A stretch of 62,627 nucleotides of DNA, counting the filler, from Candidatus Limnocylindrales bacterium (GTDB lineage Bacteria; Moduliflexota; Moduliflexia; Moduliflexales; JAUQPW01): the NCBI GenBank assembly GCA_035559535.1. It is 5 parts of 5 records of this genome, joined end to end, with 100 filler letters (N's around TTAATTAATTAA, not from the genome) between each part and the next. Parts side by side here need not be neighbours in the genome. Positions count along the whole stretch, not along the records: positions 1 to 15,138 come from DATMBG010000001.1; 4 more parts are not named here. The stretch is one strand, 5' to 3'. How positions within the stretch are numbered: the first letter of the stretch is position 1; each line of letters starts with the position of its first letter. The position numbers and the translations under genes are program-made. Below, piece after piece: positions 1 through 62,627 of this stretch. The notes beneath the pieces are model-generated. The model searched no databases and had not been told where the DNA came from. It saw nothing but the letters and a program-made list of their open reading frames with translations.

Positions 1-131
1 ACCACAGCTCTGAGTTCGATAAAGTCAGTCTTGGTAACCTGTAGCTCTTCTTTAAGCGCATCCACCAGCCGGGCCATTGGCACCCGAAGCTCCGGGGGAA
101 AAGATTCTAAAAGCTCTGTAAGGGTGGACAT
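1..131 (-). CDS. 5' part of a coiled-coil protein, possibly the same family as 15478-16224 (runs off the window)
   Basis: ATG at 131 opens MSTLTELLESFPPELRVPMARLVDALKEELQVTKTDFIELRAV with no stop to the window edge; loosely resembles the N-terminus of 15478-16224. Confidence 0.6.
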   Translation of the reverse strand, partial: MSTLTELLESFPPELRVPMARLVDALKEELQVTKTDFIELRAV

Positions 132-468
132 AGGTTATAAACCTTCTTTTTTCCCAAATCTTCCAGGGATGAAACTAAATGGATCTAACTCCTGAAATAA
201 AATCGTCGGATGTAATATATTATAAACCCAAATTCTGAACTTTAAAAGGGTGAGGGTTTGATTTATGGGGCTAATCTCAACCGGCGAGGGATCTTAAATC
301 TCTACTTGAGGCCGTTAAGGAGATCCTGAGAAATCACTAAAGGGGATTGAATTGTAACGTCTACCCATTGAATGAAGTGTCTATTTTGTAGAGTAATCAA
401 CCAGGTTACCTCTGCTGATTTTAGATCTTCCCTGAACCTGGCATAAAACATGCAGTTTGGAGTAACCG

Positions 469-1227
469 ATGAATCGCGAGGAATATGAACTCATGTATCG
501 ATTCGAGGAACAGAACTGGTGGTTTGTTATTAAAAGAAAAATCCTCGAAACCGTCCTTAACAGCTTTGAAGACCCTGGGGAAGGAATGGACCGATTACCC
601 AGAATTCTAGATGTGGGATGCGGAACCGGCATTATTCCATTACTTCTACAACGTTATGGCTCAGTTTGGGGGTTGGATATTTCCCAAGAGGCTCTTCAGT
701 TTTGTAAAAAGCGAAAATTAACACAATTTGTATGTCAATCAGACGGGTTGACGATTCCTTTTCAAGGGAATACCTTTGATATCATCACGGCTATTGACGT
801 GATTGAGCATGTAGAGCGCGATGAGGCAATGCTTAAAGAATGTTACCGGGTCCTGAGGGTGGGGGGTAGAGTTTATATCACCACTTCCGCCTATCCTTTT
901 CTCTGGAGTGAGCATGACGAAGCCGTCGGACATAAACGCCGATATACCTTTCAAGAATTGAAAAATAAAGTCCAGCAAGCAGGGTTTAAAGTTAAAAAAT
1001 TGACCCATTACCATGCCCTTATCTTTTTTCCTGTACTGGTTCTGTGGGGTCTTAAAAAAATGTTAGGCCTTCAAAATCTTTTCAAAACTACTCATATTGA
1101 GATTTCCCCTTTCTTTAATAAGATTTGTACCCAGGTGCTCAAAATTGAACCTCTCGTGCTGAAAAATGTCAATATCCCGTTTGGCATTTCCTTGCTTTGT
1201 GTAGGGGAAAAGGAAGCCAGAAACTAG
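469..1227 (+). CDS. class I SAM-dependent methyltransferase
   Basis: ILDVGCGTG motif I, DVIEH, WSEHDEAVGHKRRY; GGAG RBS upstream. Confidence 0.9.
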   Translation: MNREEYELMYRFEEQNWWFVIKRKILETVLNSFEDPGEGMDRLPRILDVGCGTGIIPLLLQRYGSVWGLDISQEALQFCKKRKLTQFVCQSDGLTIPFQGNTFDIITAIDVIEHVERDEAMLKECYRVLRVGGRVYITTSAYPFLWSEHDEAVGHKRRYTFQELKNKVQQAGFKVKKLTHYHALIFFPVLVLWGLKKMLGLQNLFKTTHIEISPFFNKICTQVLKIEPLVLKNVNIPFGISLLCVGEKEARN

Positions 1228-1288
1228 AGAGCTGAAGCCTATAGCTATAAAATAGGTCTCTGACTTTTAGTTTCTGACCTCAGGGGTT

Positions 1289-2665
1289 ATGCGCGTTGGC
1301 CTTATTTTCCCAAGATTTAAATATCCCTCCGGGGACCCTCCGTTAGGAGTCATGTATGTGGCGTCTTCTTTGAGGCAGGAAGTGGGATGTCCGGTGGATA
1401 TTCTCGACTCAACCTTCTTTAGGAACCAGGAAACCTTTTGCACTTACCTGTCTGAGAAAGGTCCCTATGATCTGGTCGGTATTTCATTGATGACGTTTAT
1501 GATGTATGACGCGTTTGATATAGCGGCTTATATCAAGGCTAAATTTCCTCGAACAAAGATTATAATGGGAGGACCTCACCCAACGGTTATGCCCGACCAT
1601 ACCCTGGAAAATAAGCATATCGATGCAATTTGTATCGGTGAAGGGGAGATGGTCCTGGTCGACGTGGTAAAAAATGATGGAAATTTTAAAGGGATTCCCG
1701 GCGTATGGTATCGGGATGGAGACCAGATCATTAAAAATCCAGAGCGGGAGAATATCTGGGATCTGGATAAACTACCTTTTCCGGCCTGGGATCTGGTACC
1801 CATGGAGACCTATTTTGCGCACTGGTTCCTTATGGATTCGGTTCAGATAGGACTTCGGGGAACTTCCCTCTGCGCTTCACGGGGATGTCCCTTCAAATGC
1901 ACCTATTGCCAGCCCACGCTGAATGCTATTTTTGGAAAAAAGATCCGCAAGCGATCTCCTGCTAATATTGTAGATGAAATCGAAACGCTGAAAGATCGCT
2001 ATAAAATCACAGCCTTTGCCTTCCAGGATGATACTTTCATTATCGATAAGAAGTGGGCTAAAAGCGTGGCCCGGGAAATGATTAACCGAAAAGTGGATCT
2101 GGTTTGGGAAACCAACGTGCGGGCAGATCTTATCCCGGAGGATCTGTTGACCGATCTCTATGAGGCCGGACTCCGAAAAATTAATATTGGCATAGAATCC
2201 CATTCCCAGAAGACCCTGGATGAGATTTATGATAAAAAAATAACCGTAGAACAGGTTAAAGAAAGCGTTCGAATCGCTAACAAACTGGGAATCAAAGTCC
2301 AGGGTTATTTTATGTTGGGAGCCCCCACCGAAGGAATCTACGACGCTCTACAAACCATTAATTTCGCCAGAAAATTGGATATCCACGACGCAACTTTTAG
2401 TATCACAACTCCCCTTCCAATGACCTATCTTTATGATAGAACCAAGGAGTTGATAGAGAAGGATCTTGGAGAGTTTGACTATTATAGTACGTCCGTTTAT
2501 AAAAAATCGGTTACCGCCTCTCCTTTAGCCCTAAAAATACTGAAAAAGCTAGCTTTTTTTAGCTTTTATCTAACCCCTAAGCGACTTCTTAAAACCTTGA
2601 AGTTGGTATTGGACCCTTCCCAATTGACCAAAACGTTGGTTAAATTGAGGCGGGTTTTATCTTAA
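1289..2665 (+). CDS. B12-binding radical SAM protein
   Basis: N-terminal PPLG...GGPHPT cobalamin-binding domain; SRGCPFKCTYC (CxxxCxxC). Confidence 0.92.
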   Translation: MRVGLIFPRFKYPSGDPPLGVMYVASSLRQEVGCPVDILDSTFFRNQETFCTYLSEKGPYDLVGISLMTFMMYDAFDIAAYIKAKFPRTKIIMGGPHPTVMPDHTLENKHIDAICIGEGEMVLVDVVKNDGNFKGIPGVWYRDGDQIIKNPERENIWDLDKLPFPAWDLVPMETYFAHWFLMDSVQIGLRGTSLCASRGCPFKCTYCQPTLNAIFGKKIRKRSPANIVDEIETLKDRYKITAFAFQDDTFIIDKKWAKSVAREMINRKVDLVWETNVRADLIPEDLLTDLYEAGLRKINIGIESHSQKTLDEIYDKKITVEQVKESVRIANKLGIKVQGYFMLGAPTEGIYDALQTINFARKLDIHDATFSITTPLPMTYLYDRTKELIEKDLGEFDYYSTSVYKKSVTASPLALKILKKLAFFSFYLTPKRLLKTLKLVLDPSQLTKTLVKLRRVLS

Positions 2666-2751
2666 CAACAAACCATGGGTCCTGGGTGCTGAGTCATGAG
2701 GGATAAATCTTATTCGTTATCATTCATCACTCGGTACCCTCAGTGAGTTCT

Positions 2752-3120
2752 ATGCGTCGTTTTTCTGCCTGGCTCGTTTTGATTCCTGTTATTTTACTTT
2801 TGATAGCTCCTGTTGGGGCGATGAGGATTCCCGCCATTGACTTTGATGTGAAAGTGACCCCAAGAGCCGGGGTCGTCCAGACGATCACCATTCAAAACTT
2901 TGCCTTCAATCCGCAAACTCTGGTCGTCAATCTCAATGATACCGTCAGGGCCATAAACAATGATGGAGTTCCCCATACCGTAACCAGTGACCAAGGACTT
3001 TTTGATTCAGGCACCATACGCCCTGGTAAATCTAAACAAGCGATAGCCAAGCGCAGAGGAACTTACCCTTATCATTGTTCCATTCACCCCTTTATGAAAG
3101 GGACAGTCATCGTACAGTAA
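2752..3120 (+). CDS. exported cupredoxin (plastocyanin/amicyanin-like blue copper protein)
   Basis: Signal peptide; PHTV ... YHCSIHPFM gives the His/Cys/His/Met type-1 Cu ligands; start 2752 or 2743. Confidence 0.85.
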   Translation: MRRFSAWLVLIPVILLLIAPVGAMRIPAIDFDVKVTPRAGVVQTITIQNFAFNPQTLVVNLNDTVRAINNDGVPHTVTSDQGLFDSGTIRPGKSKQAIAKRRGTYPYHCSIHPFMKGTVIVQ

Positions 3121-3127
3121 AATAGAT

Positions 3128-3814
3128 TCAGTCGATAGGTTCTGCAGCAACTGCGCGTACCGGGCTGCCATCTCCCCCTTCTAAAAGAAGGGGAAAAACA
3201 TATAAAAAAACACGATCTTTTTTCAAAAGATGAAGGTTGGTTAAATACTCGATTACACAAATCCCCTCCTTAAAGAAAACATCGTGTGTGGTGCACTCTT
3301 CTCGACTGATGGGGCGGTCAGGTTCTGTGATCATGTATCGAATGGAGTAATCGGGAGGATAATCGTACCCTACGGTTTTAACCCTTTTCTGTACCAGCCA
3401 CCGACAGGCTTCTCGAGTGGTATAAGGAGCCTCTGTCCAAAATTCCCGGGTTTCTATAGAACGCTTGAGAGGCCAGTCTGTTCGTAACAGCACGATGTCT
3501 CCCTGGCGTATATGCTGTCCCCGACTCTCCAAATCTTCCACCCGAATGGGATCATTAGCCTGACAATGGGTTAAATCTACGATTACAGCCTCTCCAAACC
3601 ACTGATCTAAGGGAAGTTGAGAAAACGACTTACCACCTGGAATAAAATGACTGGGAGCATCCACATGGGTAAAACTATGACCACTCAAGGTTATCCTGTG
3701 GATTAGAAAAGGAAAACCTTCTTCATAGTTCCGAATTCTTTTAAATTCTACGGGCCAACGCCAGTGATTGGGTTTAATAGGATGGGTTAAATCGACAAGT
3801 TTGGGTTTTGACAT
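3128..3814 (-). CDS. cyclase-family (kynurenine formamidase-like) metal hydrolase
   Basis: DLTHPI, HSFTHVDAPSH, IEYLTNL, GGDGSPVRAVA motifs. Confidence 0.88.
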   Translation of the reverse strand: MSKPKLVDLTHPIKPNHWRWPVEFKRIRNYEEGFPFLIHRITLSGHSFTHVDAPSHFIPGGKSFSQLPLDQWFGEAVIVDLTHCQANDPIRVEDLESRGQHIRQGDIVLLRTDWPLKRSIETREFWTEAPYTTREACRWLVQKRVKTVGYDYPPDYSIRYMITEPDRPISREECTTHDVFFKEGICVIEYLTNLHLLKKDRVFLYVFPLLLEGGDGSPVRAVAAEPID

Positions 3815-3951
3815 AGTTAAAATTACCGGTTGGGGTTAAATAAAAGAGCAAAAATATATATCCCAGGCTCTCCAAGAGTATACACTTAATTTAAAACAAT
3901 CTTTGTTTTTAAGACCACTTTCTTAACCGGAGAGACAGAAATTGGCCTCCT

Positions 3952-5115
3952 TTAAGGGATTAAGGTCTCTACAACTTTATAAACCGGAACAGCTTCCGAG
4001 ATATTTTTAAGGGATTGGGGTCCCATCTCTTCAAGTTTAAACAGCGTCTTAACGCGCTCGGCCGTCTCTCTACTGATTAAGATAGTCCCGCCCCTTGCAC
4101 AGGCTCCAAGTCTGGCTGCTAAGATCGTAGTAGGACCCACGGCGGTATAGGCCCAGCGGGTTCCGGCAATTCCCTGAAATTTGGTTGAGCCTACAAAAGC
4201 AACTCCAGAGTTGATCCCGATATTGATTAAAATAGGTTCATAGTCGTTTTTTAATTCCTCATTTATTTTATGAACTTTGCTTGTAATGGCCAGAGCGGTC
4301 CTCACAGCAGCTATGGTATGTTTAATAGTATTATCATCTTGAAAGAGGATCATTAGGCCATCTCCGGCAGTTTCGACGATATCTCCCCCATTTTCATAAA
4401 TATCATCTACAAAACTGGAGAAGTATCTTTCAACCAGATGATTCACCTGAATTTGATCCAGTCTCTGACTCATTTTAGTATAGCCTTCAATATCCAGAAA
4501 GAGGATAGATACATCTTTCTCCTGCTTTTCCAGAGCGATCTTCTTCAAGGCTGCGCTATCTGAATAGGATCGAAGGATCTGTTTCACAGATTCCGGGACA
4601 AACTTGCCCATCAGCCCTTCGATACTTTCCAATAATTCTATTTTCTTAAGAGCTGCCTTGAGCTCGGCAACCTTCTTTTCCAGCTCCTGGTTTTTGATTT
4701 CAAGTTCTTTAAGTAATCTCTTGTTTTGTTGGCTTATTTCATAAGTCTCCAAACCCCGCTTAATGGTGACCCGCAGTTCCCGCTCATCCCAGGGTTTGGT
4801 AATATATCGATAGACCTGACCGGTATTGATGGCCTCAATTAAGGCCTCGATATCTGTAAATCCCGTAAGGATCATTCGAATTATATCCGGGAACTCTGGG
4901 ATAGTTTTCTCGAGAAGCTGAATTCCGGTCATATGAGGCATCCTCTGGTCGGTGATAATCAGAGGAATGTCTTTCTCTCTTCGTAGGATGTTTAATCCTT
5001 CCTCTCCAGAGGTAGCTGTAAATACTTGATATTCCTTCCGGAAGGTCTCTTGGAAGACGATCAAATTCTGGAGTTCATCATCTACGTAGAGGATTTTATA
5101 TTTTCTTTTTCCCAT
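3952..5115 (-). CDS. response-regulator receiver + class III nucleotide cyclase
   Basis: VDDE, TDQRMP and TKPW receiver motifs; coiled-coil linker; LFLDIEGYT, ETAGDGL and IGINSG cyclase motifs. Confidence 0.9.
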   Translation of the reverse strand: MGKRKYKILYVDDELQNLIVFQETFRKEYQVFTATSGEEGLNILRREKDIPLIITDQRMPHMTGIQLLEKTIPEFPDIIRMILTGFTDIEALIEAINTGQVYRYITKPWDERELRVTIKRGLETYEISQQNKRLLKELEIKNQELEKKVAELKAALKKIELLESIEGLMGKFVPESVKQILRSYSDSAALKKIALEKQEKDVSILFLDIEGYTKMSQRLDQIQVNHLVERYFSSFVDDIYENGGDIVETAGDGLMILFQDDNTIKHTIAAVRTALAITSKVHKINEELKNDYEPILINIGINSGVAFVGSTKFQGIAGTRWAYTAVGPTTILAARLGACARGGTILISRETAERVKTLFKLEEMGPQSLKNISEAVPVYKVVETLIP

Positions 5116-5553
5116 AACCTGAATGCCCTCTGACGGCTGAACCTCAAAAAATTATAAGAACGGTCCGATAAGGGGTAGGTTTGAAATCCTTTTCTACGCT
5201 TACGCTCCCAAGAAAACGACCTTAAAAATCTTAGCGTGATGGGCCGACCGTTTACCTATAAAACGGCTTCGTAAAGTCCAGGTATCAAAGGGTTTTCTCT
5301 AGCTTCCAGGAAAGAACCTATTACACCTTCTCTGTTTTATCTTCTCTCCCTAACTCTCAAATTACAAATTAACTATCAGAGAATATAAAATAGGAAAAAT
5401 AATTCTGTAAACCCCTTCCCCTTCAGCCGGGATAGGAGAAGGATCCGGTTTGGAGAAAGGAGGATTTTGCTGCTCTGAGGAAAGGTTTTCAGAAAGGAAG
5501 TATCGCTAAATAAAGAAGTTATAAATTTTCTAAAAATTCTTTAAAAATTTTTC

Positions 5554-5604
5554 TTGACAGAGATTTTTTTATTGACCAATCTTGAAATTGATAATGCTTA
5601 TCAA
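5554..5604 (+). promoter_or_regulatory. sigma70-type promoter with Fur box
   Basis: TTGACA at 5554-5559; TGATAATGCTTATCA at 5589-5603 has 1 mismatch to the 7-1-7 Fur consensus TGATAATnATTATCA. Confidence 0.75.
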
Positions 5605-5686
5605 AATCATTTTCTTTCCTATTTCCTGAAACCTGAAAAACCAGTAACCGGTCATAAACCTTTATGGCAAATTTTTGAAAGGTCTG

Positions 5687-5715
5687 GTAGGGGCGGGTTG
5701 GAAACCCCTCTCTAC
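5687..5715. repeat. GTAG-type REP-like palindrome
   Basis: GTAGGGGCGGGTTGGAAACCCCTCTCTAC; relatives at 12632, 39293, 55266, 57657 and 59350. Confidence 0.6.
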
Positions 5716-5750
5716 ATGCGGAAACGACTCCTGGAATCTCAGAATCAGGT

Positions 5751-6668
5751 ATGATCGGTTCCTTAAAGGAGAAGAAGTTTATGGAGAAAGTACGTAGGAG
5801 TCTTGTAAAACGACTCTTAATGAGTTCAATTTTACTGGCTATGGCGGGCGCTTTCTGGGTTCTGCCTTCAGGATGGAAACCCGATTTCCATCTGGGATCG
5901 ACCAGCCAGGCCCTTCCGGTGAGGGAGTATACCCTGATCAGCCGGGAGGTGGAATGGGAAGTCGCACCGGGATACACCTATAAAGCGTTGACTTTCAATG
6001 GGAGTATTCCGGGTCCTACCATTGAAGCAATCGAAGGGGAGATCATTCGGGTTAAATTCAAAAATGAGCTCTCAGAACCTCACAGCATTCATGCCCACGG
6101 AGTTCAATACGAGTTCCAGCATGATGGAACTTATCCCCATACTCCCAGTGGAGCCGTTCCTCCTGGAGGGGAGTTTGTGTATGAATGGAAAGCCGTGCCT
6201 GGAACCTGGTTTTACCACGACCATTCTGAAAAAGGGATAGAGGCGACCCGAAAAGGGATGTATGGCGCCATTATCGTCCATCCCAAAAACGAACAGGTTA
6301 AACCCGATCGGGACTTTATCCTTTTTTATGCCGATCTGGAACCTGAGATCACCGGTTTTACCGATCACCCCTTTTCAGCCTTCAACGGAAAGGCAGGAAT
6401 GGGAAATACCCCGGTGCTGAAAAGCCGGGTCGGAGACTTGGTTCGGTTCCGATTGATTAATCTCATGGATGAACCCCATACCTTTCATATTCACGGTCAC
6501 CGCTGGGAGTATAATGGAAAATTGGTGGATACCGTTTCCGTCCTCCCCGGAGAAACGGCTACCTTTGAGTTTAAGGAAGATGTCCCCGGTCAGTGGGCCT
6601 ATCACTGCCATTTTCTAACCCACATGGAAGAAGGTATGATGGGTATGTACGAAGTTTCCCCGAAATAG
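5751..6668 (+). CDS. two-domain multicopper oxidase (small-laccase-like, type B)
   Basis: HSIHAHG, WFYHDH, HTFHIHGH, HCHFLTHMEEGM; likely start at 5781 (MEKVRRSLVK, possible twin-Arg signal). Confidence 0.9.
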   Translation: MIGSLKEKKFMEKVRRSLVKRLLMSSILLAMAGAFWVLPSGWKPDFHLGSTSQALPVREYTLISREVEWEVAPGYTYKALTFNGSIPGPTIEAIEGEIIRVKFKNELSEPHSIHAHGVQYEFQHDGTYPHTPSGAVPPGGEFVYEWKAVPGTWFYHDHSEKGIEATRKGMYGAIIVHPKNEQVKPDRDFILFYADLEPEITGFTDHPFSAFNGKAGMGNTPVLKSRVGDLVRFRLINLMDEPHTFHIHGHRWEYNGKLVDTVSVLPGETATFEFKEDVPGQWAYHCHFLTHMEEGMMGMYEVSPK

Positions 6669-6691
6669 TCTCAAAAAATTTTCAACCGTTA

Positions 6692-6714
6692 TTGAAAATG
6701 AATTTTAAAATCAA
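6692..6714 (+). promoter_or_regulatory. degenerate Fur-like box upstream of the porin gene
   Basis: TTGAAAATGAATTTTAAAATCAA, overlapping imperfect 7-1-7 palindromes. Confidence 0.45.
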
Positions 6715-6754
6715 TTCACTAACCTGCTAAGGATTCAGAAAAGGAGTCAGGAGA

Positions 6755-8164
6755 ATGAAACAAGGGACAAAACAGTGGATCGGAATTATCTGTGCACTTT
6801 GGGTTTATTTTTTGGGAATCTCTTCAGTATTTGGACAGGAAGATCTCCAGATCAGACTACAAGAACTTGAAAAGAGGTTAAAACAATTAGAGGAAAAGGA
6901 AGCCCGTCAAGCTCCGGAGAAGAACGGAGAGATGGCTAAAGAGATTCAAGAATTACGTCGTCAGGTGGATATCCTGGCAACCGAGCTTGAGAAGCTCCGC
7001 AGTGGAGAGGTAGAACTGGAACTCACCGAGGAAAAAACCAAATCCCTGGGTCTGGGTCCATCGGCAGCCTCCATTTATCGAAAAAAACAGGGGGTTTCTC
7101 TGGCCGGTTATGGCGAGCTGCTCTTCCAGGATTTTGCAGATGAGGATGAAAGTGGAAACGAGGTTAATAGAGAGCCACGATTAGACTTCTTGAGAGCTAT
7201 TCTATATACCGGCTATCGTTTCAGTGACCGATTTGTATTCAATTCGGAGATTGAAGTTGAGCATGCCACGACCGGAGAGGGGGACGAAGAGAAAGGGGAG
7301 GTCTCATTGGAATTTGCCTATGTGGAATATGCAGCCAGTGATTACCTTAGCTTACGAGGGGGGTTAGTCCTTCTTCCGGTAGGCTTAATTAATGAGTTTC
7401 ATGAACCAAACGTGTTCTTAGGGGCTCGTAGACCTGAGACGGAAACCCGGATTATCCCCACAACCTGGCGAGAGAACGGAGTTGGAATCGTAGGCTCGGC
7501 AGGGATGTTCAGTTATCGGGCTTACCTCATCAATGGATTGAATGCCAGTGGTTTTAGCTCCAGTGGGCTGAGGGAAGGACGTCAAGGGGGCTCAGAGGCT
7601 TTGGCCAAAGATCTGGCCTTCGTGGGACGCCTGGATATTACCCCGACACCGGGTTTATTCTTCGGAGGCTCTCTTTATCGAGGTAGATCGGGTCAGGATC
7701 AATTCACAGTAAACGGAAAGGATCTGGATGTGACTACAACCCTCGGAGAGGTTCATGTTCAACTCCAGATGCGAGGCCTGGATTTCCGAGGTCTATATGC
7801 CCGGGCCCTTATAGATGAGGTGGCGGAGCTCAACGAAGCCTTGGGACTGACAGGAAATGAATCCATCGGTGAAACCCTTCAGGGTGGCTACCTACAAGTC
7901 GGTTATAACCTGCTACAACTAACCCGTTATAAAGACGGAACCAGAGGCTTTACTCCGTATTTTCGATTTGAGAAGCTCAATACCCAGGATGAAGTACCTG
8001 CCGGATTTGAAAGGGATCCCAGTAAAGATCAGACCTTTTATACCTTGGGAGTCGAGTTTCGACCTATTTACAATATTGTAATTAAAACGGATTATCAATG
8101 GATCCGGAATGAAGCGGAAAGTGGAATCGACCAGTTTAATATCGCCTTGGGATATAGTTTTTAA
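6755..8164 (+). CDS. outer-membrane beta-barrel porin with N-terminal coiled coil
   Basis: Signal peptide, coiled coil, amphipathic beta strands (FNSEIEVEH, LEFAYVEY), C-terminal LGYSF; AGGAG RBS. Confidence 0.8.
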   Translation: MKQGTKQWIGIICALWVYFLGISSVFGQEDLQIRLQELEKRLKQLEEKEARQAPEKNGEMAKEIQELRRQVDILATELEKLRSGEVELELTEEKTKSLGLGPSAASIYRKKQGVSLAGYGELLFQDFADEDESGNEVNREPRLDFLRAILYTGYRFSDRFVFNSEIEVEHATTGEGDEEKGEVSLEFAYVEYAASDYLSLRGGLVLLPVGLINEFHEPNVFLGARRPETETRIIPTTWRENGVGIVGSAGMFSYRAYLINGLNASGFSSSGLREGRQGGSEALAKDLAFVGRLDITPTPGLFFGGSLYRGRSGQDQFTVNGKDLDVTTTLGEVHVQLQMRGLDFRGLYARALIDEVAELNEALGLTGNESIGETLQGGYLQVGYNLLQLTRYKDGTRGFTPYFRFEKLNTQDEVPAGFERDPSKDQTFYTLGVEFRPIYNIVIKTDYQWIRNEAESGIDQFNIALGYSF

Positions 8165-8224
8165 TATCCTTTACTATTAACTCGAAAAAAGAGCCATCTA
8201 CGCGGAAACCACAAGGAGGGAACC

Positions 8225-9307
8225 ATGAAAAAATACGGGATACTTTTAGGGGTTATGATCCTGTTGGAAGTCCTGTTCTTAGCCGTTTCAGCCCCAGCCG
8301 TAGAGCGTCACTATTGGATTGCAGCCGATGAAGTGATGTGGGACTACGCCCCATCCTTCCCCGTAAACCTGATGACAGGAGAGGAATTTGATCAAGAGCA
8401 GCGAACCTTTGTGGAAAAAGGTATTGGTCGGATCTACCTTAAGGCAGTGTATCGGGAGTATCTACCCGGTTTTGCAGCCTTAAAACCCCGTAGTCCTGAA
8501 GAAGCCCACTTAGGCATCCTTGGGCCGATCATCCGGGCCGAGGTGGGAGATACCGTTAAAGTCCACTTTCGTAACAATACCCGTTTCCCCCTCAGTATTC
8601 ACCCCCACGGGGTGTTCTACGATAAAAATTCTGAGGGTTCTCCCTATGCCGATGGAACCATCCTCAAAGCCGATGACGCAGTTCCTCCATTTGGGGGAAC
8701 CCACACCTATATATGGAGAATTCTACCACGTGCAGGTCCTGGTCCTATGGACCCAAGTTCCATCGTTTGGGTTTATCACGGCCACACCCATGAAACTGCA
8801 GATAGTAATAGTGGACTAATCGGCCCTATCATCATCACCCGGAAAGGAAGTGCTAAAATCGATGGAAGTCCCATCGATGTAGACCGGGAATTCGTTTCCC
8901 TATTTACTATCTTTGATGAGAACGAGAGCCTCTACCTGGAAGAAAATATTGCCAGGTGTACTAAAGGTCCCTGTAACCGGGATGACGAAGACTTTAAAGA
9001 AAGTAATCTTAAGCACAGTATTAACGGCCTTCTATGGGGCAACAATACCGGCTACGTAATGCGAATGGGAGAGCATGTACGCTGGTACCTCATTGCCATG
9101 GGAACCGAAGTAGATATACATACACCCCACTGGCATGGAGTAACCGTTCTCCATCAGGGGAGTCGTCTGGACGTTATAGAATTGTTCCCAGCTACCACTA
9201 AAACGGTAGACTTAATCCCAGATGATCCGGGAAACTGGATGTTTCATTGCCATGTTAATGATCATATCAAGGCGGGGATGATGACCCTTTTTACTATCTT
9301 ACCATAA
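8225..9307 (+). CDS. two-domain multicopper oxidase, ceruloplasmin/hephaestin-like
   Basis: Signal peptide; RHYWIAADEVMWDYAP, HLGILGPIIRAEVGD, SIHPHG, YHGH, HTPHWHG, HCHVNDHIKAGM; GGAGG RBS. Confidence 0.9.
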   Translation: MKKYGILLGVMILLEVLFLAVSAPAVERHYWIAADEVMWDYAPSFPVNLMTGEEFDQEQRTFVEKGIGRIYLKAVYREYLPGFAALKPRSPEEAHLGILGPIIRAEVGDTVKVHFRNNTRFPLSIHPHGVFYDKNSEGSPYADGTILKADDAVPPFGGTHTYIWRILPRAGPGPMDPSSIVWVYHGHTHETADSNSGLIGPIIITRKGSAKIDGSPIDVDREFVSLFTIFDENESLYLEENIARCTKGPCNRDDEDFKESNLKHSINGLLWGNNTGYVMRMGEHVRWYLIAMGTEVDIHTPHWHGVTVLHQGSRLDVIELFPATTKTVDLIPDDPGNWMFHCHVNDHIKAGMMTLFTILP

Positions 9308-9352
9308 ACCGGGATCTCCCCGCCTGGTTGACGAAAAACACGTAAAATTTCC

Positions 9353-9414
9353 TTGACAAGATCTTAACCCTTTAAGTATCTTACCTCATAAAGATGAGAT
9401 TAATTATCAATATC
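9353..9414 (+). promoter_or_regulatory. promoter with Fur box upstream of bfd-bfr
   Basis: TTGACA (9353)-N18-TATCTT (9377); TGAGATTAATTATCA at 9395-9409 has 2 mismatches to the Fur consensus. Confidence 0.7.
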
Positions 9415-9472
9415 ACTTCATCCTATCCCAAATTCTTCGACCCATAACTTTATCTGGAGGAGAAAGAAAAGT

Positions 9473-9694
9473 ATGTTTGTTTGCTTATGCAAGGGGATTA
9501 CAGAATCACGCGTACGAGAGTTTGGTCGATCTGGAATCGTAACTCCAGACGAAATTGCTTCTGCACTGGGTATTGATGACGAGAGTTGCTGTGGACGATG
9601 TATGCGGAATATAGAATCCTTTGTAAGTCTTGCCATCAGTGCGTGGAATATGGCCGTTACCTGCCCGACTCAAGATCCTGATTGCCTGAAATAG
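9473..9694 (+). CDS. bfd: bacterioferritin-associated [2Fe-2S] ferredoxin
   Basis: MFVCLCKGIT...CCGRC; directly upstream of bfr; GGAGG RBS. Confidence 0.88.
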   Translation: MFVCLCKGITESRVREFGRSGIVTPDEIASALGIDDESCCGRCMRNIESFVSLAISAWNMAVTCPTQDPDCLK

Positions 9695-9805
9695 TAGCTT
9701 TTTCTCCCGGATGAAACTACTTGACAGAAGTTGCTGACCAGGCCTAAAGTTAGGAACACAAGGAAACAAAGGCATTTTATTTCCCATTAAGGATAGGAGG
9801 CTACT

Positions 9806-10276
9806 ATGAAGGCAAAAGAGGGAGTCATTAACTTTCTAAATAATGCCTTAACCAATGAATTGACGGCGATCAATCAATACTTTATCCATGCACAGATGTG
9901 TAAACACTGGGGATATGAACGGCTTTATCATAAACATCGTGAGGAAGCTATTGAAGAAATGAAACATGCAGAAGAACTCATCGACCATATTCTTTATCTC
10001 GAAGGTGTTCCCAATATGCAACGACTGGGCACCGTCAGTGTGGGTGAAACGGTTCTAGAACAACTCAACTTGGATTTAAAACTCGAACAAGATTCGGTTA
10101 CCTTACTGAATACCGCCATTGCCCATTGTGCCAGTGTAAGTGATAACACAACCCGATATAAACTCGAGAAAATCCTGAGAAGCAGTGAAGAGCACATCGA
10201 TTGGATTGAAACTCAGCTCGCGACCATCCAGCAGATTGGGTTGGAGAATTATCTCACAGAACAGATTAAGAAATAG
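9806..10276 (+). CDS. bfr: bacterioferritin
   Basis: NELTAINQYFIH, EEMKHA (heme ligand Met52), EEHIDWIETQL; GGAGG RBS. Confidence 0.96.
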   Translation: MKAKEGVINFLNNALTNELTAINQYFIHAQMCKHWGYERLYHKHREEAIEEMKHAEELIDHILYLEGVPNMQRLGTVSVGETVLEQLNLDLKLEQDSVTLLNTAIAHCASVSDNTTRYKLEKILRSSEEHIDWIETQLATIQQIGLENYLTEQIKK

Positions 10277-10329
10277 AATTTCCAGATTGAAGGAGATAAG
10301 GGGAAAGGGAAGCTGAAACAAAACCAACC

Positions 10330-10917
10330 ATGCTTAAAACCTATGTGGCCCCAACTTCTCGGCTAAACCGGCCATTTTTCCGAAATCTAAGGGGGATACT
10401 CCTCCTGGTCTTTATGGGAGTAAGTCCTTCTTCAGTGGCCGGAGAGCTGATCAGCCGGGAAGAGGCCCTGGCTTTGGTTTTTCCGGGTGCCGAGTTTAAA
10501 GCTGAAAGGATTTTTCTCACAGAACAACAAAGAAAAGAAGCAGCTAATCTGGCCGGTACAGAGGTACCGAACGCCTTAATTGCCCGTTATCTGGCCCTTA
10601 AAGAAGGTAACCTAATCGGTTATGCCTATGTGGATACCCACACCGTAAGAACGAAGAAAGAGAGCTTGCTCATTTCCCTGGATGAAAAAGGGAGGGTCAA
10701 GCGGGTGGAAGTCATTGTCTTTATGGAACCCCGGGAGTATCAGGCTCCTCCAGAATGGTACAGGCAATATCAGGGTAAATCCTTGGATGAAGAATTAAAC
10801 CTGCAGCGGGCCATTCATCCTCTGGCCGGGGCTACACTCACCTCCATCGCAGCCAATCAAGCTGTACGGCGAGTGCTTGCCATCCATCAGGTTCTCCAAG
10901 GGGATATTCATCCATGA
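10330..10917 (+). CDS. exported FMN-binding (flavinylated) protein
   Basis: Signal-like segment; C-terminal LAGATLTS resembles the [S/T]GA[S/T] ApbE flavinylation motif; next to apbE. Confidence 0.8.
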   Translation: MLKTYVAPTSRLNRPFFRNLRGILLLVFMGVSPSSVAGELISREEALALVFPGAEFKAERIFLTEQQRKEAANLAGTEVPNALIARYLALKEGNLIGYAYVDTHTVRTKKESLLISLDEKGRVKRVEVIVFMEPREYQAPPEWYRQYQGKSLDEELNLQRAIHPLAGATLTSIAANQAVRRVLAIHQVLQGDIHP

Positions 10918-11387
10918 ATCGCTGGGAAACCCGGTTACTCCATGTACTGACCGGAGTGGTGACTATAACGGGAATTGTTTATTTCTGGATGAAGTATCTC
11001 ATGGAGACCGAGGATCCCTTTCAGGTGATTAACCATCCCTGGCAGCCTTTCATGTTAAAGAGCCATATTTTGGTAGCTCCCGCATTGATCTTTGCGGTGG
11101 GACTGATTACCAAATCTCATATTTTGAGGAAATTAAATACCACCCGGGTGAACCGGTTCTCTGGAGGGTTGGCCCTTTTTTCTTTCCCCTGTATGGTGAT
11201 CTCGGGTTATTTATTGCAGGTAGTTACCGATGAAATCGGTTCTCGAATTGTTTTGGTCCTGCACCTGGGAACCGGCGTCCTTTTTGCCGGTGCTTATCTG
11301 ATCCATCAGATGATAACTTTCCGCTCATGGATGAAGCGCATAAAGCAACGCAGAGTACGTCGTTTGGTCATTCAAGGGAAAGAATAG
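10914..11387 (+). CDS. four-TM His-rich membrane protein, putative cytochrome b (DUF4405-like)
   Basis: Four hydrophobic helices with intramembrane His (LLHV, KSHIL x2, VLHLG, LIHQ); ATGA overlap with the upstream gene. Confidence 0.65.
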   Translation: MNRWETRLLHVLTGVVTITGIVYFWMKYLMETEDPFQVINHPWQPFMLKSHILVAPALIFAVGLITKSHILRKLNTTRVNRFSGGLALFSFPCMVISGYLLQVVTDEIGSRIVLVLHLGTGVLFAGAYLIHQMITFRSWMKRIKQRRVRRLVIQGKE

Positions 11388-11594
11388 GGATCCCTGGGGG
11401 ATCTGTTGCGTAGTATCTTTTTTACCAAATTGATCCTTTTCCTGGCATCTCCGAGGAATAAACTTTTTGAGAGTCACAGATAGGATGAGCGGTTAAATTG
11501 CCTTATACGAAGGGTGATTTCTAAATCTATTTCAACTCCCGAATAATTGCAAAAAGCTATTCCAGAACCCCCTGGAGTAAAATCTTACCCGATC

Positions 11595-12635
11595 ATGAAA
11601 AAAGCTATTATTTTTTTAGTCCTTGGTCTGTTTCTGGTTTCTCCGATTATAGGATCAACTTTTTTAGTTGATCCTGACTGGGTGGAAGTCACACGGCAGG
11701 TTTATCTGATGGGAACCCTTTGCACACTTACCACCTATTCCCCCCACCGACAAAGTGGACTCCAGCAACTAGAGGTTTTTCTGGATATCCTTGAAAAAAC
11801 CGAACAAGAATTAAGCACCTGGCGCCCGGATAGCACTTTAAGTCGTTTAAATCGACAGCCTTTGCAGGTTCCCTTTGTAGTCGATAAATCCCTATGCCGC
11901 CTCTTTACGGAGCTTGTGTTTTGGCAACAGGCTACCGGATCTACCTTTGATCCGGCTATTGGGCCGCTTCTGGAAGCATGGGGAGTTCACAAAGGAGGAC
12001 AATGGCCTCGACCAGAGGTTTTGGAAGCGGCACGGGAGCGGTCCGGAATGGGTTATCTCAGGTTTGATCCCTCCCTATGTCAGATTACCCGAGAACGGGA
12101 GGTAACCCTCGATACCGGTGCTTTCGGTAAGGGTGAAGCCCTGGATCGGGTCTTCCGTTATACCCTGGCCCATGGCTCTACTCCCTGGTTGATTGATTTA
12201 GGAGGACAGGTAATGGTGTACGGTCAGCCGCCGAGAGCTACTTCCTGGAAAGTGGACCTTGCCCATCCCCAACAGCGAGATCAACCCCTATTAACCCTGA
12301 ATATGACCTCTGGCTCCTTGTCCACCAGTGCCGGGTCAGAGAGAGACTCCTACGTAAACGGACGACGCATCGGGCATATTCTGGATCCTCGCACAGGTCG
12401 TCCCGCCGATTTCACAGGTTCCGTAACCGTGTGGCACGAACAGGCTCTGGTCGCCGATATCCTTTCCACAGCTCTTTACGTCATGGGACCTAAAGAAGGA
12501 CTCCCCTGGGCTGAGGCCAGGAATTTAGCCGTCTGTTTTTTTACGATCCAAAATGGAAAAGTTGAGATTCAGGCCAGTCAGGCTTTTAAACAGCGTTTTC
12601 AACTAAATAAGATTAATCTACATTTTATAAAGTAG
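11595..12635 (+). CDS. apbE: FAD:protein FMN transferase
   Basis: LMGT, FDPAIGPL, LDTGAFGKG, DLGGQ, GHILDPRTG, ADILSTAL. Confidence 0.92.
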   Translation: MKKAIIFLVLGLFLVSPIIGSTFLVDPDWVEVTRQVYLMGTLCTLTTYSPHRQSGLQQLEVFLDILEKTEQELSTWRPDSTLSRLNRQPLQVPFVVDKSLCRLFTELVFWQQATGSTFDPAIGPLLEAWGVHKGGQWPRPEVLEAARERSGMGYLRFDPSLCQITREREVTLDTGAFGKGEALDRVFRYTLAHGSTPWLIDLGGQVMVYGQPPRATSWKVDLAHPQQRDQPLLTLNMTSGSLSTSAGSERDSYVNGRRIGHILDPRTGRPADFTGSVTVWHEQALVADILSTALYVMGPKEGLPWAEARNLAVCFFTIQNGKVEIQASQAFKQRFQLNKINLHFIK

Positions 12636-12660
12636 GAGTGAGTTTGAAATCTGCCCCTAT
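12632..12660. repeat. GTAG-type REP-like palindrome
   Basis: GTAGGAGTGAGTTTGAAATCTGCCCCTAT at the end of apbE. Confidence 0.5.
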
Positions 12661-12791
12661 ATAAGGACCGCACCCTTATCCTCTGGAGATATAATTTCCT
12701 TCGGCAGACAAGATAAGTAGAAAATCCCCCAAAAGAAAATAAAGCTTTACTTAAATCTGGAAGGTACTTCAAAAACACACCGGCTTAGCTT

Positions 12792-13418
12792 TTAAGGAGG
12801 AGTTGTTTTAAGATAATCCCCCCGTACATAACCAACGACTCCGTTGGGAAGCCGTACTTTATACCAGGTAGCCTTAGGATCCTGATTTTTGGATGCGTTT
12901 TTTTTAGACTCTTCATCTTCCAACAACTGAACTTTTTCACCTTTTAGGAGGGTGGCTACGATTCTAGAATTAGTTCCTCGACCTTCCCGAACATTCAGAT
13001 GTCCTGATCTGATGTTTACATAAGCTTCTCCAATGACCTTTTCATCCCCAGATATCGGTTGCCCGGTTTGACCGGGAGAACTGGGTTGCCCGGGTTGAGA
13101 TTTAGCTACATCTGTAGGACTTGTTCGCCTTAGAAGAGCACTGTTAATATAACCCACCTCGCCGTTGGGAAGTTGAACCTTATACCAGTTATCGGATTTT
13201 TCTAACACCTGGAGCTTTTCTCCTTGATTCACCGTACCAATTACTTTATTGGCTTCCCCTTTACCTGCAAAAACCGTTAACTGACCTGAAGGTGTATCGA
13301 CCCGAATCTCTTCTAAAACTTTTTCTTTATGCCGAAAAAAGAAAAACCAGACAGTAATCCACAAGAAAATAAAAAGGAGCAGGGCAATCACTATAGCAAG
13401 TCCACGTCGTGTTAACAT
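12792..13418 (-). CDS. membrane-anchored protein with tandem bacterial SH3 domains
   Basis: N-terminal TM; two SH3b-like repeats (WYKVQLPNGEVGYI / WYKVRLPNGVVGYV) separated by a Pro/Gln/Ser linker. Confidence 0.82.
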   Translation of the reverse strand: MLTRRGLAIVIALLLFIFLWITVWFFFFRHKEKVLEEIRVDTPSGQLTVFAGKGEANKVIGTVNQGEKLQVLEKSDNWYKVQLPNGEVGYINSALLRRTSPTDVAKSQPGQPSSPGQTGQPISGDEKVIGEAYVNIRSGHLNVREGRGTNSRIVATLLKGEKVQLLEDEESKKNASKNQDPKATWYKVRLPNGVVGYVRGDYLKTTPP

Positions 13419-13764
13419 AATTCATTCAAGTTCTTTCGACTATCGATATAAGGGAATTTAAAATATCCTTCCCATCTCATTTTCGTAAGTATTATATTGT
13501 AATATGGTTTAAAATGGTATAAGAGATAAGGATATTTTAAACCAATTCTTTTACCCAGTATATACAAGATATAAAATTCTGTCAATAAAAGTTTTATCCT
13601 GAGAAATGAATCTTTTTCCACAAGGAATGATAACTTAATAAGGGTTCTAGAGGATAGACGGGATAGAACCTGGCTTTACAGTAGGTTTGATCCATTAAGC
13701 CTGGAAATATAAAACTTAACTTTTAGTATTTAACTCAAACTACGACAGCGAAAGGGAAGCATGT

Positions 13765-13959
13765 ATGGAAGAACGTGATGAGAGACTCTGTAAGATCCTA
13801 GAACAATTCACAGAAATGGAGCAAAATATCCTATGGTTGGCGCTGGGATCTTATCTGAAAAGTGCCCCGGATCTTGAAGAAAACGACAGGATCATTATCC
13901 AACGTATGATGGCTTCTTTGATGGAAATCGAGAAAGATACCGAAGAGACGAACCCGTAA
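13765..13959 (+). CDS. small hypothetical protein
   Basis: 64-aa acidic helical ORF with a purine-rich RBS, co-oriented with the next gene. Confidence 0.55.
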   Translation: MEERDERLCKILEQFTEMEQNILWLALGSYLKSAPDLEENDRIIIQRMMASLMEIEKDTEETNP

Positions 13960-13981
13960 AAACACTCGATATTATAAATAT

Positions 13982-14812
13982 ATGGGTTATCCTTTAGAGG
14001 TTACAGACGATGTGGGAAGGCTTGTTTATTTAGAAAAACCCCCCGAGAGAATCATTTCTCTGGTTCCAAGTATTACAGAAATCCTGTTTGCCTTTGGAGT
14101 GGGAGATCGGATCGTTGGAGTTACCGACTATTGTACGGAGCCTGAAAAAGAAGTAGCCCAAAAAGAAAAAGTAGGTGGCACCAAGAAACCTCGTAGAGAA
14201 AAAATTCTTAAACTGCGTCCAGATCTGGTGATTATGAATGCTGAAGAGAACAGAAAAGAGGACGCTGAATATCTAAAAGATCACGGCATAATCTTCTATG
14301 TGACATTTCCAAGAACGGTAGCACAAAGCCTCAAGATGATGTGGAACCTGGCCCAATTGACCGGATCTTTGGAAAATGCAGAAAAGATCCTCCGACCCAT
14401 CGAGAGGCTCTATCAACAAACCTTACAACGTGTACAGAGAAGTTCTTTGATAAAAGTATTTTGTCCCATCTGGAAGATGCCCTACATGTCTTTCAATACC
14501 GATACCTACATCGATAACTTGATTACCCTCTGTGGGGGCCAGAATATTTTTAAAGATAAGGCAGAGCGCTATTTTAAAGTAACTTTAGAGGAGGTGGTCC
14601 AAAGAAATCCAGATGTTATCTTGCTACCTGATGAACCTTATAAATTCTCCGAAGTAGACCTGGAGGATTTTCAACCCTTCCCAGAAGTATCCGCCGTCAA
14701 GATGCGCCAAATTTATCTGATCGATGGTAAACTCCTCTCCTGGTATGGGCCCCGAATGAAAGAAGGGGTTTTGAAACTCCAGGAGTTATTCTCAAAAATT
14801 CCTTCCCTTTAG
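13982..14812 (+). CDS. BtuF-like helical-backbone metal/cobalamin-binding protein
   Basis: RIISLVPSITE, VGVTDYC, VGGTK, PDLVI, LLSWYGPR. Confidence 0.85.
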   Translation: MGYPLEVTDDVGRLVYLEKPPERIISLVPSITEILFAFGVGDRIVGVTDYCTEPEKEVAQKEKVGGTKKPRREKILKLRPDLVIMNAEENRKEDAEYLKDHGIIFYVTFPRTVAQSLKMMWNLAQLTGSLENAEKILRPIERLYQQTLQRVQRSSLIKVFCPIWKMPYMSFNTDTYIDNLITLCGGQNIFKDKAERYFKVTLEEVVQRNPDVILLPDEPYKFSEVDLEDFQPFPEVSAVKMRQIYLIDGKLLSWYGPRMKEGVLKLQELFSKIPSL

Positions 14813-14962
14813 TATAGGAGAGGAAAGAAGGCCTACGCATCAGGCTAACTTTCAGAACCCCAACGGAGTAACCTCTCTGCAGCCCTGGCGATAGCCAGCA
14901 GGAAGTATCTATCCCCAACCTTCCTCAATCCCGGTAGGGCCATCTGTTTATAAAATCTTTAA

Positions 14963-15138
14963 TAACTATTGGTGCTAGTTTTTTAAATTGAAAGAGCCAT
15001 GCAGGCTCTCCAATATTATCAACAAAAACTCTTTTTCACTCATTTGGAGGTAACCTGCATGACTACCATAGAGTTTATCACCGAATTGTTCTGTCGGGTA
15101 GATGATCAGATGAAAAATATTCCCAAACATCCCCTGGC
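14963..15138 (+). mobile_element. left end of IS982-like insertion sequence with the start of its transposase
   Basis: Terminal IR TAACTATTGGTGCTAGTT; GGAGG RBS then MTTIEFITELFCRVDDQMKNIPKHPL; near-identical copy at 20445-20585. Confidence 0.75.
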
Positions 15139-15238
15139 NNNNNNNNNNNNNNNNNNNNNNNNNNNNNNNNNNNNNNNNNNNNTTAATTAATTAANNNNNN
15201 NNNNNNNNNNNNNNNNNNNNNNNNNNNNNNNNNNNNNN
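15139..15238. other. artificial contig linker
   Basis: 44 N + TTAATTAATTAA (stops in all six frames) + 44 N. Confidence 0.97.
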
Positions 15239-15458
15239 CCGAATGCTGATTGAGAGCGTGTTTTCGATGTTGACTTTGGTCAGTCATTTCAAAAAAGTGA
15301 TGCATCGGGTTTGGGAATACTTTCAGGCTCGTTTGGCTTTTACCATGGCTATGTTCAACGTGCTGGTCCAATGGGATGGCTTGCAAGTTAATGACGATGG
15401 CTTCGTGCCGCTTTCTATAGCCAGATTCAGTCTTTAAACTAATTAGCACCAATGGTTA
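15239..15458 (+). mobile_element. right end of IS982-like IS with the transposase C-terminus
   Basis: MLIESVFSMLTLVSHFKKVMHRVWEYFQARLAFTMAMFN; terminal IR AATTAGCACCAATGGTTA (15441-15458) complements the left IR at 16/18 positions. Confidence 0.75.
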
Positions 15459-15477
15459 CTAGTTCAAAATGGTTCCT

Positions 15478-16224
15478 TTATTCTGCAAAGTCACCGGGTC
15501 GATTGATACGACTATAGGGCACCATCCGCACCCCTCCTGCTTCTCCTACTGTCTTGGCTGTCGGATGAATATTCATGGCTACAATCACCATCTCCACTTC
15601 TTCCTTTAACGTCGCACGGATAGCTTGAAGCTTGTTGACCACCTTTTGTGCTTCACTCCCACGTATTGTCGTTCGACATTCAACCAACACCATGACCGGC
15701 CTTCCAGCCCGCTGGCCCACACCTGCCAGATCTACTTCTTCTACCTGTCCGTTGCCTAAATCAAAGTAGCGTCGCTCTAATTCAAGTCTGGAGATACCCA
15801 GATGTTTTTCCAGGTAAGGTGGTAACAAAGCAGCAACAAACTCCTCTAGATCGAAGCCGAAACGATTAACCAGGTTCCCTATCGCCTGATGCAATTCACG
15901 GAATCCAATCTCGACCACTTGACTGAGACGAGCCAAATTCTCGTCCGTTCGCTGTTGCGCCTCGGCCAGTTCAATCACACGCTGATCTAAGATCCCGAGC
16001 CGCTCCTCGGTCCGTCGCTGCGCCTCGGCCAGTTCGGCCATATGACCGGTCAATTTGTGGACCTCGGTAGTTAACGCAGTCAGTCCCTGTTTCAATTCCT
16101 TGGTATCAGTCGCTCGCTCCAACTCCGCTCGCTGAAGATCCTCCAGAATATCGGCTAAGGCAGTTGCCTGAGCGGGCGAAAAAACCTGTGCTAATTTCTC
16201 TTCTGTTTGTTTTCGGGTTAGCAT
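15478..16224 (-). CDS. coiled-coil (ELAEAQ repeat) protein with C-terminal PD-(D/E)XK-like domain (DUF3782-like)
   Basis: ELAEAQRRTEE / ELAEAQQRTDE repeats; GFDLEE...EEVDL...LVECR. Confidence 0.7.
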   Translation of the reverse strand: MLTRKQTEEKLAQVFSPAQATALADILEDLQRAELERATDTKELKQGLTALTTEVHKLTGHMAELAEAQRRTEERLGILDQRVIELAEAQQRTDENLARLSQVVEIGFRELHQAIGNLVNRFGFDLEEFVAALLPPYLEKHLGISRLELERRYFDLGNGQVEEVDLAGVGQRAGRPVMVLVECRTTIRGSEAQKVVNKLQAIRATLKEEVEMVIVAMNIHPTAKTVGEAGGVRMVPYSRINRPGDFAE

Positions 16225-16816
16225 AATGAATCGATTATCTTTTGTTTAATGAAACTAATTTTTTTATATTTTAAAGCCAAATCTCCTGGGATGCTAAGAA
16301 AATTTTCGGTTTACTTTTTCTGCTTATTTCTTCAACCTATTCCATTGACTCCTGTTGAACCTCATTCAGTCCAAGCTAGGGATATACAATTTCTAGTATA
16401 ACTTCGTAATCCAACAGAATGGGAACCGAACTCTCATCCTGTAAACCAGAAAATCTCTTACTAATTTATGCACAAATGCCCAACCTCTGTATCTTACAAA
16501 ACGTTATACCAAGTTACCTTCCCCGGTTGGCTTTACGTCCCTGTTTGGCTCTTTATTACCAATCGATTCCTACCCCGGATGATAAAGCACCTCCAAACCT
16601 GTCATAAGGACTGGCCTGACCCCCGAGACCATTGTAACCCGGGCGCTAAATCTAATCATCTAATCCATTATGTCCTCAAACGAGGACGTTTAAGCTACCT
16701 ATATTTTCTTTTTGAATTCCTTTATAGGTAGGGATAAAAAGTAGGTTAAACGTTCTGATTTGACCTAGGAAGTTGGTTTTTATTTTCGGCGTTTCGAGTA
16801 GATATTTAATCGTATT

Positions 16817-17750
16817 CTATCGCCAGTCCCCCTCCAACATAAACGGGGCCCAGAAAAACGGATGCCCATACAATAAGGAGACCCTCTCATCTTGTTTGAT
16901 TTTATCTCCTTCTTCTGCCTCATCACGGCCTGTTTTGCTTCCTGTAGCACTTTTACCTTGCTCATTCCCTTTTTCACCTTCCCATAGAATTCTCTCATCA
17001 ATTCCGCCGTTAACTCATCATTCACACGCCACAAACTGACCATCACCGAGGGAGGCCCCGCATACATAAAGGCTCGGGTGAGTCCGATCACTCCTTCTCC
17101 TTTTTTCAACTCTCCTAACCCCGTTTCACAAGCACTGAGAGTTATGAGATCTACAGACAATTCCAGGTTGAAGATCTCATAGACTTGCAAGAACCCATCC
17201 CAAAATGCTATTCCCGAATACATAGCATGTTGTGAATCCAACAGCCCGTGGGTCGACAGGTGTATATAGCGATAGTTTCTGGACCGATTCCTCAGAACCA
17301 CTTTGGTTGCCTTCTCTGCCAGCATATACTCCGCGATATTTTGTGCTAAAAGATTCTCTTTAGCTTTACTTCTTCCAGCTTTACTCCGTATCTCTTCGAA
17401 AAGGTCTATGGCTTGTTGGTATCGGGTAACGGCTTCTGCCCAGGCTCCCTGTCGTTCGTGCAAATAACCCAGGTTGGCAAGGTTTATCTCTTCTACCGCT
17501 TTATCTCCGATTTCCTGGCTGATTTTCAAGGCTTCTTGATAATAACTCAGGGCCTTCTGGTAATCCCCCATCGAATCGTAAATCGTCCCCAGGTTGTTCA
17601 GGCTCATTCCCTCTCTCTGTTTATCTGCGATTTCTTTATTGAGGTTCAAAGCGCGCTGGAAATAATTCAGTGCCTTCGAATAATTCCAGGTTGCGTAGTA
17701 AACTGCTTCCAGGGTGTTCAGAGTCGTTCCTTCCCCCTGTTTATCTGCAC
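16817..17750 (-). pseudogene. decayed TPR + CHAT (caspase-like) protein
   Basis: TPRs (SLNNLGTIYDSMGDYQKALSYYQEAL); HLSTHG and LSACETG motifs; N-terminal part of CHAT missing; C-terminal HPFFWAPF lies in another frame. Confidence 0.8.
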
Positions 17751-18150
17751 AATACCTGGTCGGACCAACGGGCCATGCGTCGTACAGATAAAGCCCAAAT
17801 GGTATCCACCAGATGAGGTCATTGGTCAGGCAAAGGATGATCGTTGTAATAGGCCATTCTCCACTCCCTATCAGCTTCGCAAGGCCGATGGGACCCGGCA
17901 CCTTTCCTATAAGGCCAACCACCACCAACCGGCCTCGTTCCAGAACCCAGGCTACTTCCAGATAGAGGACCCGTAGAGTCCAATCACCATACCCAGGCAG
18001 GCGAATATTTGAGGATAGTTCTGTAACGGCCTATTTGCGAACTGGAACAGCCATTGTGGGGCCTAGAGCCGAAAACAAACCCCACCCCAGGTTGTAGAGG
18101 CCGGCCATGATAAAAACTACGCGATGGAACTTCCGTCGTGGAATCAGGAT
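17751..18150 (-). pseudogene. frameshifted small membrane protein
   Basis: AGLYNLGWG / QWLFQFA..NYPQIFACLGMVIGLYG / LYLEVA..GLIGKVPGPIG..NDLIWWIPF are spread over different frames. Confidence 0.65.
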
Positions 18151-18156
18151 TGAACT

Positions 18157-18888
18157 TCATAGCTGCTTTTTGATCCTTTCGGCCCGTTTATCCGGGGCCG
18201 GATGGGTTGAGAGGAAGCTCTGACTCCCGCCTAACTCGGCCAACTTTTTAAGGGCAGAAACCGCACTTTCGGCCTTGTATCCGTGTTTCTTCAGGAACTT
18301 TAAACCATAATCGTCTGCTTCCTTTTCTTCGCTCTGGGAAAACTGGGCATTAATGAGTTTTTCGGTAAACCCGCCTAACTCTGAGGTGGCCAGAGAGCCT
18401 ATTACCCCTTCTTTTAAGGCTACTCCCTTTCTTACGGCTGAGGTGGTATAAGCTACCCGAAGGGCCTTTTTGGTATGCCCCTTGGCCACATGACCGATCT
18501 CATGGCCTATCACGAAGAGCAATTCGTTATCATCCATTTTGTCCATGAGCCCACTGTAAACACGAACGGTTCCGTCTGCCATGGCAAAAGCATTGATATC
18601 GGGAGTCAGATAAACCTTAAAATTCAAAGTCATTCCGTCTTCATTTACGTGTTTATCCGTGAGCTTTTTTAAGCGCTGGGCATATTTATCAGGAGGAGCT
18701 AAAACCTTGTTTTGTGAATCTGCGTAATCAGCCGCCTGCCTGGCCATGTTTTTTACATCGTCATCCGAAAGTGTTACCGCTTTGACCGCATCCTTTCCTG
18801 AATTAAGAATACCACCTAGGTCGATGGCATTACCATCCTGGGAAATTAAAAAGATAAAAACGAAGCCGGTGATTGCGATTTTTCTCAT
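18157..18888 (-). CDS. M48 family zinc metalloprotease (LoiP/YggG-like)
   Basis: INAFAMADG, HEIGH, EKEADDYG, STHP; signal peptide; AAGGAG RBS before the ATG at 18888. Confidence 0.9.
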   Translation of the reverse strand: MRKIAITGFVFIFLISQDGNAIDLGGILNSGKDAVKAVTLSDDDVKNMARQAADYADSQNKVLAPPDKYAQRLKKLTDKHVNEDGMTLNFKVYLTPDINAFAMADGTVRVYSGLMDKMDDNELLFVIGHEIGHVAKGHTKKALRVAYTTSAVRKGVALKEGVIGSLATSELGGFTEKLINAQFSQSEEKEADDYGLKFLKKHGYKAESAVSALKKLAELGGSQSFLSTHPAPDKRAERIKKQL

Positions 18889-18904
18889 AATATTCTCCTT
18901 TCCA

Positions 18905-18955
18905 CCCCTCATCCTCCCCCCAACGGGGAGAGGGGAGGGTGAGGGAGGGGGGGGG
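18905..18955. repeat. CCCCTCACCC/GGGAGAGGG-type palindromic repeat
   Basis: C-rich/G-rich inverted arms; relatives at about 20297, 26034, 38408, 38680 and 59233. Confidence 0.6.
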
Positions 18956-19124
18956 TTTAGATTTTGTGAGCTATTTAACTATGGAGCGATAAATAATGTC
19001 AATCCTTTTATCCCTTAAAACTTACCCCCATTCCTGTTGAATCCATCTCCTAACCAGGCCGATAGGGATCCAGACCCTTTCTCCTTGTTCAGATACCAGG
19101 AGGTTTTGTTTTAGTGAAGCCAGG

Positions 19125-19760
19125 TTAGAACCATCTTCCCAAATAAGTGAACGCTCCATAAGCCCCTACAACATATAGAAACCACAAAAAAAGGGTTACC
19201 AGAATCCCCAGTTGAGGTTTTAAATCCGGAATCCACAGTACAACGATCAGGCTTAGAAAAAGCAGGATGAATATCTTTAACCCGACCGGCTCATACTTTA
19301 TAAAATTTTTATCTAAAACGTTGGCTACAAAGGTCACTATGATGAACACACCGGGATAGTTTTTATCAAAAGGGGTCCGAACCACAGCGATCAGCCCTTC
19401 GGTCGTAGCCCCCAGAATAACTATTTTATCTTTAAATTTTTCTAAGGATTGTAAGTCCGACGACCCTTCAAATTTCCCTTCGAGTACCTCTATAAAACGA
19501 ACCGTCTTAAAGCCTCTTCCTTTTCCTGTTGCGGCATCATAACCGGCACGAAAATTGAGGATCATCTCCCCCACATCATTCACCGGAATACTCCCCTTTT
19601 CCCTTTTGCTCAAACGATCCCGGAGCACGACCATATCTTCCCTGGGATGCGGCTCCCAGTTAATATCCATGAACTCTTTGGCCAACTCGAGACCCAAAAA
19701 CGGAATATGCTGATGCTCAAACGTGACAAAGAGTAGAGGGTCTTCTGAGGAGGATGAGTC
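19125..19760 (-). pseudogene. CHASE2-domain fragment
   Basis: IPVNDVGEMILNF, FKDKIVILGATTEGL...TPF...YPGV then TM helices; no N-terminus and no output domain. Confidence 0.65.
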
Positions 19761-19768
19761 CCGTTTCC

Positions 19769-20243
19769 TATTCATCATTTTTTTCCACAAAGCGATCTTT
19801 AACCGTATACGATAGCTCTCCCGCAAATGTTCGAATCTCTAGTTCGTTCCCTTCTAAGGAAGATTTTGAGAGGGGTTTTAATTTCAGTGAAAAGTCTGCC
19901 CGGAGATTGGTAAGGATGACAGGGCCTGCTAGGATAGTTTTACCAGGTCTTCCTACCGGATGAGGGTTTCTCTGCCTTGCGAAGGGGACAAGGATTTCTC
20001 CGTGGAGTAGTTCATTTCAATGGTGTTATTTCTCATTTTCTTTACATTTAACCGACTCCCTTTTCCGATCAAAATAGTTTCCCCATCCGGATATTGGAGA
20101 ATTACTTCACCCTTTTCCCCGGTGGTAATAACCCGATCATCTTTGAATTGAACAATTTCCAGAACCGGTAGCCCAAAAATTACCGGATTAAAGATCAAGA
20201 AAAATACCATCGTCAACCCAATCTGTACGACGCTTCTAAACAT
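19769..20243 (-). pseudogene. frameshifted FecR-like exported protein
   Basis: Signal peptide; DRVITTGEKGEVILQYPDGETILIGKGSRL, continuing as LLHGEILV... in another frame to a stop near 19769. Confidence 0.5.
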
Positions 20244-20344
20244 GACAGGCTCCTTCCTACTACATAGTCTATTTAGTTTTGTTTAACTTTTAAGTGGCCC
20301 TCACCCCCAGTTCCCCCTCTCCTGTGTAGGGGCGGGAGGCCTCC

Positions 20345-20444
20345 NNNNNNNNNNNNNNNNNNNNNNNNNNNNNNNNNNNNNNNNNNNNTTAATTAATTAA
20401 NNNNNNNNNNNNNNNNNNNNNNNNNNNNNNNNNNNNNNNNNNNN
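20345..20444. other. artificial contig linker
   Basis: 44 N + TTAATTAATTAA + 44 N. Confidence 0.97.
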
Positions 20445-20585
20445 ATCTACCCGACAGAACAATTCGGTGATAAACTCTATGGTAGTCATGCAGGTTACCT
20501 CCAAATGAGTGAAAAAGAGTTTTTGTTGATAATATTGGAGAACCTGCATGGCTCTTTCAATTTAAAAAACTAGCACCAATAGTTA
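20445..20585 (-). mobile_element. second copy of the IS982-like left end
   Basis: Reverse complement of 14963-15103 with one substitution seen. Confidence 0.85.
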
Positions 20586-20656
20586 GTAGGTTAAGCGTCC
20601 CGCTTGATAATTATGCCTTTACAAAGTTTAGTGTTTGCTCTATAGAAGGGGAAGTT

Positions 20657-20893
20657 ATGAAGGCTGAAAATCTCATTACCTGGGACCATTTATCTTTGGA
20701 TCAAGCAATATTCTGCTTAAAGTGTAGTCAATTCAGTGGTCAAATCAAAATCCTGAGTCCTTACGAAGTAGAACCTGTTATCATTCGCTGTAACTGCGGA
20801 GCGGAAGAATCTGTATATCGTTGTGATACGCCAGGATGCAGTTCCTATGTATTGGGCGGAGAGGGATATGGGGTTTGCCGACATTGCTCATAA
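20657..20893 (+). CDS. small Cys-rich putative zinc-binding protein
   Basis: CLKC, CNC, CDTPGC and CRHC in 78 aa; purine-rich RBS. Confidence 0.6.
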   Translation: MKAENLITWDHLSLDQAIFCLKCSQFSGQIKILSPYEVEPVIIRCNCGAEESVYRCDTPGCSSYVLGGEGYGVCRHCS

Positions 20894-21285
20894 TTGATCC
20901 GCGTCTGTCGGGGGTCAGTTGGGAAATATGTAGAACTTCCAGTTGTTGGTTTGGAAATTTGGAAGCTCCACAAAAACCAGGAATTATAGCCAGGGATTTT
21001 ATCACCTGTTTCCTATAATTGAAGAACCCCTACGAATAAATAATCATCGATAGGGAAAATAAGCAGCCGGGAGAATCGTTCTATTGGGAAGAGAAATCCA
21101 AAGTTCAAAATTCTACCCTGTGGAACACAATCAGATCATACCCTAGGCCGGCCTTCTCCTCCAAACCTTACGTCCAAAGAATTAACAATTCCTAGATTCT
21201 TCCGAATATGGCAGCCAACGTGTGAGAGAAGCCCCTAGTACACTGCTATGTGCTATTTTGTAAAGTTACCTTTAAAGAAAAGGTA

Positions 21286-24200
21286 CTATCTGGAACCGAC
21301 TCCCCGTTCTACCGGGTGTTGTCCATTCCGTCTCATTCCATTACCTGTTTCTACAGGATGCTCACTGCGTCGCCCGTTATCGGTGATGGTAGTCTCCAGC
21401 GGCTCTGCCTCCAGGAGTTCGGGAGCGGGTAGCTGAGCGGTCGGACCTTCTGGGATCTGGGTGCGGCCTCGAAATCGTCTGCTCAGCTTTTCTCGTAAGG
21501 ATTCCATATAAATATAGAAAACAGGTGTAATATAGAGCGTAAGAATCTGAGAGAACAAGAGACCTCCCACAACAGCCAGACCCAGGGGACGACGGGCTTC
21601 CGCACCGGCACCGACACCCAATGCAATGGGTAAAGTACCCATAAGGGCTGCCATGGTGGTCATCATAATAGGACGGAACCGAATAAGACTCCCTTCATAG
21701 ATGGCATCCGCCGGATTTTTCCCTTCATTTCTTTGAGCATCCAACGCAAAATCGATCATCATAATAGCATTTTTCTTTACGATACCGACCAGCATGATAA
21801 TACCTACAAAAGCATAGATATCCAGATCCCGATGGAAGAGGAGCAGGGTTAATAAAGCTCCAAATCCGGCAGAGGGGAGACCCGAAAGAATTGTTAAAGG
21901 GTGAATAAAACTCTCGTAGAGGATACCCAGTATGATGTAGATTACGAGAATGGCCATAATCAGGAGAAGCCCTAAACCTTGCAAGGAGGATTGAAAAGCC
22001 TGGGCCGTACCTTGAAAACTGGCACTGATGGTAGAAGGGAGCGTTTTACGGGCCAGGTCTTCCACCAAAGCAACCGCCTCTCCTAAAGATACTCCGGGCC
22101 TGACATTGAAAGAGAGGGTAACGGCCGGAAGCTGACCCAAATGATTCACCGATAAAGGTCCCACACCCAATGTGATGTTGGCAACTGCCTTGAGTGGAAC
22201 CAGTTGTCCACTGGAGGATCGGATATAGAGTAAAGATAAAGCGGTTGGATCCATTTGATATTGAGGTTCTACTTCCATAATGACCTTGTACTGATTGTTA
22301 GGTGCATAGATGGTCGAAACCTGTCGGGATCCATAGGCACTGTAAAGGGTTTCTTCGATTTGGAGGGCTGTAATTCCAAGGGCTTCTGCTTTATCCCGAT
22401 AAATTTCAATATTCACCTGGGGATTTTTGATTTGCAAATCACTGGTTACATCCTGGAGTTGGGGTAATTCCCGCATCTTAGCTTCGAGGATCGGTGCATA
22501 ATGATAAAGTTCCTGGGTATCTGGACTCTGGAGGGTAAACTGGTAAGGACTCTTGGTCAACTGACCACCGATACGAATGGGAGGAAGATTTTGCATAAAA
22601 ACCTGAATTCCTGGGACCGTCGCCAATTTAGGTCTTAACTCCTGGATGACCTGGTCTACACTCAACTGACGTTCGGAGCGAGGTTTCAAACGAATGAATA
22701 GGCGACCTGTATTGCTTCCACTGATACTGGACATGAAGGAATCTACATAGGGATCTTGCTGGAGAATAGCTCCCAGGGCTTGATGGTACCTTACCATGGC
22801 ATCAAAGGAAGTTCCCTGGGCAGCTTCGGTGAAAGCAAAGATCTGTCCGGTATCTTCACTGGGGAGGAATCCTTTAGGGGTAATGAGGAAAAGATATAGG
22901 GTAGCCACGAGGATAATCCCCGAGATGATCATGGTTATGAGGCGATGGCGTAAGACCTTTTTCAGACTCCAATCATAAACCCGGAGCATTCCTTCGAAGA
23001 CACGCTCCGAAGCGGCATAGAAACGACCCTGCTTTTGTGCACTGGGTGGGCGTAAGAATCGACTACAAAGCATAGGGGTAAGGCTTAAAGAAACAAAACC
23101 GGAGACGAGTATGGCCATGCTAATCGTTACAGCGAACTCGTGGAGCAGACGTCCGAGGATCCCCCCCATGAAGAGCACAGGAATGAAAACGGCTGCGAGG
23201 GACAGGGTCATGGATAAAACGGTAAACCCAATTTCTTTAGACCCGATCAGGGCTGCCTGCATCCTTCCTTTACCCATCTCCATATGCCGGACGATGTTTT
23301 CCAGCATAACGATGGCATCATCGACCACAAAACCCACCGACAGGGTCAAAGCCATTAAAGAAAGGTTATCCAGGCTGTAGCCCAGTTGGTACATCACGGC
23401 GAAGGTGGCAATAATCGACATAGGTAAGGCCAGGCTGGGAATAATCGTAGCCGAGAGATTACGCAGGAAAAGAAAGATGACTAAAACGACCAGACAAACC
23501 GTCAGAACCAGCGTAAACTTGACGTCATTGACCGATTCACGTATCGATACAGATCGATCATAAAGGATATTAAGGTCAATCGAGGCCGGCATCTGGGCCC
23601 GGAAGGTGGGGAGAAGCTTTTTGATAGAATCTACGACCTCTACGGTATTGGTACCCGGCTGACGTTGAATAGCCAGAACGATGGCACGGATATCATTGTA
23701 CCAGCTTGCGATTTTGTCATTCTCTACACTACTAATAACTCTACCGAGTTCCTGAAGGCGCACCGGGGAGCCATTACGATAGGTTACAATGAGTGAGCGA
23801 TACGCCACCGCATCGATAAGCTGGCCGTTGGTCTCCACGGTAAAAGCCTTTTGAGGTCCGGATAGCATACCGGTTGGTAAATTTGCATTTCCCTCTTGGA
23901 TTGCGTTGGCCACCTCATTTATTCCAATGGCCCGACTGGCCAGAGCTTTAGGATCCAGTTGGATACGAACTGCGTATTTCTGTGAGCCAAAAACCTGGAC
24001 CTGAGCAACCCCGCTGATCATGGAAACCCGCTGAGCAATAAACGTATCGGCATATTCATTAACCGTTGAGAGGGGAAGGGTCGGAGAACTTAGGGCCAAA
24101 TAGAGAATAGGTTGATCGGCAGGGTTTACCTTGCGATAAGAGGGCGGACTTGGCATATTCTGGGGAAGTTGAGGAGCAGTCTGGGCAATGGCCGCCTGGA

Positions 24201-24522
24201 CATCTTGAGCCGCCGCGTCAATATCCCGGCTCAAATTAAACTGGAGAGTAATCTGGGTACTTCCCAGGGTGTTGGTGGAGGTCATCGAGTCCAGGCCCGC
24301 AATGGTAGAAAATTGTCGCTCCAAAGGAGTCGCTACCGAGGCCGCCATGGTTTCGGGACTGGCTCCAGGAAGACTCGCAGTTACCAGAATGGTGGGAAAA
24401 TCTACGTTGGGCAGGTCACTCACAGGCAGGAGTTGATATCCTGCAATCCCAAAGAGTAGAAAACTCATCATAAGGAGTGTGGTGGTAATGGGGCGACGAA
24501 TAAAAAGCTCTGTAATATTCAT
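21286..24522 (-). CDS. RND efflux permease (MdtB/MdtC-like)
   Basis: FIRRPITT, LPNVDFPTI, GFVVDDAIVMLENI, GIVKKNAIMMIDFA, RFRPIMMTT. Confidence 0.95.
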   Translation of the reverse strand: MNITELFIRRPITTTLLMMSFLLFGIAGYQLLPVSDLPNVDFPTILVTASLPGASPETMAASVATPLERQFSTIAGLDSMTSTNTLGSTQITLQFNLSRDIDAAAQDVQAAIAQTAPQLPQNMPSPPSYRKVNPADQPILYLALSSPTLPLSTVNEYADTFIAQRVSMISGVAQVQVFGSQKYAVRIQLDPKALASRAIGINEVANAIQEGNANLPTGMLSGPQKAFTVETNGQLIDAVAYRSLIVTYRNGSPVRLQELGRVISSVENDKIASWYNDIRAIVLAIQRQPGTNTVEVVDSIKKLLPTFRAQMPASIDLNILYDRSVSIRESVNDVKFTLVLTVCLVVLVIFLFLRNLSATIIPSLALPMSIIATFAVMYQLGYSLDNLSLMALTLSVGFVVDDAIVMLENIVRHMEMGKGRMQAALIGSKEIGFTVLSMTLSLAAVFIPVLFMGGILGRLLHEFAVTISMAILVSGFVSLSLTPMLCSRFLRPPSAQKQGRFYAASERVFEGMLRVYDWSLKKVLRHRLITMIISGIILVATLYLFLITPKGFLPSEDTGQIFAFTEAAQGTSFDAMVRYHQALGAILQQDPYVDSFMSSISGSNTGRLFIRLKPRSERQLSVDQVIQELRPKLATVPGIQVFMQNLPPIRIGGQLTKSPYQFTLQSPDTQELYHYAPILEAKMRELPQLQDVTSDLQIKNPQVNIEIYRDKAEALGITALQIEETLYSAYGSRQVSTIYAPNNQYKVIMEVEPQYQMDPTALSLLYIRSSSGQLVPLKAVANITLGVGPLSVNHLGQLPAVTLSFNVRPGVSLGEAVALVEDLARKTLPSTISASFQGTAQAFQSSLQGLGLLLIMAILVIYIILGILYESFIHPLTILSGLPSAGFGALLTLLLFHRDLDIYAFVGIIMLVGIVKKNAIMMIDFALDAQRNEGKNPADAIYEGSLIRFRPIMMTTMAALMGTLPIALGVGAGAEARRPLGLAVVGGLLFSQILTLYITPVFYIYMESLREKLSRRFRGRTQIPEGPTAQLPAPELLEAEPLETTITDNGRRSEHPVETGNGMRRNGQHPVERGVGSR

Positions 24523-25799
24523 GAACTTGCCTCCTTGTTACTTCCTTGATCGTTCTTCACTTCTACTTTCATACCCGGAGTAAGCCGAAGTTGGCCGTCT
24601 GTGACTACCTTCTCTCCCGGTTGAAGTCCCTTCTCAATGATGCTTTCATTTTCCAATGTCCTGGCTACAACCACAGGACGGGATTCAACCGTAAGGTCAG
24701 GTTTAATGACAAACACGTAGGAACCTTGTTGTCCTGCCTGAATGGCCTGGGATGGGGCCACAATGGCATTAGGTTGGGTGGTAAGGGTTAAAGTTACATT
24801 AACAAATTGGCCGGGCCAGAGACGTTTTTCTTCGTTATCAAAGGTTCCTTTGAGTTGAATAGTCCCGGTAGCTTTATCTACCGCATTGTCTACAAAGGTA
24901 ACGACCCCTTTTACCGGATTCCCTTCCGAGTTAGGTATTTCAGCTTCCACCTGGAGTTTCCCCTGTGCCATATATTTCTTTATCTCAGGGAGTTCTTGTT
25001 CAGGAACGGAAAAAGTAACATAAATGGGACTGATTTGATTGATATTTACCAGGACCGTATCATTGGCTTTGATCAGGTTCCCCGGATGAACCATAAGATC
25101 TCCTGTTCGCCCGTCCAAAGGAGACCGGATGGAACAGTACTCCAACTCCAGTTTAACATTCTCTATAGCCGCCTGATCTGCACGAATAGCTGCTTTGGCA
25201 TCTTCTACAGCAGCTTGATCTGCATGCAAGGCTGCCTGAAGGGCTTCTGCATTGGTACGAATCTGATCATATTGATCTTTAGAAATAATCCCCTGCTGAT
25301 TCAAGCTCTCATAGCGTCGCGCTTGAACCTGGGCATTTTTTGCCTGGGCAGCGGTTTTTGCCAGGTTGGCTTCAGCCTGTTTTAAGCGGGCTATATCCTT
25401 TGCCAGATTGGCTTCAGCCTGTCTAAGTGCCGCCTCTAAAGGTCTTCGATCAATGGTAAAAAGAAGATCCCCTTTCTTCACATCCTGACCTTCCTGGAAA
25501 TACACCCCGGTCAGTTCTCCATTTACCTGGGCCCGGACCGCCACAACGGAATAAGCTTCGGCCGTCCCAATGGTTTTTATCTGGATCGGAACGGTTTTTT
25601 CAACTACCGTAGCTGCAGTGACCGGTACGGCTGCCCTCTGCCTAGGCTGATCAGATTTTCCACTGGCGTCTCCCCGGGAACAGGCCGTAAGAAATATCAG
25701 GATAATCCATAATAGTCCAAATCCTTTCAGGGGAAGAAATAAAGGAGAAAAAAGGAGTCGAACTTTTTGATAACTTAAAGGTTTCATTTTTTGCCTCAT
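24519..25799 (-). CDS. RND periplasmic adaptor (MdtA-like lipoprotein)
   Basis: LTAC lipobox, FQEGQDVKKGD, DNAVDKATGT, LWPGQFV; overlaps the permease start. Confidence 0.93.
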   Translation of the reverse strand: MRQKMKPLSYQKVRLLFSPLFLPLKGFGLLWIILIFLTACSRGDASGKSDQPRQRAAVPVTAATVVEKTVPIQIKTIGTAEAYSVVAVRAQVNGELTGVYFQEGQDVKKGDLLFTIDRRPLEAALRQAEANLAKDIARLKQAEANLAKTAAQAKNAQVQARRYESLNQQGIISKDQYDQIRTNAEALQAALHADQAAVEDAKAAIRADQAAIENVKLELEYCSIRSPLDGRTGDLMVHPGNLIKANDTVLVNINQISPIYVTFSVPEQELPEIKKYMAQGKLQVEAEIPNSEGNPVKGVVTFVDNAVDKATGTIQLKGTFDNEEKRLWPGQFVNVTLTLTTQPNAIVAPSQAIQAGQQGSYVFVIKPDLTVESRPVVVARTLENESIIEKGLQPGEKVVTDGQLRLTPGMKVEVKNDQGSNKEASS

Positions 25800-25933
25800 A
25801 AAGACGAAAAAAACATTTTAATACAATTTTTATGGTCTATTATTCAATTTACCCAGAAGAGAAGGAAGTGTCAAATGCATTTTCAGGACGGGATTTAGAT
25901 TCCCAGGATGGGCAAAAGGGTCTTCCTTTCCCC

Positions 25934-26031
25934 TACGCATCCAGCTAAGAAGGGGAAAAGCCTTATTTTCGGCCTGAACACCTTCCTAAGGGGTGTCTGG
26001 ACCTCAGGTCTGATCCTCAGCTTGAGGCCTA
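25934..26031. mobile_element. putative MITE
   Basis: Imperfect terminal IRs (TACGCATCCAGCTAAG / CTCAGCTTGAGGCCTA); the first ~47 nt recur inverted at 36529-36577. Confidence 0.45.
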
Positions 26032-26099
26032 CGCCCCTTCCCCTATCTTTCATAGGGGAAGGGTCGGGGAGGGAAGCTTATTCCAGAAATTAGAGAATG

Positions 26100-29000
26100 C
26101 TACGGGGTTTTATCCGGCTTATCTTCAGTTGGATGAAGGGGAATCGGAACAGGATGATCCTCTGCAGAAGGTGATGGGACCTGGCCGTTACCTTGCCACA
26201 GTTCCTGCAGCTGAAATCGGCCAGCCAGTTGGAGTTTTCTGATAGCAAGACGTCGCCGTTGAAGCAGACTTCCGAGATCATCCAGAAGTGAATAAGCAAC
26301 AGGAGTAACCAATAGGGTCGGGAAGAGTGAGAGGGTTTGTCCGCCGATGACCACCACGGCAATGGTCCGTCTTTCTTCGGCACCCGGACCGGTACCCACG
26401 GCCAGGGGTAGCATTCCGGCTACAAGAGCCAGGGTCGTCATCAAAATAGGCCGTAATCGATCTCGGTTCCCTTGCATGATAGCCGCCGTCCGATCCATCC
26501 CATTAGCCCGCAAATTATTCATATGATCGATTTGAAGGATCGAGTTTTTCTTTACAACTCCGAAAAGTACTAGGATACCTAAGGCTGAATAGAGATTCAA
26601 CGTATTTCCCGTAAACCACAAGGAGAGGAGAGCAAAAGGTACGGAGAGGGGTAAGGAAAGTAAAATAGTAAAGGGATGAATTAAACTTTCGAACTGGGAT
26701 GCCAGAATCATGTACATGAAGACAATGGAAAGTGAGAAGGCCCAGATAAACTCGTTAAAAGTACGTTCTAGCTCTCGACCGCGGCCTGAAACACTGGTTG
26801 TATAGCCTGGGGGCAGGTTCATCTCGGCAACTGCTTTTCGCAGGGCTTCCAGTCGATCCGCCAGGGCATAGCCAGGTGCGATCGATGCCCGTAAACTCAC
26901 CTGTCGTTGTCGATCCAAACGGTCTATTCGTGAAGGGCCTTGAGCCGGAACGATTCGTACAATGTTATCCAGTCGTACCAGTCCCTCTCCCCGGTGAGGA
27001 AGATAGAGCCGTGAGATGGTCTCCGGGTTATTTCGATCTTCTTCAACCAGGCGAAGTTGCACATCATAATCGTCATTGACCGATATATCTCGAAATCGTG
27101 AGACTTTCTGATCTCCCCCCACCATCAAGCGAAGTGCTGTAGCAATATCTGTGGGATCAACACCCAAATCTGCAGCACGGGCCCGATCGATTTCCACATG
27201 CAACTCAGGTTTATCCAACCTCAGGGTGGTATCTGCGTCTATAATCCCCAATTCCTGGGATCTTTCTCGAAGTTGCTCGGCATAGGTTGCAAGGGCCGTA
27301 AGATCAGGCCCCCGAAGTACAAAATCGATCTCAAAATTACCACTTCCAATATTGAAGGAGGGGGCATTACGTACCGTAAAACGAATATTACGATATTTCT
27401 TCAGGCGGCGTCGTACGTCCTGCATAACATCCCGCTGGGTATAATTACCCCGAAAAGCCTGGAGGGGATCGCCGTGTAAAATTCCATGCCATAACCGGGT
27501 AAGAGAGAAGGTACGTTCTTCATGGGGTGCAATGCGAACATATACGCTCCCCTGATTAACCCGGCTGAGAAACCCGCCCCCTGCCGAAGCCAAAACAAGC
27601 CGTACGCCTGGAGTTGAGCGTAACTCAGACTCAACGGCCTGCATAATTTTATCCATAGCGGCAAGACTGGTACCTTCCGGTGCGGTTACAATCACATTAA
27701 ACTCGGCTTCATCGACATCGCTGGGAATATATTCCTGTTTGACCAGCCTGTAAAGGGGTATGGAGGAAGCCATGACCCCCAGGGCGAGAAGACAGATCAG
27801 GGCTCTGTGATGGATGGCAAAGGCCAGAGTCCGGGCATATCCCCGATCGAGCCAGGCATAGAACCCTTTCCTGGATCGAGCCGGGCTGTGAGCATCTCCC
27901 ATAACTGCGTCCTCAGCCCGCAATAGACGTGCACTCATCATAGGGGTTAGAGTGAAAGAAACCAGCAGGCTAACCAGAACCGCTACAGCCGCAGTAATAC
28001 CGAATTGATAAAGGAAACGGCCCGAAATACTTGACATGAAGGAAACAGGAACGAAGATGACTACAAGGCTTAAAGTGGTGGCCATGACAGCCAGACCGAT
28101 CTCTGCTGTGGCCAGGCGGGCGGCCTCGAACGGTCGCATTTTCTTCTCCTCAACGAAACGAAAGATGTTCTCCAACACCACAATGGCATCATCGATGACG
28201 ACTCCAACCATCAAGACCAAAGCCAGCATCGTCACGCTATTCAATGTGAAGTCCAGGGCCCACATCATGCCAAACGTAGCAATAACAGAAGTGGGGATAG
28301 CAATTCCTGCAATAAGGGTGGAGCGCCAGCTCCGCATGAAGATCAGAACAACCAGGCAGGCCAGAAGGCTCCCTAAAATGAGGTGCAGGTTGATCTCGTG
28401 GAGTGCTGCATAAATATAACGGGACTGATCTTGAATGACCTCTAGCCTTACATCTGGTGGTAGTTGAGAAGAAATCTTTGCGAGGCTTTTCTTGGCAGCT
28501 TCGATGACGGCAACAGTATTGGCCCCTGATTGACGCCGAATCTCCAGGGTAACCGTCGGTACGCCGTTTAACCGGGCCAGTGAGCGTTGCTCCTTCGTTC
28601 CATCCTCAACCCAACCAATATCCTGAATTCGAATGGGTACGCCGTTGACAGTCGCAATAACCAGTTCGTTGAACTCCTTTGGATCTATCACACGCCCCAT
28701 GGTACGGAGGACATGCTCTACGGGACCTGCCGTCACATTTCCACCCGGTACATCCACATTCTGACGTACAATGGTATCCCGTACCGCCGTAATGGGAATA
28801 TGATAGGCTGCAAGTTTATGAGCACTAACCCAAACATTAATGGCCCGTTCCAAACCCCCAACAATGCGTACCTCTCCGACTCCCGAGGACCGCTCCAGTT
28901 GTACCTTTACAATCTTATCTGCAAGCTCGGTTAATTCCCGAACAGGCCGGTTAGCAGAAAGGGCCACGGTCATGACAGGAGAGGAATCATTATCGAATTT

Positions 29001-29390
29001 TGATACAACAGGTGGATCTACATTGCTGGGTAAATCCGGCAGGATTGTAGCAATACGATCCCGTACATCCTGGGCAGCCGTGTCAATGTTTCGGTCCAGA
29101 TTAAAGGTAATAATAACAACCGAACTACCCTGACCCGAAACCGAACGGAGTTCATTAATACCCTCCACTGTATTGACAGCTTCTTCAATCCGTTGGGAGA
29201 CCTCTGTTTCAACCTCTTCTGCCGAGGCACCTGGAAACGTTGTGCGTATGCTGATGGTGGGTACATCAACCGAGGGAAAACGATCAACCCCCAGCCGAAA
29301 GTAACTGGTTGCTCCTACAACGACCAGGGCCAGGATAAGCATCGATGCAAAGATGGGACGCTGAATACAAACTTCGGCAAGTTTTTGCAT
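26100..29390 (-). CDS. RND efflux permease (AcrB/SwrC-like)
   Basis: QRPIFA, GVVIDDAIVVLENI, GVVKKNSILQID, RLRPILMTT. Confidence 0.94.
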   Translation of the reverse strand: MQKLAEVCIQRPIFASMLILALVVVGATSYFRLGVDRFPSVDVPTISIRTTFPGASAEEVETEVSQRIEEAVNTVEGINELRSVSGQGSSVVIITFNLDRNIDTAAQDVRDRIATILPDLPSNVDPPVVSKFDNDSSPVMTVALSANRPVRELTELADKIVKVQLERSSGVGEVRIVGGLERAINVWVSAHKLAAYHIPITAVRDTIVRQNVDVPGGNVTAGPVEHVLRTMGRVIDPKEFNELVIATVNGVPIRIQDIGWVEDGTKEQRSLARLNGVPTVTLEIRRQSGANTVAVIEAAKKSLAKISSQLPPDVRLEVIQDQSRYIYAALHEINLHLILGSLLACLVVLIFMRSWRSTLIAGIAIPTSVIATFGMMWALDFTLNSVTMLALVLMVGVVIDDAIVVLENIFRFVEEKKMRPFEAARLATAEIGLAVMATTLSLVVIFVPVSFMSSISGRFLYQFGITAAVAVLVSLLVSFTLTPMMSARLLRAEDAVMGDAHSPARSRKGFYAWLDRGYARTLAFAIHHRALICLLALGVMASSIPLYRLVKQEYIPSDVDEAEFNVIVTAPEGTSLAAMDKIMQAVESELRSTPGVRLVLASAGGGFLSRVNQGSVYVRIAPHEERTFSLTRLWHGILHGDPLQAFRGNYTQRDVMQDVRRRLKKYRNIRFTVRNAPSFNIGSGNFEIDFVLRGPDLTALATYAEQLRERSQELGIIDADTTLRLDKPELHVEIDRARAADLGVDPTDIATALRLMVGGDQKVSRFRDISVNDDYDVQLRLVEEDRNNPETISRLYLPHRGEGLVRLDNIVRIVPAQGPSRIDRLDRQRQVSLRASIAPGYALADRLEALRKAVAEMNLPPGYTTSVSGRGRELERTFNEFIWAFSLSIVFMYMILASQFESLIHPFTILLSLPLSVPFALLSLWFTGNTLNLYSALGILVLFGVVKKNSILQIDHMNNLRANGMDRTAAIMQGNRDRLRPILMTTLALVAGMLPLAVGTGPGAEERRTIAVVVIGGQTLSLFPTLLVTPVAYSLLDDLGSLLQRRRLAIRKLQLAGRFQLQELWQGNGQVPSPSAEDHPVPIPLHPTEDKPDKTP

Positions 29391-29493
29391 AAGACCTTTC
29401 GGAATAATAACCCTTCAGACTTAATCTGATGAAGGCTTACCTGAAATACACTACCATGCTTTTATAAAATAAGCAAGTTTATTATGGTTCCTC

Positions 29494-29676
29494 GTAACTG
29501 TAATCATTTAGTAGGGGTCACTTTTTTCTGTCTGCATACCCCCCTAGAGGGGGGCCAGGGGGGTAGCCGCTGCTGAAGTCCCCTCTGGAGGGGGGGCCAG
29601 GAGGGTGTTTCTTTTTCCACCTACTAAGGGGCCAGGAGGGTGTTTCTTTTTCCACCTACTAAATTGATACGGATAC
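29494..29676. mobile_element. 183-bp MITE with target-site duplication
   Basis: 22-bp terminal IRs (17/22 match) flanked by the direct repeat TGGTTCCTC; internal exact 35-bp tandem duplication at 29593-29662. Confidence 0.7.
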
Positions 29677-29782
29677 TGGTTCCTCTACCCAAGAAGGGAC
29701 CACATAAATAGCCGTCTGAGTTCCTTCCCATCTCTATAGAGTTGATTTTACTTTCGTTTTCTCTCCAGTGGAAAGATCTCCT

Positions 29783-30277
29783 TTACAGGTATGCCAGGAG
29801 GCGACCACAGGAGATAACTCCGGTCCAGAAGATAAGGGAGAGGATCCCGGCAAGCTTCGCAGCCCAAGGGGTTTCAATTTCCTGGTTCCAGGTCTTCACC
29901 GATTTGAAAATACCTTTGTGAAAGACTAAGGCGTTGAGGCCTGCAGCAGCAATCAAGATCAGCTTTAGACGAAAAGCAGGATTTGCAGCCATTTCCGTTG
30001 CATGGGCTATAAACATCATGAGGCCGGAAGGTATCACAAGCAACAGGCTTAAACGTGCCCACCGTAGATGGTGTCGCTCTAAATCTATAACCGGAACATG
30101 ACGAGACAGACCCAGTAACCGAAGATCAAACATGAAAGCAGCCCCCACCAGGGTAACAAAACCTACAATATGTACAATTTCTATGATGGGATAAAGCCAT
30201 CGCCACTGCCGCATGGCTATGGCAAGGGCACTCGTTTCCAGCCAAATTAACCAGGCCGGACCTATCAGTTCATGCAT
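29783..30277 (-). CDS. four-TM membrane protein (DUF6644/DUF2214-like)
   Basis: YPIIEIVHIVG, DLRLLG, NPAFRLKL, GRLLAYL. Confidence 0.72.
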   Translation of the reverse strand: MHELIGPAWLIWLETSALAIAMRQWRWLYPIIEIVHIVGFVTLVGAAFMFDLRLLGLSRHVPVIDLERHHLRWARLSLLLVIPSGLMMFIAHATEMAANPAFRLKLILIAAAGLNALVFHKGIFKSVKTWNQEIETPWAAKLAGILSLIFWTGVISCGRLLAYL

Positions 30278-30648
30278 TACCGTAACTCCGTGGTTTTCCC
30301 ATCAATGGTAATCCGCTCTGCCCGCATTTCGTCTTCTACGGTACGATGGGGATAACCTACCACCGTAGCCGTCTTTCCGGGCTGAAGCATCTCTTTAGTG
30401 AGGCCCCGACGCTCCATGCGAGAGGGGGGTGCCAGGACAACCCGCCAAATTTTTTCAGATCCCGATTCTGTCACCTTTAATTTAACATATCCATGGGGAT
30501 GCTCATAACCCGATTCCAGAATAGTCCCTGTAAAGTTCAAAGTCTTGCTATCGTCATATCCACTCCATCCATGATGGGCATGAGTTTCGGTGGCTCCTGT
30601 AATCAAGAAGAAGGCTATCGTCAGTATAAAAATCCCTTGTCTTGACAT
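30277..30648 (-). CDS. exported DUF6152-like protein
   Basis: Signal peptide then AHHGWSGYD, YEHPHG; GGAGG RBS; translationally coupled to the next gene. Confidence 0.72.
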   Translation of the reverse strand: MSRQGIFILTIAFFLITGATETHAHHGWSGYDDSKTLNFTGTILESGYEHPHGYVKLKVTESGSEKIWRVVLAPPSRMERRGLTKEMLQPGKTATVVGYPHRTVEDEMRAERITIDGKTTELR

Positions 30649-31122
30649 TTCTAACCTCCCTTTAGGAAAAACAAGTCCAAAGTCTAAAGTTTCCAGACAT
30701 TCTTTTTATTCAAAATAAACCCTATAAAAATCCGGTCAAGTAAAATGCCAATAATTGCTTTATAAGTGTTTAAAAGGAATGAAGTGAAAAAACCTTTAAG
30801 CGGACTTTACAGTAGATTGCTCCCACCGCTACCTGCCTGACCATACCAACCCCTATTACCAAGTCGGTATCGAAATGGGGTGTAAAGCAGGGTCAACCCC
30901 TCCCTTCCTTCCCTGTGTGTGGGGGGAGTTAGAGTAGGTTGCCTATGTAAGGGCCACGTAGAGTCACCTCTCCCCAGGATGCCTTATCTTTACCCACATT
31001 TTTCGATTTGGGAGGATGGGTTCAAAACGGTTAGTAGGTCAACCGTCCCGGTTGACCCACCTTGCAAAAAGAGGGAGCTTGCCCTCACGAAGGAGATTCA
31101 ATGCATTTCGCTACTCAACCAG

Positions 31123-31222
31123 NNNNNNNNNNNNNNNNNNNNNNNNNNNNNNNNNNNNNNNNNNNNTTAATTAATTAANNNNNNNNNNNNNNNNNNNNNN
31201 NNNNNNNNNNNNNNNNNNNNNN
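31123..31222. other. artificial contig linker
   Basis: 44 N + TTAATTAATTAA + 44 N. Confidence 0.97.
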
Positions 31223-31458
31223 CCAGGTTAATCATAGACATGGCCCATGCTTTGGAGTTGAAGGTTTTAGCGGAGGGGGTGGAGACGGAGGAGCAGTTGT
31301 TTTTTTTATGTGCCCAACAGTGTGATGAGGCCCAGGGTTACCTGTTTGGTAAACCTGTACCGGTTGAGGAGTTTGAAAAGTTATTAAAGGAAGATCGATG
31401 TTTTAAGAAATGCACAACAGAAAATTCCAATTATAAGACCAGCTACATCAAACCCTGA
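31223..31458 (+). CDS. C-terminus of an EAL-domain c-di-GMP phosphodiesterase (partial)
   Basis: VLAEGVETEEQ, CDEAQGYLFGKP. Confidence 0.88.
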
Positions 31459-31471
31459 GAAATTGTTATAG

Positions 31472-32089
31472 TTACTGAAAAGATCGAGGTAATTGTCGGA
31501 TTCGCCAGCCCCAGGCTATTATTCCGGCTAAAATCAACAGGCTTCCTAAGACCTTTCGTAAAGGGACGCTTTCCCAGCTCCAGATGATCATGGCCAGAGC
31601 AAAGAACCAGAACAGAGTAAATTCAACCCAGAAAACCTGCAAACCCCGACTCGAAAAAAAAGAAGAAATACCCAGGGGAGCGACCGGAATAGGTCGGAAA
31701 GGTAGAAAATACCGGGTATTATCAAAGGGAGCGAAAAAGGCAATTCCAAGCCCTCCATCTGTCATAGCATCCAGAACTCCGTGGGAAACAGTGATCCCCC
31801 AGTAAAATAGAATCAATCCCAGCCATCCTGAAGAGAAAACCGGGGTGATTTTGGAGGGAAAATGGGAAGCCCCCAGGGCCAGAACTCCAGCAAAAAACAG
31901 GGAATGGCTGAATCCGCGATGACCCAAGGGGTGGGAATAAGGAATCCAGGGCATCAGAAGGGCATCCAGATCGGGAATAACCGGTAAGACCGCAGATAAA
32001 AGCCCGTATTGATCTCTAACCTGAAAAGAATGGGTTATCAATCGGGCCAGACCGTAGCCAACAATGGCATGGGTAAAAATCGTCGGCAT
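31472..32089 (-). CDS. YdjM/YbcI-type metal-dependent membrane hydrolase
   Basis: PTIFTHA, PDLD, HRGFSHS, SHGVLDAMTDGG. Confidence 0.85.
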   Translation of the reverse strand: MPTIFTHAIVGYGLARLITHSFQVRDQYGLLSAVLPVIPDLDALLMPWIPYSHPLGHRGFSHSLFFAGVLALGASHFPSKITPVFSSGWLGLILFYWGITVSHGVLDAMTDGGLGIAFFAPFDNTRYFLPFRPIPVAPLGISSFFSSRGLQVFWVEFTLFWFFALAMIIWSWESVPLRKVLGSLLILAGIIAWGWRIRQLPRSFQ

Positions 32090-32091
32090 GT

Positions 32092-32460
32092 TTAGTCTAA
32101 ATCCTCATCTAATTCCTCATCCAATTCCATCAGATAGTTTCGAGCGTTCATTTCAACTACCCAGTTGTCAACCTCACCTTCTGTTTCCTGCTCCTCCCAA
32201 CCTATGGGAACACGAGAAAGAATAAACCTGTTTTCATGGGCAATATCCGCTATTTTCTCTAAAATAGGCTGGATTTCCTCCGGATCGTAATCTTCATTAT
32301 CCATCAATTCATCCATGATATGCAAAGCATCTTCTGTATACATAATATTTCCGGCTTCTTCTGGATTCTCCACCAGATATTTACATACCGACTCAATCCA
32401 TTCCCGATAGTCTCGGGTGAGTTCCCCGCGGGGACCTTGATAAGCAATGATTTTTATCAT
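32092..32460 (-). CDS. acidic hypothetical protein
   Basis: 122-aa ORF with GAGG RBS, 2 nt from the next gene. Confidence 0.7.
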   Translation of the reverse strand: MIKIIAYQGPRGELTRDYREWIESVCKYLVENPEEAGNIMYTEDALHIMDELMDNEDYDPEEIQPILEKIADIAHENRFILSRVPIGWEEQETEGEVDNWVVEMNARNYLMELDEELDEDLD

Positions 32461-32582
32461 ATTCTAACCTCTCTCTAATCCTTCCAAATTTTCCTTTTTA
32501 AAAAGAAAGATACATCCACCCAGAGAACTGTCAAGCCATATTCCCCCTTGACGCTTCTTATAAACAGGTTGAATATATAAAT

Positions 32583-34622
32583 ATGCAACGTAAACCCAAC
32601 AAATTTCGCCTGGTCTCCAATTTTAAACCCGCCGGGGATCAAATTTCTGCTATTCGAGAGTTGGTGGAAGGCATAAAAAGGGGAGATCCCCATCAGGTCT
32701 TATTGGGAGTGACCGGATCGGGTAAGACTTTCACCATCGCCAATGTTATCGAGCAGGTTCAGAAGCCCACCCTGGTTATTGCCCATAATAAAACTTTAGC
32801 CGCCCAGCTTTTCAATGAATTTCGTGAATTTTTTCCTGACAACGCCGTAGAGTACTTTGTCAGTTATTACGATTACTATCAGCCGGAGGCTTATATTCCC
32901 AGCACAGATACCTATATAGAGAAGGATGCTTCGATTAACGAGTATATCGATAAAATGCGGCATTCGGCAACCCGATCCCTTTTTGAAAGACGGGATGTCA
33001 TCATTGTGGCCAGCGTCTCTTGCATTTACGGTTTGGGTTCTCCGGAGGCCTATTATGGCATGCTCCTTTTTTTAGACCAGGGACAACCCATCAGTCGCCA
33101 AGAAATTTTGAGGAAACTTGTTTCCATCCATTATGAGCGCAACGATATCGGTTTCTCTCGGGGAACTTTTCGGGCTCGAGGGGATGTCATTGAAATTTAT
33201 CCTTCTTACCAGGATGAAGGCATTCGGATTGAGTTGTTTGGGGATGAAGTAGATACCCTGGCTGTTTTTGATCCATTAACGGGAAAAACCTTGGGGAAGC
33301 TGGACCGGGTGGTCATTTATCCTGCCAGTCATTATGTTACCCCAGCGGCTACTCTCAAGCGGGCCATCGAAAATATTAAAATAGAGCTGGCAGAACGGGA
33401 AGCAGAACTTCGGGCACAAGGAAAGTTGCTGGAAATGCAGCGGCTCCATCAACGAACCATGTTCGATCTGGAGATGATTCAGGAGGTGGGTTACTGCCAT
33501 GGGATTGAAAATTACTCCCGTCATCTCAGTGGGCGACAGCCGGGAGAACCCCCTCCCACTTTGCTGGACTACTTCCCCAGAGATTCGCTGATCGTCATTG
33601 ATGAAAGCCATGTGACCATCCCCCAACTTAAAGGCATGTATATTGGAGACCGTTCCCGAAAGACCACCCTGGTGGAATACGGATTTCGGCTTCCTTCGGC
33701 CCTGGACAACCGTCCATTGAAATTTGAGGAGTTTGAAAAACAGGTCTCCCAGGTCATTTACGTTTCGGCCACACCGGGTCCTTATGAATTGGAAAAAAGC
33801 CAGGGAGTCGTTGTAGAGCAGGTTATCCGCCCCACCGGACTTATGGATCCCGAGATTGTAGTTCGACCCGTTGCCGGACAGGTCGATGATCTCATGACAG
33901 AAATCAAAGCCCGGGCCAGGCGAAATGAACGGGTACTGGTAACTACACTAACCAAACGAATGGCCGAAGATCTTACCGAATATTACACCGACCTGGGTTT
34001 GAAAGTGCGCTACCTCCATTCCGATATCGATACGTTGGAGCGGGTGGAGATTATCCGGGACCTCCGGATGGGAAAATACGATGCGCTCATTGGAGTGAAT
34101 TTGCTTCGAGAAGGACTCGATATCCCGGAAGTTTCTCTGGTTGCAATTTTAGATGCCGATAAGGAAGGCTACCTGCGGTCTACAACCTCCTTGATTCAAA
34201 CTGCGGGACGAGCTGCCCGAAATGTCAACGGATTGGTCATTATGTATGCAGATAAGATAACCCAATCTATCCGGGAAGCCATTCAAGAATCCAACCGACG
34301 AAGAGAAAAACAGCGAAGATACAATGAAGAACATGGAATTACACCAGAGTCCATTCAGAAGTCTATCACCAACATTCTGGGAAGCATTTATGAAGCGGAT
34401 TACTATACGGTTCCCCTTTCTCAGGATGGGTCACTGGACCTGGCGCAGGATAAATTGTTAGTGGCCGAGAAGCCGGCGGAGTATCTGACTGAGGAAGATA
34501 TTTCCAATCTGATAGCCAGGTTAGAGAAAGAGATGAAGGAAGCGGCTAAGAAACTGGAGTTTGAAAGGGCTGCCGTGCTGAGGGATAAGATCAAAGAGTT
34601 GAAAAAGCGATCTGGAAGTTAA
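32583..34622 (+). CDS. uvrB: excinuclease ABC subunit B
   Basis: [32 protein letters not shown]-terminal UVR domain. Confidence 0.99.
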
Positions 34623-34700
34623 AAGCATCTGAGGTGAGAGAATAGACCTGCCGACAGGCAGGATAACCTGACCTCGAGTTCCAAGTTTCAAGCCTCAAAT

Positions 34701-35333
34701 ATGAAAATTTACGATATTTCCGTTCCCTTATCCAATGAGTTGCCGACCTGGCCGGGAGACCCTCCCCTCAGGATTGAGAAGGCTTTGGATCTGGACCGGG
34801 GCGACCCGGCTAACGTTTCCCTCATCACACTGGGTTCCCACACAGGAACCCATCTGGATGCGCCGGGACATTTCATTCGGGATGGTAAAACCATAGACCA
34901 GATTCCACTGGATATTTTCATAGGAAGAGTGAGGGTTTATGAACTTAACGTTGAAAAAAGAATCGAAGTGGATGACTTGAAGGGTTTATCCTGGCAGGGG
35001 ATTGAACGTGTTCTTTTTAAAACTCGAAATTCCCTGGAATGCTGGAAAGATGAAATTTTTCATACCGATTTTGTTCATCTTTCCCAAAAGGCAGCCGAAT
35101 ATCTGGTCGAGAAGGGAATTAAGTTGATAGGGATCGATTATCTTTCGGTTGAAGCCTTTGGAAGCACAGAATTTCCGGTTCACCACACTCTCCTGAGCCA
35201 TGAAGTCATTCCTTTGGAGGGACTGAATCTCTCGGAGGTGGAACCCGGGGATTACGAGATATGTTGTCTTCCCATCAAGATTAAAAACGGAGATGGAGCT
35301 CCGGTTCGAGCCATTTTGAAAAGCTTAAGCTAA
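34701..35333 (+). CDS. cyclase-family hydrolase (kynurenine formamidase KynB-like)
   Basis: WPGDP, HTGTHLDAPGH, GIDYLSV, EGLNL, GDGAPVRA. Confidence 0.9.
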   Translation: MKIYDISVPLSNELPTWPGDPPLRIEKALDLDRGDPANVSLITLGSHTGTHLDAPGHFIRDGKTIDQIPLDIFIGRVRVYELNVEKRIEVDDLKGLSWQGIERVLFKTRNSLECWKDEIFHTDFVHLSQKAAEYLVEKGIKLIGIDYLSVEAFGSTEFPVHHTLLSHEVIPLEGLNLSEVEPGDYEICCLPIKIKNGDGAPVRAILKSLS

Positions 35334-35400
35334 AAGGGTCAAAATGAAAGGCCCAAGAAACAGATCTTGAGCTTTTCTCTTTTCATCTTGATTTTTTCCC

Positions 35401-36228
35401 TTGTTCCGAAGTATTAAAAATAGACTTCTGGCTAAATTCTTTACAAAATTCCCTCAACTCGTAGATCGTTGGGCAGAGAAAACCTCTTTTTGGGAAAGTC
35501 GGGACGTTCCCTGGACGCCTTTAAAGAAAAAGCTTAGGGATTGTCGGGTTGCCTTAATTACAACAGGTGGCGTTCATTTAAAAAATCAACTCCCCTTTGA
35601 CATGAAAAACCCCCACGGAGACCCTACTTACCGGGAGATTCCTCGAGATACTCACCGGGAGGACTTAACGATTACCCATGATTACTACGATCATCGCGAT
35701 GCCGACAGGGATATCAATATCATCTTCCCTATAGAACGCTTAAAAGAGCTGGCCCAACTCCGGGTCATTGGAGAAGAAGCTCCTTTTCATTACAGTTTTA
35801 TGGGACATATCGATAAAGATTTGATAGATATCCTGATACGACAAACGGCCCCCGAGGTGGCCGAAAAACTTAGGGCGGCTCAGGTGGATGCAGTCCTTTT
35901 AACTCCGGCTTGAGGGCTCTGCAATCAGTCTGTAGGACTGATCCAGCGAGAAGTTGAACGGAAGGGTATTTCTACGATTTCTATCACCCTGGTACGTAAG
36001 GTTACAGAAGCCGTTAAACCTCCCAGGGCTTTGTCTCTTCGCTGGCCTTTCGGGCATCCTTTGGGAGAACCCTTTCAGGTAAATCAACAAATGACCATTC
36101 TAAAAGAGATGCTGGATGCGCTCCAGACTCTGGATACCCCCGGCACGATCCGGGATCTCCCCCACCGTTGGCGTCGAGAAACCTATCAGAACCCTTTTTC
36201 CTCTCCCCTTGTGGATAAAGTTCCATAA
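35401..36228 (+). CDS. PrdB/GrdB-like selenoprotein (Sec at TGA 35911-35913)
   Basis: PrdB-like sequence on both sides of an in-frame TGA (VLLTPA-U-GLCNQSVGLIQR...KPPRAL...PFGHPLGEP); SECIS-like hairpin; TTG start uncertain. Confidence 0.88.
35914..35947 (+). promoter_or_regulatory. bacterial SECIS element
   Basis: ATCAGTC-TGTAG-GACTGAT perfect 7-bp stem (35924-35942); apical loop begins 18 nt after the UGA with G in loop position 2. Confidence 0.75.
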
Positions 36229-36294
36229 AGTTGCGTTCCGCCTGCCCATGGACAGACTACCTTAACCCTCCATCCCCGGCGCCAGGTTAAGCTG

Positions 36295-36487
36295 AAAAGC
36301 CCTGTCAGGAACGAACCATGGGTAGCCCCCGATATAAGTGGGGAGATTCAGAATTCAGAATTTTTTCACATCCTGGTAAACAGGTTGCCCCTGACGGAGC
36401 TTAGAGGATCCTGTTATCCTGTTTCCCCTAGTTTATGCCAGGGATTATCAACAGCTTGCCCCGCCGGGGCTAACCTTCCTATCCTGG
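36295..36487. repeat. dispersed REP/REPIN-like element
   Basis: Homologous, inverted, to 59006-59141; shares CCCCGCCGGGGCTAACCTTC(C/T)TATCCTGG and AAAAGCCC(T/C)GTCA ends. Confidence 0.7.
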
Positions 36488-36791
36488 CGCTTAGGCCCCT
36501 GTTCCCCCCTCAAGGGAGCAAGGGAGGATGTTCAGGCCGAAAATAAGGCTTTTCCTCTTCTTAGCTTGATGGGTATGTCCCCCTTTCCTACCCTTCCCCT
36601 GAAACTTCAAAAGAGGGGTTGAGGCCGGGGAGGAACTGGATCGTTCAGTGCACAAATTTGAAACCGGTATGACTTCTCAAATAAAAAGGTGTGGCATTCA
36701 GGCTCATTTGCTGTATTTTAACTTAGTGAAAAATATCCGATTTTGGGCTAGGTAAAACTTATAAACTTTATCTCCAATTCTAATCTAGAAT

Positions 36792-38138
36792 ATGACACCA
36801 GTGACCCGAGATCCCGTTTGTAGAACGCGCTTGAATCCGGCACGATTGCGCTGGCGTAGTCGATACCAGAATCATACCTATTATTTCTGTAGTACCAGTT
36901 GCAAATCCCGGTTTGATAAATCCCCAGAAACCTACACAGAGAATTACGAAGATGGGATCATTGTTACGCAGATACCGCCTTTGTCTGCTTCCACAAAGGG
37001 TTCAAAGGCAAATGGAGAATCCCGAGCTAATACGAATGGAACGTTAGGTGGAAACGGCAGAACCATCGTTGAAGGCGTACCGACCATTGTTCAGTTGCGA
37101 AGTTGGGCCCTGGTTATTTTAGGAATAGGGACCATTATCGCTTTTTGTTACTTCGCCCAGCCGGTTATAATTCCTTTTATCCTAGCCCTCTATCTTTCCT
37201 ATATTTTAAGTCCTTTGGTCAGCTTTACAACCCACTGGCTTAAAATCCCCCATACCGTCGCCAGTATCCTGGCCGTACTCTTAGCCTTAAGTATTATCCT
37301 CACAGGTCTCTATTTTTTGATAGGCCAGGTACAAAACTTTATGGAAGATTTTCCAAAATATTCTCATAAACTTCGGACCTTGATTGGAGGAGTCCAGAAG
37401 GAAGTAAAGCAGATCCAGGAGAAAACCGAGGATCTAACCAAGGAAGAAAAAAAGGATATTCCAGAGGTCAGAATTGCTAACCAAGCAACCCATTATTTCA
37501 AAACCTTAACCACGACCTTTGATGTGGTAAGTACCTTTGTACTCGTCCTGTTTTTTGTTCTCTTCTTGCTTAAAGATCAAATCATCTTTAAAAAGAAACT
37601 GATTGCCATCGCCAGTCGAGCAGATCGAAAACTGACCATCAACATTATCGATAATATCAGCCAAAAAATTCAACGCTACCTTATTGTAATGTCCCTGATT
37701 AATCTGGGGCTTGCCGTTGTCCATACCCTTTCATTTTTTTTACAGGGTATTCCTTATTTCTATATCTGGGGACCTCTGGTAGGTATCCTCAATTTTATCC
37801 CTTATGTAGGCCCTTTTATTGCCATAATTCCTCCTACCCTGATGGCTATTATTCAATATGAAGGCTGGAAACATGCTTTGCTGTTGGTGACCATATATCT
37901 TTTCATTCAAAATTTAGAAGGTAATTATATCACCCCCAGCCTGGTCGGTCATCAGATCGACCTAAATCCCATTGCCCAGTTATTATCGGCTATCTTTTGG
38001 ACCTGGCTTTGGGGTCCAGTGGGACTTTTGCTTTCGACCCCCTTGCTGGTTTCCCTGAAAGTCATTATCGATAGCTTTGAAAACCTGAAACCTATCGGGA
38101 TTTTCCTGGGTGAAACTGTCGATCAATTCGAAGGGTAG
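36792..38138 (+). CDS. YHS-domain / AI-2E (PerM) family transporter fusion
   Basis: DPVC...YYFCSTSCKSRFDKSPETY followed by AI-2E motifs (LNFIPYVGP, QNLEGNYITP, WLWGPVGLLLSTP). Confidence 0.85.
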   Translation: MTPVTRDPVCRTRLNPARLRWRSRYQNHTYYFCSTSCKSRFDKSPETYTENYEDGIIVTQIPPLSASTKGSKANGESRANTNGTLGGNGRTIVEGVPTIVQLRSWALVILGIGTIIAFCYFAQPVIIPFILALYLSYILSPLVSFTTHWLKIPHTVASILAVLLALSIILTGLYFLIGQVQNFMEDFPKYSHKLRTLIGGVQKEVKQIQEKTEDLTKEEKKDIPEVRIANQATHYFKTLTTTFDVVSTFVLVLFFVLFLLKDQIIFKKKLIAIASRADRKLTINIIDNISQKIQRYLIVMSLINLGLAVVHTLSFFLQGIPYFYIWGPLVGILNFIPYVGPFIAIIPPTLMAIIQYEGWKHALLLVTIYLFIQNLEGNYITPSLVGHQIDLNPIAQLLSAIFWTWLWGPVGLLLSTPLLVSLKVIIDSFENLKPIGIFLGETVDQFEG

Positions 38139-38849
38139 GCTTTAGTCGTACCTCAACTTTTCTGACCCCTGTTAAATTCTAAATTAAAATAGAGACTCCG
38201 GTGGTAATGGCCCTATGAAATCGCTTTTTAACCTGTCGTCGTAAAAAAGTGACATGGAGGAAAGCCTGGATCCTACGGATTTTATCCGAAGCCTTGAAGG
38301 GACCGAGTCCTAAATGGATGACGATCTGTCATGTTTTTAAAACAAATGAACTCCTGTAAAGACTAAAAAAATCAGTACTTTGTAAAGTTAATTCTGTGTA
38401 ATGGTCTGCCCTCACCCGGCTCCTCTCCCGAAGCTTCAGGAGAGGGAGGCCTTTGGGAAATTGGAAAGTACCCCTGGCAGACAGAAGCCAATCGGTGGTA
38501 TGGCCTTTGCTTTAGAAAAGAGGTAAAAGCAAAAAGCTCCGTTCTGTATAATCCGGGGATGAGGCAACCGATCTGAAAATCTGGAAGTAGACCTCTATAG
38601 CTACTCTTGGAAGGTAACCGCATAGGACTACCCGACCCCTTACCTCATATTTTCCTGGTAAACCCCATAGCCCCACTCCCAGCCCTCCCCATTTTCCCTC
38701 CCCGTCCACGGGGAGGGTCAGGGTGGGGGCATCGGGGAGGGAGCCTATCGAGGGGAAATTGAATCTCCAAGAAAACCGATGGGGTATTCTCCAGAAGGAT
38801 CTGATGAATCCTCCATCCAAGAACCTCCATTCAGGAAGGAGAAAGAATT

Positions 38850-39233
38850 ATGGTAGTTATTTTCAAGAGAAGGATCTTTATAGGAGCCCTCTTAGGATTT
38901 TGTTTTATATGTATGCAAAATCTTATCCGACCGATTTCTAGGATAATAATTCCCACCGAGCATCAACCGAGACGGTTAACCTACCTGTCGGCCTATTTAG
39001 CCTACAAAGGAGGTGCAGAGACAAACTCACAAAATGTCTGGCCCGGTGCTTTCCAGGGATTAAATATCAAAACTACCTTAATCGAATTAAAACCATCCTG
39101 GAAAGAACAGAAAATCTCCCTATGCTCCCATGAAAATGATGATGATGACAACGGAAATAACAACGACGAAGGAGATAACGGTGGAAATGAAGGAGATGAG
39201 GGAGGAGAAGATACAGAATTGATAGAAACGTGA
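38850..39233 (+). CDS. hypothetical protein with N-terminal hydrophobic segment and acidic low-complexity tail
   Basis: AAGGAG RBS; tail ENDDDDNGNNNDEGDNGGNEGDEGGED. Confidence 0.5.
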   Translation: MVVIFKRRIFIGALLGFCFICMQNLIRPISRIIIPTEHQPRRLTYLSAYLAYKGGAETNSQNVWPGAFQGLNIKTTLIELKPSWKEQKISLCSHENDDDDNGNNNDEGDNGGNEGDEGGEDTELIET

Positions 39234-39442
39234 TGGTGTAAGGAAGAGCCAGGCAGGAATTTTGGACAAAGCCATCTAACTAGGATTCTCTTAAGGTGGG
39301 TTTCAAACCCACCCCTACCAGACCGTTCGAAAATTCGTTCTAACTGTTTAGGATTGGTTACTCAGGATTTATGGCTCTAGAGATAACCCCTCATTTTGTT
39401 AACTAAAGGTAGTTCAACCAAGAAGAAATATCCAGGGTTGTT

Positions 39443-40441
39443 TTACTTCCAAACATCTATGGGTTGAGCCCGACTATCCCCCTCTGCAAGGGTACCCAAA
39501 CAGAAATTGTCTTCAATGGTTCGTAACACGTTAAAATGATTATAGTTCTCATGGTAGTCACCGGGTTTTACCATTCCCCCTAGGAATACTGTATAGATGT
39601 GATTATCCTTTCTTTTATTCTCCTTACCGGATTCATCAAAGGTGATCACAAGGAGTGTCCTGGCCATAAAATCTGGATCTTGAAGGAGAGGCTCCAGAAA
39701 ACCCTGGAGCCAGCGGGAAGCATGGGCTAAATCGGTATCATGGCCGTTATGATCCATATCCGGCGTGTAAAATGCATATTCGGGAAGTTCCTTATTCCTT
39801 AAATCTTCGGCAAATTGGCTTGCCGGAACAATGTTGGCACAATACTTTTCCCGCTGATGACTGGGTATGAAGCTTACAAAGGGTACATGCTTTCTGGCAT
39901 AACGGCCATAACGAGATTCTGTGAAACAAAAATCCGGATGCTTCTTCGGATCCATACTCCGCCTATCCGGGTACCCTTCGGCATAGTTCTTCCATCTAAG
40001 TCCATGGGATTGGAGCAGATCGGCAATTGTTTTATGATCTGTTAAATCAACCTGCCAGTCGAAGTGAGTTCGGATCTCCTTTCCGGATACCATGGCTAAA
40101 TAGTTCGAGTAAGAAGGATGAAACAACCCATGAAAATTGGTGAAGTTCGCACCACGCTGGGCCAGGGAGCGGAAGTAAGAATCTTTCATTACATCCTCAT
40201 AATTCTGATTCTCAAGAACAATGATAAGCACGCGCTGGAAGTGCTTAGGGGTCCCAGGGGTACAGGGGGTCTGAGCAAAAGAGGCGGTTGGGTAGATATA
40301 AAAACGTATGATCCCCATCATCGTTAAAAGAAGAGCATGGATAAGTGTATGAAAGAAGGTTACATTTTTTTTCACTCCTGCCTTTCCCATTCTTCTCCAT
40401 CCTTTCCAGATAATACCCTTTAGACCCTCAGACTTTATCAA
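39443..40441 (-). CDS. exported phosphoesterase / acid phosphatase family protein
   Basis: IIVLENQ, HPSYSNY, YARKHVPF, HNGHD, ITFDE, LRTIEDN; true start probably downstream of 40441. Confidence 0.85.
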   Translation of the reverse strand: MIKSEGLKGIIWKGWRRMGKAGVKKNVTFFHTLIHALLLTMMGIIRFYIYPTASFAQTPCTPGTPKHFQRVLIIVLENQNYEDVMKDSYFRSLAQRGANFTNFHGLFHPSYSNYLAMVSGKEIRTHFDWQVDLTDHKTIADLLQSHGLRWKNYAEGYPDRRSMDPKKHPDFCFTESRYGRYARKHVPFVSFIPSHQREKYCANIVPASQFAEDLRNKELPEYAFYTPDMDHNGHDTDLAHASRWLQGFLEPLLQDPDFMARTLLVITFDESGKENKRKDNHIYTVFLGGMVKPGDYHENYNHFNVLRTIEDNFCLGTLAEGDSRAQPIDVWK

Positions 40442-40811
40442 AAACCGAGAAAGTTAAACCGTCTTTCGGTGGCCTTTGATAAAGCCCTGGAAGTTAATGA
40501 ACCTTTCTGAAGGTCTCAATAAACTGGAACAGACGTTGTTTAATAAAACTTTCCTGCTATTTGTGTCCTTTGTACTTGAAATTAAAGATTTCCACAAAGA
40601 TATTACCGTTTATAGGATTTTTGAAAAATCAGGGGGTAACTAAAAGCTCTTGATCGAGGTTAAAGGAAGGCTGTTGCCATAACTTTTCCCATTCTTACTA
40701 AAGAGGTAATAGGTATTACAAAATAACAATATGGTACTTCTTTCTATAAAACGCAAAGAGGATTAAAAATTATCTGGATTCCACGTTCCATGAAGATTTC
40801 CAAAAAACTCC

Positions 40812-40868
40812 TTGACATATTCCCCAGAAATAGGGGATTCTTGTTGGACAATGGTTATCAGTTTTCAA
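40812..40868 (+). promoter_or_regulatory. promoter with Fur-like box
   Basis: TTGACA at 40812; GGACAATGGTTATCA at 40846-40860 has 3 mismatches to the Fur consensus. Confidence 0.45.
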
Positions 40869-40912
40869 TGGTAGTTTAACAACTTTAGGGAGGAGGCAGT
40901 CAGAAAAGAAGT

Positions 40913-43900
40913 ATGGAAGTACAAAATCCGATTTTTACAAAGAAAAGTTTAGGCATTTTGAGTCTTGTCATGACCGTAGCGGTAGTTTTTATGACAGGAC
41001 TCTATGTAAGCAAAAGGAGCGAAGTTCGTAAATTGGGTTATCAGTTAAATCAAATCCAAGAGGAATCTCAAAAGCAGTTAAGTGAAAAAGATAAAATCCT
41101 GGCCGATTTAAATACCCAGCTTAAAAATTCACAGAGCAAACTTGAAGACGCCGGCAGAAATATTGAAGAAAAAGACAAAGAGCTCATAACCCTACGAACT
41201 CAACTTAACCAGGTCCAGGAGGACTTTAAGAAAGCACTGAGTGAAAAGGAAGTTCAGGTAAGAGATTTAACCGCTCGGGTAAATGAATTGCAAGATCAAC
41301 TCAAAAACGCCGATCAAAGCCTGAATGAAAGGGATAAAGCCTTAACCGACTTAAAAGAACAGATCGGACGGCTTCAAGAGGAAAACAAAGGTCTTGCCGA
41401 AAAGGATAAAACCCTGGCCGACTTAAAAGAACAGATCGGACGGCTTCAAGAGGAAAATAAGAGGTTAGCTGCAAAGGACAGGGAAACTACGCATTTAACT
41501 GAGCAGATTGCTCAGTTGCAGGATCAGCTAAAGAAAACCAACCAGGATCTGGTTGAACTACAGGGAATTCATAAAGAGTTAAATCGGACCCACGAAGAAG
41601 CCCAAAAAAATCTGGAAGAAAAGAACAAAGCCCTGGAGGAGTTGAACAGCCGGATCAACCAATTGCAGGCCCAACTGAATGAGAAAAACACTCAGATCGA
41701 TAACCTGATGGCAGATCTCAACCGGCATGCTAAACAATTGGAGGAAGTCCGAAGTAACTTAGAAAAGAAGAGTCAGGAGCAAGAGGAAACCCAAAGGATT
41801 TTAGCAGAAAAGGAGCGAATGGCTAATGAACTGGCTTCGCAGATCAACCAAATCCGAGGTCAAATGGATATTGCTCATCAAAACGCCAGTGAAAAGAGCC
41901 TTGCGCTTAATAACTTAAGCAAGCAGTTGAATCAACTTCAAGAGGAATATCAAAAGGATGTAACCGAAAAAGAGCAGATCCTTACCGACCTGACTGCACA
42001 ACTAAACCAGTCTCTGGGTCAGCTTAATGCGGCCAATCAAAGCCTCAGCGAAAAAACCTTAGCCCTTTCTGATTTGGCCAATCGATTGGATCGAGTCCAG
42101 GAGGAAAGTAAGAAAAATCTGCAAGAAAAGGAAGCAGTTCTTGCCGATTTAACCCATCAGTTAAACCAATTACGGGCTCAATTAGAGGCAAAAAATACCG
42201 AAGTGAATCGGTTAACCGAAGCACTCCAGCAACAGAAAAATCTACAGGCTAAGATCCAAAACAATCTTGAAGAATTGAGCAGAGAACAAAAAGAGACTCA
42301 AAAGAACCTGGCAGAGAAAGAACAAAAGATCGGAGATCTAACCCAAGAAGTAAATCAGCTGCGAACCCAACTGAATACGGCCCATCAAAATATAGGTGAA
42401 AAAGCTATTACCCTGGTAAACCTGACCAACCAACTCAATCAACTCCAGGAGGATCTGGCAAAGAAAGACAGGATGATCGGAGATTTAACAGGCCAGCTAA
42501 ATCAATTACGTGGTCAACTGGAAGTAACCCATCAAAATCTCAGTGAAAAAACCAATGCTTTAGCCCATTTGATTCATCAGCGAAACCAACTCCAGGAGAA
42601 TTTGGAGAAAAATGAAAAGATAGCTGCGGACTTAAACACGCAGGTTCATCAACTACAGGGGGAAATAAAGAAAGGTTTAGAAGAAAAAGACCGGGTAGTT
42701 GCAGATCTAACGGCCAGATTAAATCAACTTCAAGGACAACTGGATTTTGCCAACCAGAGTGTGAGTGAAAAGACCCTTGCGTTGGCCGATTCGCATAAGC
42801 AGTTCCGTCAGCTACAAGAAGAAATGAAGAAGAACCTGGAGGAGAAAGACAAAATCATTGCCTCCTTGAATGCTTCCCTGAATCAGTTACAGAACCAGAC
42901 TCAACAGGCTTTGAATGAAAAGGAGCGGACCCTCCTGGCGCTTAAGGATCAGATAGCTCAAGAACGGGAGGAAGCCAGAAAAGTTTTAGATGGAAAAGAG
43001 CAACAGATTGCAGAGTTGACAGCAGAGATAAATCAACTACGAACCCAGATAGAGGTTGCCAATCAGAATATAAGTGAAAAGACTCTGGCCTTAACTAACC
43101 TGAGTCGACAGCTCGATCAGTTAAAAAAAGAATCTCAACAAAATTTGACGGAGAAAGAGGCGGCAGTGACCAACCTGACCCAACAGGTTAATCAGTTGCG
43201 GGGGCAGTTGAAGACTCTGCAGGACATGATAAGTGAAAAGAGCATGGCCTTAGCCAGGGTAACCCAAGAGCTCAATCAATTGCAAGAAGAAAAAGATCGG
43301 CTGATAGCTGATTTAAAAGCTCAGCTTACCCGGGCTCAGGAAGAGAGCCAGAAGGTCCTTGCCGAAAAGGATCAGGCCCTGGCGAACTGGGCTATGCAGT
43401 TCGATCAACTCCAAAACCAACTGGCAGCAGCTAATGAGAATCTAAGCGAAAAGGATAAAGCCTTGGCGGCGGCTACAGATCAACTTAACCGATTACAGGA
43501 AGAGTCGAAACAAAACCTCCAGGAGAAAGACAAGTTGCTTGCAAGCTTAACCGACCAGGTAAATCAATTACAGGGTAAACTTGAAGAAGCCTTAGCCCAT
43601 CTCCGGGGAAAAGAGGAGGAGCTTACGACCTTAACGACCCGATTGACACAGGTACAAGAAGAAGCTCAACGTAACCAGGAAGAAAAGAGCAAGGAAATAG
43701 AGGGTCTGTTGACCCAGATAGCTCAACTCCAAAGCCAGTTAGACAATGCAAACAACCAACTCCGGGAAAAAGATCAGGCCCTTGAAAGCTTGCGTTCTCA
43801 ACCCGATCAGTTACAAAATCAACTGGAAGAAGTTCGGAAGAATCTGGATGAAAAGGAAAAAACCCTTGTCCAACTCCAAAGCCAGTTTAACCAGATGCAA

Positions 43901-44101
43901 GAAGAGTTCAGGAAAAAACTAGAAGAAAAGGAAAAGGCTCTGGGAGAGTTAACCACTCAAGTAAGCCAGCTCCGCGGTCAGTTGGATATAGCCAATCAAG
44001 CCGTCAGCGAAAAAGCCATTGCTTTGGTTAAAGCGGACAATCAAATCGGTAAACTCCAAAAAGTAATTGAAGAGTTGAAGCTGGAATTGGCCAAGAGATA
44101 A
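40913..44101 (+). CDS. membrane-anchored giant coiled-coil protein
   Basis: One N-terminal TM, then about 1030 aa of EK..L..L..QLNQLQ repeats; GGAGG upstream. Confidence 0.9.
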   Translation: MEVQNPIFTKKSLGILSLVMTVAVVFMTGLYVSKRSEVRKLGYQLNQIQEESQKQLSEKDKILADLNTQLKNSQSKLEDAGRNIEEKDKELITLRTQLNQVQEDFKKALSEKEVQVRDLTARVNELQDQLKNADQSLNERDKALTDLKEQIGRLQEENKGLAEKDKTLADLKEQIGRLQEENKRLAAKDRETTHLTEQIAQLQDQLKKTNQDLVELQGIHKELNRTHEEAQKNLEEKNKALEELNSRINQLQAQLNEKNTQIDNLMADLNRHAKQLEEVRSNLEKKSQEQEETQRILAEKERMANELASQINQIRGQMDIAHQNASEKSLALNNLSKQLNQLQEEYQKDVTEKEQILTDLTAQLNQSLGQLNAANQSLSEKTLALSDLANRLDRVQEESKKNLQEKEAVLADLTHQLNQLRAQLEAKNTEVNRLTEALQQQKNLQAKIQNNLEELSREQKETQKNLAEKEQKIGDLTQEVNQLRTQLNTAHQNIGEKAITLVNLTNQLNQLQEDLAKKDRMIGDLTGQLNQLRGQLEVTHQNLSEKTNALAHLIHQRNQLQENLEKNEKIAADLNTQVHQLQGEIKKGLEEKDRVVADLTARLNQLQGQLDFANQSVSEKTLALADSHKQFRQLQEEMKKNLEEKDKIIASLNASLNQLQNQTQQALNEKERTLLALKDQIAQEREEARKVLDGKEQQIAELTAEINQLRTQIEVANQNISEKTLALTNLSRQLDQLKKESQQNLTEKEAAVTNLTQQVNQLRGQLKTLQDMISEKSMALARVTQELNQLQEEKDRLIADLKAQLTRAQEESQKVLAEKDQALANWAMQFDQLQNQLAAANENLSEKDKALAAATDQLNRLQEESKQNLQEKDKLLASLTDQVNQLQGKLEEALAHLRGKEEELTTLTTRLTQVQEEAQRNQEEKSKEIEGLLTQIAQLQSQLDNANNQLREKDQALESLRSQPDQLQNQLEEVRKNLDEKEKTLVQLQSQFNQMQEEFRKKLEEKEKALGELTTQVSQLRGQLDIANQAVSEKAIALVKADNQIGKLQKVIEELKLELAKR

Positions 44102-44282
44102 GCCGGAGGAAGGGATTTTTCTTGGGTCGTTTCCTGGAATAAATCCTCTACCACCTTCCTCCCATCGTCCTGAGCTCTTCGATGCCGTTGGGGCCAGTTT
44201 GTCGAAGGGCTCAGGGTGAACAGAGTGGAAGCAAAATCTAGAAACCTTTCTTTAAAGCCTTTAAAGCAAGTACTTTTTTATT

Positions 44283-44999
44283 TTACCGGGACGAAAAGAA
44301 CTTCTTTAATTTCCTTTCTATCTTCTTGATAATCCCGGATTTCAATTGAAGCATGGTCGTTGCGGCATAGGTGGGAGTTAAGGCCTGACTGACGACTTCA
44401 ATCCGTCTTTTTTTAATTGCTTCAATCACCGAACCGATTTCTGGATCGGCCTCCACCAGGGAGAAAGTCTTACCGAATTGATGTAGGATGTGGGTATCCG
44501 AGGTGCCTACCAGGGGTAGTTGATATTTAGTCGCCACCTGTACGGCCTTTTCATTGAAATTGATTTTTTTTAGATAAAAATGGCTATACTCGATAGCGTT
44601 AAAAACCTCTATATTCTTTTCTAGTTTGGATCCCAGGCATTTAGAATCTGGAAAGAAGGGATGGGCTGCGATAACCAGGGTATCTTCACCGGTATATCGA
44701 TTTAAATCCTGAATCCTTCGGATTTTGCTTAAATCGCAGTTCATATTAAGAAGAAGAATATGCTTGCCTTCGATGGTTGCTTCCATTCCTGGGATCAGGA
44801 GTATCCCTCGATCCAAAGCATAATTTTTCAAATAATCGGTATAAAGTTGTCGGTTATGAAGGGTAATGGCCAACACATCAAACCCATATTCGGCTGCCTT
44901 ATCAATGAGCTCTGTAGAGCTATGTCGAATAAAAAGATCCTCCGGATCCTCGGAAGTATGTAAATGAAAATCGGCTTTCAGTTTTCTGGATTGCGTCAT
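44283..44999 (-). CDS. PHP-domain protein
   Basis: DFHLHT, ITLHN, AAHPF, GTSDTH. Confidence 0.85.
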   Translation of the reverse strand: MTQSRKLKADFHLHTSEDPEDLFIRHSSTELIDKAAEYGFDVLAITLHNRQLYTDYLKNYALDRGILLIPGMEATIEGKHILLLNMNCDLSKIRRIQDLNRYTGEDTLVIAAHPFFPDSKCLGSKLEKNIEVFNAIEYSHFYLKKINFNEKAVQVATKYQLPLVGTSDTHILHQFGKTFSLVEADPEIGSVIEAIKKRRIEVVSQALTPTYAATTMLQLKSGIIKKIERKLKKFFSSR

Positions 45000-45338
45000 G
45001 TCTGATTCTCCTCATCAAAAACTTATCTTTATCTCTGAGTGCTTAATCTTTAGCAGAGCGTCTATGAGAGATCTTTCATGAAATATAAGAAAGATCCGAA
45101 TAAATAACAATACTTTCTCTTCCATGCAAAAGTGATGCAATTTTAACGATTGGAGCAATATTTAAAAAAGAAAAAAGCAATCGTGAAATTTATCTTGACA
45201 GATCCAGGAGAATTTCCTAAAACAAAAGAGTAGAAGTAACGTATTTTCCTTTCTTTAAAGGGTTTTTCCTGTTCCATCATTACTTTGACGAAATCCGACG
45301 AAGAAGTTTCTCAGTTTAACCTAACAAAAGGAGGTCCT

Positions 45339-46475
45339 ATGAGAAAATTTCTCTTGCTTATTTTGATGGGAACCCTAATTCCAGGGTTGATGGCTGCAAA
45401 TGCCTACCCAGCAGAAGAGGTTATTAAATTGGGGCTGGCAGGTCCCCTCACCGGGGATCAGGGGGCTTTTGGGGAGCAATTGAAAAACGGAGGCACCATT
45501 GCCATGGAAGAATGGAATGAAAAAGGAGGTGTTCTCGGAAAAAAGATTGAGATCATCTGGGGAGACGATCAGCATGATCCCAAACAGGCTGTGGCGGTTG
45601 CCAACAAGTTTGTCAATGAAGGGGTTGTTGGGGTCATAGGCCATTTCAACTCCAGTTGTTCTATTCCGGCCTCAACGGTTTATGCCAAGGTTCCTATCCC
45701 CCAAATCACTCCGGCTTCTACCAATCCTCAATTTACAGATCGTAAACTAAAAAATGTATTTCGAGTCTGCGGTCGGGATGACCAACAGGGGGCTGTTGCA
45801 GCAGATTTTATCGTCAATACCCTTAAGAAAACGAAAGTAGCCGTCTTCCACGATAAAACCACGTACGGTCAGGGGTTAGCCGATGAGACCGTCAAAGGCC
45901 TCAAAAAGTTAGGTGTTGAGCCGGTTTTCTATACCGGAATTGTCCAGGGGGATAAGGATTATACGGCGGTTTTAACTGCTGCCAAACAGAAAAATCCGGA
46001 GGTTCTCTATTTTGGAGGGATTCATCCTGAAGCCATTTTGCTGGCTAAACAATCCAAAGATCTGGGGTTGAACACCATTTTTGTAAGCGGAGACGGGGTC
46101 TTCATCCAGGAATTTATCGATGGTGCAGGACCTGCAGCTGAAGGAGCTTATATCAGCTTTACCCCGGACCAGGAAAAAATTCCAGAAGCCCAGCCTTTCA
46201 TTAAAAAATTTAAAGAAAAATTCCCCCAAGCCAAAGAGGTAGGAGCTTATACCATCTACAGCTATGTGGCAACCAATATTCTCCTGGAGGCTATTAAAGG
46301 CACGGCCAGCACCGACGGAAATAAATTAATCGACTATATCCATAAGACCAAATTTAATACCGCCTTAGGACCGATCCAGTTCGATGAAAAGGGTGATGTT
46401 CTGGAATCACCCTATGTATTTTGGCAGGTCAAAAACGGAAAATTCGTTCAGGTTCAAGAGTTGAAGAAAAAATGA
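45339..46475 (+). CDS. livK: branched-chain amino acid ABC transporter substrate-binding protein
   Basis: GPLTG, GHFNSSCSIPAS, FRVCGRDDQQG, HDKTTYGQG; GGAGG RBS. Confidence 0.93.
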   Translation: MRKFLLLILMGTLIPGLMAANAYPAEEVIKLGLAGPLTGDQGAFGEQLKNGGTIAMEEWNEKGGVLGKKIEIIWGDDQHDPKQAVAVANKFVNEGVVGVIGHFNSSCSIPASTVYAKVPIPQITPASTNPQFTDRKLKNVFRVCGRDDQQGAVAADFIVNTLKKTKVAVFHDKTTYGQGLADETVKGLKKLGVEPVFYTGIVQGDKDYTAVLTAAKQKNPEVLYFGGIHPEAILLAKQSKDLGLNTIFVSGDGVFIQEFIDGAGPAAEGAYISFTPDQEKIPEAQPFIKKFKEKFPQAKEVGAYTIYSYVATNILLEAIKGTASTDGNKLIDYIHKTKFNTALGPIQFDEKGDVLESPYVFWQVKNGKFVQVQELKKK

Positions 46476-46602
46476 GTAACTAGATAGAGGATGGAAACAG
46501 CAAATTAGGGAGCAAGGGATGGTAGAGGGGATGTAAGTGAGTAACTGTTTTTGCCCCTCTCCTCCCTTGTTTCCTGTTACAGCTTTCTACCTGCTGTTTT
46601 AA

Positions 46603-47529
46603 ATGTCTTTTCTTGAATATATTATCCAGCAGTTGATTAACGGACTTACAATCGGGGCCGTTTATGCACTTATTGCCCTGGGATATACTATGGTCTATGG
46701 AATTATCGAGTTGATCAATTTTGCCCATGGAGAGATTTACATGATCGGGGCATATATAGGGATTATTACGCTGGGAGTTTTAAGCATGCAAGGTCTGACC
46801 CAGAACAGCCTTGCACTGGCCATGGGAATTGTCCTGGTGGTTTCCATGGTATATTGCGCCGCCTACGGGTTTACCATGGAACGAATCGCCTATCGCCCTC
46901 TCCGTCAGGCCCCCAGGTTATCACCCCTCATTACAGCCCTGGGTATGTCTATTTTTTTACAAAATTACGTCATGCTGACCCAGGGGGCTCGAGATAAATT
47001 CTTTCCCCCCTTATTTACAGGTGGGATTAATATAGATGAAGTTCGCATATCCTACATCCAGGTTTTTATCATGGTGATCTCGGTCCTTCTGATGATAGCC
47101 CTCCAGTTATTTATTAAAAATACTCGATTAGGTAAGGCCATGCGGGCGACTGCCCAAGATAAGAAAATGGCCAGTCTGGTAGGAATCAACATTGATCGGG
47201 TGATCTCTATAACTTTCATTATCGGATCGTCCTTAGCCGCCGTTGCAGGGATTATGGTGGGAATGTATTATGGATTGGTCAATTTTTATATCGGTTATGT
47301 GGCAGGTTTAAAAGCTTTCACGGCGGCTGTATTGGGTGGGGTTGGAAACATTGCTGGAGCCATGCTGGGAGGATTTCTTTTGGGTTTACTGGAAGCCTTT
47401 GCAGCCGGATTTATTCCTCCTCCCCATGGAGCTCAGTATAAGGATGTTTTTGCCTTTGCCATTTTAGTTTTAGTTTTGATATTTAGACCTTCAGGTCTAT
47501 TAGGCGAACAGGTCGCGGAGAAGATATAG
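46603..47529 (+). CDS. livH: BCAA ABC transporter permease
   Basis: YALIALGYTMVYGIIELINFAHG, KAFTAAVLGGVG. Confidence 0.95.
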   Translation: MSFLEYIIQQLINGLTIGAVYALIALGYTMVYGIIELINFAHGEIYMIGAYIGIITLGVLSMQGLTQNSLALAMGIVLVVSMVYCAAYGFTMERIAYRPLRQAPRLSPLITALGMSIFLQNYVMLTQGARDKFFPPLFTGGINIDEVRISYIQVFIMVISVLLMIALQLFIKNTRLGKAMRATAQDKKMASLVGINIDRVISITFIIGSSLAAVAGIMVGMYYGLVNFYIGYVAGLKAFTAAVLGGVGNIAGAMLGGFLLGLLEAFAAGFIPPPHGAQYKDVFAFAILVLVLIFRPSGLLGEQVAEKI

Positions 47530-47530
47530 C

Positions 47531-48775
47531 ATGAAAAAAATTCTTAGAGTGATGGCCATCTCTCTGTGGTTTGGATTTCTTACCTTTCCTTTTATGGGAA
47601 AACATGCGGGGCTTTTGATAATCCTTCTCTTAGCCGGTGGGGGATTATGGTTAGCGATAACCACCCTACGGAATACCAAGACCGTCAAACAATGGTTAGA
47701 AAGAGCTTCTTCTTATCAACAAGGCTTTCACCGTAATCTCAACCGGATAGACCGACGTATTGTCTTGGGGATTCTCCTGGTTTTAGCCCTCTTATTTCCC
47801 CTATTCAACAATCGTTATGTCGTGGACGTGGCCGTCATGTGTGGAATCTATATTTGTCTGGCCCTGGGTTTAAATATCGTCGTAGGGCTGGCCGGATTAC
47901 TGGATCTGGGATATGTTGCATTTTATGCCGTAGGTGCCTATTTATACGGTTTACTATCCATTCATTATGGCACTTCCTTCTGGTTAGCCCTTCCTTTAGG
48001 AGCCTTGATGGCGGCCACTTTTGGTGTCCTGTTGGGAGCCCCTACGCTTCGATTACGAGGAGATTATCTGGCCATTGTCACCCTGGGATTTGGGGAGATG
48101 ATTCGAATTATTCTGAACAACTGGGACCGGGTGACCCGGGGTCCCAACGGATTAATCGGAATTGAAGCCCCATCTCTGGGTAAAAAGTTCGTTTTTAGCC
48201 AGCCTATCCATTACTATTACTTAATCCTCCTGATTGTTATCATAACCATTTTTGTGGTCAACCGGCTGAACCACTCGAGGATTGGACGAGCCTGGATCGC
48301 CATCCGAGAAGATGAAGTCGCTGCAGAGGCTATGGGTATTGATACCACCCGGATGAAGCTTCTGGCCTTTGCCTTGGGAGCCATGTGGGCCGGTTTGGGC
48401 GGGGTATTTTTCGCCAGTAAAATGAGTTTTATCTCACCGGAAAGTTTCACTTTCTTTGAATCGGTCATTATCCTGTGTATGGTCGTCTTAGGGGGAATGG
48501 GAAGTATTCCAGGCGTTATCCTGGGTGCAATTGTGCTGGTAGTCCTTCCTGAAATGCTAAGGGATTTCTACCTTCCCTTTATGCAAGTAGACTTCTCACG
48601 GGCCCGAATGCTCATTTTTGGGATGTTGATGGTTTTGGTGATGATTTTCCGACCCCAGGGTTTGATCCCCAGTGCACGTCGCAAATTGGAATTGCATCCT
48701 GAAAAAGAGGAAAAGATAATAGAACAAAAGCCAGAATTTGTTTATGAAGTAGCCAGTAAAAGTCAGGAGCTCTGA
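47531..48775 (+). CDS. livM: BCAA ABC transporter permease
   Basis: GLNIVVGLAGLLDLG, LRLRGDYLAIVTLGFGE. Confidence 0.95.
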   Translation: MKKILRVMAISLWFGFLTFPFMGKHAGLLIILLLAGGGLWLAITTLRNTKTVKQWLERASSYQQGFHRNLNRIDRRIVLGILLVLALLFPLFNNRYVVDVAVMCGIYICLALGLNIVVGLAGLLDLGYVAFYAVGAYLYGLLSIHYGTSFWLALPLGALMAATFGVLLGAPTLRLRGDYLAIVTLGFGEMIRIILNNWDRVTRGPNGLIGIEAPSLGKKFVFSQPIHYYYLILLIVIITIFVVNRLNHSRIGRAWIAIREDEVAAEAMGIDTTRMKLLAFALGAMWAGLGGVFFASKMSFISPESFTFFESVIILCMVVLGGMGSIPGVILGAIVLVVLPEMLRDFYLPFMQVDFSRARMLIFGMLMVLVMIFRPQGLIPSARRKLELHPEKEEKIIEQKPEFVYEVASKSQEL

Positions 48776-48777
48776 TC

Positions 48778-49584
48778 ATGCGGTTACTAGAAACCCGAAA
48801 GCTTGCGAAATACTTCGGCGGTCTTAAAGCTATTGAAAATCTCGATTTTTATATCGATGAAGGGGAAATTGTAGGATTGATCGGCCCTAACGGGGCCGGG
48901 AAAACAACTTTTTTCAATTGTGTGACCGGCATGTACCCCCCCACCAAGGGAGAAATTGTTATCCATACCAAATATACCTCAGGTCCTATTCAGATTTATT
49001 CTTCTTCCTCTCGAAAGATCGTCAAACCTAACCAGATTACCAAATGGGGCCTTGCCCGGACTTTTCAGAATATTCGCCTCTTTGCCGATATGACGGCCCT
49101 GGAAAATGTAATGACCGGAGCCCATTGTCGACTGCATTCCGGAGTTTTGGGGTCTATTTTCAGAACCCCTAAGGTTCTAAAAGAAGAAAGGGACCTTGCC
49201 TCTAAGTCCATGGATTTACTTCATTTTGTAGGACTTCGGGATAAAGCCTGGATGCTGGCCAAAAATCTCCCCTATGGAGACCAACGACGCCTGGAGATTG
49301 CCCGTGCCCTCAGTACCGATCCGCATCTCCTTTTACTCGATGAGCCAGCAGCCGGTATGAATCCCCAGGAAACCAAGGTGCTGATGTCCCTCATCGATAA
49401 GATTCGGGCTCGGGACATCACGGTTTTGCTCATCGAACACCATATGAAACTGGTCATGGGGATCTCGGATCGGATCGTTGTTCTGGATCACGGTGAAAAA
49501 ATCTCAGAAGGGTCTCCTAAGGAGGTTCAGAAAGATCCCAAAGTCATTGAAGCTTATCTGGGAAAAGAGATTTCACACGGTTAA
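48778..49584 (+). CDS. livG: BCAA ABC transporter ATPase
   Basis: GPNGAGKTT, ARTFQNIRLF, LDEPAAG. Confidence 0.95.
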   Translation: MRLLETRKLAKYFGGLKAIENLDFYIDEGEIVGLIGPNGAGKTTFFNCVTGMYPPTKGEIVIHTKYTSGPIQIYSSSSRKIVKPNQITKWGLARTFQNIRLFADMTALENVMTGAHCRLHSGVLGSIFRTPKVLKEERDLASKSMDLLHFVGLRDKAWMLAKNLPYGDQRRLEIARALSTDPHLLLLDEPAAGMNPQETKVLMSLIDKIRARDITVLLIEHHMKLVMGISDRIVVLDHGEKISEGSPKEVQKDPKVIEAYLGKEISHG

Positions 49585-49589
49585 TATCC

Positions 49590-50294
49590 ATGCTGCGATT
49601 ACATAACGTACATACCTTCTATGGCCATATCCATGCCCTTAAAGGGGTTTCCCTGGAGGTAAACCAGGGAGAAATTGTTTGTCTTATCGGCGGCAATGGA
49701 GCCGGAAAGTCTACCACCCTCATGTCTATCTGCGGTATTAATAAGATTCGCCAGGGAATAATCGAATTTAATGGAGAACCCATCATGAATAAACCGCCGG
49801 ATCAGATTGTGGCCATGGGAATCTCTCAAGTTCCCGAAGGTCGTAGAATTTTCCCCCGCCTTACCGTCCTGGAAAACTTAGAAATGGGGGCTTTTCTGCG
49901 ACGGGATAAAACAAAGATTCGAGAAGATCTAGACCATGTTTTCTCTTTATTCCCTATTTTAAGGGAGCGACAAAAGCAGGCCGGGGGAACCCTCAGTGGG
50001 GGAGAACAACAAATGTTGGCCATAGCCAGAGCCCTCATGGCCAGACCGAAGCTTCTGTTGTTAGATGAACCTTCCCTGGGATTAGCCCCCATGATTGTAG
50101 AGCAGATTTTTAAAATTATCAAGGAAATCAACGAAGAAGGAACGACTATATTTCTGGTCGAACAAAATGCCCATATGGCCTTAAACTTAGCCCAAAAAGG
50201 CTATGTCATGGAAACCGGTCAAATCGTCATGCAGGATGATGCGAAAGCCCTTCTAAGAGATAAACGGGTACGGGAGGCATATCTGGGAGAGTAA
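49590..50294 (+). CDS. livF: BCAA ABC transporter ATPase
   Basis: GGNGAGKST, VPEGRRIF, LSGGEQQML, LVEQNA. Confidence 0.96.
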   Translation: MLRLHNVHTFYGHIHALKGVSLEVNQGEIVCLIGGNGAGKSTTLMSICGINKIRQGIIEFNGEPIMNKPPDQIVAMGISQVPEGRRIFPRLTVLENLEMGAFLRRDKTKIREDLDHVFSLFPILRERQKQAGGTLSGGEQQMLAIARALMARPKLLLLDEPSLGLAPMIVEQIFKIIKEINEEGTTIFLVEQNAHMALNLAQKGYVMETGQIVMQDDAKALLRDKRVREAYLGE

Positions 50295-50489
50295 TAAAAC
50301 TAGAAAAAGGGAAAGCCTGGAATCCAGCCCATTCACAGGCTTGAATCGCCCCTGCCGACCGGCAGGGAAAGAGCATGCACCGTTAAGAAGCATCAAACAC
50401 TAAACTTATTTCAACCTACCAACCCTGCAGACCGGATGCCTCTTCATCGATCTGGCACGTTCTACCCCCTTGATTTACTTTGGCCACCC

Positions 50490-50993
50490 TTACGGCTTGA
50501 CCGCGATCATCTGTAACTCGATCCGTGCGCCGTCGTTCAGTGCAGCAACCTGTACGGTGGCCCTGGCCGGTGGATCATGGGGAAAAAACTCGCGGTATAC
50601 TTGGTTGAATTTTGCAAAATCCTCGAAACTTGTAATGTAAGCCGTCACCGATACTACGTCTTTGAAATCCATCCCCGCAGCCTTCAGGACTTCCCCTATA
50701 TTGGTGAGCGCCTGGCGCGTCTCGGCTTCGATACCACCAGATACCAGCCTGGCGGTGACCGGATCGCGGCCCAGGTGACCGGACACATACAGAGTGTTAC
50801 CAACGAGGATACCCGGGCTGAAGGGAAGCCCTGTCTTCGGTGACTTCTCGGGACGAATCACGATACGCCGATCCCCTGATTGTTGGGCAGGTACTACACT
50901 TTGCAATACTACAGTCATCAGGATTCCGAGGATCAGACCAGCAAAGCCGGCCAGTAAGGTAACAACACGAACCCGACTATTTGATATCATCAT
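50490..50993 (-). CDS. RidA (YjgF/YER057c/UK114) family protein with N-terminal signal/TM
   Basis: LYVSGHLG, FNQVY..FF..DPPARATV, IELQMIA; AGGAGG RBS. Confidence 0.88.
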   Translation of the reverse strand: MMISNSRVRVVTLLAGFAGLILGILMTVVLQSVVPAQQSGDRRIVIRPEKSPKTGLPFSPGILVGNTLYVSGHLGRDPVTARLVSGGIEAETRQALTNIGEVLKAAGMDFKDVVSVTAYITSFEDFAKFNQVYREFFPHDPPARATVQVAALNDGARIELQMIAVKP

Positions 50994-51076
50994 ACTCCTC
51001 CTTTTATGAAATCTAAGTCCGAACGATCTTAGGGTCCTCCTTACTCCCCTTTCTCTCATTTTTCTCTCATTCTTTA

Positions 51077-51727
51077 TCAAATCTCCGGTTTTCTGAATAA
51101 CTCTCTAAAACCGGCCAGAGGAGTTTTATCTCCTCTAATTTTGATTTTACCCAACATAAAAGCAACCCTTCCGTCCATTTTACCGGTGGCTATCTTCATA
51201 TAATCCTTGGCTTTAACCGAGACTTTCGTAGGAGCAGTTGGATCGATCCCTTCCCTGACAATACATTTTTGATCGATCACCCGGACGGTCCATTCTCCGC
51301 CCTTATCGGTACTATCTCCAGAGATAGAATAGGCAATGGTAGCATCAAAGCCTTGAGCCTTTTCTGGAATAAAGCGCTCATGCATGGTTTCAAAAAGGTC
51401 CCGGCAAGTTATGGGCCGTGGCCGATCCTTTAAGGGAACATAACCTTTTTTCTCTTCTTTAACCGGTTCAGGTTGCGGCCTGGGTAGAGGGGATTGTTTG
51501 GGTAGAAAAGGCTGTTTAGAAGTTTCCTTTGGTTTCTCTGTCGATGGAGGTTGTTTGGGAACTGAGGGGGGAGGAACGGGTTTAGAGCCAGCAGTTTCTT
51601 TAGGCTTTTTTACAATAAATACGCGAGTACATTTAGGACATTTTATTTTTTTCCCTTCATCTGGAATTTTAGCCTTTTCCATTTTGTACTTGGACTTACA
51701 ACCTGGACATTGAATAATAATCTTCAC
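51077..51727 (-). CDS. zinc-ribbon + Pro-rich linker + SCP2 lipid-binding domain protein
   Basis: CPGC...KCPKC; FIPEKAQG...GGEWTV...AFMLGKIKIRGD; GTG start at 51727 inferred. Confidence 0.8.
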   Translation of the reverse strand: MKIIIQCPGCKSKYKMEKAKIPDEGKKIKCPKCTRVFIVKKPKETAGSKPVPPPSVPKQPPSTEKPKETSKQPFLPKQSPLPRPQPEPVKEEKKGYVPLKDRPRPITCRDLFETMHERFIPEKAQGFDATIAYSISGDSTDKGGEWTVRVIDQKCIVREGIDPTAPTKVSVKAKDYMKIATGKMDGRVAFMLGKIKIRGDKTPLAGFRELFRKPEI

Positions 51728-52191
51728 AGCCGAATTCACCTGAGAACTCAAACGATGCAAAACGGATTGACTTCGGCAATCCTGCTTTGCAAAGTTTGAG
51801 TCGATTCTCTCCTTGCTAGGACCCCCACCTCTGATCCTTTGGCTTTCAAGGATAGGTTTCCCAGAAGTATACCTAAACAGGCCTTTACTTTGACCCTTCT
51901 CCCATTTCTATAAAACCGGAGGAGAAGACAAAGATGGAGGTACCTCTCCAGAAGTTACTAAAAACCTACCCTGGAAAGTTGCTCTCTTGGGAGTCTTATC
52001 AATAGCAGAGTACTTCCTCGATATATAGGTCCTAACGTCTTTAGGACTGAATAACTATCTGCCTTTTAGGCAAAGTTAAAGGATCCATGATAGCTTGAAT
52101 AATCCTAGTAAATTAGCTTTTCGCTGTCAAGTACTTTCACATATCAAATTTTTTATTTGACCGCCTTTATAACCTATGATACACAATTTTT

Positions 52192-53334
52192 ATGATTTTG
52201 ATGTCACCAAAGATCATGCTCATTGCCGGGGAAGCTTCTGGGGACCTTCATGGAGCCTATTTGGTCAAATCTATCCGCAGCTCCTTGCCGGAAGGAAGAT
52301 TTTACGGAATTGGTGGGATTCACATGCAAAGAGAAGGAGTCACTCTGATCCAGGATATTTCCCGATTGGGAGTAACCGGAGCTTGGGAAGTTCTGGCAAA
52401 ACTTAATACTATCCGAAAAGTATATAGGCAGGTCCTTCATACCCTTAAAACCTCCAGACCGGATCTACTCATTTTGATCGATTATCCCGATTTTAACCTC
52501 AGAGTAGCTCGAAAAGCCAAAAAACTTAAAATCCCCATTGTTTATTATATAAGTCCTCAAGTATGGGCCTGGCGGCGAAATCGTATTTACCTTATTGCCA
52601 GGCTGGTTACGAAAATGATCGTTATCTTTCCCTTTGAGCAAGAGCTATACCAACAGGTAGGGGTTGATGTAACCTGGGTTGGGCATCCCCTGATAGATCG
52701 GGTTAAACCTGAACTTGATAAAATCCAATTCTGCAGGGGATACGGACTGGATCCTTCCCGCCCCCTTATCGGACTACTCCCGGGAAGTCGAGAAAATGAA
52801 ATCAGGCGACTCTATCCGGTTATGCGATCGGCTGCAGATCTTATCTCTAAACAAATTCCCCAGACCCAATTTATCCTCCCCCTGGCCCCTTCCATCCAGG
52901 AAGCGCTTCTCTTAAAATTTCCAGGACAGACCCCTGTTCAAATCATAAAAAACAGAGGCTATGAAGCCATGAATGCTGCCGATTTATTAATAGTCGCTTC
53001 AGGTACCGTAACCATAGAAGCAGCCCTTTTAAAGGTTCCCATGATCATTACCTATAAAGTATCTCCGTTAACCTATGCACTGGGAAAAAGGCTCATTCGA
53101 GTCCCTTACATTGGAATGGTCAACCTGGTTGCCGGAAAGCAACTGGCACCCGAACTGATCCAACAGGATGCAACTCCCGAACGAATCGCCCAGGAAGCCA
53201 TCAAACTTCTCCAGGATCCAGCTAAACTGATGGCTATCCGAGAAGAATTGGCTAAAGTCAGGGAAAAACTGGGAGAACCCGGTGCCTCTGATCGGGCGGC
53301 TCAGGCTGTCATCGAAGTTCTGAAAAAGATATGA
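52192..53334 (+). CDS. lpxB: lipid-A-disaccharide synthase
   Basis: AGEASGD, IDYPDFN, SPQVWAWR, VGHP, LLPGSR, SGTVTIE. Confidence 0.96.
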   Translation: MILMSPKIMLIAGEASGDLHGAYLVKSIRSSLPEGRFYGIGGIHMQREGVTLIQDISRLGVTGAWEVLAKLNTIRKVYRQVLHTLKTSRPDLLILIDYPDFNLRVARKAKKLKIPIVYYISPQVWAWRRNRIYLIARLVTKMIVIFPFEQELYQQVGVDVTWVGHPLIDRVKPELDKIQFCRGYGLDPSRPLIGLLPGSRENEIRRLYPVMRSAADLISKQIPQTQFILPLAPSIQEALLLKFPGQTPVQIIKNRGYEAMNAADLLIVASGTVTIEAALLKVPMIITYKVSPLTYALGKRLIRVPYIGMVNLVAGKQLAPELIQQDATPERIAQEAIKLLQDPAKLMAIREELAKVREKLGEPGASDRAAQAVIEVLKKI

Positions 53335-53495
53335 GGTGTGAGAGTATGGAAGTGTAGGGGTATGGAGGTATGGGGGTATGAGGTATGGAGGTGTGAGAGT
53401 ATGGAAGTGTGGGAGTATGGGAGTATAGCCATTCCCCTACTCCCACACCCCCATACCTCCATACCTCATACCCCTATACTCCCATACTCTCATAC
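53335..53495. repeat. inverted array of degenerate 8-nt repeats (GTATGGGA / TCCCATAC)
   Basis: G-rich tandem run at 53335-53428 followed by its complement run at 53429-53495. Confidence 0.85.
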
Positions 53496-53504
53496 GGTGT
53501 TTCT

Positions 53505-55100
53505 ATGCCAGATCTGATTTTCAAATCAGCACTTTTCAGACCCTCCCTGGAGTATCCTGAGATACCTTATCACGAGATGCTGAGGGAGGCAGCTCAGAAG
53601 TATTCAAATAAACCCGCAATTATCTTTAAAGATCTTTGCATTACCTTCCGAGAGTTAGATGCCCTGGTTAACAGTATGGCCAATGCCCTTTTGAGTCTAG
53701 GAGTCACCAAGGGAGATAAGGTTGCACTATTTATGATGAACCGACCCGAATGGGTGATTAGTTTTATTGCTGCGGCGAGGATCGGAGCCGTTGCAACACC
53801 TTTAAATCCCTCTTACAAGAAAATGGAAGTGGCTTATCAGATCAATGATTCTGAGGCTAAGGTCTTAATTACCCAGGAGACTTTATATCCAGTGGTTCGG
53901 GAAGCACGACCCGATATGCCGGAACTTAAGACGGTGATTGTAGTAGGAGCCACGCCGGCAGAAGATACGCTTTCGTTCGATGACCTTATCCGTAAATCCT
54001 CTCCTAAACGTCCGCCTCCTGTGGATTTAGACCTGCGAGAGGATCTGGTCGCCCTTCCTTACTCCAGTGGAACAACGGGACTTCCTAAAGGAACCATGTT
54101 GACCCAGTCGAACCTGGTGACCAATCATATCCAGTTTATTTCCTCCTCACGAATGACCGATCGAGATACTCTGCTGATTTTCCTTCCCTTTTATCATATC
54201 TACGGGACTATGCTCATGGGGAGTTCCATCTATGCCGGGGCCACGCAGGTCCTCATGGAACGGTTTGATATGGTTGAATCTCTGACCTTAGTTGAAAAGT
54301 ATCGGGTAACCATGCACTTTGCCGTACCGCCTATCTTGATTGCCATGGCCAATTATCCAGAGATTAAACAATACAATCTTTCCTCTCTCCGGTTTATTTT
54401 CACCGGAGCTGCTCCCCTGGCTCCCGAAGTAGGTAGAATTGTTAAAGAATTAACCGGAGTCCGGGTTCTTCAAGGTTATGGCCTGACCGAAGCCTCTCCA
54501 CTAACCCATGCCAATCCGGTAGATGGAGATTTTGCCAAATTGGAATCGGTCGGATTGGGTATATCGGATCAGGAGCATAAAATCGTGGATATAGAAACCG
54601 GTGAAAAGGAGTTAGGCCCGGATGAAGTCGGTGAGTTGATTGTGCGAGGCCCCCATGTTATGAAAGGTTATTGGAAAAACCCAGAAGCGACCCGACAGGC
54701 TCTTCGAAACGGCTGGCTTTACACCGGTGATATTGCCAAAATTGATAAAGATGGATTTGTCTATATTGTAGATCGAAAAAAGGAAATGATCAAATACAAA
54801 GGATTCGGCATAGCCCCTGCCGAACTGGAAGCCATACTCTTTCAGCATCCTGCCGTGGCTGATTGCGCCGTTTTCTCGAAACCTGACCCGGAAGCCGGAG
54901 AGGTTCCTAAAGGGGTCGTGGTTCTTAGGAAAAGCTATCATACAACTGCCGAAGAGTTAATGAAATTCGTGGAAGAGCGGGTTGCCGGATATAAGAAAAT
55001 CCGTGAAATTGAGTTCCTGGAGACAATTCCCAAAACAGCTTCAGGCAAGATTTTGCGGAGGGTTTTAGTAGAACGGGAAAGGGAGAGGATGAAACCATAG
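53505..55100 (+). CDS. acyl-CoA ligase (4-coumarate/long-chain fatty acid CoA ligase-like)
   Basis: YSSGTTGLPKG, QGYGLTE, WLYTGD, DRKKEMIKYKG, PKTASGKILRR; the ORF-track N-terminus is translated repeat. Confidence 0.93.
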   Translation: MPDLIFKSALFRPSLEYPEIPYHEMLREAAQKYSNKPAIIFKDLCITFRELDALVNSMANALLSLGVTKGDKVALFMMNRPEWVISFIAAARIGAVATPLNPSYKKMEVAYQINDSEAKVLITQETLYPVVREARPDMPELKTVIVVGATPAEDTLSFDDLIRKSSPKRPPPVDLDLREDLVALPYSSGTTGLPKGTMLTQSNLVTNHIQFISSSRMTDRDTLLIFLPFYHIYGTMLMGSSIYAGATQVLMERFDMVESLTLVEKYRVTMHFAVPPILIAMANYPEIKQYNLSSLRFIFTGAAPLAPEVGRIVKELTGVRVLQGYGLTEASPLTHANPVDGDFAKLESVGLGISDQEHKIVDIETGEKELGPDEVGELIVRGPHVMKGYWKNPEATRQALRNGWLYTGDIAKIDKDGFVYIVDRKKEMIKYKGFGIAPAELEAILFQHPAVADCAVFSKPDPEAGEVPKGVVVLRKSYHTTAEELMKFVEERVAGYKKIREIEFLETIPKTASGKILRRVLVERERERMKP

Positions 55101-55312
55101 AAAGTCAGAAGATAATGGCCTGACACTTCTTCAATTTTCCTGGAATTTTCCTGGAGGGGGTTTATACTGGACGGTGAAATAAAAGGAGTAATTTCCTTAT
55201 TTGTGAGCAGAAAGGTACTCCCCTCCAGGAGGGATGAAAAGAGCAGATTTATATCCAATGGACCGGTAGGGGTGTAAGGCCTTACGCCCGTACACTGGTC
55301 GGTTTCGGCAAA

Positions 55313-56539
55313 TCAGGGTTTGGTAACCAGATCCTCAATCCCCTCCGGTTCCGGTGGTTCCCGTCCTGGCTGTTTGGCCGGAAACAGGAATTTCAGAAGG
55401 GGTGGGGCTATAAAAGTTGTGATCATAACCATCAAGGTAATGGCACTGAAGAGTCTTAGATTAAAGACCCCGCTGCTTAAACCCATCTGAGCAAAAATTA
55501 AACCCACCTCCCCCCGGGGGATCATGCCTACACCGATAACACTCTTCTTACCGCGAAACCAAAATGGCGCGTACCCTGCCAGGAATTTGCCCGATATGGC
55601 GGCGATCACAAGAAGACTTCCAATCAATAGAGTTTGTCGGTTAGCCGGATTTGCTGGATTCAAGACTCGTACATCAACCGCTGCACCGACTGAAATAAAA
55701 AAGAGCGGAACAAAGAAGTGCCCGAGATGGGCTATACCCACTTCAATTTCATGGGCTTGAGGGATTTTTACCAGTAAAAGCCCGGCAGTGAAGGCTCCCA
55801 TAATCATGGCCGAGCCGGCCTGGTCGGCGAGCCATGCCAGGCTAAAGGCCAGTATAACTGCCGGTACCGTAAGAGTTCCTGATAGATCGATCTGACCGAC
55901 CCAACGAAACAAAAGGGGAACAATCAAACTTCCAAGCAGCAGGGTAATAATCAAAAAGCCAAAGGCGATCCCGGTTATTTTAATTACCTGGAAAATGGTT
56001 ACTTCCTGGCCCTGGGTCAGCCCGGCCACTACCGTAAGAATTATTAATCCAATAATATCGTCGATAATTGCTGCTCCCAATACGATCTGGCTTTCTGGCT
56101 CCTGTAATCGACCCAGGTCGGAGAGTACGCGAGCGGTAATACCCACACTGGTAGCCGTCAGCGCGGCACCTGCTACTATCGCCACCAGATTGCTCAACCC
56201 CAGGAACCAACAGACCATATACCCCAGTATAAACGGCAAAGCCACCCCAACAATGGCAACCACGGTCGAGGCACCTCCTACCTGCAACAGCTTCTTCAAG
56301 TCGGTTTCCAGGCCAATCTCAAAGAGGAGGATAATCACCCCTACTTCGGCAAGGAGATGGATGACCTCGATGTTGGGATCTACCAACCCCAAGACTGAAG
56401 GACCAAGGATCATCCCGGCTATTAATTCTCCAAGGACTGCCGGTTGGCCGATCCGCTGGGCCAGAGCTCCGGCCAGTTTGGCCATTCCCAGCATAATAAC
56501 CATCAGTCCCAAAAACTTTGGAATATCTAAATGTTCCAT
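55313..56539 (-). CDS. CPA2-type Na+/H+ antiporter
   Basis: GQPAVLGEL, ATSVGIT, AAIIDDIIG, GMIPRGEVG. Confidence 0.92.
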   Translation of the reverse strand: MEHLDIPKFLGLMVIMLGMAKLAGALAQRIGQPAVLGELIAGMILGPSVLGLVDPNIEVIHLLAEVGVIILLFEIGLETDLKKLLQVGGASTVVAIVGVALPFILGYMVCWFLGLSNLVAIVAGAALTATSVGITARVLSDLGRLQEPESQIVLGAAIIDDIIGLIILTVVAGLTQGQEVTIFQVIKITGIAFGFLIITLLLGSLIVPLLFRWVGQIDLSGTLTVPAVILAFSLAWLADQAGSAMIMGAFTAGLLLVKIPQAHEIEVGIAHLGHFFVPLFFISVGAAVDVRVLNPANPANRQTLLIGSLLVIAAISGKFLAGYAPFWFRGKKSVIGVGMIPRGEVGLIFAQMGLSSGVFNLRLFSAITLMVMITTFIAPPLLKFLFPAKQPGREPPEPEGIEDLVTKP

Positions 56540-56572
56540 AAATTCTTATCAAAGCCCCATAAAACCATTTCC

Positions 56573-57052
56573 TTATTCGAGCTCAACCTGAGGTAAGTAG
56601 TCATCCAGAGGTACATAACCTTCTAAAGGAGGGAAATCATCCAAATGCTGGGCAATACTTGCTTGAAGAAACGAGTCTACCCACCAGAAAATATCCTGTT
56701 CTCGAATGGACCGACGCAGTTTCCGCATCCGAGATCGCCTCTCAGTCTGGCTCATGTTAACGGCCCGATAAATTGCTTCGGCTACACCTTCAATGTCATA
56801 GGGGTTCACCAAAAGGGCCCCCTTCTGTAACTGAACTGCTGCACCGGCAAATTCACTCAAAATCAACACATCATCTCCATATATACTACAAGCACAGTAT
56901 TCCTTAGCTACCAGGTTCATTCCATCTTTCAAGGGAGTCACCAGGGCAATATCCGCAGCCCGGTAATAGGCAAGGAGTTCTGTACGTTCCAGGCTCCGAA
57001 AGATATAATGAATCGGTACCCAACCGGGTTGGGTGAACTGTCCGTTGATCTC
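56573..57052 (-). CDS. otsA: trehalose-6-phosphate synthase (GT20), C-terminal part
   Basis: [51 protein letters not shown]; cut by the linker. Confidence 0.88.
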
Positions 57053-57053
57053 A

Positions 57054-57153
57054 NNNNNNNNNNNNNNNNNNNNNNNNNNNNNNNNNNNNNNNNNNNNTTA
57101 ATTAATTAANNNNNNNNNNNNNNNNNNNNNNNNNNNNNNNNNNNNNNNNNNNN
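57054..57153. other. artificial contig linker
   Basis: 44 N + TTAATTAATTAA + 44 N. Confidence 0.97.
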
Positions 57154-57387
57154 AGGGATGCGTTGGAGGATTTCCGGTATGGACAGGCCGGTTACCAGCA
57201 TTTTTCCGTTGAAGAGTCGCATGACTTTGTGGGGAGCTTCTCCCACTGCGTCTACGATGGTGACGCTGTGGCCGGCTCTCTTCAAACTGGAAGCTATATA
57301 AGCCAGACCGAGAGGTGGGGTTAGAACTCGAGTACTTGCGAAATAAGAGACTAAATTCGGGGGACGGACCAGCGTAATGTGCAACAT
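57154..57387 (-). CDS. B12-binding radical SAM protein, N-terminal part
   Basis: ITLVRPP...TPPLGLAYIASSLKRAGHSVTIVDAVGE; AGGAG RBS. Confidence 0.8.
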
Positions 57388-57702
57388 AGCACACTCTCCT
57401 CCGGCCAGTTCTTGAATATCACCAAACAACATGATATTCCAGAGTCAAACCGATCCAGGCCTTGTAATATTTTAATATGAATCAAGAAGATTACTACACA
57501 AATAACAGGATGAACACTTTTATCAAACTTACCAGAAAATATTCTGGAACTCAAGGGAAAATGTCAATAAAAAATTAACTCTTACCCTAACATTTCGATT
57601 GTGCAAACGCAAGATGCCTTTACAGGTCGTGTTCTAAGGTGTTCTAAAGAAAGAAGGTAGGGGAACGGCACCGCCGTGCCCCTATTAAGATAGGATCGGA
57701 AG

Positions 57703-58911
57703 TTACTGTGGGCCTTTATAAAAGATTCGGTAAATAACCCCGGCCTGATCATCAGAAACGTACAATGCCCCATCTTTTCCGACTATTACGTCTACCGGTC
57801 GTCCCCAGGCACTTCCTTCTATCAACCACCCTGTGGCAAATTCTTCTACCTTTTCTGGATGTAATTCTGGAGAGATGCTTTTTACGGGATGTGTTAACGA
57901 ATCTGTAGCATAAGGAATGGCTTTTTCAGATGGACCGTCGGAGAACTTAATCCGGATAACTTCATAACCAACCGGAGTTGGCCGGTTCCATGAACCGTGG
58001 AGGGCGATAAATAAATTTCCCCGATATTCCTCGGGGAACTGCTCTCCGGTATAAAAAGTAAGCCCTAAGGGGGTGGAATGCGCCTGAAGCTGAATCACTG
58101 GAGGAGTCGCATTGTTACAGAAAGTCTCATGCTGCTTAATAGGAATTGTAGGATCTATCTCATGATCTGCATAACAATAAGGCCAGCCATAATGTTTACC
58201 TTCTCGAACGATGTTAATTTCATCTGGGGGCTTATAGTATCCCAAATGATCTCTTCCAGCTTCTGTGGCCCATAGTTCTTTGGTTTGAGGATGCCAGGCC
58301 AGCCCGACAGCATTTCGAAGCCCCTGTGCAAAGATCTTTTCTCCTGTCCCATCGGGATTATATTGAAGAATAGCTCCGCGTCTCGGATCCGTCTCCTGGC
58401 AAACATTGCAGGAAGAACCTATGGAAAGATACAACTTGCCGTCAGGTCCAAAGCTGATAGTCCTGGTGTCGTGTCGGCCTTCTACAGGAATATTAGAAAT
58501 GATAACTTTCTTATTTTCACCCTTTCCATTTTTGTTGATGTAGCGGATAACTTCCCCTACAGTCGCAATATAGACCCCCCCTTCGAAGAAGGCAACACTG
58601 TGCGGGCGGTCCAACCCTTGGGCAAAGATGATGTTTTGGTCTGCTTTTCCATCTCCGTCTCGATCCGGAAGCATAAAGACCCTTCCGTCACGAAAGTCCG
58701 CTACAAACAGATCTCCTTCAGGACTTATCGCCATGTGCCGAGGAGCCCCCAGATCAGAGGCAAAGATCTGGATGCCAAAACCGGGAGGAAGGTGAATCTT
58801 TTTTAAATCGATTTCCGATTCGGCAAAACATTGACTTAATAGACTAAAATATATTCCTAACAGAACAGTCCAGACGGTTCTGCTAAAAAACTTCCTATAT
58901 ATTTTCAGCAT
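57703..58911 (-). CDS. glucose/sorbosone dehydrogenase family (PQQ-dependent beta-propeller)
   Basis: GSSCNVC, GLRNAVG, HYGWPYC, HGSWNR, GRPVDV, LYVSDD; signal peptide. Confidence 0.88.
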   Translation of the reverse strand: MLKIYRKFFSRTVWTVLLGIYFSLLSQCFAESEIDLKKIHLPPGFGIQIFASDLGAPRHMAISPEGDLFVADFRDGRVFMLPDRDGDGKADQNIIFAQGLDRPHSVAFFEGGVYIATVGEVIRYINKNGKGENKKVIISNIPVEGRHDTRTISFGPDGKLYLSIGSSCNVCQETDPRRGAILQYNPDGTGEKIFAQGLRNAVGLAWHPQTKELWATEAGRDHLGYYKPPDEINIVREGKHYGWPYCYADHEIDPTIPIKQHETFCNNATPPVIQLQAHSTPLGLTFYTGEQFPEEYRGNLFIALHGSWNRPTPVGYEVIRIKFSDGPSEKAIPYATDSLTHPVKSISPELHPEKVEEFATGWLIEGSAWGRPVDVIVGKDGALYVSDDQAGVIYRIFYKGPQ

Positions 58912-59005
58912 TTACTTGTTGAGTCCCGAAGTGGCTATAGAACAGCCTGGTACCTTGTAAGGTTAATTCTATGTGATTTCTCATCATCCCAGATTCCCCC
59001 AGGTA

Positions 59006-59141
59006 CCAGGATAAGAAGGTTAGCCCCGGCGGGGTGACCTGTTTAACAAGCCACTCCTCCGGAGCTTGAAAAAATTCCGAATTTCTGAGCCCCTCGACTT
59101 ATGTTGGGAGCTACCGATTGCTCGCCCTTGACGGGGCTTTT
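59006..59141. repeat. dispersed REP/REPIN-like element (inverted copy of 36295-36487)
   Basis: Direct sequence similarity to 36295-36487. Confidence 0.7.
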
Positions 59142-59232
59142 TATCCTTACCCTGGCGTCTATGCCCTCGACCCCTCTCCCGAAGCTTTGGGGGGGAAGGC
59201 ACTTGGGAAATTAGCCCAGAAATCCATCGGCT

Positions 59233-59294
59233 CCCCTCACCCCCAGCTCCCCCTCTCCCGAAGCTTCGGGAGAGGGGGAGCTGGGGGTGAGGGG
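59233..59294. repeat. perfect 62-bp palindrome
   Basis: CCCCTCACCCCCAGCTCCCCCTCTCCCGAAG followed directly by its exact reverse complement. Confidence 0.9.
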
Positions 59295-59455
59295 GGGAGG
59301 AGGGAGTGAGGGTAACACGGTTATTCAAATCTAGCTTTACAAAGTAAGAGTAGAGGCACGATGCCGCCGTGTCCTCTACTGATGCTGTAAAGATCGTTGC
59401 TCAGAGCTGTTCCTATAGTCAATCCAGGGAACTGTTTTTTATTCATCTCTTGATT

Positions 59456-61207
59456 TTAGTTTTGTTGGTCTTGTGCTTGAATTCGTTTAAAGATCATCAC
59501 TTTAGGGTGATCAAACCATCGGAAAGTCATCTCCGCCCGGTCATCGTTGAAGTTAAAGCCTAACAGAGCAGGATAGGTCTTAAAGGTTTTGATTAATTCA
59601 AATCCCAGTCGACCTGCAAAAAGATCCTTATAAAACTGGTTCAGGGTGGGATATTCATCCGGGCGGTGGGAATACAGATCATAGTACTGATCGCTCATGA
59701 TGATATATTCAACTCCTTCTAAACGTTCCTTTAAATAATTCTCCCACCATTCCATAGAAATAGGCTCCTTCTGGGCAATCAAGTCTACCGTTCTGAGATT
59801 CAAAACCTTGATTTTGAAGTAGTCTTTTCGTTTATAATAAAGGTCCCGCCAGCCCTGACTGTAGTAGTTATCCAGTTGGACATTATAAAATGTAGAGCCC
59901 AATAAAGGGGTTGCCGGTGAAGAGTCGATTAGCACCGAGGAGTTCTGGGGGATATTTTTATGGATCCATTTGGATGCTTTAATCCTCACATCTCCCCGGC
60001 TGTATATATTCATGTAGGCCAGAGCATACAAGAAGGACGCCAGGGTCACCCCGATCATGGATACGACTACCGCGGTACGGGCTACTTTGTGGGTTGCCAT
60101 TTCATATAAATCCAATAAGAAGCGCGCACCCAACAGGCACAGGAAGGGAAGTAAAGGAACAGCATATCGAATAAATTTCATATAACCTCCTCCGATGAAG
60201 TAAAGATAAGGGAGAAGGAACGATAGAAGTAGTAAGTCAGGTACCTTTCGCTTTACAAGGGCCCAGATCATTCCGATTACGCAGGTTAATTCTAGTAGAG
60301 GACCCATTCCAAAGTAAAGGAGGTTGGTAAACCAGTAAAGTCTGGTGGTGTCAGTAAACTGGAAGGTCCAGTTAGGTTGATCGGTTCCTGTAACATATCC
60401 ATGGAGTATTTGGTACATTTCCAGAAATTTCCGGGGGTTAAGAAAAATAAAAGGATTCAAAAGGAGAAATATCAGGCCGGCTATAAGAACAGGAAGGAAT
60501 AGAAGTCTCCAGGACCGAAGGGAAAAGAAGATCCTTCTACAGGAATTCCAGGAAATCTGGAGGTTTCTGAACATTCCCACAACATGGGCAGTCAAGATCA
60601 CAGGGAGTACCATTAAAGTCGTCTGTTTGATGGTCAACCCAATACCGGTGGCAATCCCGGTTAACAGATAAGACCGCGTTCTTGCCTTTTCAGCGATTCC
60701 CATGGAAAGAAATGTTGCCAGAACGACAAAGAAGGTATAGGGTACTTCAGGGAGATAAAAATGAGAATCCCGAATGTGCAAGACCGAAAAGGCCAGAAAG
60801 ACAGAAGCCAACATACCTACTGACCGGTTATAAAATCGTTTTCCCATCCCATAAACCAGGATTAAGGTCGCAATACTAAAACAGGCCGTTACGATACGCC
60901 CCAACAGATAATAGAGGGTGATACTGGTAGGTTCTGTAAGGTCAAAGGGGCGAAAGAAAGAAACTATTTTGATCAACGCACTGAGAATATAGACAAGTAA
61001 CGGAGGATATAAGAAAAAATACATTTCCTGATCGGCCAGTTGGTTAAAAGATTCAGCCGATCTAAACTTTTCGGTCATGGAAATAACGAACCGCTCATCC
61101 CCATTAAAATGATAGGGTAGCCCCCATCTTAATCCATAAATTCGCATGGAAATTCCTGCGAGGATGGCTAACAAAAAAAGTAGAAAGATTTTACTACGCC
61201 AATCCAT
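59456..61207 (-). CDS. GT-C fold glycosyltransferase (family 39/ArnT-like)
   Basis: RIYGLRWGLP..NGDE, YPPL, many TMs, HIRDSHF, RYAVPLLP. Confidence 0.85.
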   Translation of the reverse strand: MDWRSKIFLLFLLAILAGISMRIYGLRWGLPYHFNGDERFVISMTEKFRSAESFNQLADQEMYFFLYPPLLVYILSALIKIVSFFRPFDLTEPTSITLYYLLGRIVTACFSIATLILVYGMGKRFYNRSVGMLASVFLAFSVLHIRDSHFYLPEVPYTFFVVLATFLSMGIAEKARTRSYLLTGIATGIGLTIKQTTLMVLPVILTAHVVGMFRNLQISWNSCRRIFFSLRSWRLLFLPVLIAGLIFLLLNPFIFLNPRKFLEMYQILHGYVTGTDQPNWTFQFTDTTRLYWFTNLLYFGMGPLLELTCVIGMIWALVKRKVPDLLLLSFLLPYLYFIGGGYMKFIRYAVPLLPFLCLLGARFLLDLYEMATHKVARTAVVVSMIGVTLASFLYALAYMNIYSRGDVRIKASKWIHKNIPQNSSVLIDSSPATPLLGSTFYNVQLDNYYSQGWRDLYYKRKDYFKIKVLNLRTVDLIAQKEPISMEWWENYLKERLEGVEYIIMSDQYYDLYSHRPDEYPTLNQFYKDLFAGRLGFELIKTFKTYPALLGFNFNDDRAEMTFRWFDHPKVMIFKRIQAQDQQN

Positions 61208-61258
61208 ACTGAAAACGTGAGGTATTCAGATGATTTAAATCCTTAATTCTCTAAAACC

Positions 61259-61921
61259 TCATTTTTTGCCTGGTTTTCGGAACCGGATAGTACAATACAT
61301 ACGAAACGTCTCGGGAAGGAAGCGGGGAATAGTCAGGACCTGTTCCATCAAAAATTTTTGGCTGAATGTTCGAATGACATCACGATGGGTAGAGACATGC
61401 TCGTCTTCGAGACGCGCATCAAAGGAAAGATAGCTCAACCTGAGGATGACCTCTGTCATCAGATTGGTTACTGGTACGCCAATGATGGCAAATCCTCCGG
61501 GTTGTAAGACTCTAAAAAATTCCTCGGCAGGGGATTGTAAGTCATGCAGGTGCTCCAGGACACTCATACAGACAATGGCATCCATACTCTCTGTTGCATA
61601 GGGTAGCATGCTGGCATTGGACTGGACGAGAGAAGCCGGAACAGACTCAATCCGTAACATCTGTAAGGTCTTATTCAGGTTAGGGTGAAGGTCGCAGGCA
61701 AAGAGACTCTCTGCGTGTCTGGCCAATTCCGGAAGGAAGATACCGGACCCACAACCTACCTCCAATAAGCGTCTTACACGCCCTCCCAGAAGTCGTAAGG
61801 CATCAGCAAACCGGGCTTTGTAAAAAGACCGGGCTATGGGAATATAATAGAGCTTAAGGGGATCCGCCGCGCTTGTTTCCTTGATGTTCTTTCTATCCGG
61901 TAATAGGATTTCCATCCGCAA
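61259..61921 (-). CDS. class I SAM-dependent methyltransferase
   Basis: LLEVGCGSG, SVLEHL, RVLQPGG; start 61921 or 61915. Confidence 0.88.
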   Translation of the reverse strand: MRMEILLPDRKNIKETSAADPLKLYYIPIARSFYKARFADALRLLGGRVRRLLEVGCGSGIFLPELARHAESLFACDLHPNLNKTLQMLRIESVPASLVQSNASMLPYATESMDAIVCMSVLEHLHDLQSPAEEFFRVLQPGGFAIIGVPVTNLMTEVILRLSYLSFDARLEDEHVSTHRDVIRTFSQKFLMEQVLTIPRFLPETFRMYCTIRFRKPGKK

Positions 61922-62138
61922 TACTTTTTCTACCTGACAGTGATATCATCCTGGGAATAACTATAGGCAATATTGTTGAAGCGGATGAAAATGTCAATAA
62001 GAAATTTTATTTGAACGGGAGTTTTGTAGGTAAAACGGAAAGGAGATTCAAGCGGGTACTCGTGACCATGGCTCTTCAGAAGAACTACTTTCTCCTTCCT
62101 TGAAAGGGAAGGGGGCCTGGAATCGGACTTTTTGGAAT

Positions 62139-62627
62139 CTAATCTGCTTTTACCATTTCACTTTTAAAGGAACGCTGGATGTATTCTTGCAGAATCTTGT
62201 CTAACCTGGATTCCTGACGACCAGAAACTAAGTTAAACAGAGTCCGAACCAACCGCCAGGGTCGTAAAGTATATTGGGTTCCATAAAATACCAAAAAACC
62301 TGCAATCCGTAAAAAGTTTAGCTCCCGGGAGGAGATCTTATCCGTCCATGATACTGCCCGAGCCATATCCGTGTAAGCCGTCAGGGAGAGAAAAAATTCA
62401 TCGGAAAGGGTATGGATTTTACCCTGTTCATACAATTCCATAAATAACTCTGAGCCAGGATAAGGAGAAAATATCGCAATAAGGATATCATGCACACCGA
62501 TTAAAGCCATCATAAACAAAAACCTAAGGGTCTGCCATACCTGCCACCGCGTCTCATCAGGAAATCCAAAAATAATGTTGGCCTTCACATTTAAACCACT
62601 CCGGACCGCCCCTCGCATCGAAGTCAA
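62139..62627 (-). CDS. radical SAM protein (probably B12-binding class), C-terminal part
   Basis: NIIFGFPDET, FSPYPGSELF. Confidence 0.8.
   Translation of the reverse strand: MTSMRGAVRSGLNVKANIIFGFPDETRWQVWQTLRFLFMMALIGVHDILIAIFSPYPGSELFMELYEQGKIHTLSDEFFLSLTAYTDMARAVSWTDKISSRELNFLRIAGFLVFYGTQYTLRPWRLVRTLFNLVSGRQESRLDKILQEYIQRSFKSEMVKAD

Follow-up and report, generated by a model that had tools for sequence, protein, structure and literature searches.

Eight genes with a shared iron theme lie on the plus strand at 5751-12635 of the window, the 62,627-nucleotide stretch analysed here, which joins five parts of the genome of Candidatus Limnocylindrales bacterium (GCA_035559535.1). They encode, in order, a multicopper oxidase (MCO1), a porin, a second multicopper oxidase (MCO2), Bfd, Bfr, an FMN-binding protein, a small membrane protein (TM157) and ApbE. 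The question was whether these genes form one envelope-spanning system or a smaller conserved unit with additions, and what such a unit would do with iron.

Gene content of the locus

Gene calls and family matches agreed with the first-pass annotation on the eight same-direction genes, the iron theme and the compartments (porin in the outer membrane; oxidases, FMN-binding protein and ApbE in the periplasm; TM157 in the inner membrane; Bfd and Bfr in the cytoplasm). The stretch from 5554, which had been included as well, was not retained as a gene: its 66-aa ORF (5554-5754) starts with TTG, matches no family, and overlaps a TTGACA element and the strongest Fur-like box. A promoter and leader are likelier. 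The reported absence of FTR1, FeoB, a TonB receptor and an ABC permease was reproduced by a profile search of 5554-12635. A solitary TroA-like binding protein is encoded at 13982-14812, and the window also holds a cupredoxin (2743-3120), two RND pumps and a YHS-domain protein.

MCO1 (5751-6668, plus strand) is a two-domain multicopper oxidase (Pfam Cu-oxidase_3, 123 bits; Cu-oxidase_2, 107 bits) with four visible copper motifs; the closest solved relative was the two-domain oxidase 3gdc_A (138 bits). Its likely start is the second ATG (5781), which is preceded by AAGGAG and followed by a twin-arginine-like signal (RRSLVK, by eye). MCO2 (8225-9307, plus strand) carries a Sec-type signal and is a two-domain oxidase built like one ceruloplasmin unit. 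It matched human and rat ceruloplasmin with 756-776 bits, all three ceruloplasmin units aligning to residues 28-358, and its residues E259, H264, D346 and E295 align with the ceruloplasmin iron ligands E597, H602, D684 and E272. Because all four ligands are kept, the ferroxidase role first proposed for the multicopper oxidases gained strength for MCO2, which on sequence grounds is a predicted ceruloplasmin-type ferroxidase. The MCO2-type family is large in bacteria (source names include Nitrosomonas, Scalindua, Methylococcales and Nitrospira), and no characterisation of it was found in a literature search.

The porin (6755-8164, plus strand) matched no Pfam family. It has a signal peptide, and the AlphaFold2 model (mean pLDDT 73.5) places an N-terminal coiled coil (about residues 28-83) before a 16-strand barrel, for which Foldseek returned OmpM1, Omp-Pst and OmpF (E about 1e-12). 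Residues 213-241 are the best-conserved stretch of this predicted iron entry channel. Bfd (9473-9694, plus strand) is a bacterioferritin-associated [2Fe-2S] ferredoxin (PF04324, 28 bits, cut-off 26) with its Cys pattern visible. Bfr (9806-10276, plus strand) is a bacterioferritin (TIGR00754, 194.4 bits, cut-off 125.55) that matched Azotobacter Bfr 1sof_A with 163 bits.

The remaining three genes form a flavin module. The RnfG/NqrC-like periplasmic FMN-binding protein (10330-10917, plus strand) scored 18.2 bits for PF04205, below the cut-off of 22, and 27 of 36 members of its family matched PF04205 at E<=0.01. The family profile matched RnfG (9eri_G, E 1.2e-6), with GAT aligned to GST, the RnfG flavinylation site. 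Flavinylation is therefore predicted at Thr169 in the motif AGAT, which departs from the published [S/T]GA[S/T]; G167 and A168 are invariant in the family and T169 is conserved in at least 90%. TM157 (10914-11387, plus strand) is a four-helix inner-membrane protein that reached no family threshold in the profile search (cytochrome b561, 12.3 bits; DUF4405, PF14358, 10.5 bits, cut-off 26.7). Its initial description as His-rich was overstated, as there are six His in 157 residues; five of them (His41, 51, 69, 117 and 131) are invariant across 37 sequences. In the model (pLDDT 95.6), two His pairs lie at matching depths on helices 2 and 4. The best fold matches, weak at E 0.1-0.6, were the di-haem cytochromes b FdnI (TM-score 0.61), HyaC, b561 and Dcytb, and TM157 is accordingly modelled as a putative di-haem b-type electron carrier. 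ApbE (11547-12635, plus strand) is an FAD:protein FMN transferase (PF02424, 212 bits) with a likely start at 11595, since a hydrophobic signal or anchor segment follows the second Met. Natural TM157-ApbE fusions made up nine of ten long representatives (>=445 aa) among the 150 family representatives listed.

Conservation of the cassette

Relatives of the porin were compared in 80 loci, all outside the window's own clade (porin identity in the best tblastn segment did not exceed 62%). By record label, 72 of these are Acidobacteriota; the other eight include Woeseiaceae, Gemmatimonadales, Latescibacterota and Deltaproteobacteria. A porin relative was present in all 80. The order porin, FMN-binding protein, TM157, ApbE was found in 64, and the first three genes of this order in eight more. 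MCO1, MCO2, Bfd and Bfr occurred in none of the 80 loci even at E<=1, with no tblastn match below E 0.5, and no other conserved neighbour family surrounded the cassette. Co-occurrence in relatives, on which the idea of an eight-gene system depended, thus held for four genes and failed for the other four, which argues for a four-gene cassette with local additions. The comparison suggests that porin, FMN-binding protein, TM157 and ApbE are the conserved unit and that MCO1, MCO2 and bfd-bfr are lineage-specific gains.

In the porin tree, the window protein is sister to that of locus L001 (98/91) and nested among cassette-type porins; the L001 cassette is unbroken. One porin clade (L006, L007 and L009) carries feoA-feoB after the porin, in place of the three downstream cassette genes (FeoB_N scored 166 bits in each of these loci; FeoA, checked in L006, scored 57.5 bits). 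Close relatives of the porin and of MCO1 had equal longest contigs in three cases (P0001/P0255, 173543; porin-cluster member P0243 with P0256, 23692; P0004 with P0257, 5100), as did porin P0005 and MCO2 relative P0123 (5521). These matches, silent on bfd, bfr and gene order, hint that relatives of 70-97% identity keep MCO1 or MCO2 next to the porin.

Promoter-like sites and Fur-like boxes

Boxes were scored against the 19-nt E. coli Fur consensus; the word recurring in the relatives departs from this form. Promoter-like sites are consensus matches only, and the region gave 11 against 10.5 expected. All sites below are on the plus strand. The region before MCO1 (5554-5614) contains TTGACA at 5554, TTGAAA-17-AATCAT at 5582-5610, and a box array at 5584-5614 with three overlapping registers of 14-16/19 (16/19 expected 0.02 times per shuffled window). 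Before bfd (9353-9414), TTGACA-18-TATCTT at 9353-9382 (10/12) is followed by a 15/19 box at 9390-9414 (0.28 expected per window). The claim of Fur-like boxes at three promoter regions stood for these two, which are above chance. It did not stand for the weak word immediately 5' of the porin (6690-6712), which scores 13/19 at 6694, no better than chance when judged by the E. coli form (about 16 expected); by eye, the word is like the palindrome upstream of the relatives' porins. The promoter-like site before bfr (9721-9750, TTGACA-18-TAAAGT, 10/12) has no Fur-like box, and none was found before ApbE by the E. coli consensus scan. The FMN-binding protein, TM157 and ApbE genes lie behind bfr and this box-free site, so that their iron control is uncertain here.

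Among the relatives, a Fur-type palindrome of >=13/19 preceded the porin in 39 of 79 loci, compared with 49 of 3118 control windows, an enrichment to which AT-richer intergenic DNA and the kinship of the loci may contribute.

Proposed function and alternatives

A conserved, iron-controlled uptake route made of a porin and a flavin-dependent ferric reductase in the periplasm, extended here by two oxidases and bfd-bfr, was given an even chance of being the correct reading; the cassette probably reduces iron for uptake. At low iron, the repressor would leave the Fur-type operator that precedes the cassette, and the porin would admit iron species to the periplasm. TM157, probably with one b haem on His51/His117 and a second on His69/His131, would pass electrons, most likely from quinol, outward across the inner membrane to the FMN-binding protein. 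Once flavinylated by ApbE at Thr169, this protein would reduce Fe(III), free or chelated, and a transporter encoded at another locus, FeoB for example, could import the resulting Fe(II). The cassette is split in this lineage, with MCO1 between operator and porin, and MCO2, bfd and bfr between porin and FMN-binding protein. MCO2 would re-oxidise periplasmic Fe(II), while Bfd and Bfr would handle cytoplasmic iron storage and release. Against this reading, the cassette contains neither an inner-membrane iron transporter nor a cytoplasmic electron-donor domain, and, unless their activities are kept apart in time or by channelling, a reductase and a neighbouring ferroxidase would seem to run a futile cycle.

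The original proposal of a single envelope-spanning system for iron oxidation, iron reduction and the supply of storage was considered unlikely. The genes are co-oriented and closely spaced, boxes precede MCO1 and bfd, the equal contigs offer indirect support within the window's clade, and the pairing of a reductase with a multicopper ferroxidase is reminiscent of yeast Fre/Fet3; on the other side stand the absence of four genes from all 80 related loci, the unbroken cassette of the sister locus, at least three promoter-like sites, one of them box-free, and the lack of an Ftr1-like permease. Oxidation of copper or manganese by MCO1, perhaps also MCO2 (cuprous oxidation for tolerance, or Mn(II) oxidation), as mere neighbours of iron genes, was given similarly little credence. 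MCO1 lacks the Asp ahead of the second type-1 His that is common to MCO2 and ceruloplasmin (by eye), three of the 120 MCO1 relatives among the matches listed (36-42% identical) bear the automatic source name 'manganese oxidase', and the cupredoxin, RND pumps and YHS-domain protein lie in the same window; yet the strongest Fur-like box directly precedes MCO1, and MCO2 retains the full ceruloplasmin iron site.

The barrels of porin-cytochrome conduits hold a protein partner and are wider than 16 strands. The cassette porin is too narrow for such a partner, which speaks against a general, non-assimilatory electron outlet (respiratory Fe(III)/Mn(IV) reduction, flavin-based extracellular electron transfer via the porin, or supply of an unlinked periplasmic enzyme), as do the box enrichment and the replacement of three genes by feoA-feoB. 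Such an outlet is improbable, even though the cassette names no substrate and lacks an iron importer. The boxes of Fur-family regulators resemble one another, and the relatives' word, which in most of them differs from the E. coli consensus at several positions, could belong to Mur, Zur, PerR or Nur, with the cassette serving manganese, another metal or peroxide stress. This was rated quite improbable, as the box in the window itself agrees with the iron Fur consensus at 16/19 positions and the feoAB link indicates iron. A further point against it is that Fur boxes of delta-proteobacteria are likewise off the E. coli form (PMC545781). ApbE-flavinylated systems, as the main text of PMC8238504 describes them, serve respiration, extracellular electron transfer and many other redox roles, a breadth that favours the general outlet.

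Comparison with known systems

The whole mature MCO2 chain can be aligned with every one of the three ceruloplasmin units (234-271 bits each), and the two proteins have in common the four iron ligands as well as Cys, His and Met of the type-1 site. Ceruloplasmin fuses three units whereas MCO2 has one, and MCO2 is thus presumably a homotrimer. As in bacterial two-domain oxidases, all four copper motifs lie in one chain (360 aa), but the solved bacterial two-domain laccases matched far more poorly than ceruloplasmin (about 63 bits). Yeast Fre/Fet3/Ftr1 resembles the locus in its iron-controlled pairing of an outward haem- and flavin-dependent reductase with a multicopper ferroxidase. It differs in its Ftr1-type permease, which has no counterpart here, and its parts are not homologous beyond the oxidase superfamily; the pairing is limited to the window's narrow clade.

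A Fur-regulated porin of similar sort was predicted in 2004 to carry iron (Rodionov et al. 2004, PMC545781). The hypothetical psp porins of Geobacter and Desulfuromonas in that study, compared here by description, are weakly phosphate-selective porin-like, have Fur boxes upstream and are predicted iron carriers, as for the cassette porin, but the authors reported neither flavin nor ApbE genes alongside them. A porin also leads a feoA-feoB operon there, as in L006, L007 and L009; the Geobacter porin linked to feoAB belongs to another family, the OprB type. The DUF4405/FezC cytochromes, which are associated with flavinylation and ferrosomes (Huang et al. 2024, PMC11334425), are, like TM157, small membrane proteins adjoining apbE in which four membrane-embedded His are best conserved, and an iron redox role has been proposed for them. 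They are described with six transmembrane helices against four in TM157, whose PF14358 score is below threshold and whose haem binding is predicted.

A close parallel is found in the ApbE systems that Meheust et al. describe in their main text (2021, PMC8238504; PepSY-like/DUF2271/DUF4198/ApbE, MsrQ-like), which share an exported ApbE, a periplasmic flavinylation substrate and a haem-type membrane component thought to send electrons outward. That work links ApbE clusters to iron reduction; in Caulobacter they are repressed by Fur, and the cluster CC_3059-63 was induced 12- to 44-fold. In comparison with that text, TM157 fits none of the five published membrane classes; the substrate is RnfG-like FMN_bind, mostly below the Pfam cut-off, with AGAT at the site; and the operon, led by a dedicated porin, lacks VIT1, a TonB receptor and any NAD-binding domain. 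That main text nowhere uses the words porin, multicopper or bacterioferritin. The combination had not been recognised as a described system; the cassette was indeed undescribed in the literature searched, but it is of the ApbE-flavinylated kind already tied to iron assimilation, and apparently represents an undescribed member of these known electron-transfer systems.

Gene organization

Eight genes were found on the plus strand between 5751 and 12635, separated by small intergenic gaps. MCO1 (5751-6668) and MCO2 (8225-9307) encode multicopper oxidases in which Cu-oxidase_3 and Cu-oxidase_2 both scored over the Pfam cut-offs. Between them lies the gene of a 469-aa porin (6755-8164) that belongs to no Pfam family. 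MCO2 is followed by Bfd (PF04324, 28 bits, cut-off 26) and Bfr (9806-10276; TIGR00754, 194.4 bits, cut-off 125.55), then by a 195-aa FMN-binding protein (FMN-protein) whose match to FMN_bind (PF04205) was below threshold (18.2 bits, cut-off 22), by TM157, a 157-aa membrane protein without a family at threshold, and by ApbE (PF02424, 212 bits). The first-pass annotation was mostly right on this layout: its eight co-oriented genes were recovered, and the stretch from 5554, at which its region starts, was not confirmed as a gene. The 66-aa ORF with a TTG start at this place (5554-5754) had no family match and shares its DNA with a TTGACA element and the best Fur-like box. It was therefore rejected as a gene, and the stretch was treated as a putative promoter and leader.

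By eye, AAGGAG precedes the second ATG of MCO1 at 5781; together with an RRSLVK motif, this suggests that MCO1 starts at 5781 with a Tat-type signal. ApbE probably starts at an internal Met at 11595, ahead of a hydrophobic N-terminal segment (by eye) that is a candidate export signal. Searching the whole window against Rfam with gathering thresholds returned 0 matches, thus no known riboswitch is present in the long leader ahead of MCO1.

On the minus strand, 635 bp from MCO1, lies a divergent gene (3952-5115) whose product joins a response regulator to an adenylate/guanylate cyclase domain. The region 1.3 kb past ApbE, beyond an opposite-strand SH3-domain gene, encodes an isolated TroA-like periplasmic binding protein for a metal or haem/B12 (13982-14812; NF038402, 177 bits), with no permease or ATPase nearby. 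A small cupredoxin (2743-3120), two RND pumps with a membrane-fusion protein (21286-29390) and a YHS-domain AI-2E transporter (36792-38138) are possible copper-handling genes. Two further ORFs matched the C-terminal end of a family only, namely 56573-56941 (Glyco_transf_20, positions 378-469 of 473) and 35401-35913 (GRDB, positions 211-345 of 347); gene decay or wrongly called starts may account for this.

Conservation of the gene order

At E<=1e-3, 2154 of 8000 scored candidates were related to the porin, and the named relatives among the 120 matches listed were mostly Acidobacteriota. Species-representative genomes were scanned with the porin alignment; at least 595 relatives were recovered within the first 600 pattern matches, and the best 80 were examined with 10-kb flanks. 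Identity to the window porin does not exceed 62% in these loci (best tblastn segment), and its own clade is not represented among them; closer relatives (70-97%) are known on metagenomic contigs only.

The first-pass annotation had proposed a single eight-gene iron system and named co-occurrence in relatives as the check. When the window proteins were searched by tblastn, the porin was found in 80, FMN-protein in 74, TM157 in 73 and ApbE in 69 of the 80 loci, and MCO1, MCO2, Bfd and Bfr in none. Loosening the search to E<=1 added chance matches only for the latter four (E 0.59, 0.72). As a conserved unit, the proposed system therefore shrinks to four genes: porin, FMN-protein, TM157 and ApbE occur in exactly this order on one strand in 64 of the best 80 loci. 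Eight loci have porin, FMN-protein and TM157 without a downstream ApbE (in three, ApbE is just upstream of the porin), two have FMN-protein as the only one of the three partners, and six have the porin without the other three genes. Clustering of all ORFs from the 80 loci, performed independently of the window genes, detected no family beyond this cassette that is conserved around the porin. The next commonest flanking families, Na+/H+ antiporter, glyoxalase and PAP2, are unrelated and occur in at most 23 loci; together with a PQQ propeller they were rejected as cassette parts, being lineage-specific.

In three of the six loci lacking all three partners (L006, L007 and L009), the porin has a co-oriented gene for FeoB (166 bits) downstream. 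In L006, the one locus checked for it, FeoA (57.5 bits) lies between porin and FeoB. A maximum likelihood tree of the barrels (midpoint root) placed the window porin as sister to that of L001 (support 98/91), a locus with an unbroken cassette. Porins linked to feoAB and those standing alone group in a single clade (100/98) within the cassette-type porins. Most simply, the common state would be the four-gene cassette, into which the window lineage inserted MCO2-bfd-bfr, placing MCO1 ahead of it. The eight genes are thus iron genes brought together in one lineage around a conserved cassette.

The pairing of oxidases and porin was followed in closer relatives through the sizes of the longest contigs, an indirect sign. 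Equal sizes were obtained for porin P0001 (97% identity) and MCO1 relative P0255 (96%; 173543), for P0243, a member of a 76% porin cluster, and MCO1 relative P0256 (75%; 23692), for porin P0004 (75%) and MCO1 relative P0257 (78%; 5100), and for porin P0005 (70%) and MCO2 relative P0123 (72%; 5521). Three MCO1 relatives among the 120 matches listed were more than 50% identical. On both grounds, the pairing is probably real and limited to a narrow clade.

Second copies of FMN-protein were found in seven loci: L047 (18127-18687), L059 (13186-13902), L060 (13337-13876), L071 (17173-17751), L072 (15743-16318), L075 (17508-18086) and L078 (7985-8545). The copies in L059 and L060 lie directly behind ApbE, and that in L075 adjoins genes for DUF5671 and DUF418. 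In these three loci the neighbours of the second copies, DUF5671, DUF418 or nothing, were uninformative.

Proteins of the conserved cassette

TM157 matched no Pfam family at threshold. The best scores were obtained with an acyltransferase family (23.9 bits), CopD (17.9 bits), cytochrome b561 (PF01292; 12.3 bits, cut-off 30.1) and DUF4405 (PF14358; 10.5 bits, E 0.93, cut-off 26.7); NapH-like, MsrQ-like, PepSY-like, DsbD and NQR/RNF-like Pfam models gave no match even at E<=10. Profile searches against the sequences of solved structures returned coiled-coil or chance matches only, for TM157 as for the porin. The predicted structure of TM157 consists of four long helices (pLDDT 95.6). Foldseek placed FdnI (TM-score 0.61, E 0.11) and HyaC, the cytochrome b of hydrogenase-1 (0.57, E 0.23), at the top, followed by cytochromes b561, Dcytb, a designed di-haem bundle, STEAP and NOX; all matches were weak (E 0.1-0.6) and mixed with unrelated channels. 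An Atlas cluster at rank 12 carried PF01292 in 17% of its members.

Five histidines of TM157 (His41, 51, 69, 117 and 131) are invariant in 37 sequences. By the positive-inside rule, in our own reading of the sequence, both termini would be cytoplasmic, so that helices 2 and 4 would run parallel from periplasm to cytoplasm. In these two helices His51 and His117 are located 7-8 residues in, and His69 and His131 22-25 residues in, a spacing that would suit two b haems stacked on each other, which are predicted here from the model. The family comprises 1348 cluster representatives (50% identity) at E<=1e-3, 653 at 1e-10 and 237 at 1e-30. Among the 150 representatives listed, ten are at least 445 aa long and carry TM157 at the N-terminus; in nine of these (P0381, P0383, P0385, P0386, P0390, P0394, P0396, P0412 and P0416) a full ApbE domain follows, and two shorter representatives have a partial one. 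The linker of 30-70 residues in the fusions may hold a fifth membrane helix. These natural fusions are independent evidence that TM157 works with ApbE. In the tenth long protein (P0497, 445 aa), a Phenol_MetA_deg outer-membrane barrel domain lies behind TM157, either as a gene-calling join or as a sign that TM157 pairs with another barrel family.

In the FMN-protein family, 27 of 36 members matched PF04205 at E<=0.01. The family profile matched RnfG of the solved Rnf complex (E 1.2e-6), with GAT aligned to the GST of RnfG. G167 and A168 are invariant and T169 is nearly so in the 36 sequences; the full motif, A-G-A-T, departs in its first position from the [S/T]GA[S/T] form given in the text of PMC8238504. 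A complex prediction for TM157 and FMN-protein (residues 38-195) with alignments gave a score of 0.01 (mark 0.32), which speaks neither for nor against an interaction.

The AlphaFold2 model of the porin, built from 22 sequences, combines a coiled coil at the N-terminus with 16 strands (mean pLDDT 73.5, barrel higher). Foldseek matched it to OmpM1, Omp-Pst1/2, OmpF and OmpC at E of about 1e-12, which supports the assignment of a porin fold. No Pfam match was obtained even at E<=10, PF07396 (phosphate-selective porin O/P) included; as a lead only, PF07396 occurs in 19% and 85% of the members of Atlas clusters resembling the porin. DUF3570, a flavinylated outer-membrane barrel, was ruled out as its identity from the missing Pfam match and the absence, by eye, of an [S/T]GA[S/T] word.

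Multicopper oxidases, Bfd and Bfr

Four His-rich copper motifs including HCH, and two cupredoxin domains, were seen in both oxidases. In human and rat ceruloplasmin, all three two-domain units aligned with residues 28-358 of MCO2 (234-271 bits per unit, 748-776 in all), with factors V and VIII next; solved bacterial two-domain laccases scored about 63 bits. By these sequence scores, MCO2 is far nearer to vertebrate ceruloplasmin and the A domains of factors V and VIII than to any solved bacterial two-domain oxidase. The iron ligands of ceruloplasmin are described in the review consulted as E597, H602, D684 and E971 for domain 4 and E935, H940, D1025 and E272 for domain 6 (PMC3738974). MCO2 was aligned to chain 1kcw_A, the numbering of which reproduces these residues. 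E259, H264, D346 and E295 of MCO2 aligned with E597, H602, D684 and E272, and C342, H347 and M352 with C680, H685 and M690. Since its four acidic and histidine residues align with ceruloplasmin iron ligands, MCO2 combines a complete ferroxidase-type iron site with the full set of copper motifs in a single chain and is a predicted ferroxidase. It presumably works as a trimer. The family is common in bacteria (7215 relatives among 8000 scored at E<=1e-3), with source names including Nitrosomonas, Scalindua, Methylococcales, Planctomycetes, Burkholderiales and Nitrospira.

The nearest solved structure to MCO1 is the two-domain oxidase 3gdc_A (138 bits). MCO1 lacks the Asp of the iron site. Of the 120 relatives listed for it, three bear the source label manganese oxidase. 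Bfd scored 18.6 with the NCBIfam equivalog PRK10509 (threshold 75); judged by this score, it is a family member and not a close orthologue of E. coli Bfd. In Bfr, the haem ligand Met52 and the di-iron ligand residues Glu18, Glu51, His54, Glu94 and His130 were present by eye. Where Azotobacter Bfr (1sof_A) has Glu127, however, the window protein has Ser, followed by two Glu residues, and its di-iron site may be incomplete; in another solved Bfr, 5zur_A, the corresponding residue is Thr.

Fur-like boxes

The window was scanned with a 19-nt Fur consensus in the E. coli form, and chance levels were taken from shuffled windows. The first-pass annotation had placed Fur-like boxes at three promoter regions, two of which rose above the shuffles. 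At 5584-5614 three registers with 14, 15 and 16 of 19 matches overlap, the best at 5590 (expected 0.02 per shuffled window). At 9390-9414, directly after the promoter-like TTGACA-18-TATCTT ahead of bfd, 15 of 19 positions matched (at 9396; expected 0.28). The third, at 6694 ahead of the porin, reached 13/19, which is chance level (about 16 expected). A promoter-like site at 9721 ahead of bfr has no Fur-like box; promoter-like matches as a class numbered 11, with 10.5 expected in shuffles. A 14/19 match was also seen at 40847, shortly upstream of the gene of a 1062-aa coiled-coil protein with crescentin-like rod matches below cut-off; match and gene together span 40847-44101.

In relatives, 79 loci were scanned between 400 bp ahead of the porin gene and 60 bp into it, and the best consensus match of each was kept; L064 was left out because of too little upstream DNA. 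At least 13/19 was reached in 39 of 79 porin loci and in 49 of 3118 control windows, and at least 14/19 in 14 of 79 and 16 of 3118, respectively; many of the loci are akin, so that the counts are not independent events, and the controls, of equal size and from the same loci, are mostly coding, intergenic DNA being AT-richer. The matches are variants of one palindrome that recurs in distant loci and deviates from the E. coli Fur form, as do the delta-proteobacterial Fur boxes set out in PMC545781. With low probability, the palindrome could serve another Fur-family regulator.

Proposed mechanism

The architecture of the cassette was observed; from it we infer, step by step, the chemistry of the scheme that we consider the likeliest. 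Under low iron the operator would be freed, and the porin would let iron species in. TM157 would move electrons outward; quinol is their probable source, the cassette being without a cytoplasmic domain. Fe(III) would be reduced by flavinylated FMN-protein, and Fe(II) taken up by an importer encoded elsewhere; the replacement by feoA-feoB in one porin clade fits a porin serving ferrous uptake. In the window lineage, MCO2 may re-oxidise periplasmic Fe(II), either to feed an Fe(III) route or as protection, and Bfd and Bfr would manage storage, with bfd under its own box.

A bolder version makes TM157 a new class of small di-haem cytochrome in a continuous, Fur-controlled envelope complex with an RnfG-like flavoprotein and a coiled-coil-stalked trimeric porin, admitting and reducing Fe(III) and paired here with a single-unit ceruloplasmin, a prokaryotic counterpart of eukaryotic reductase/ferroxidase uptake. 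Taken as a whole, we consider this version improbable.

Iron acquisition is poorly known in Acidobacteriota, which are abundant in soil and sediment. If true, the reading of the cassette as an iron-reducing unit would bring the kinds of membrane electron carrier in flavinylation systems to six or seven, give a function to a large porin family lacking a Pfam model, and offer a way in which Gram-negative bacteria could take up iron reductively and independently of siderophores. MCO2, as a bacterial single-unit protein aligning full-length with vertebrate ceruloplasmin and keeping the complete iron site, is relevant to how ceruloplasmin and the coagulation factor V/VIII A domains arose.

Comparison with known systems

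In full-text literature searches, no paper describing the combination of porin, FMN-protein, TM157 and ApbE was found. The earlier impression of a system not yet described was thus borne out for the four-gene cassette, which is apparently undescribed. The words porin, multicopper, bacterioferritin and Acidobacteri are absent from the main text of Meheust et al. 2021 (PMC8238504), where five membrane classes for flavinylated systems are distinguished and PepSY-like and MsrQ-like clusters are tied to iron reduction. In Caulobacter, iron limitation strongly induces a cluster of PepSY, DUF2271, DUF4198 and ApbE, and so does mutation of fur (PMC3751524). Fur-regulated porins, one weakly like phosphate porins and one leading feoAB, were predicted by Rodionov et al. 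2004, according to the text of that paper (PMC545781).

The cassette fits the ApbE-flavinylated kind of system as set out in the text of PMC8238504, but differs in its membrane component, TM157 matching none of the five classes published there, in being led by a porin, and in a flavinylation substrate that is mostly missed by the Pfam cut-off. Huang et al. 2024 add, in the text of PMC11334425, DUF4405, a six-helix haem b protein, and FezC. DUF4405 has six helices and four central His, whereas TM157 has four helices; four membrane His are conserved likewise, and TM157 may work like the DUF4405 cytochromes without being a member of that family.
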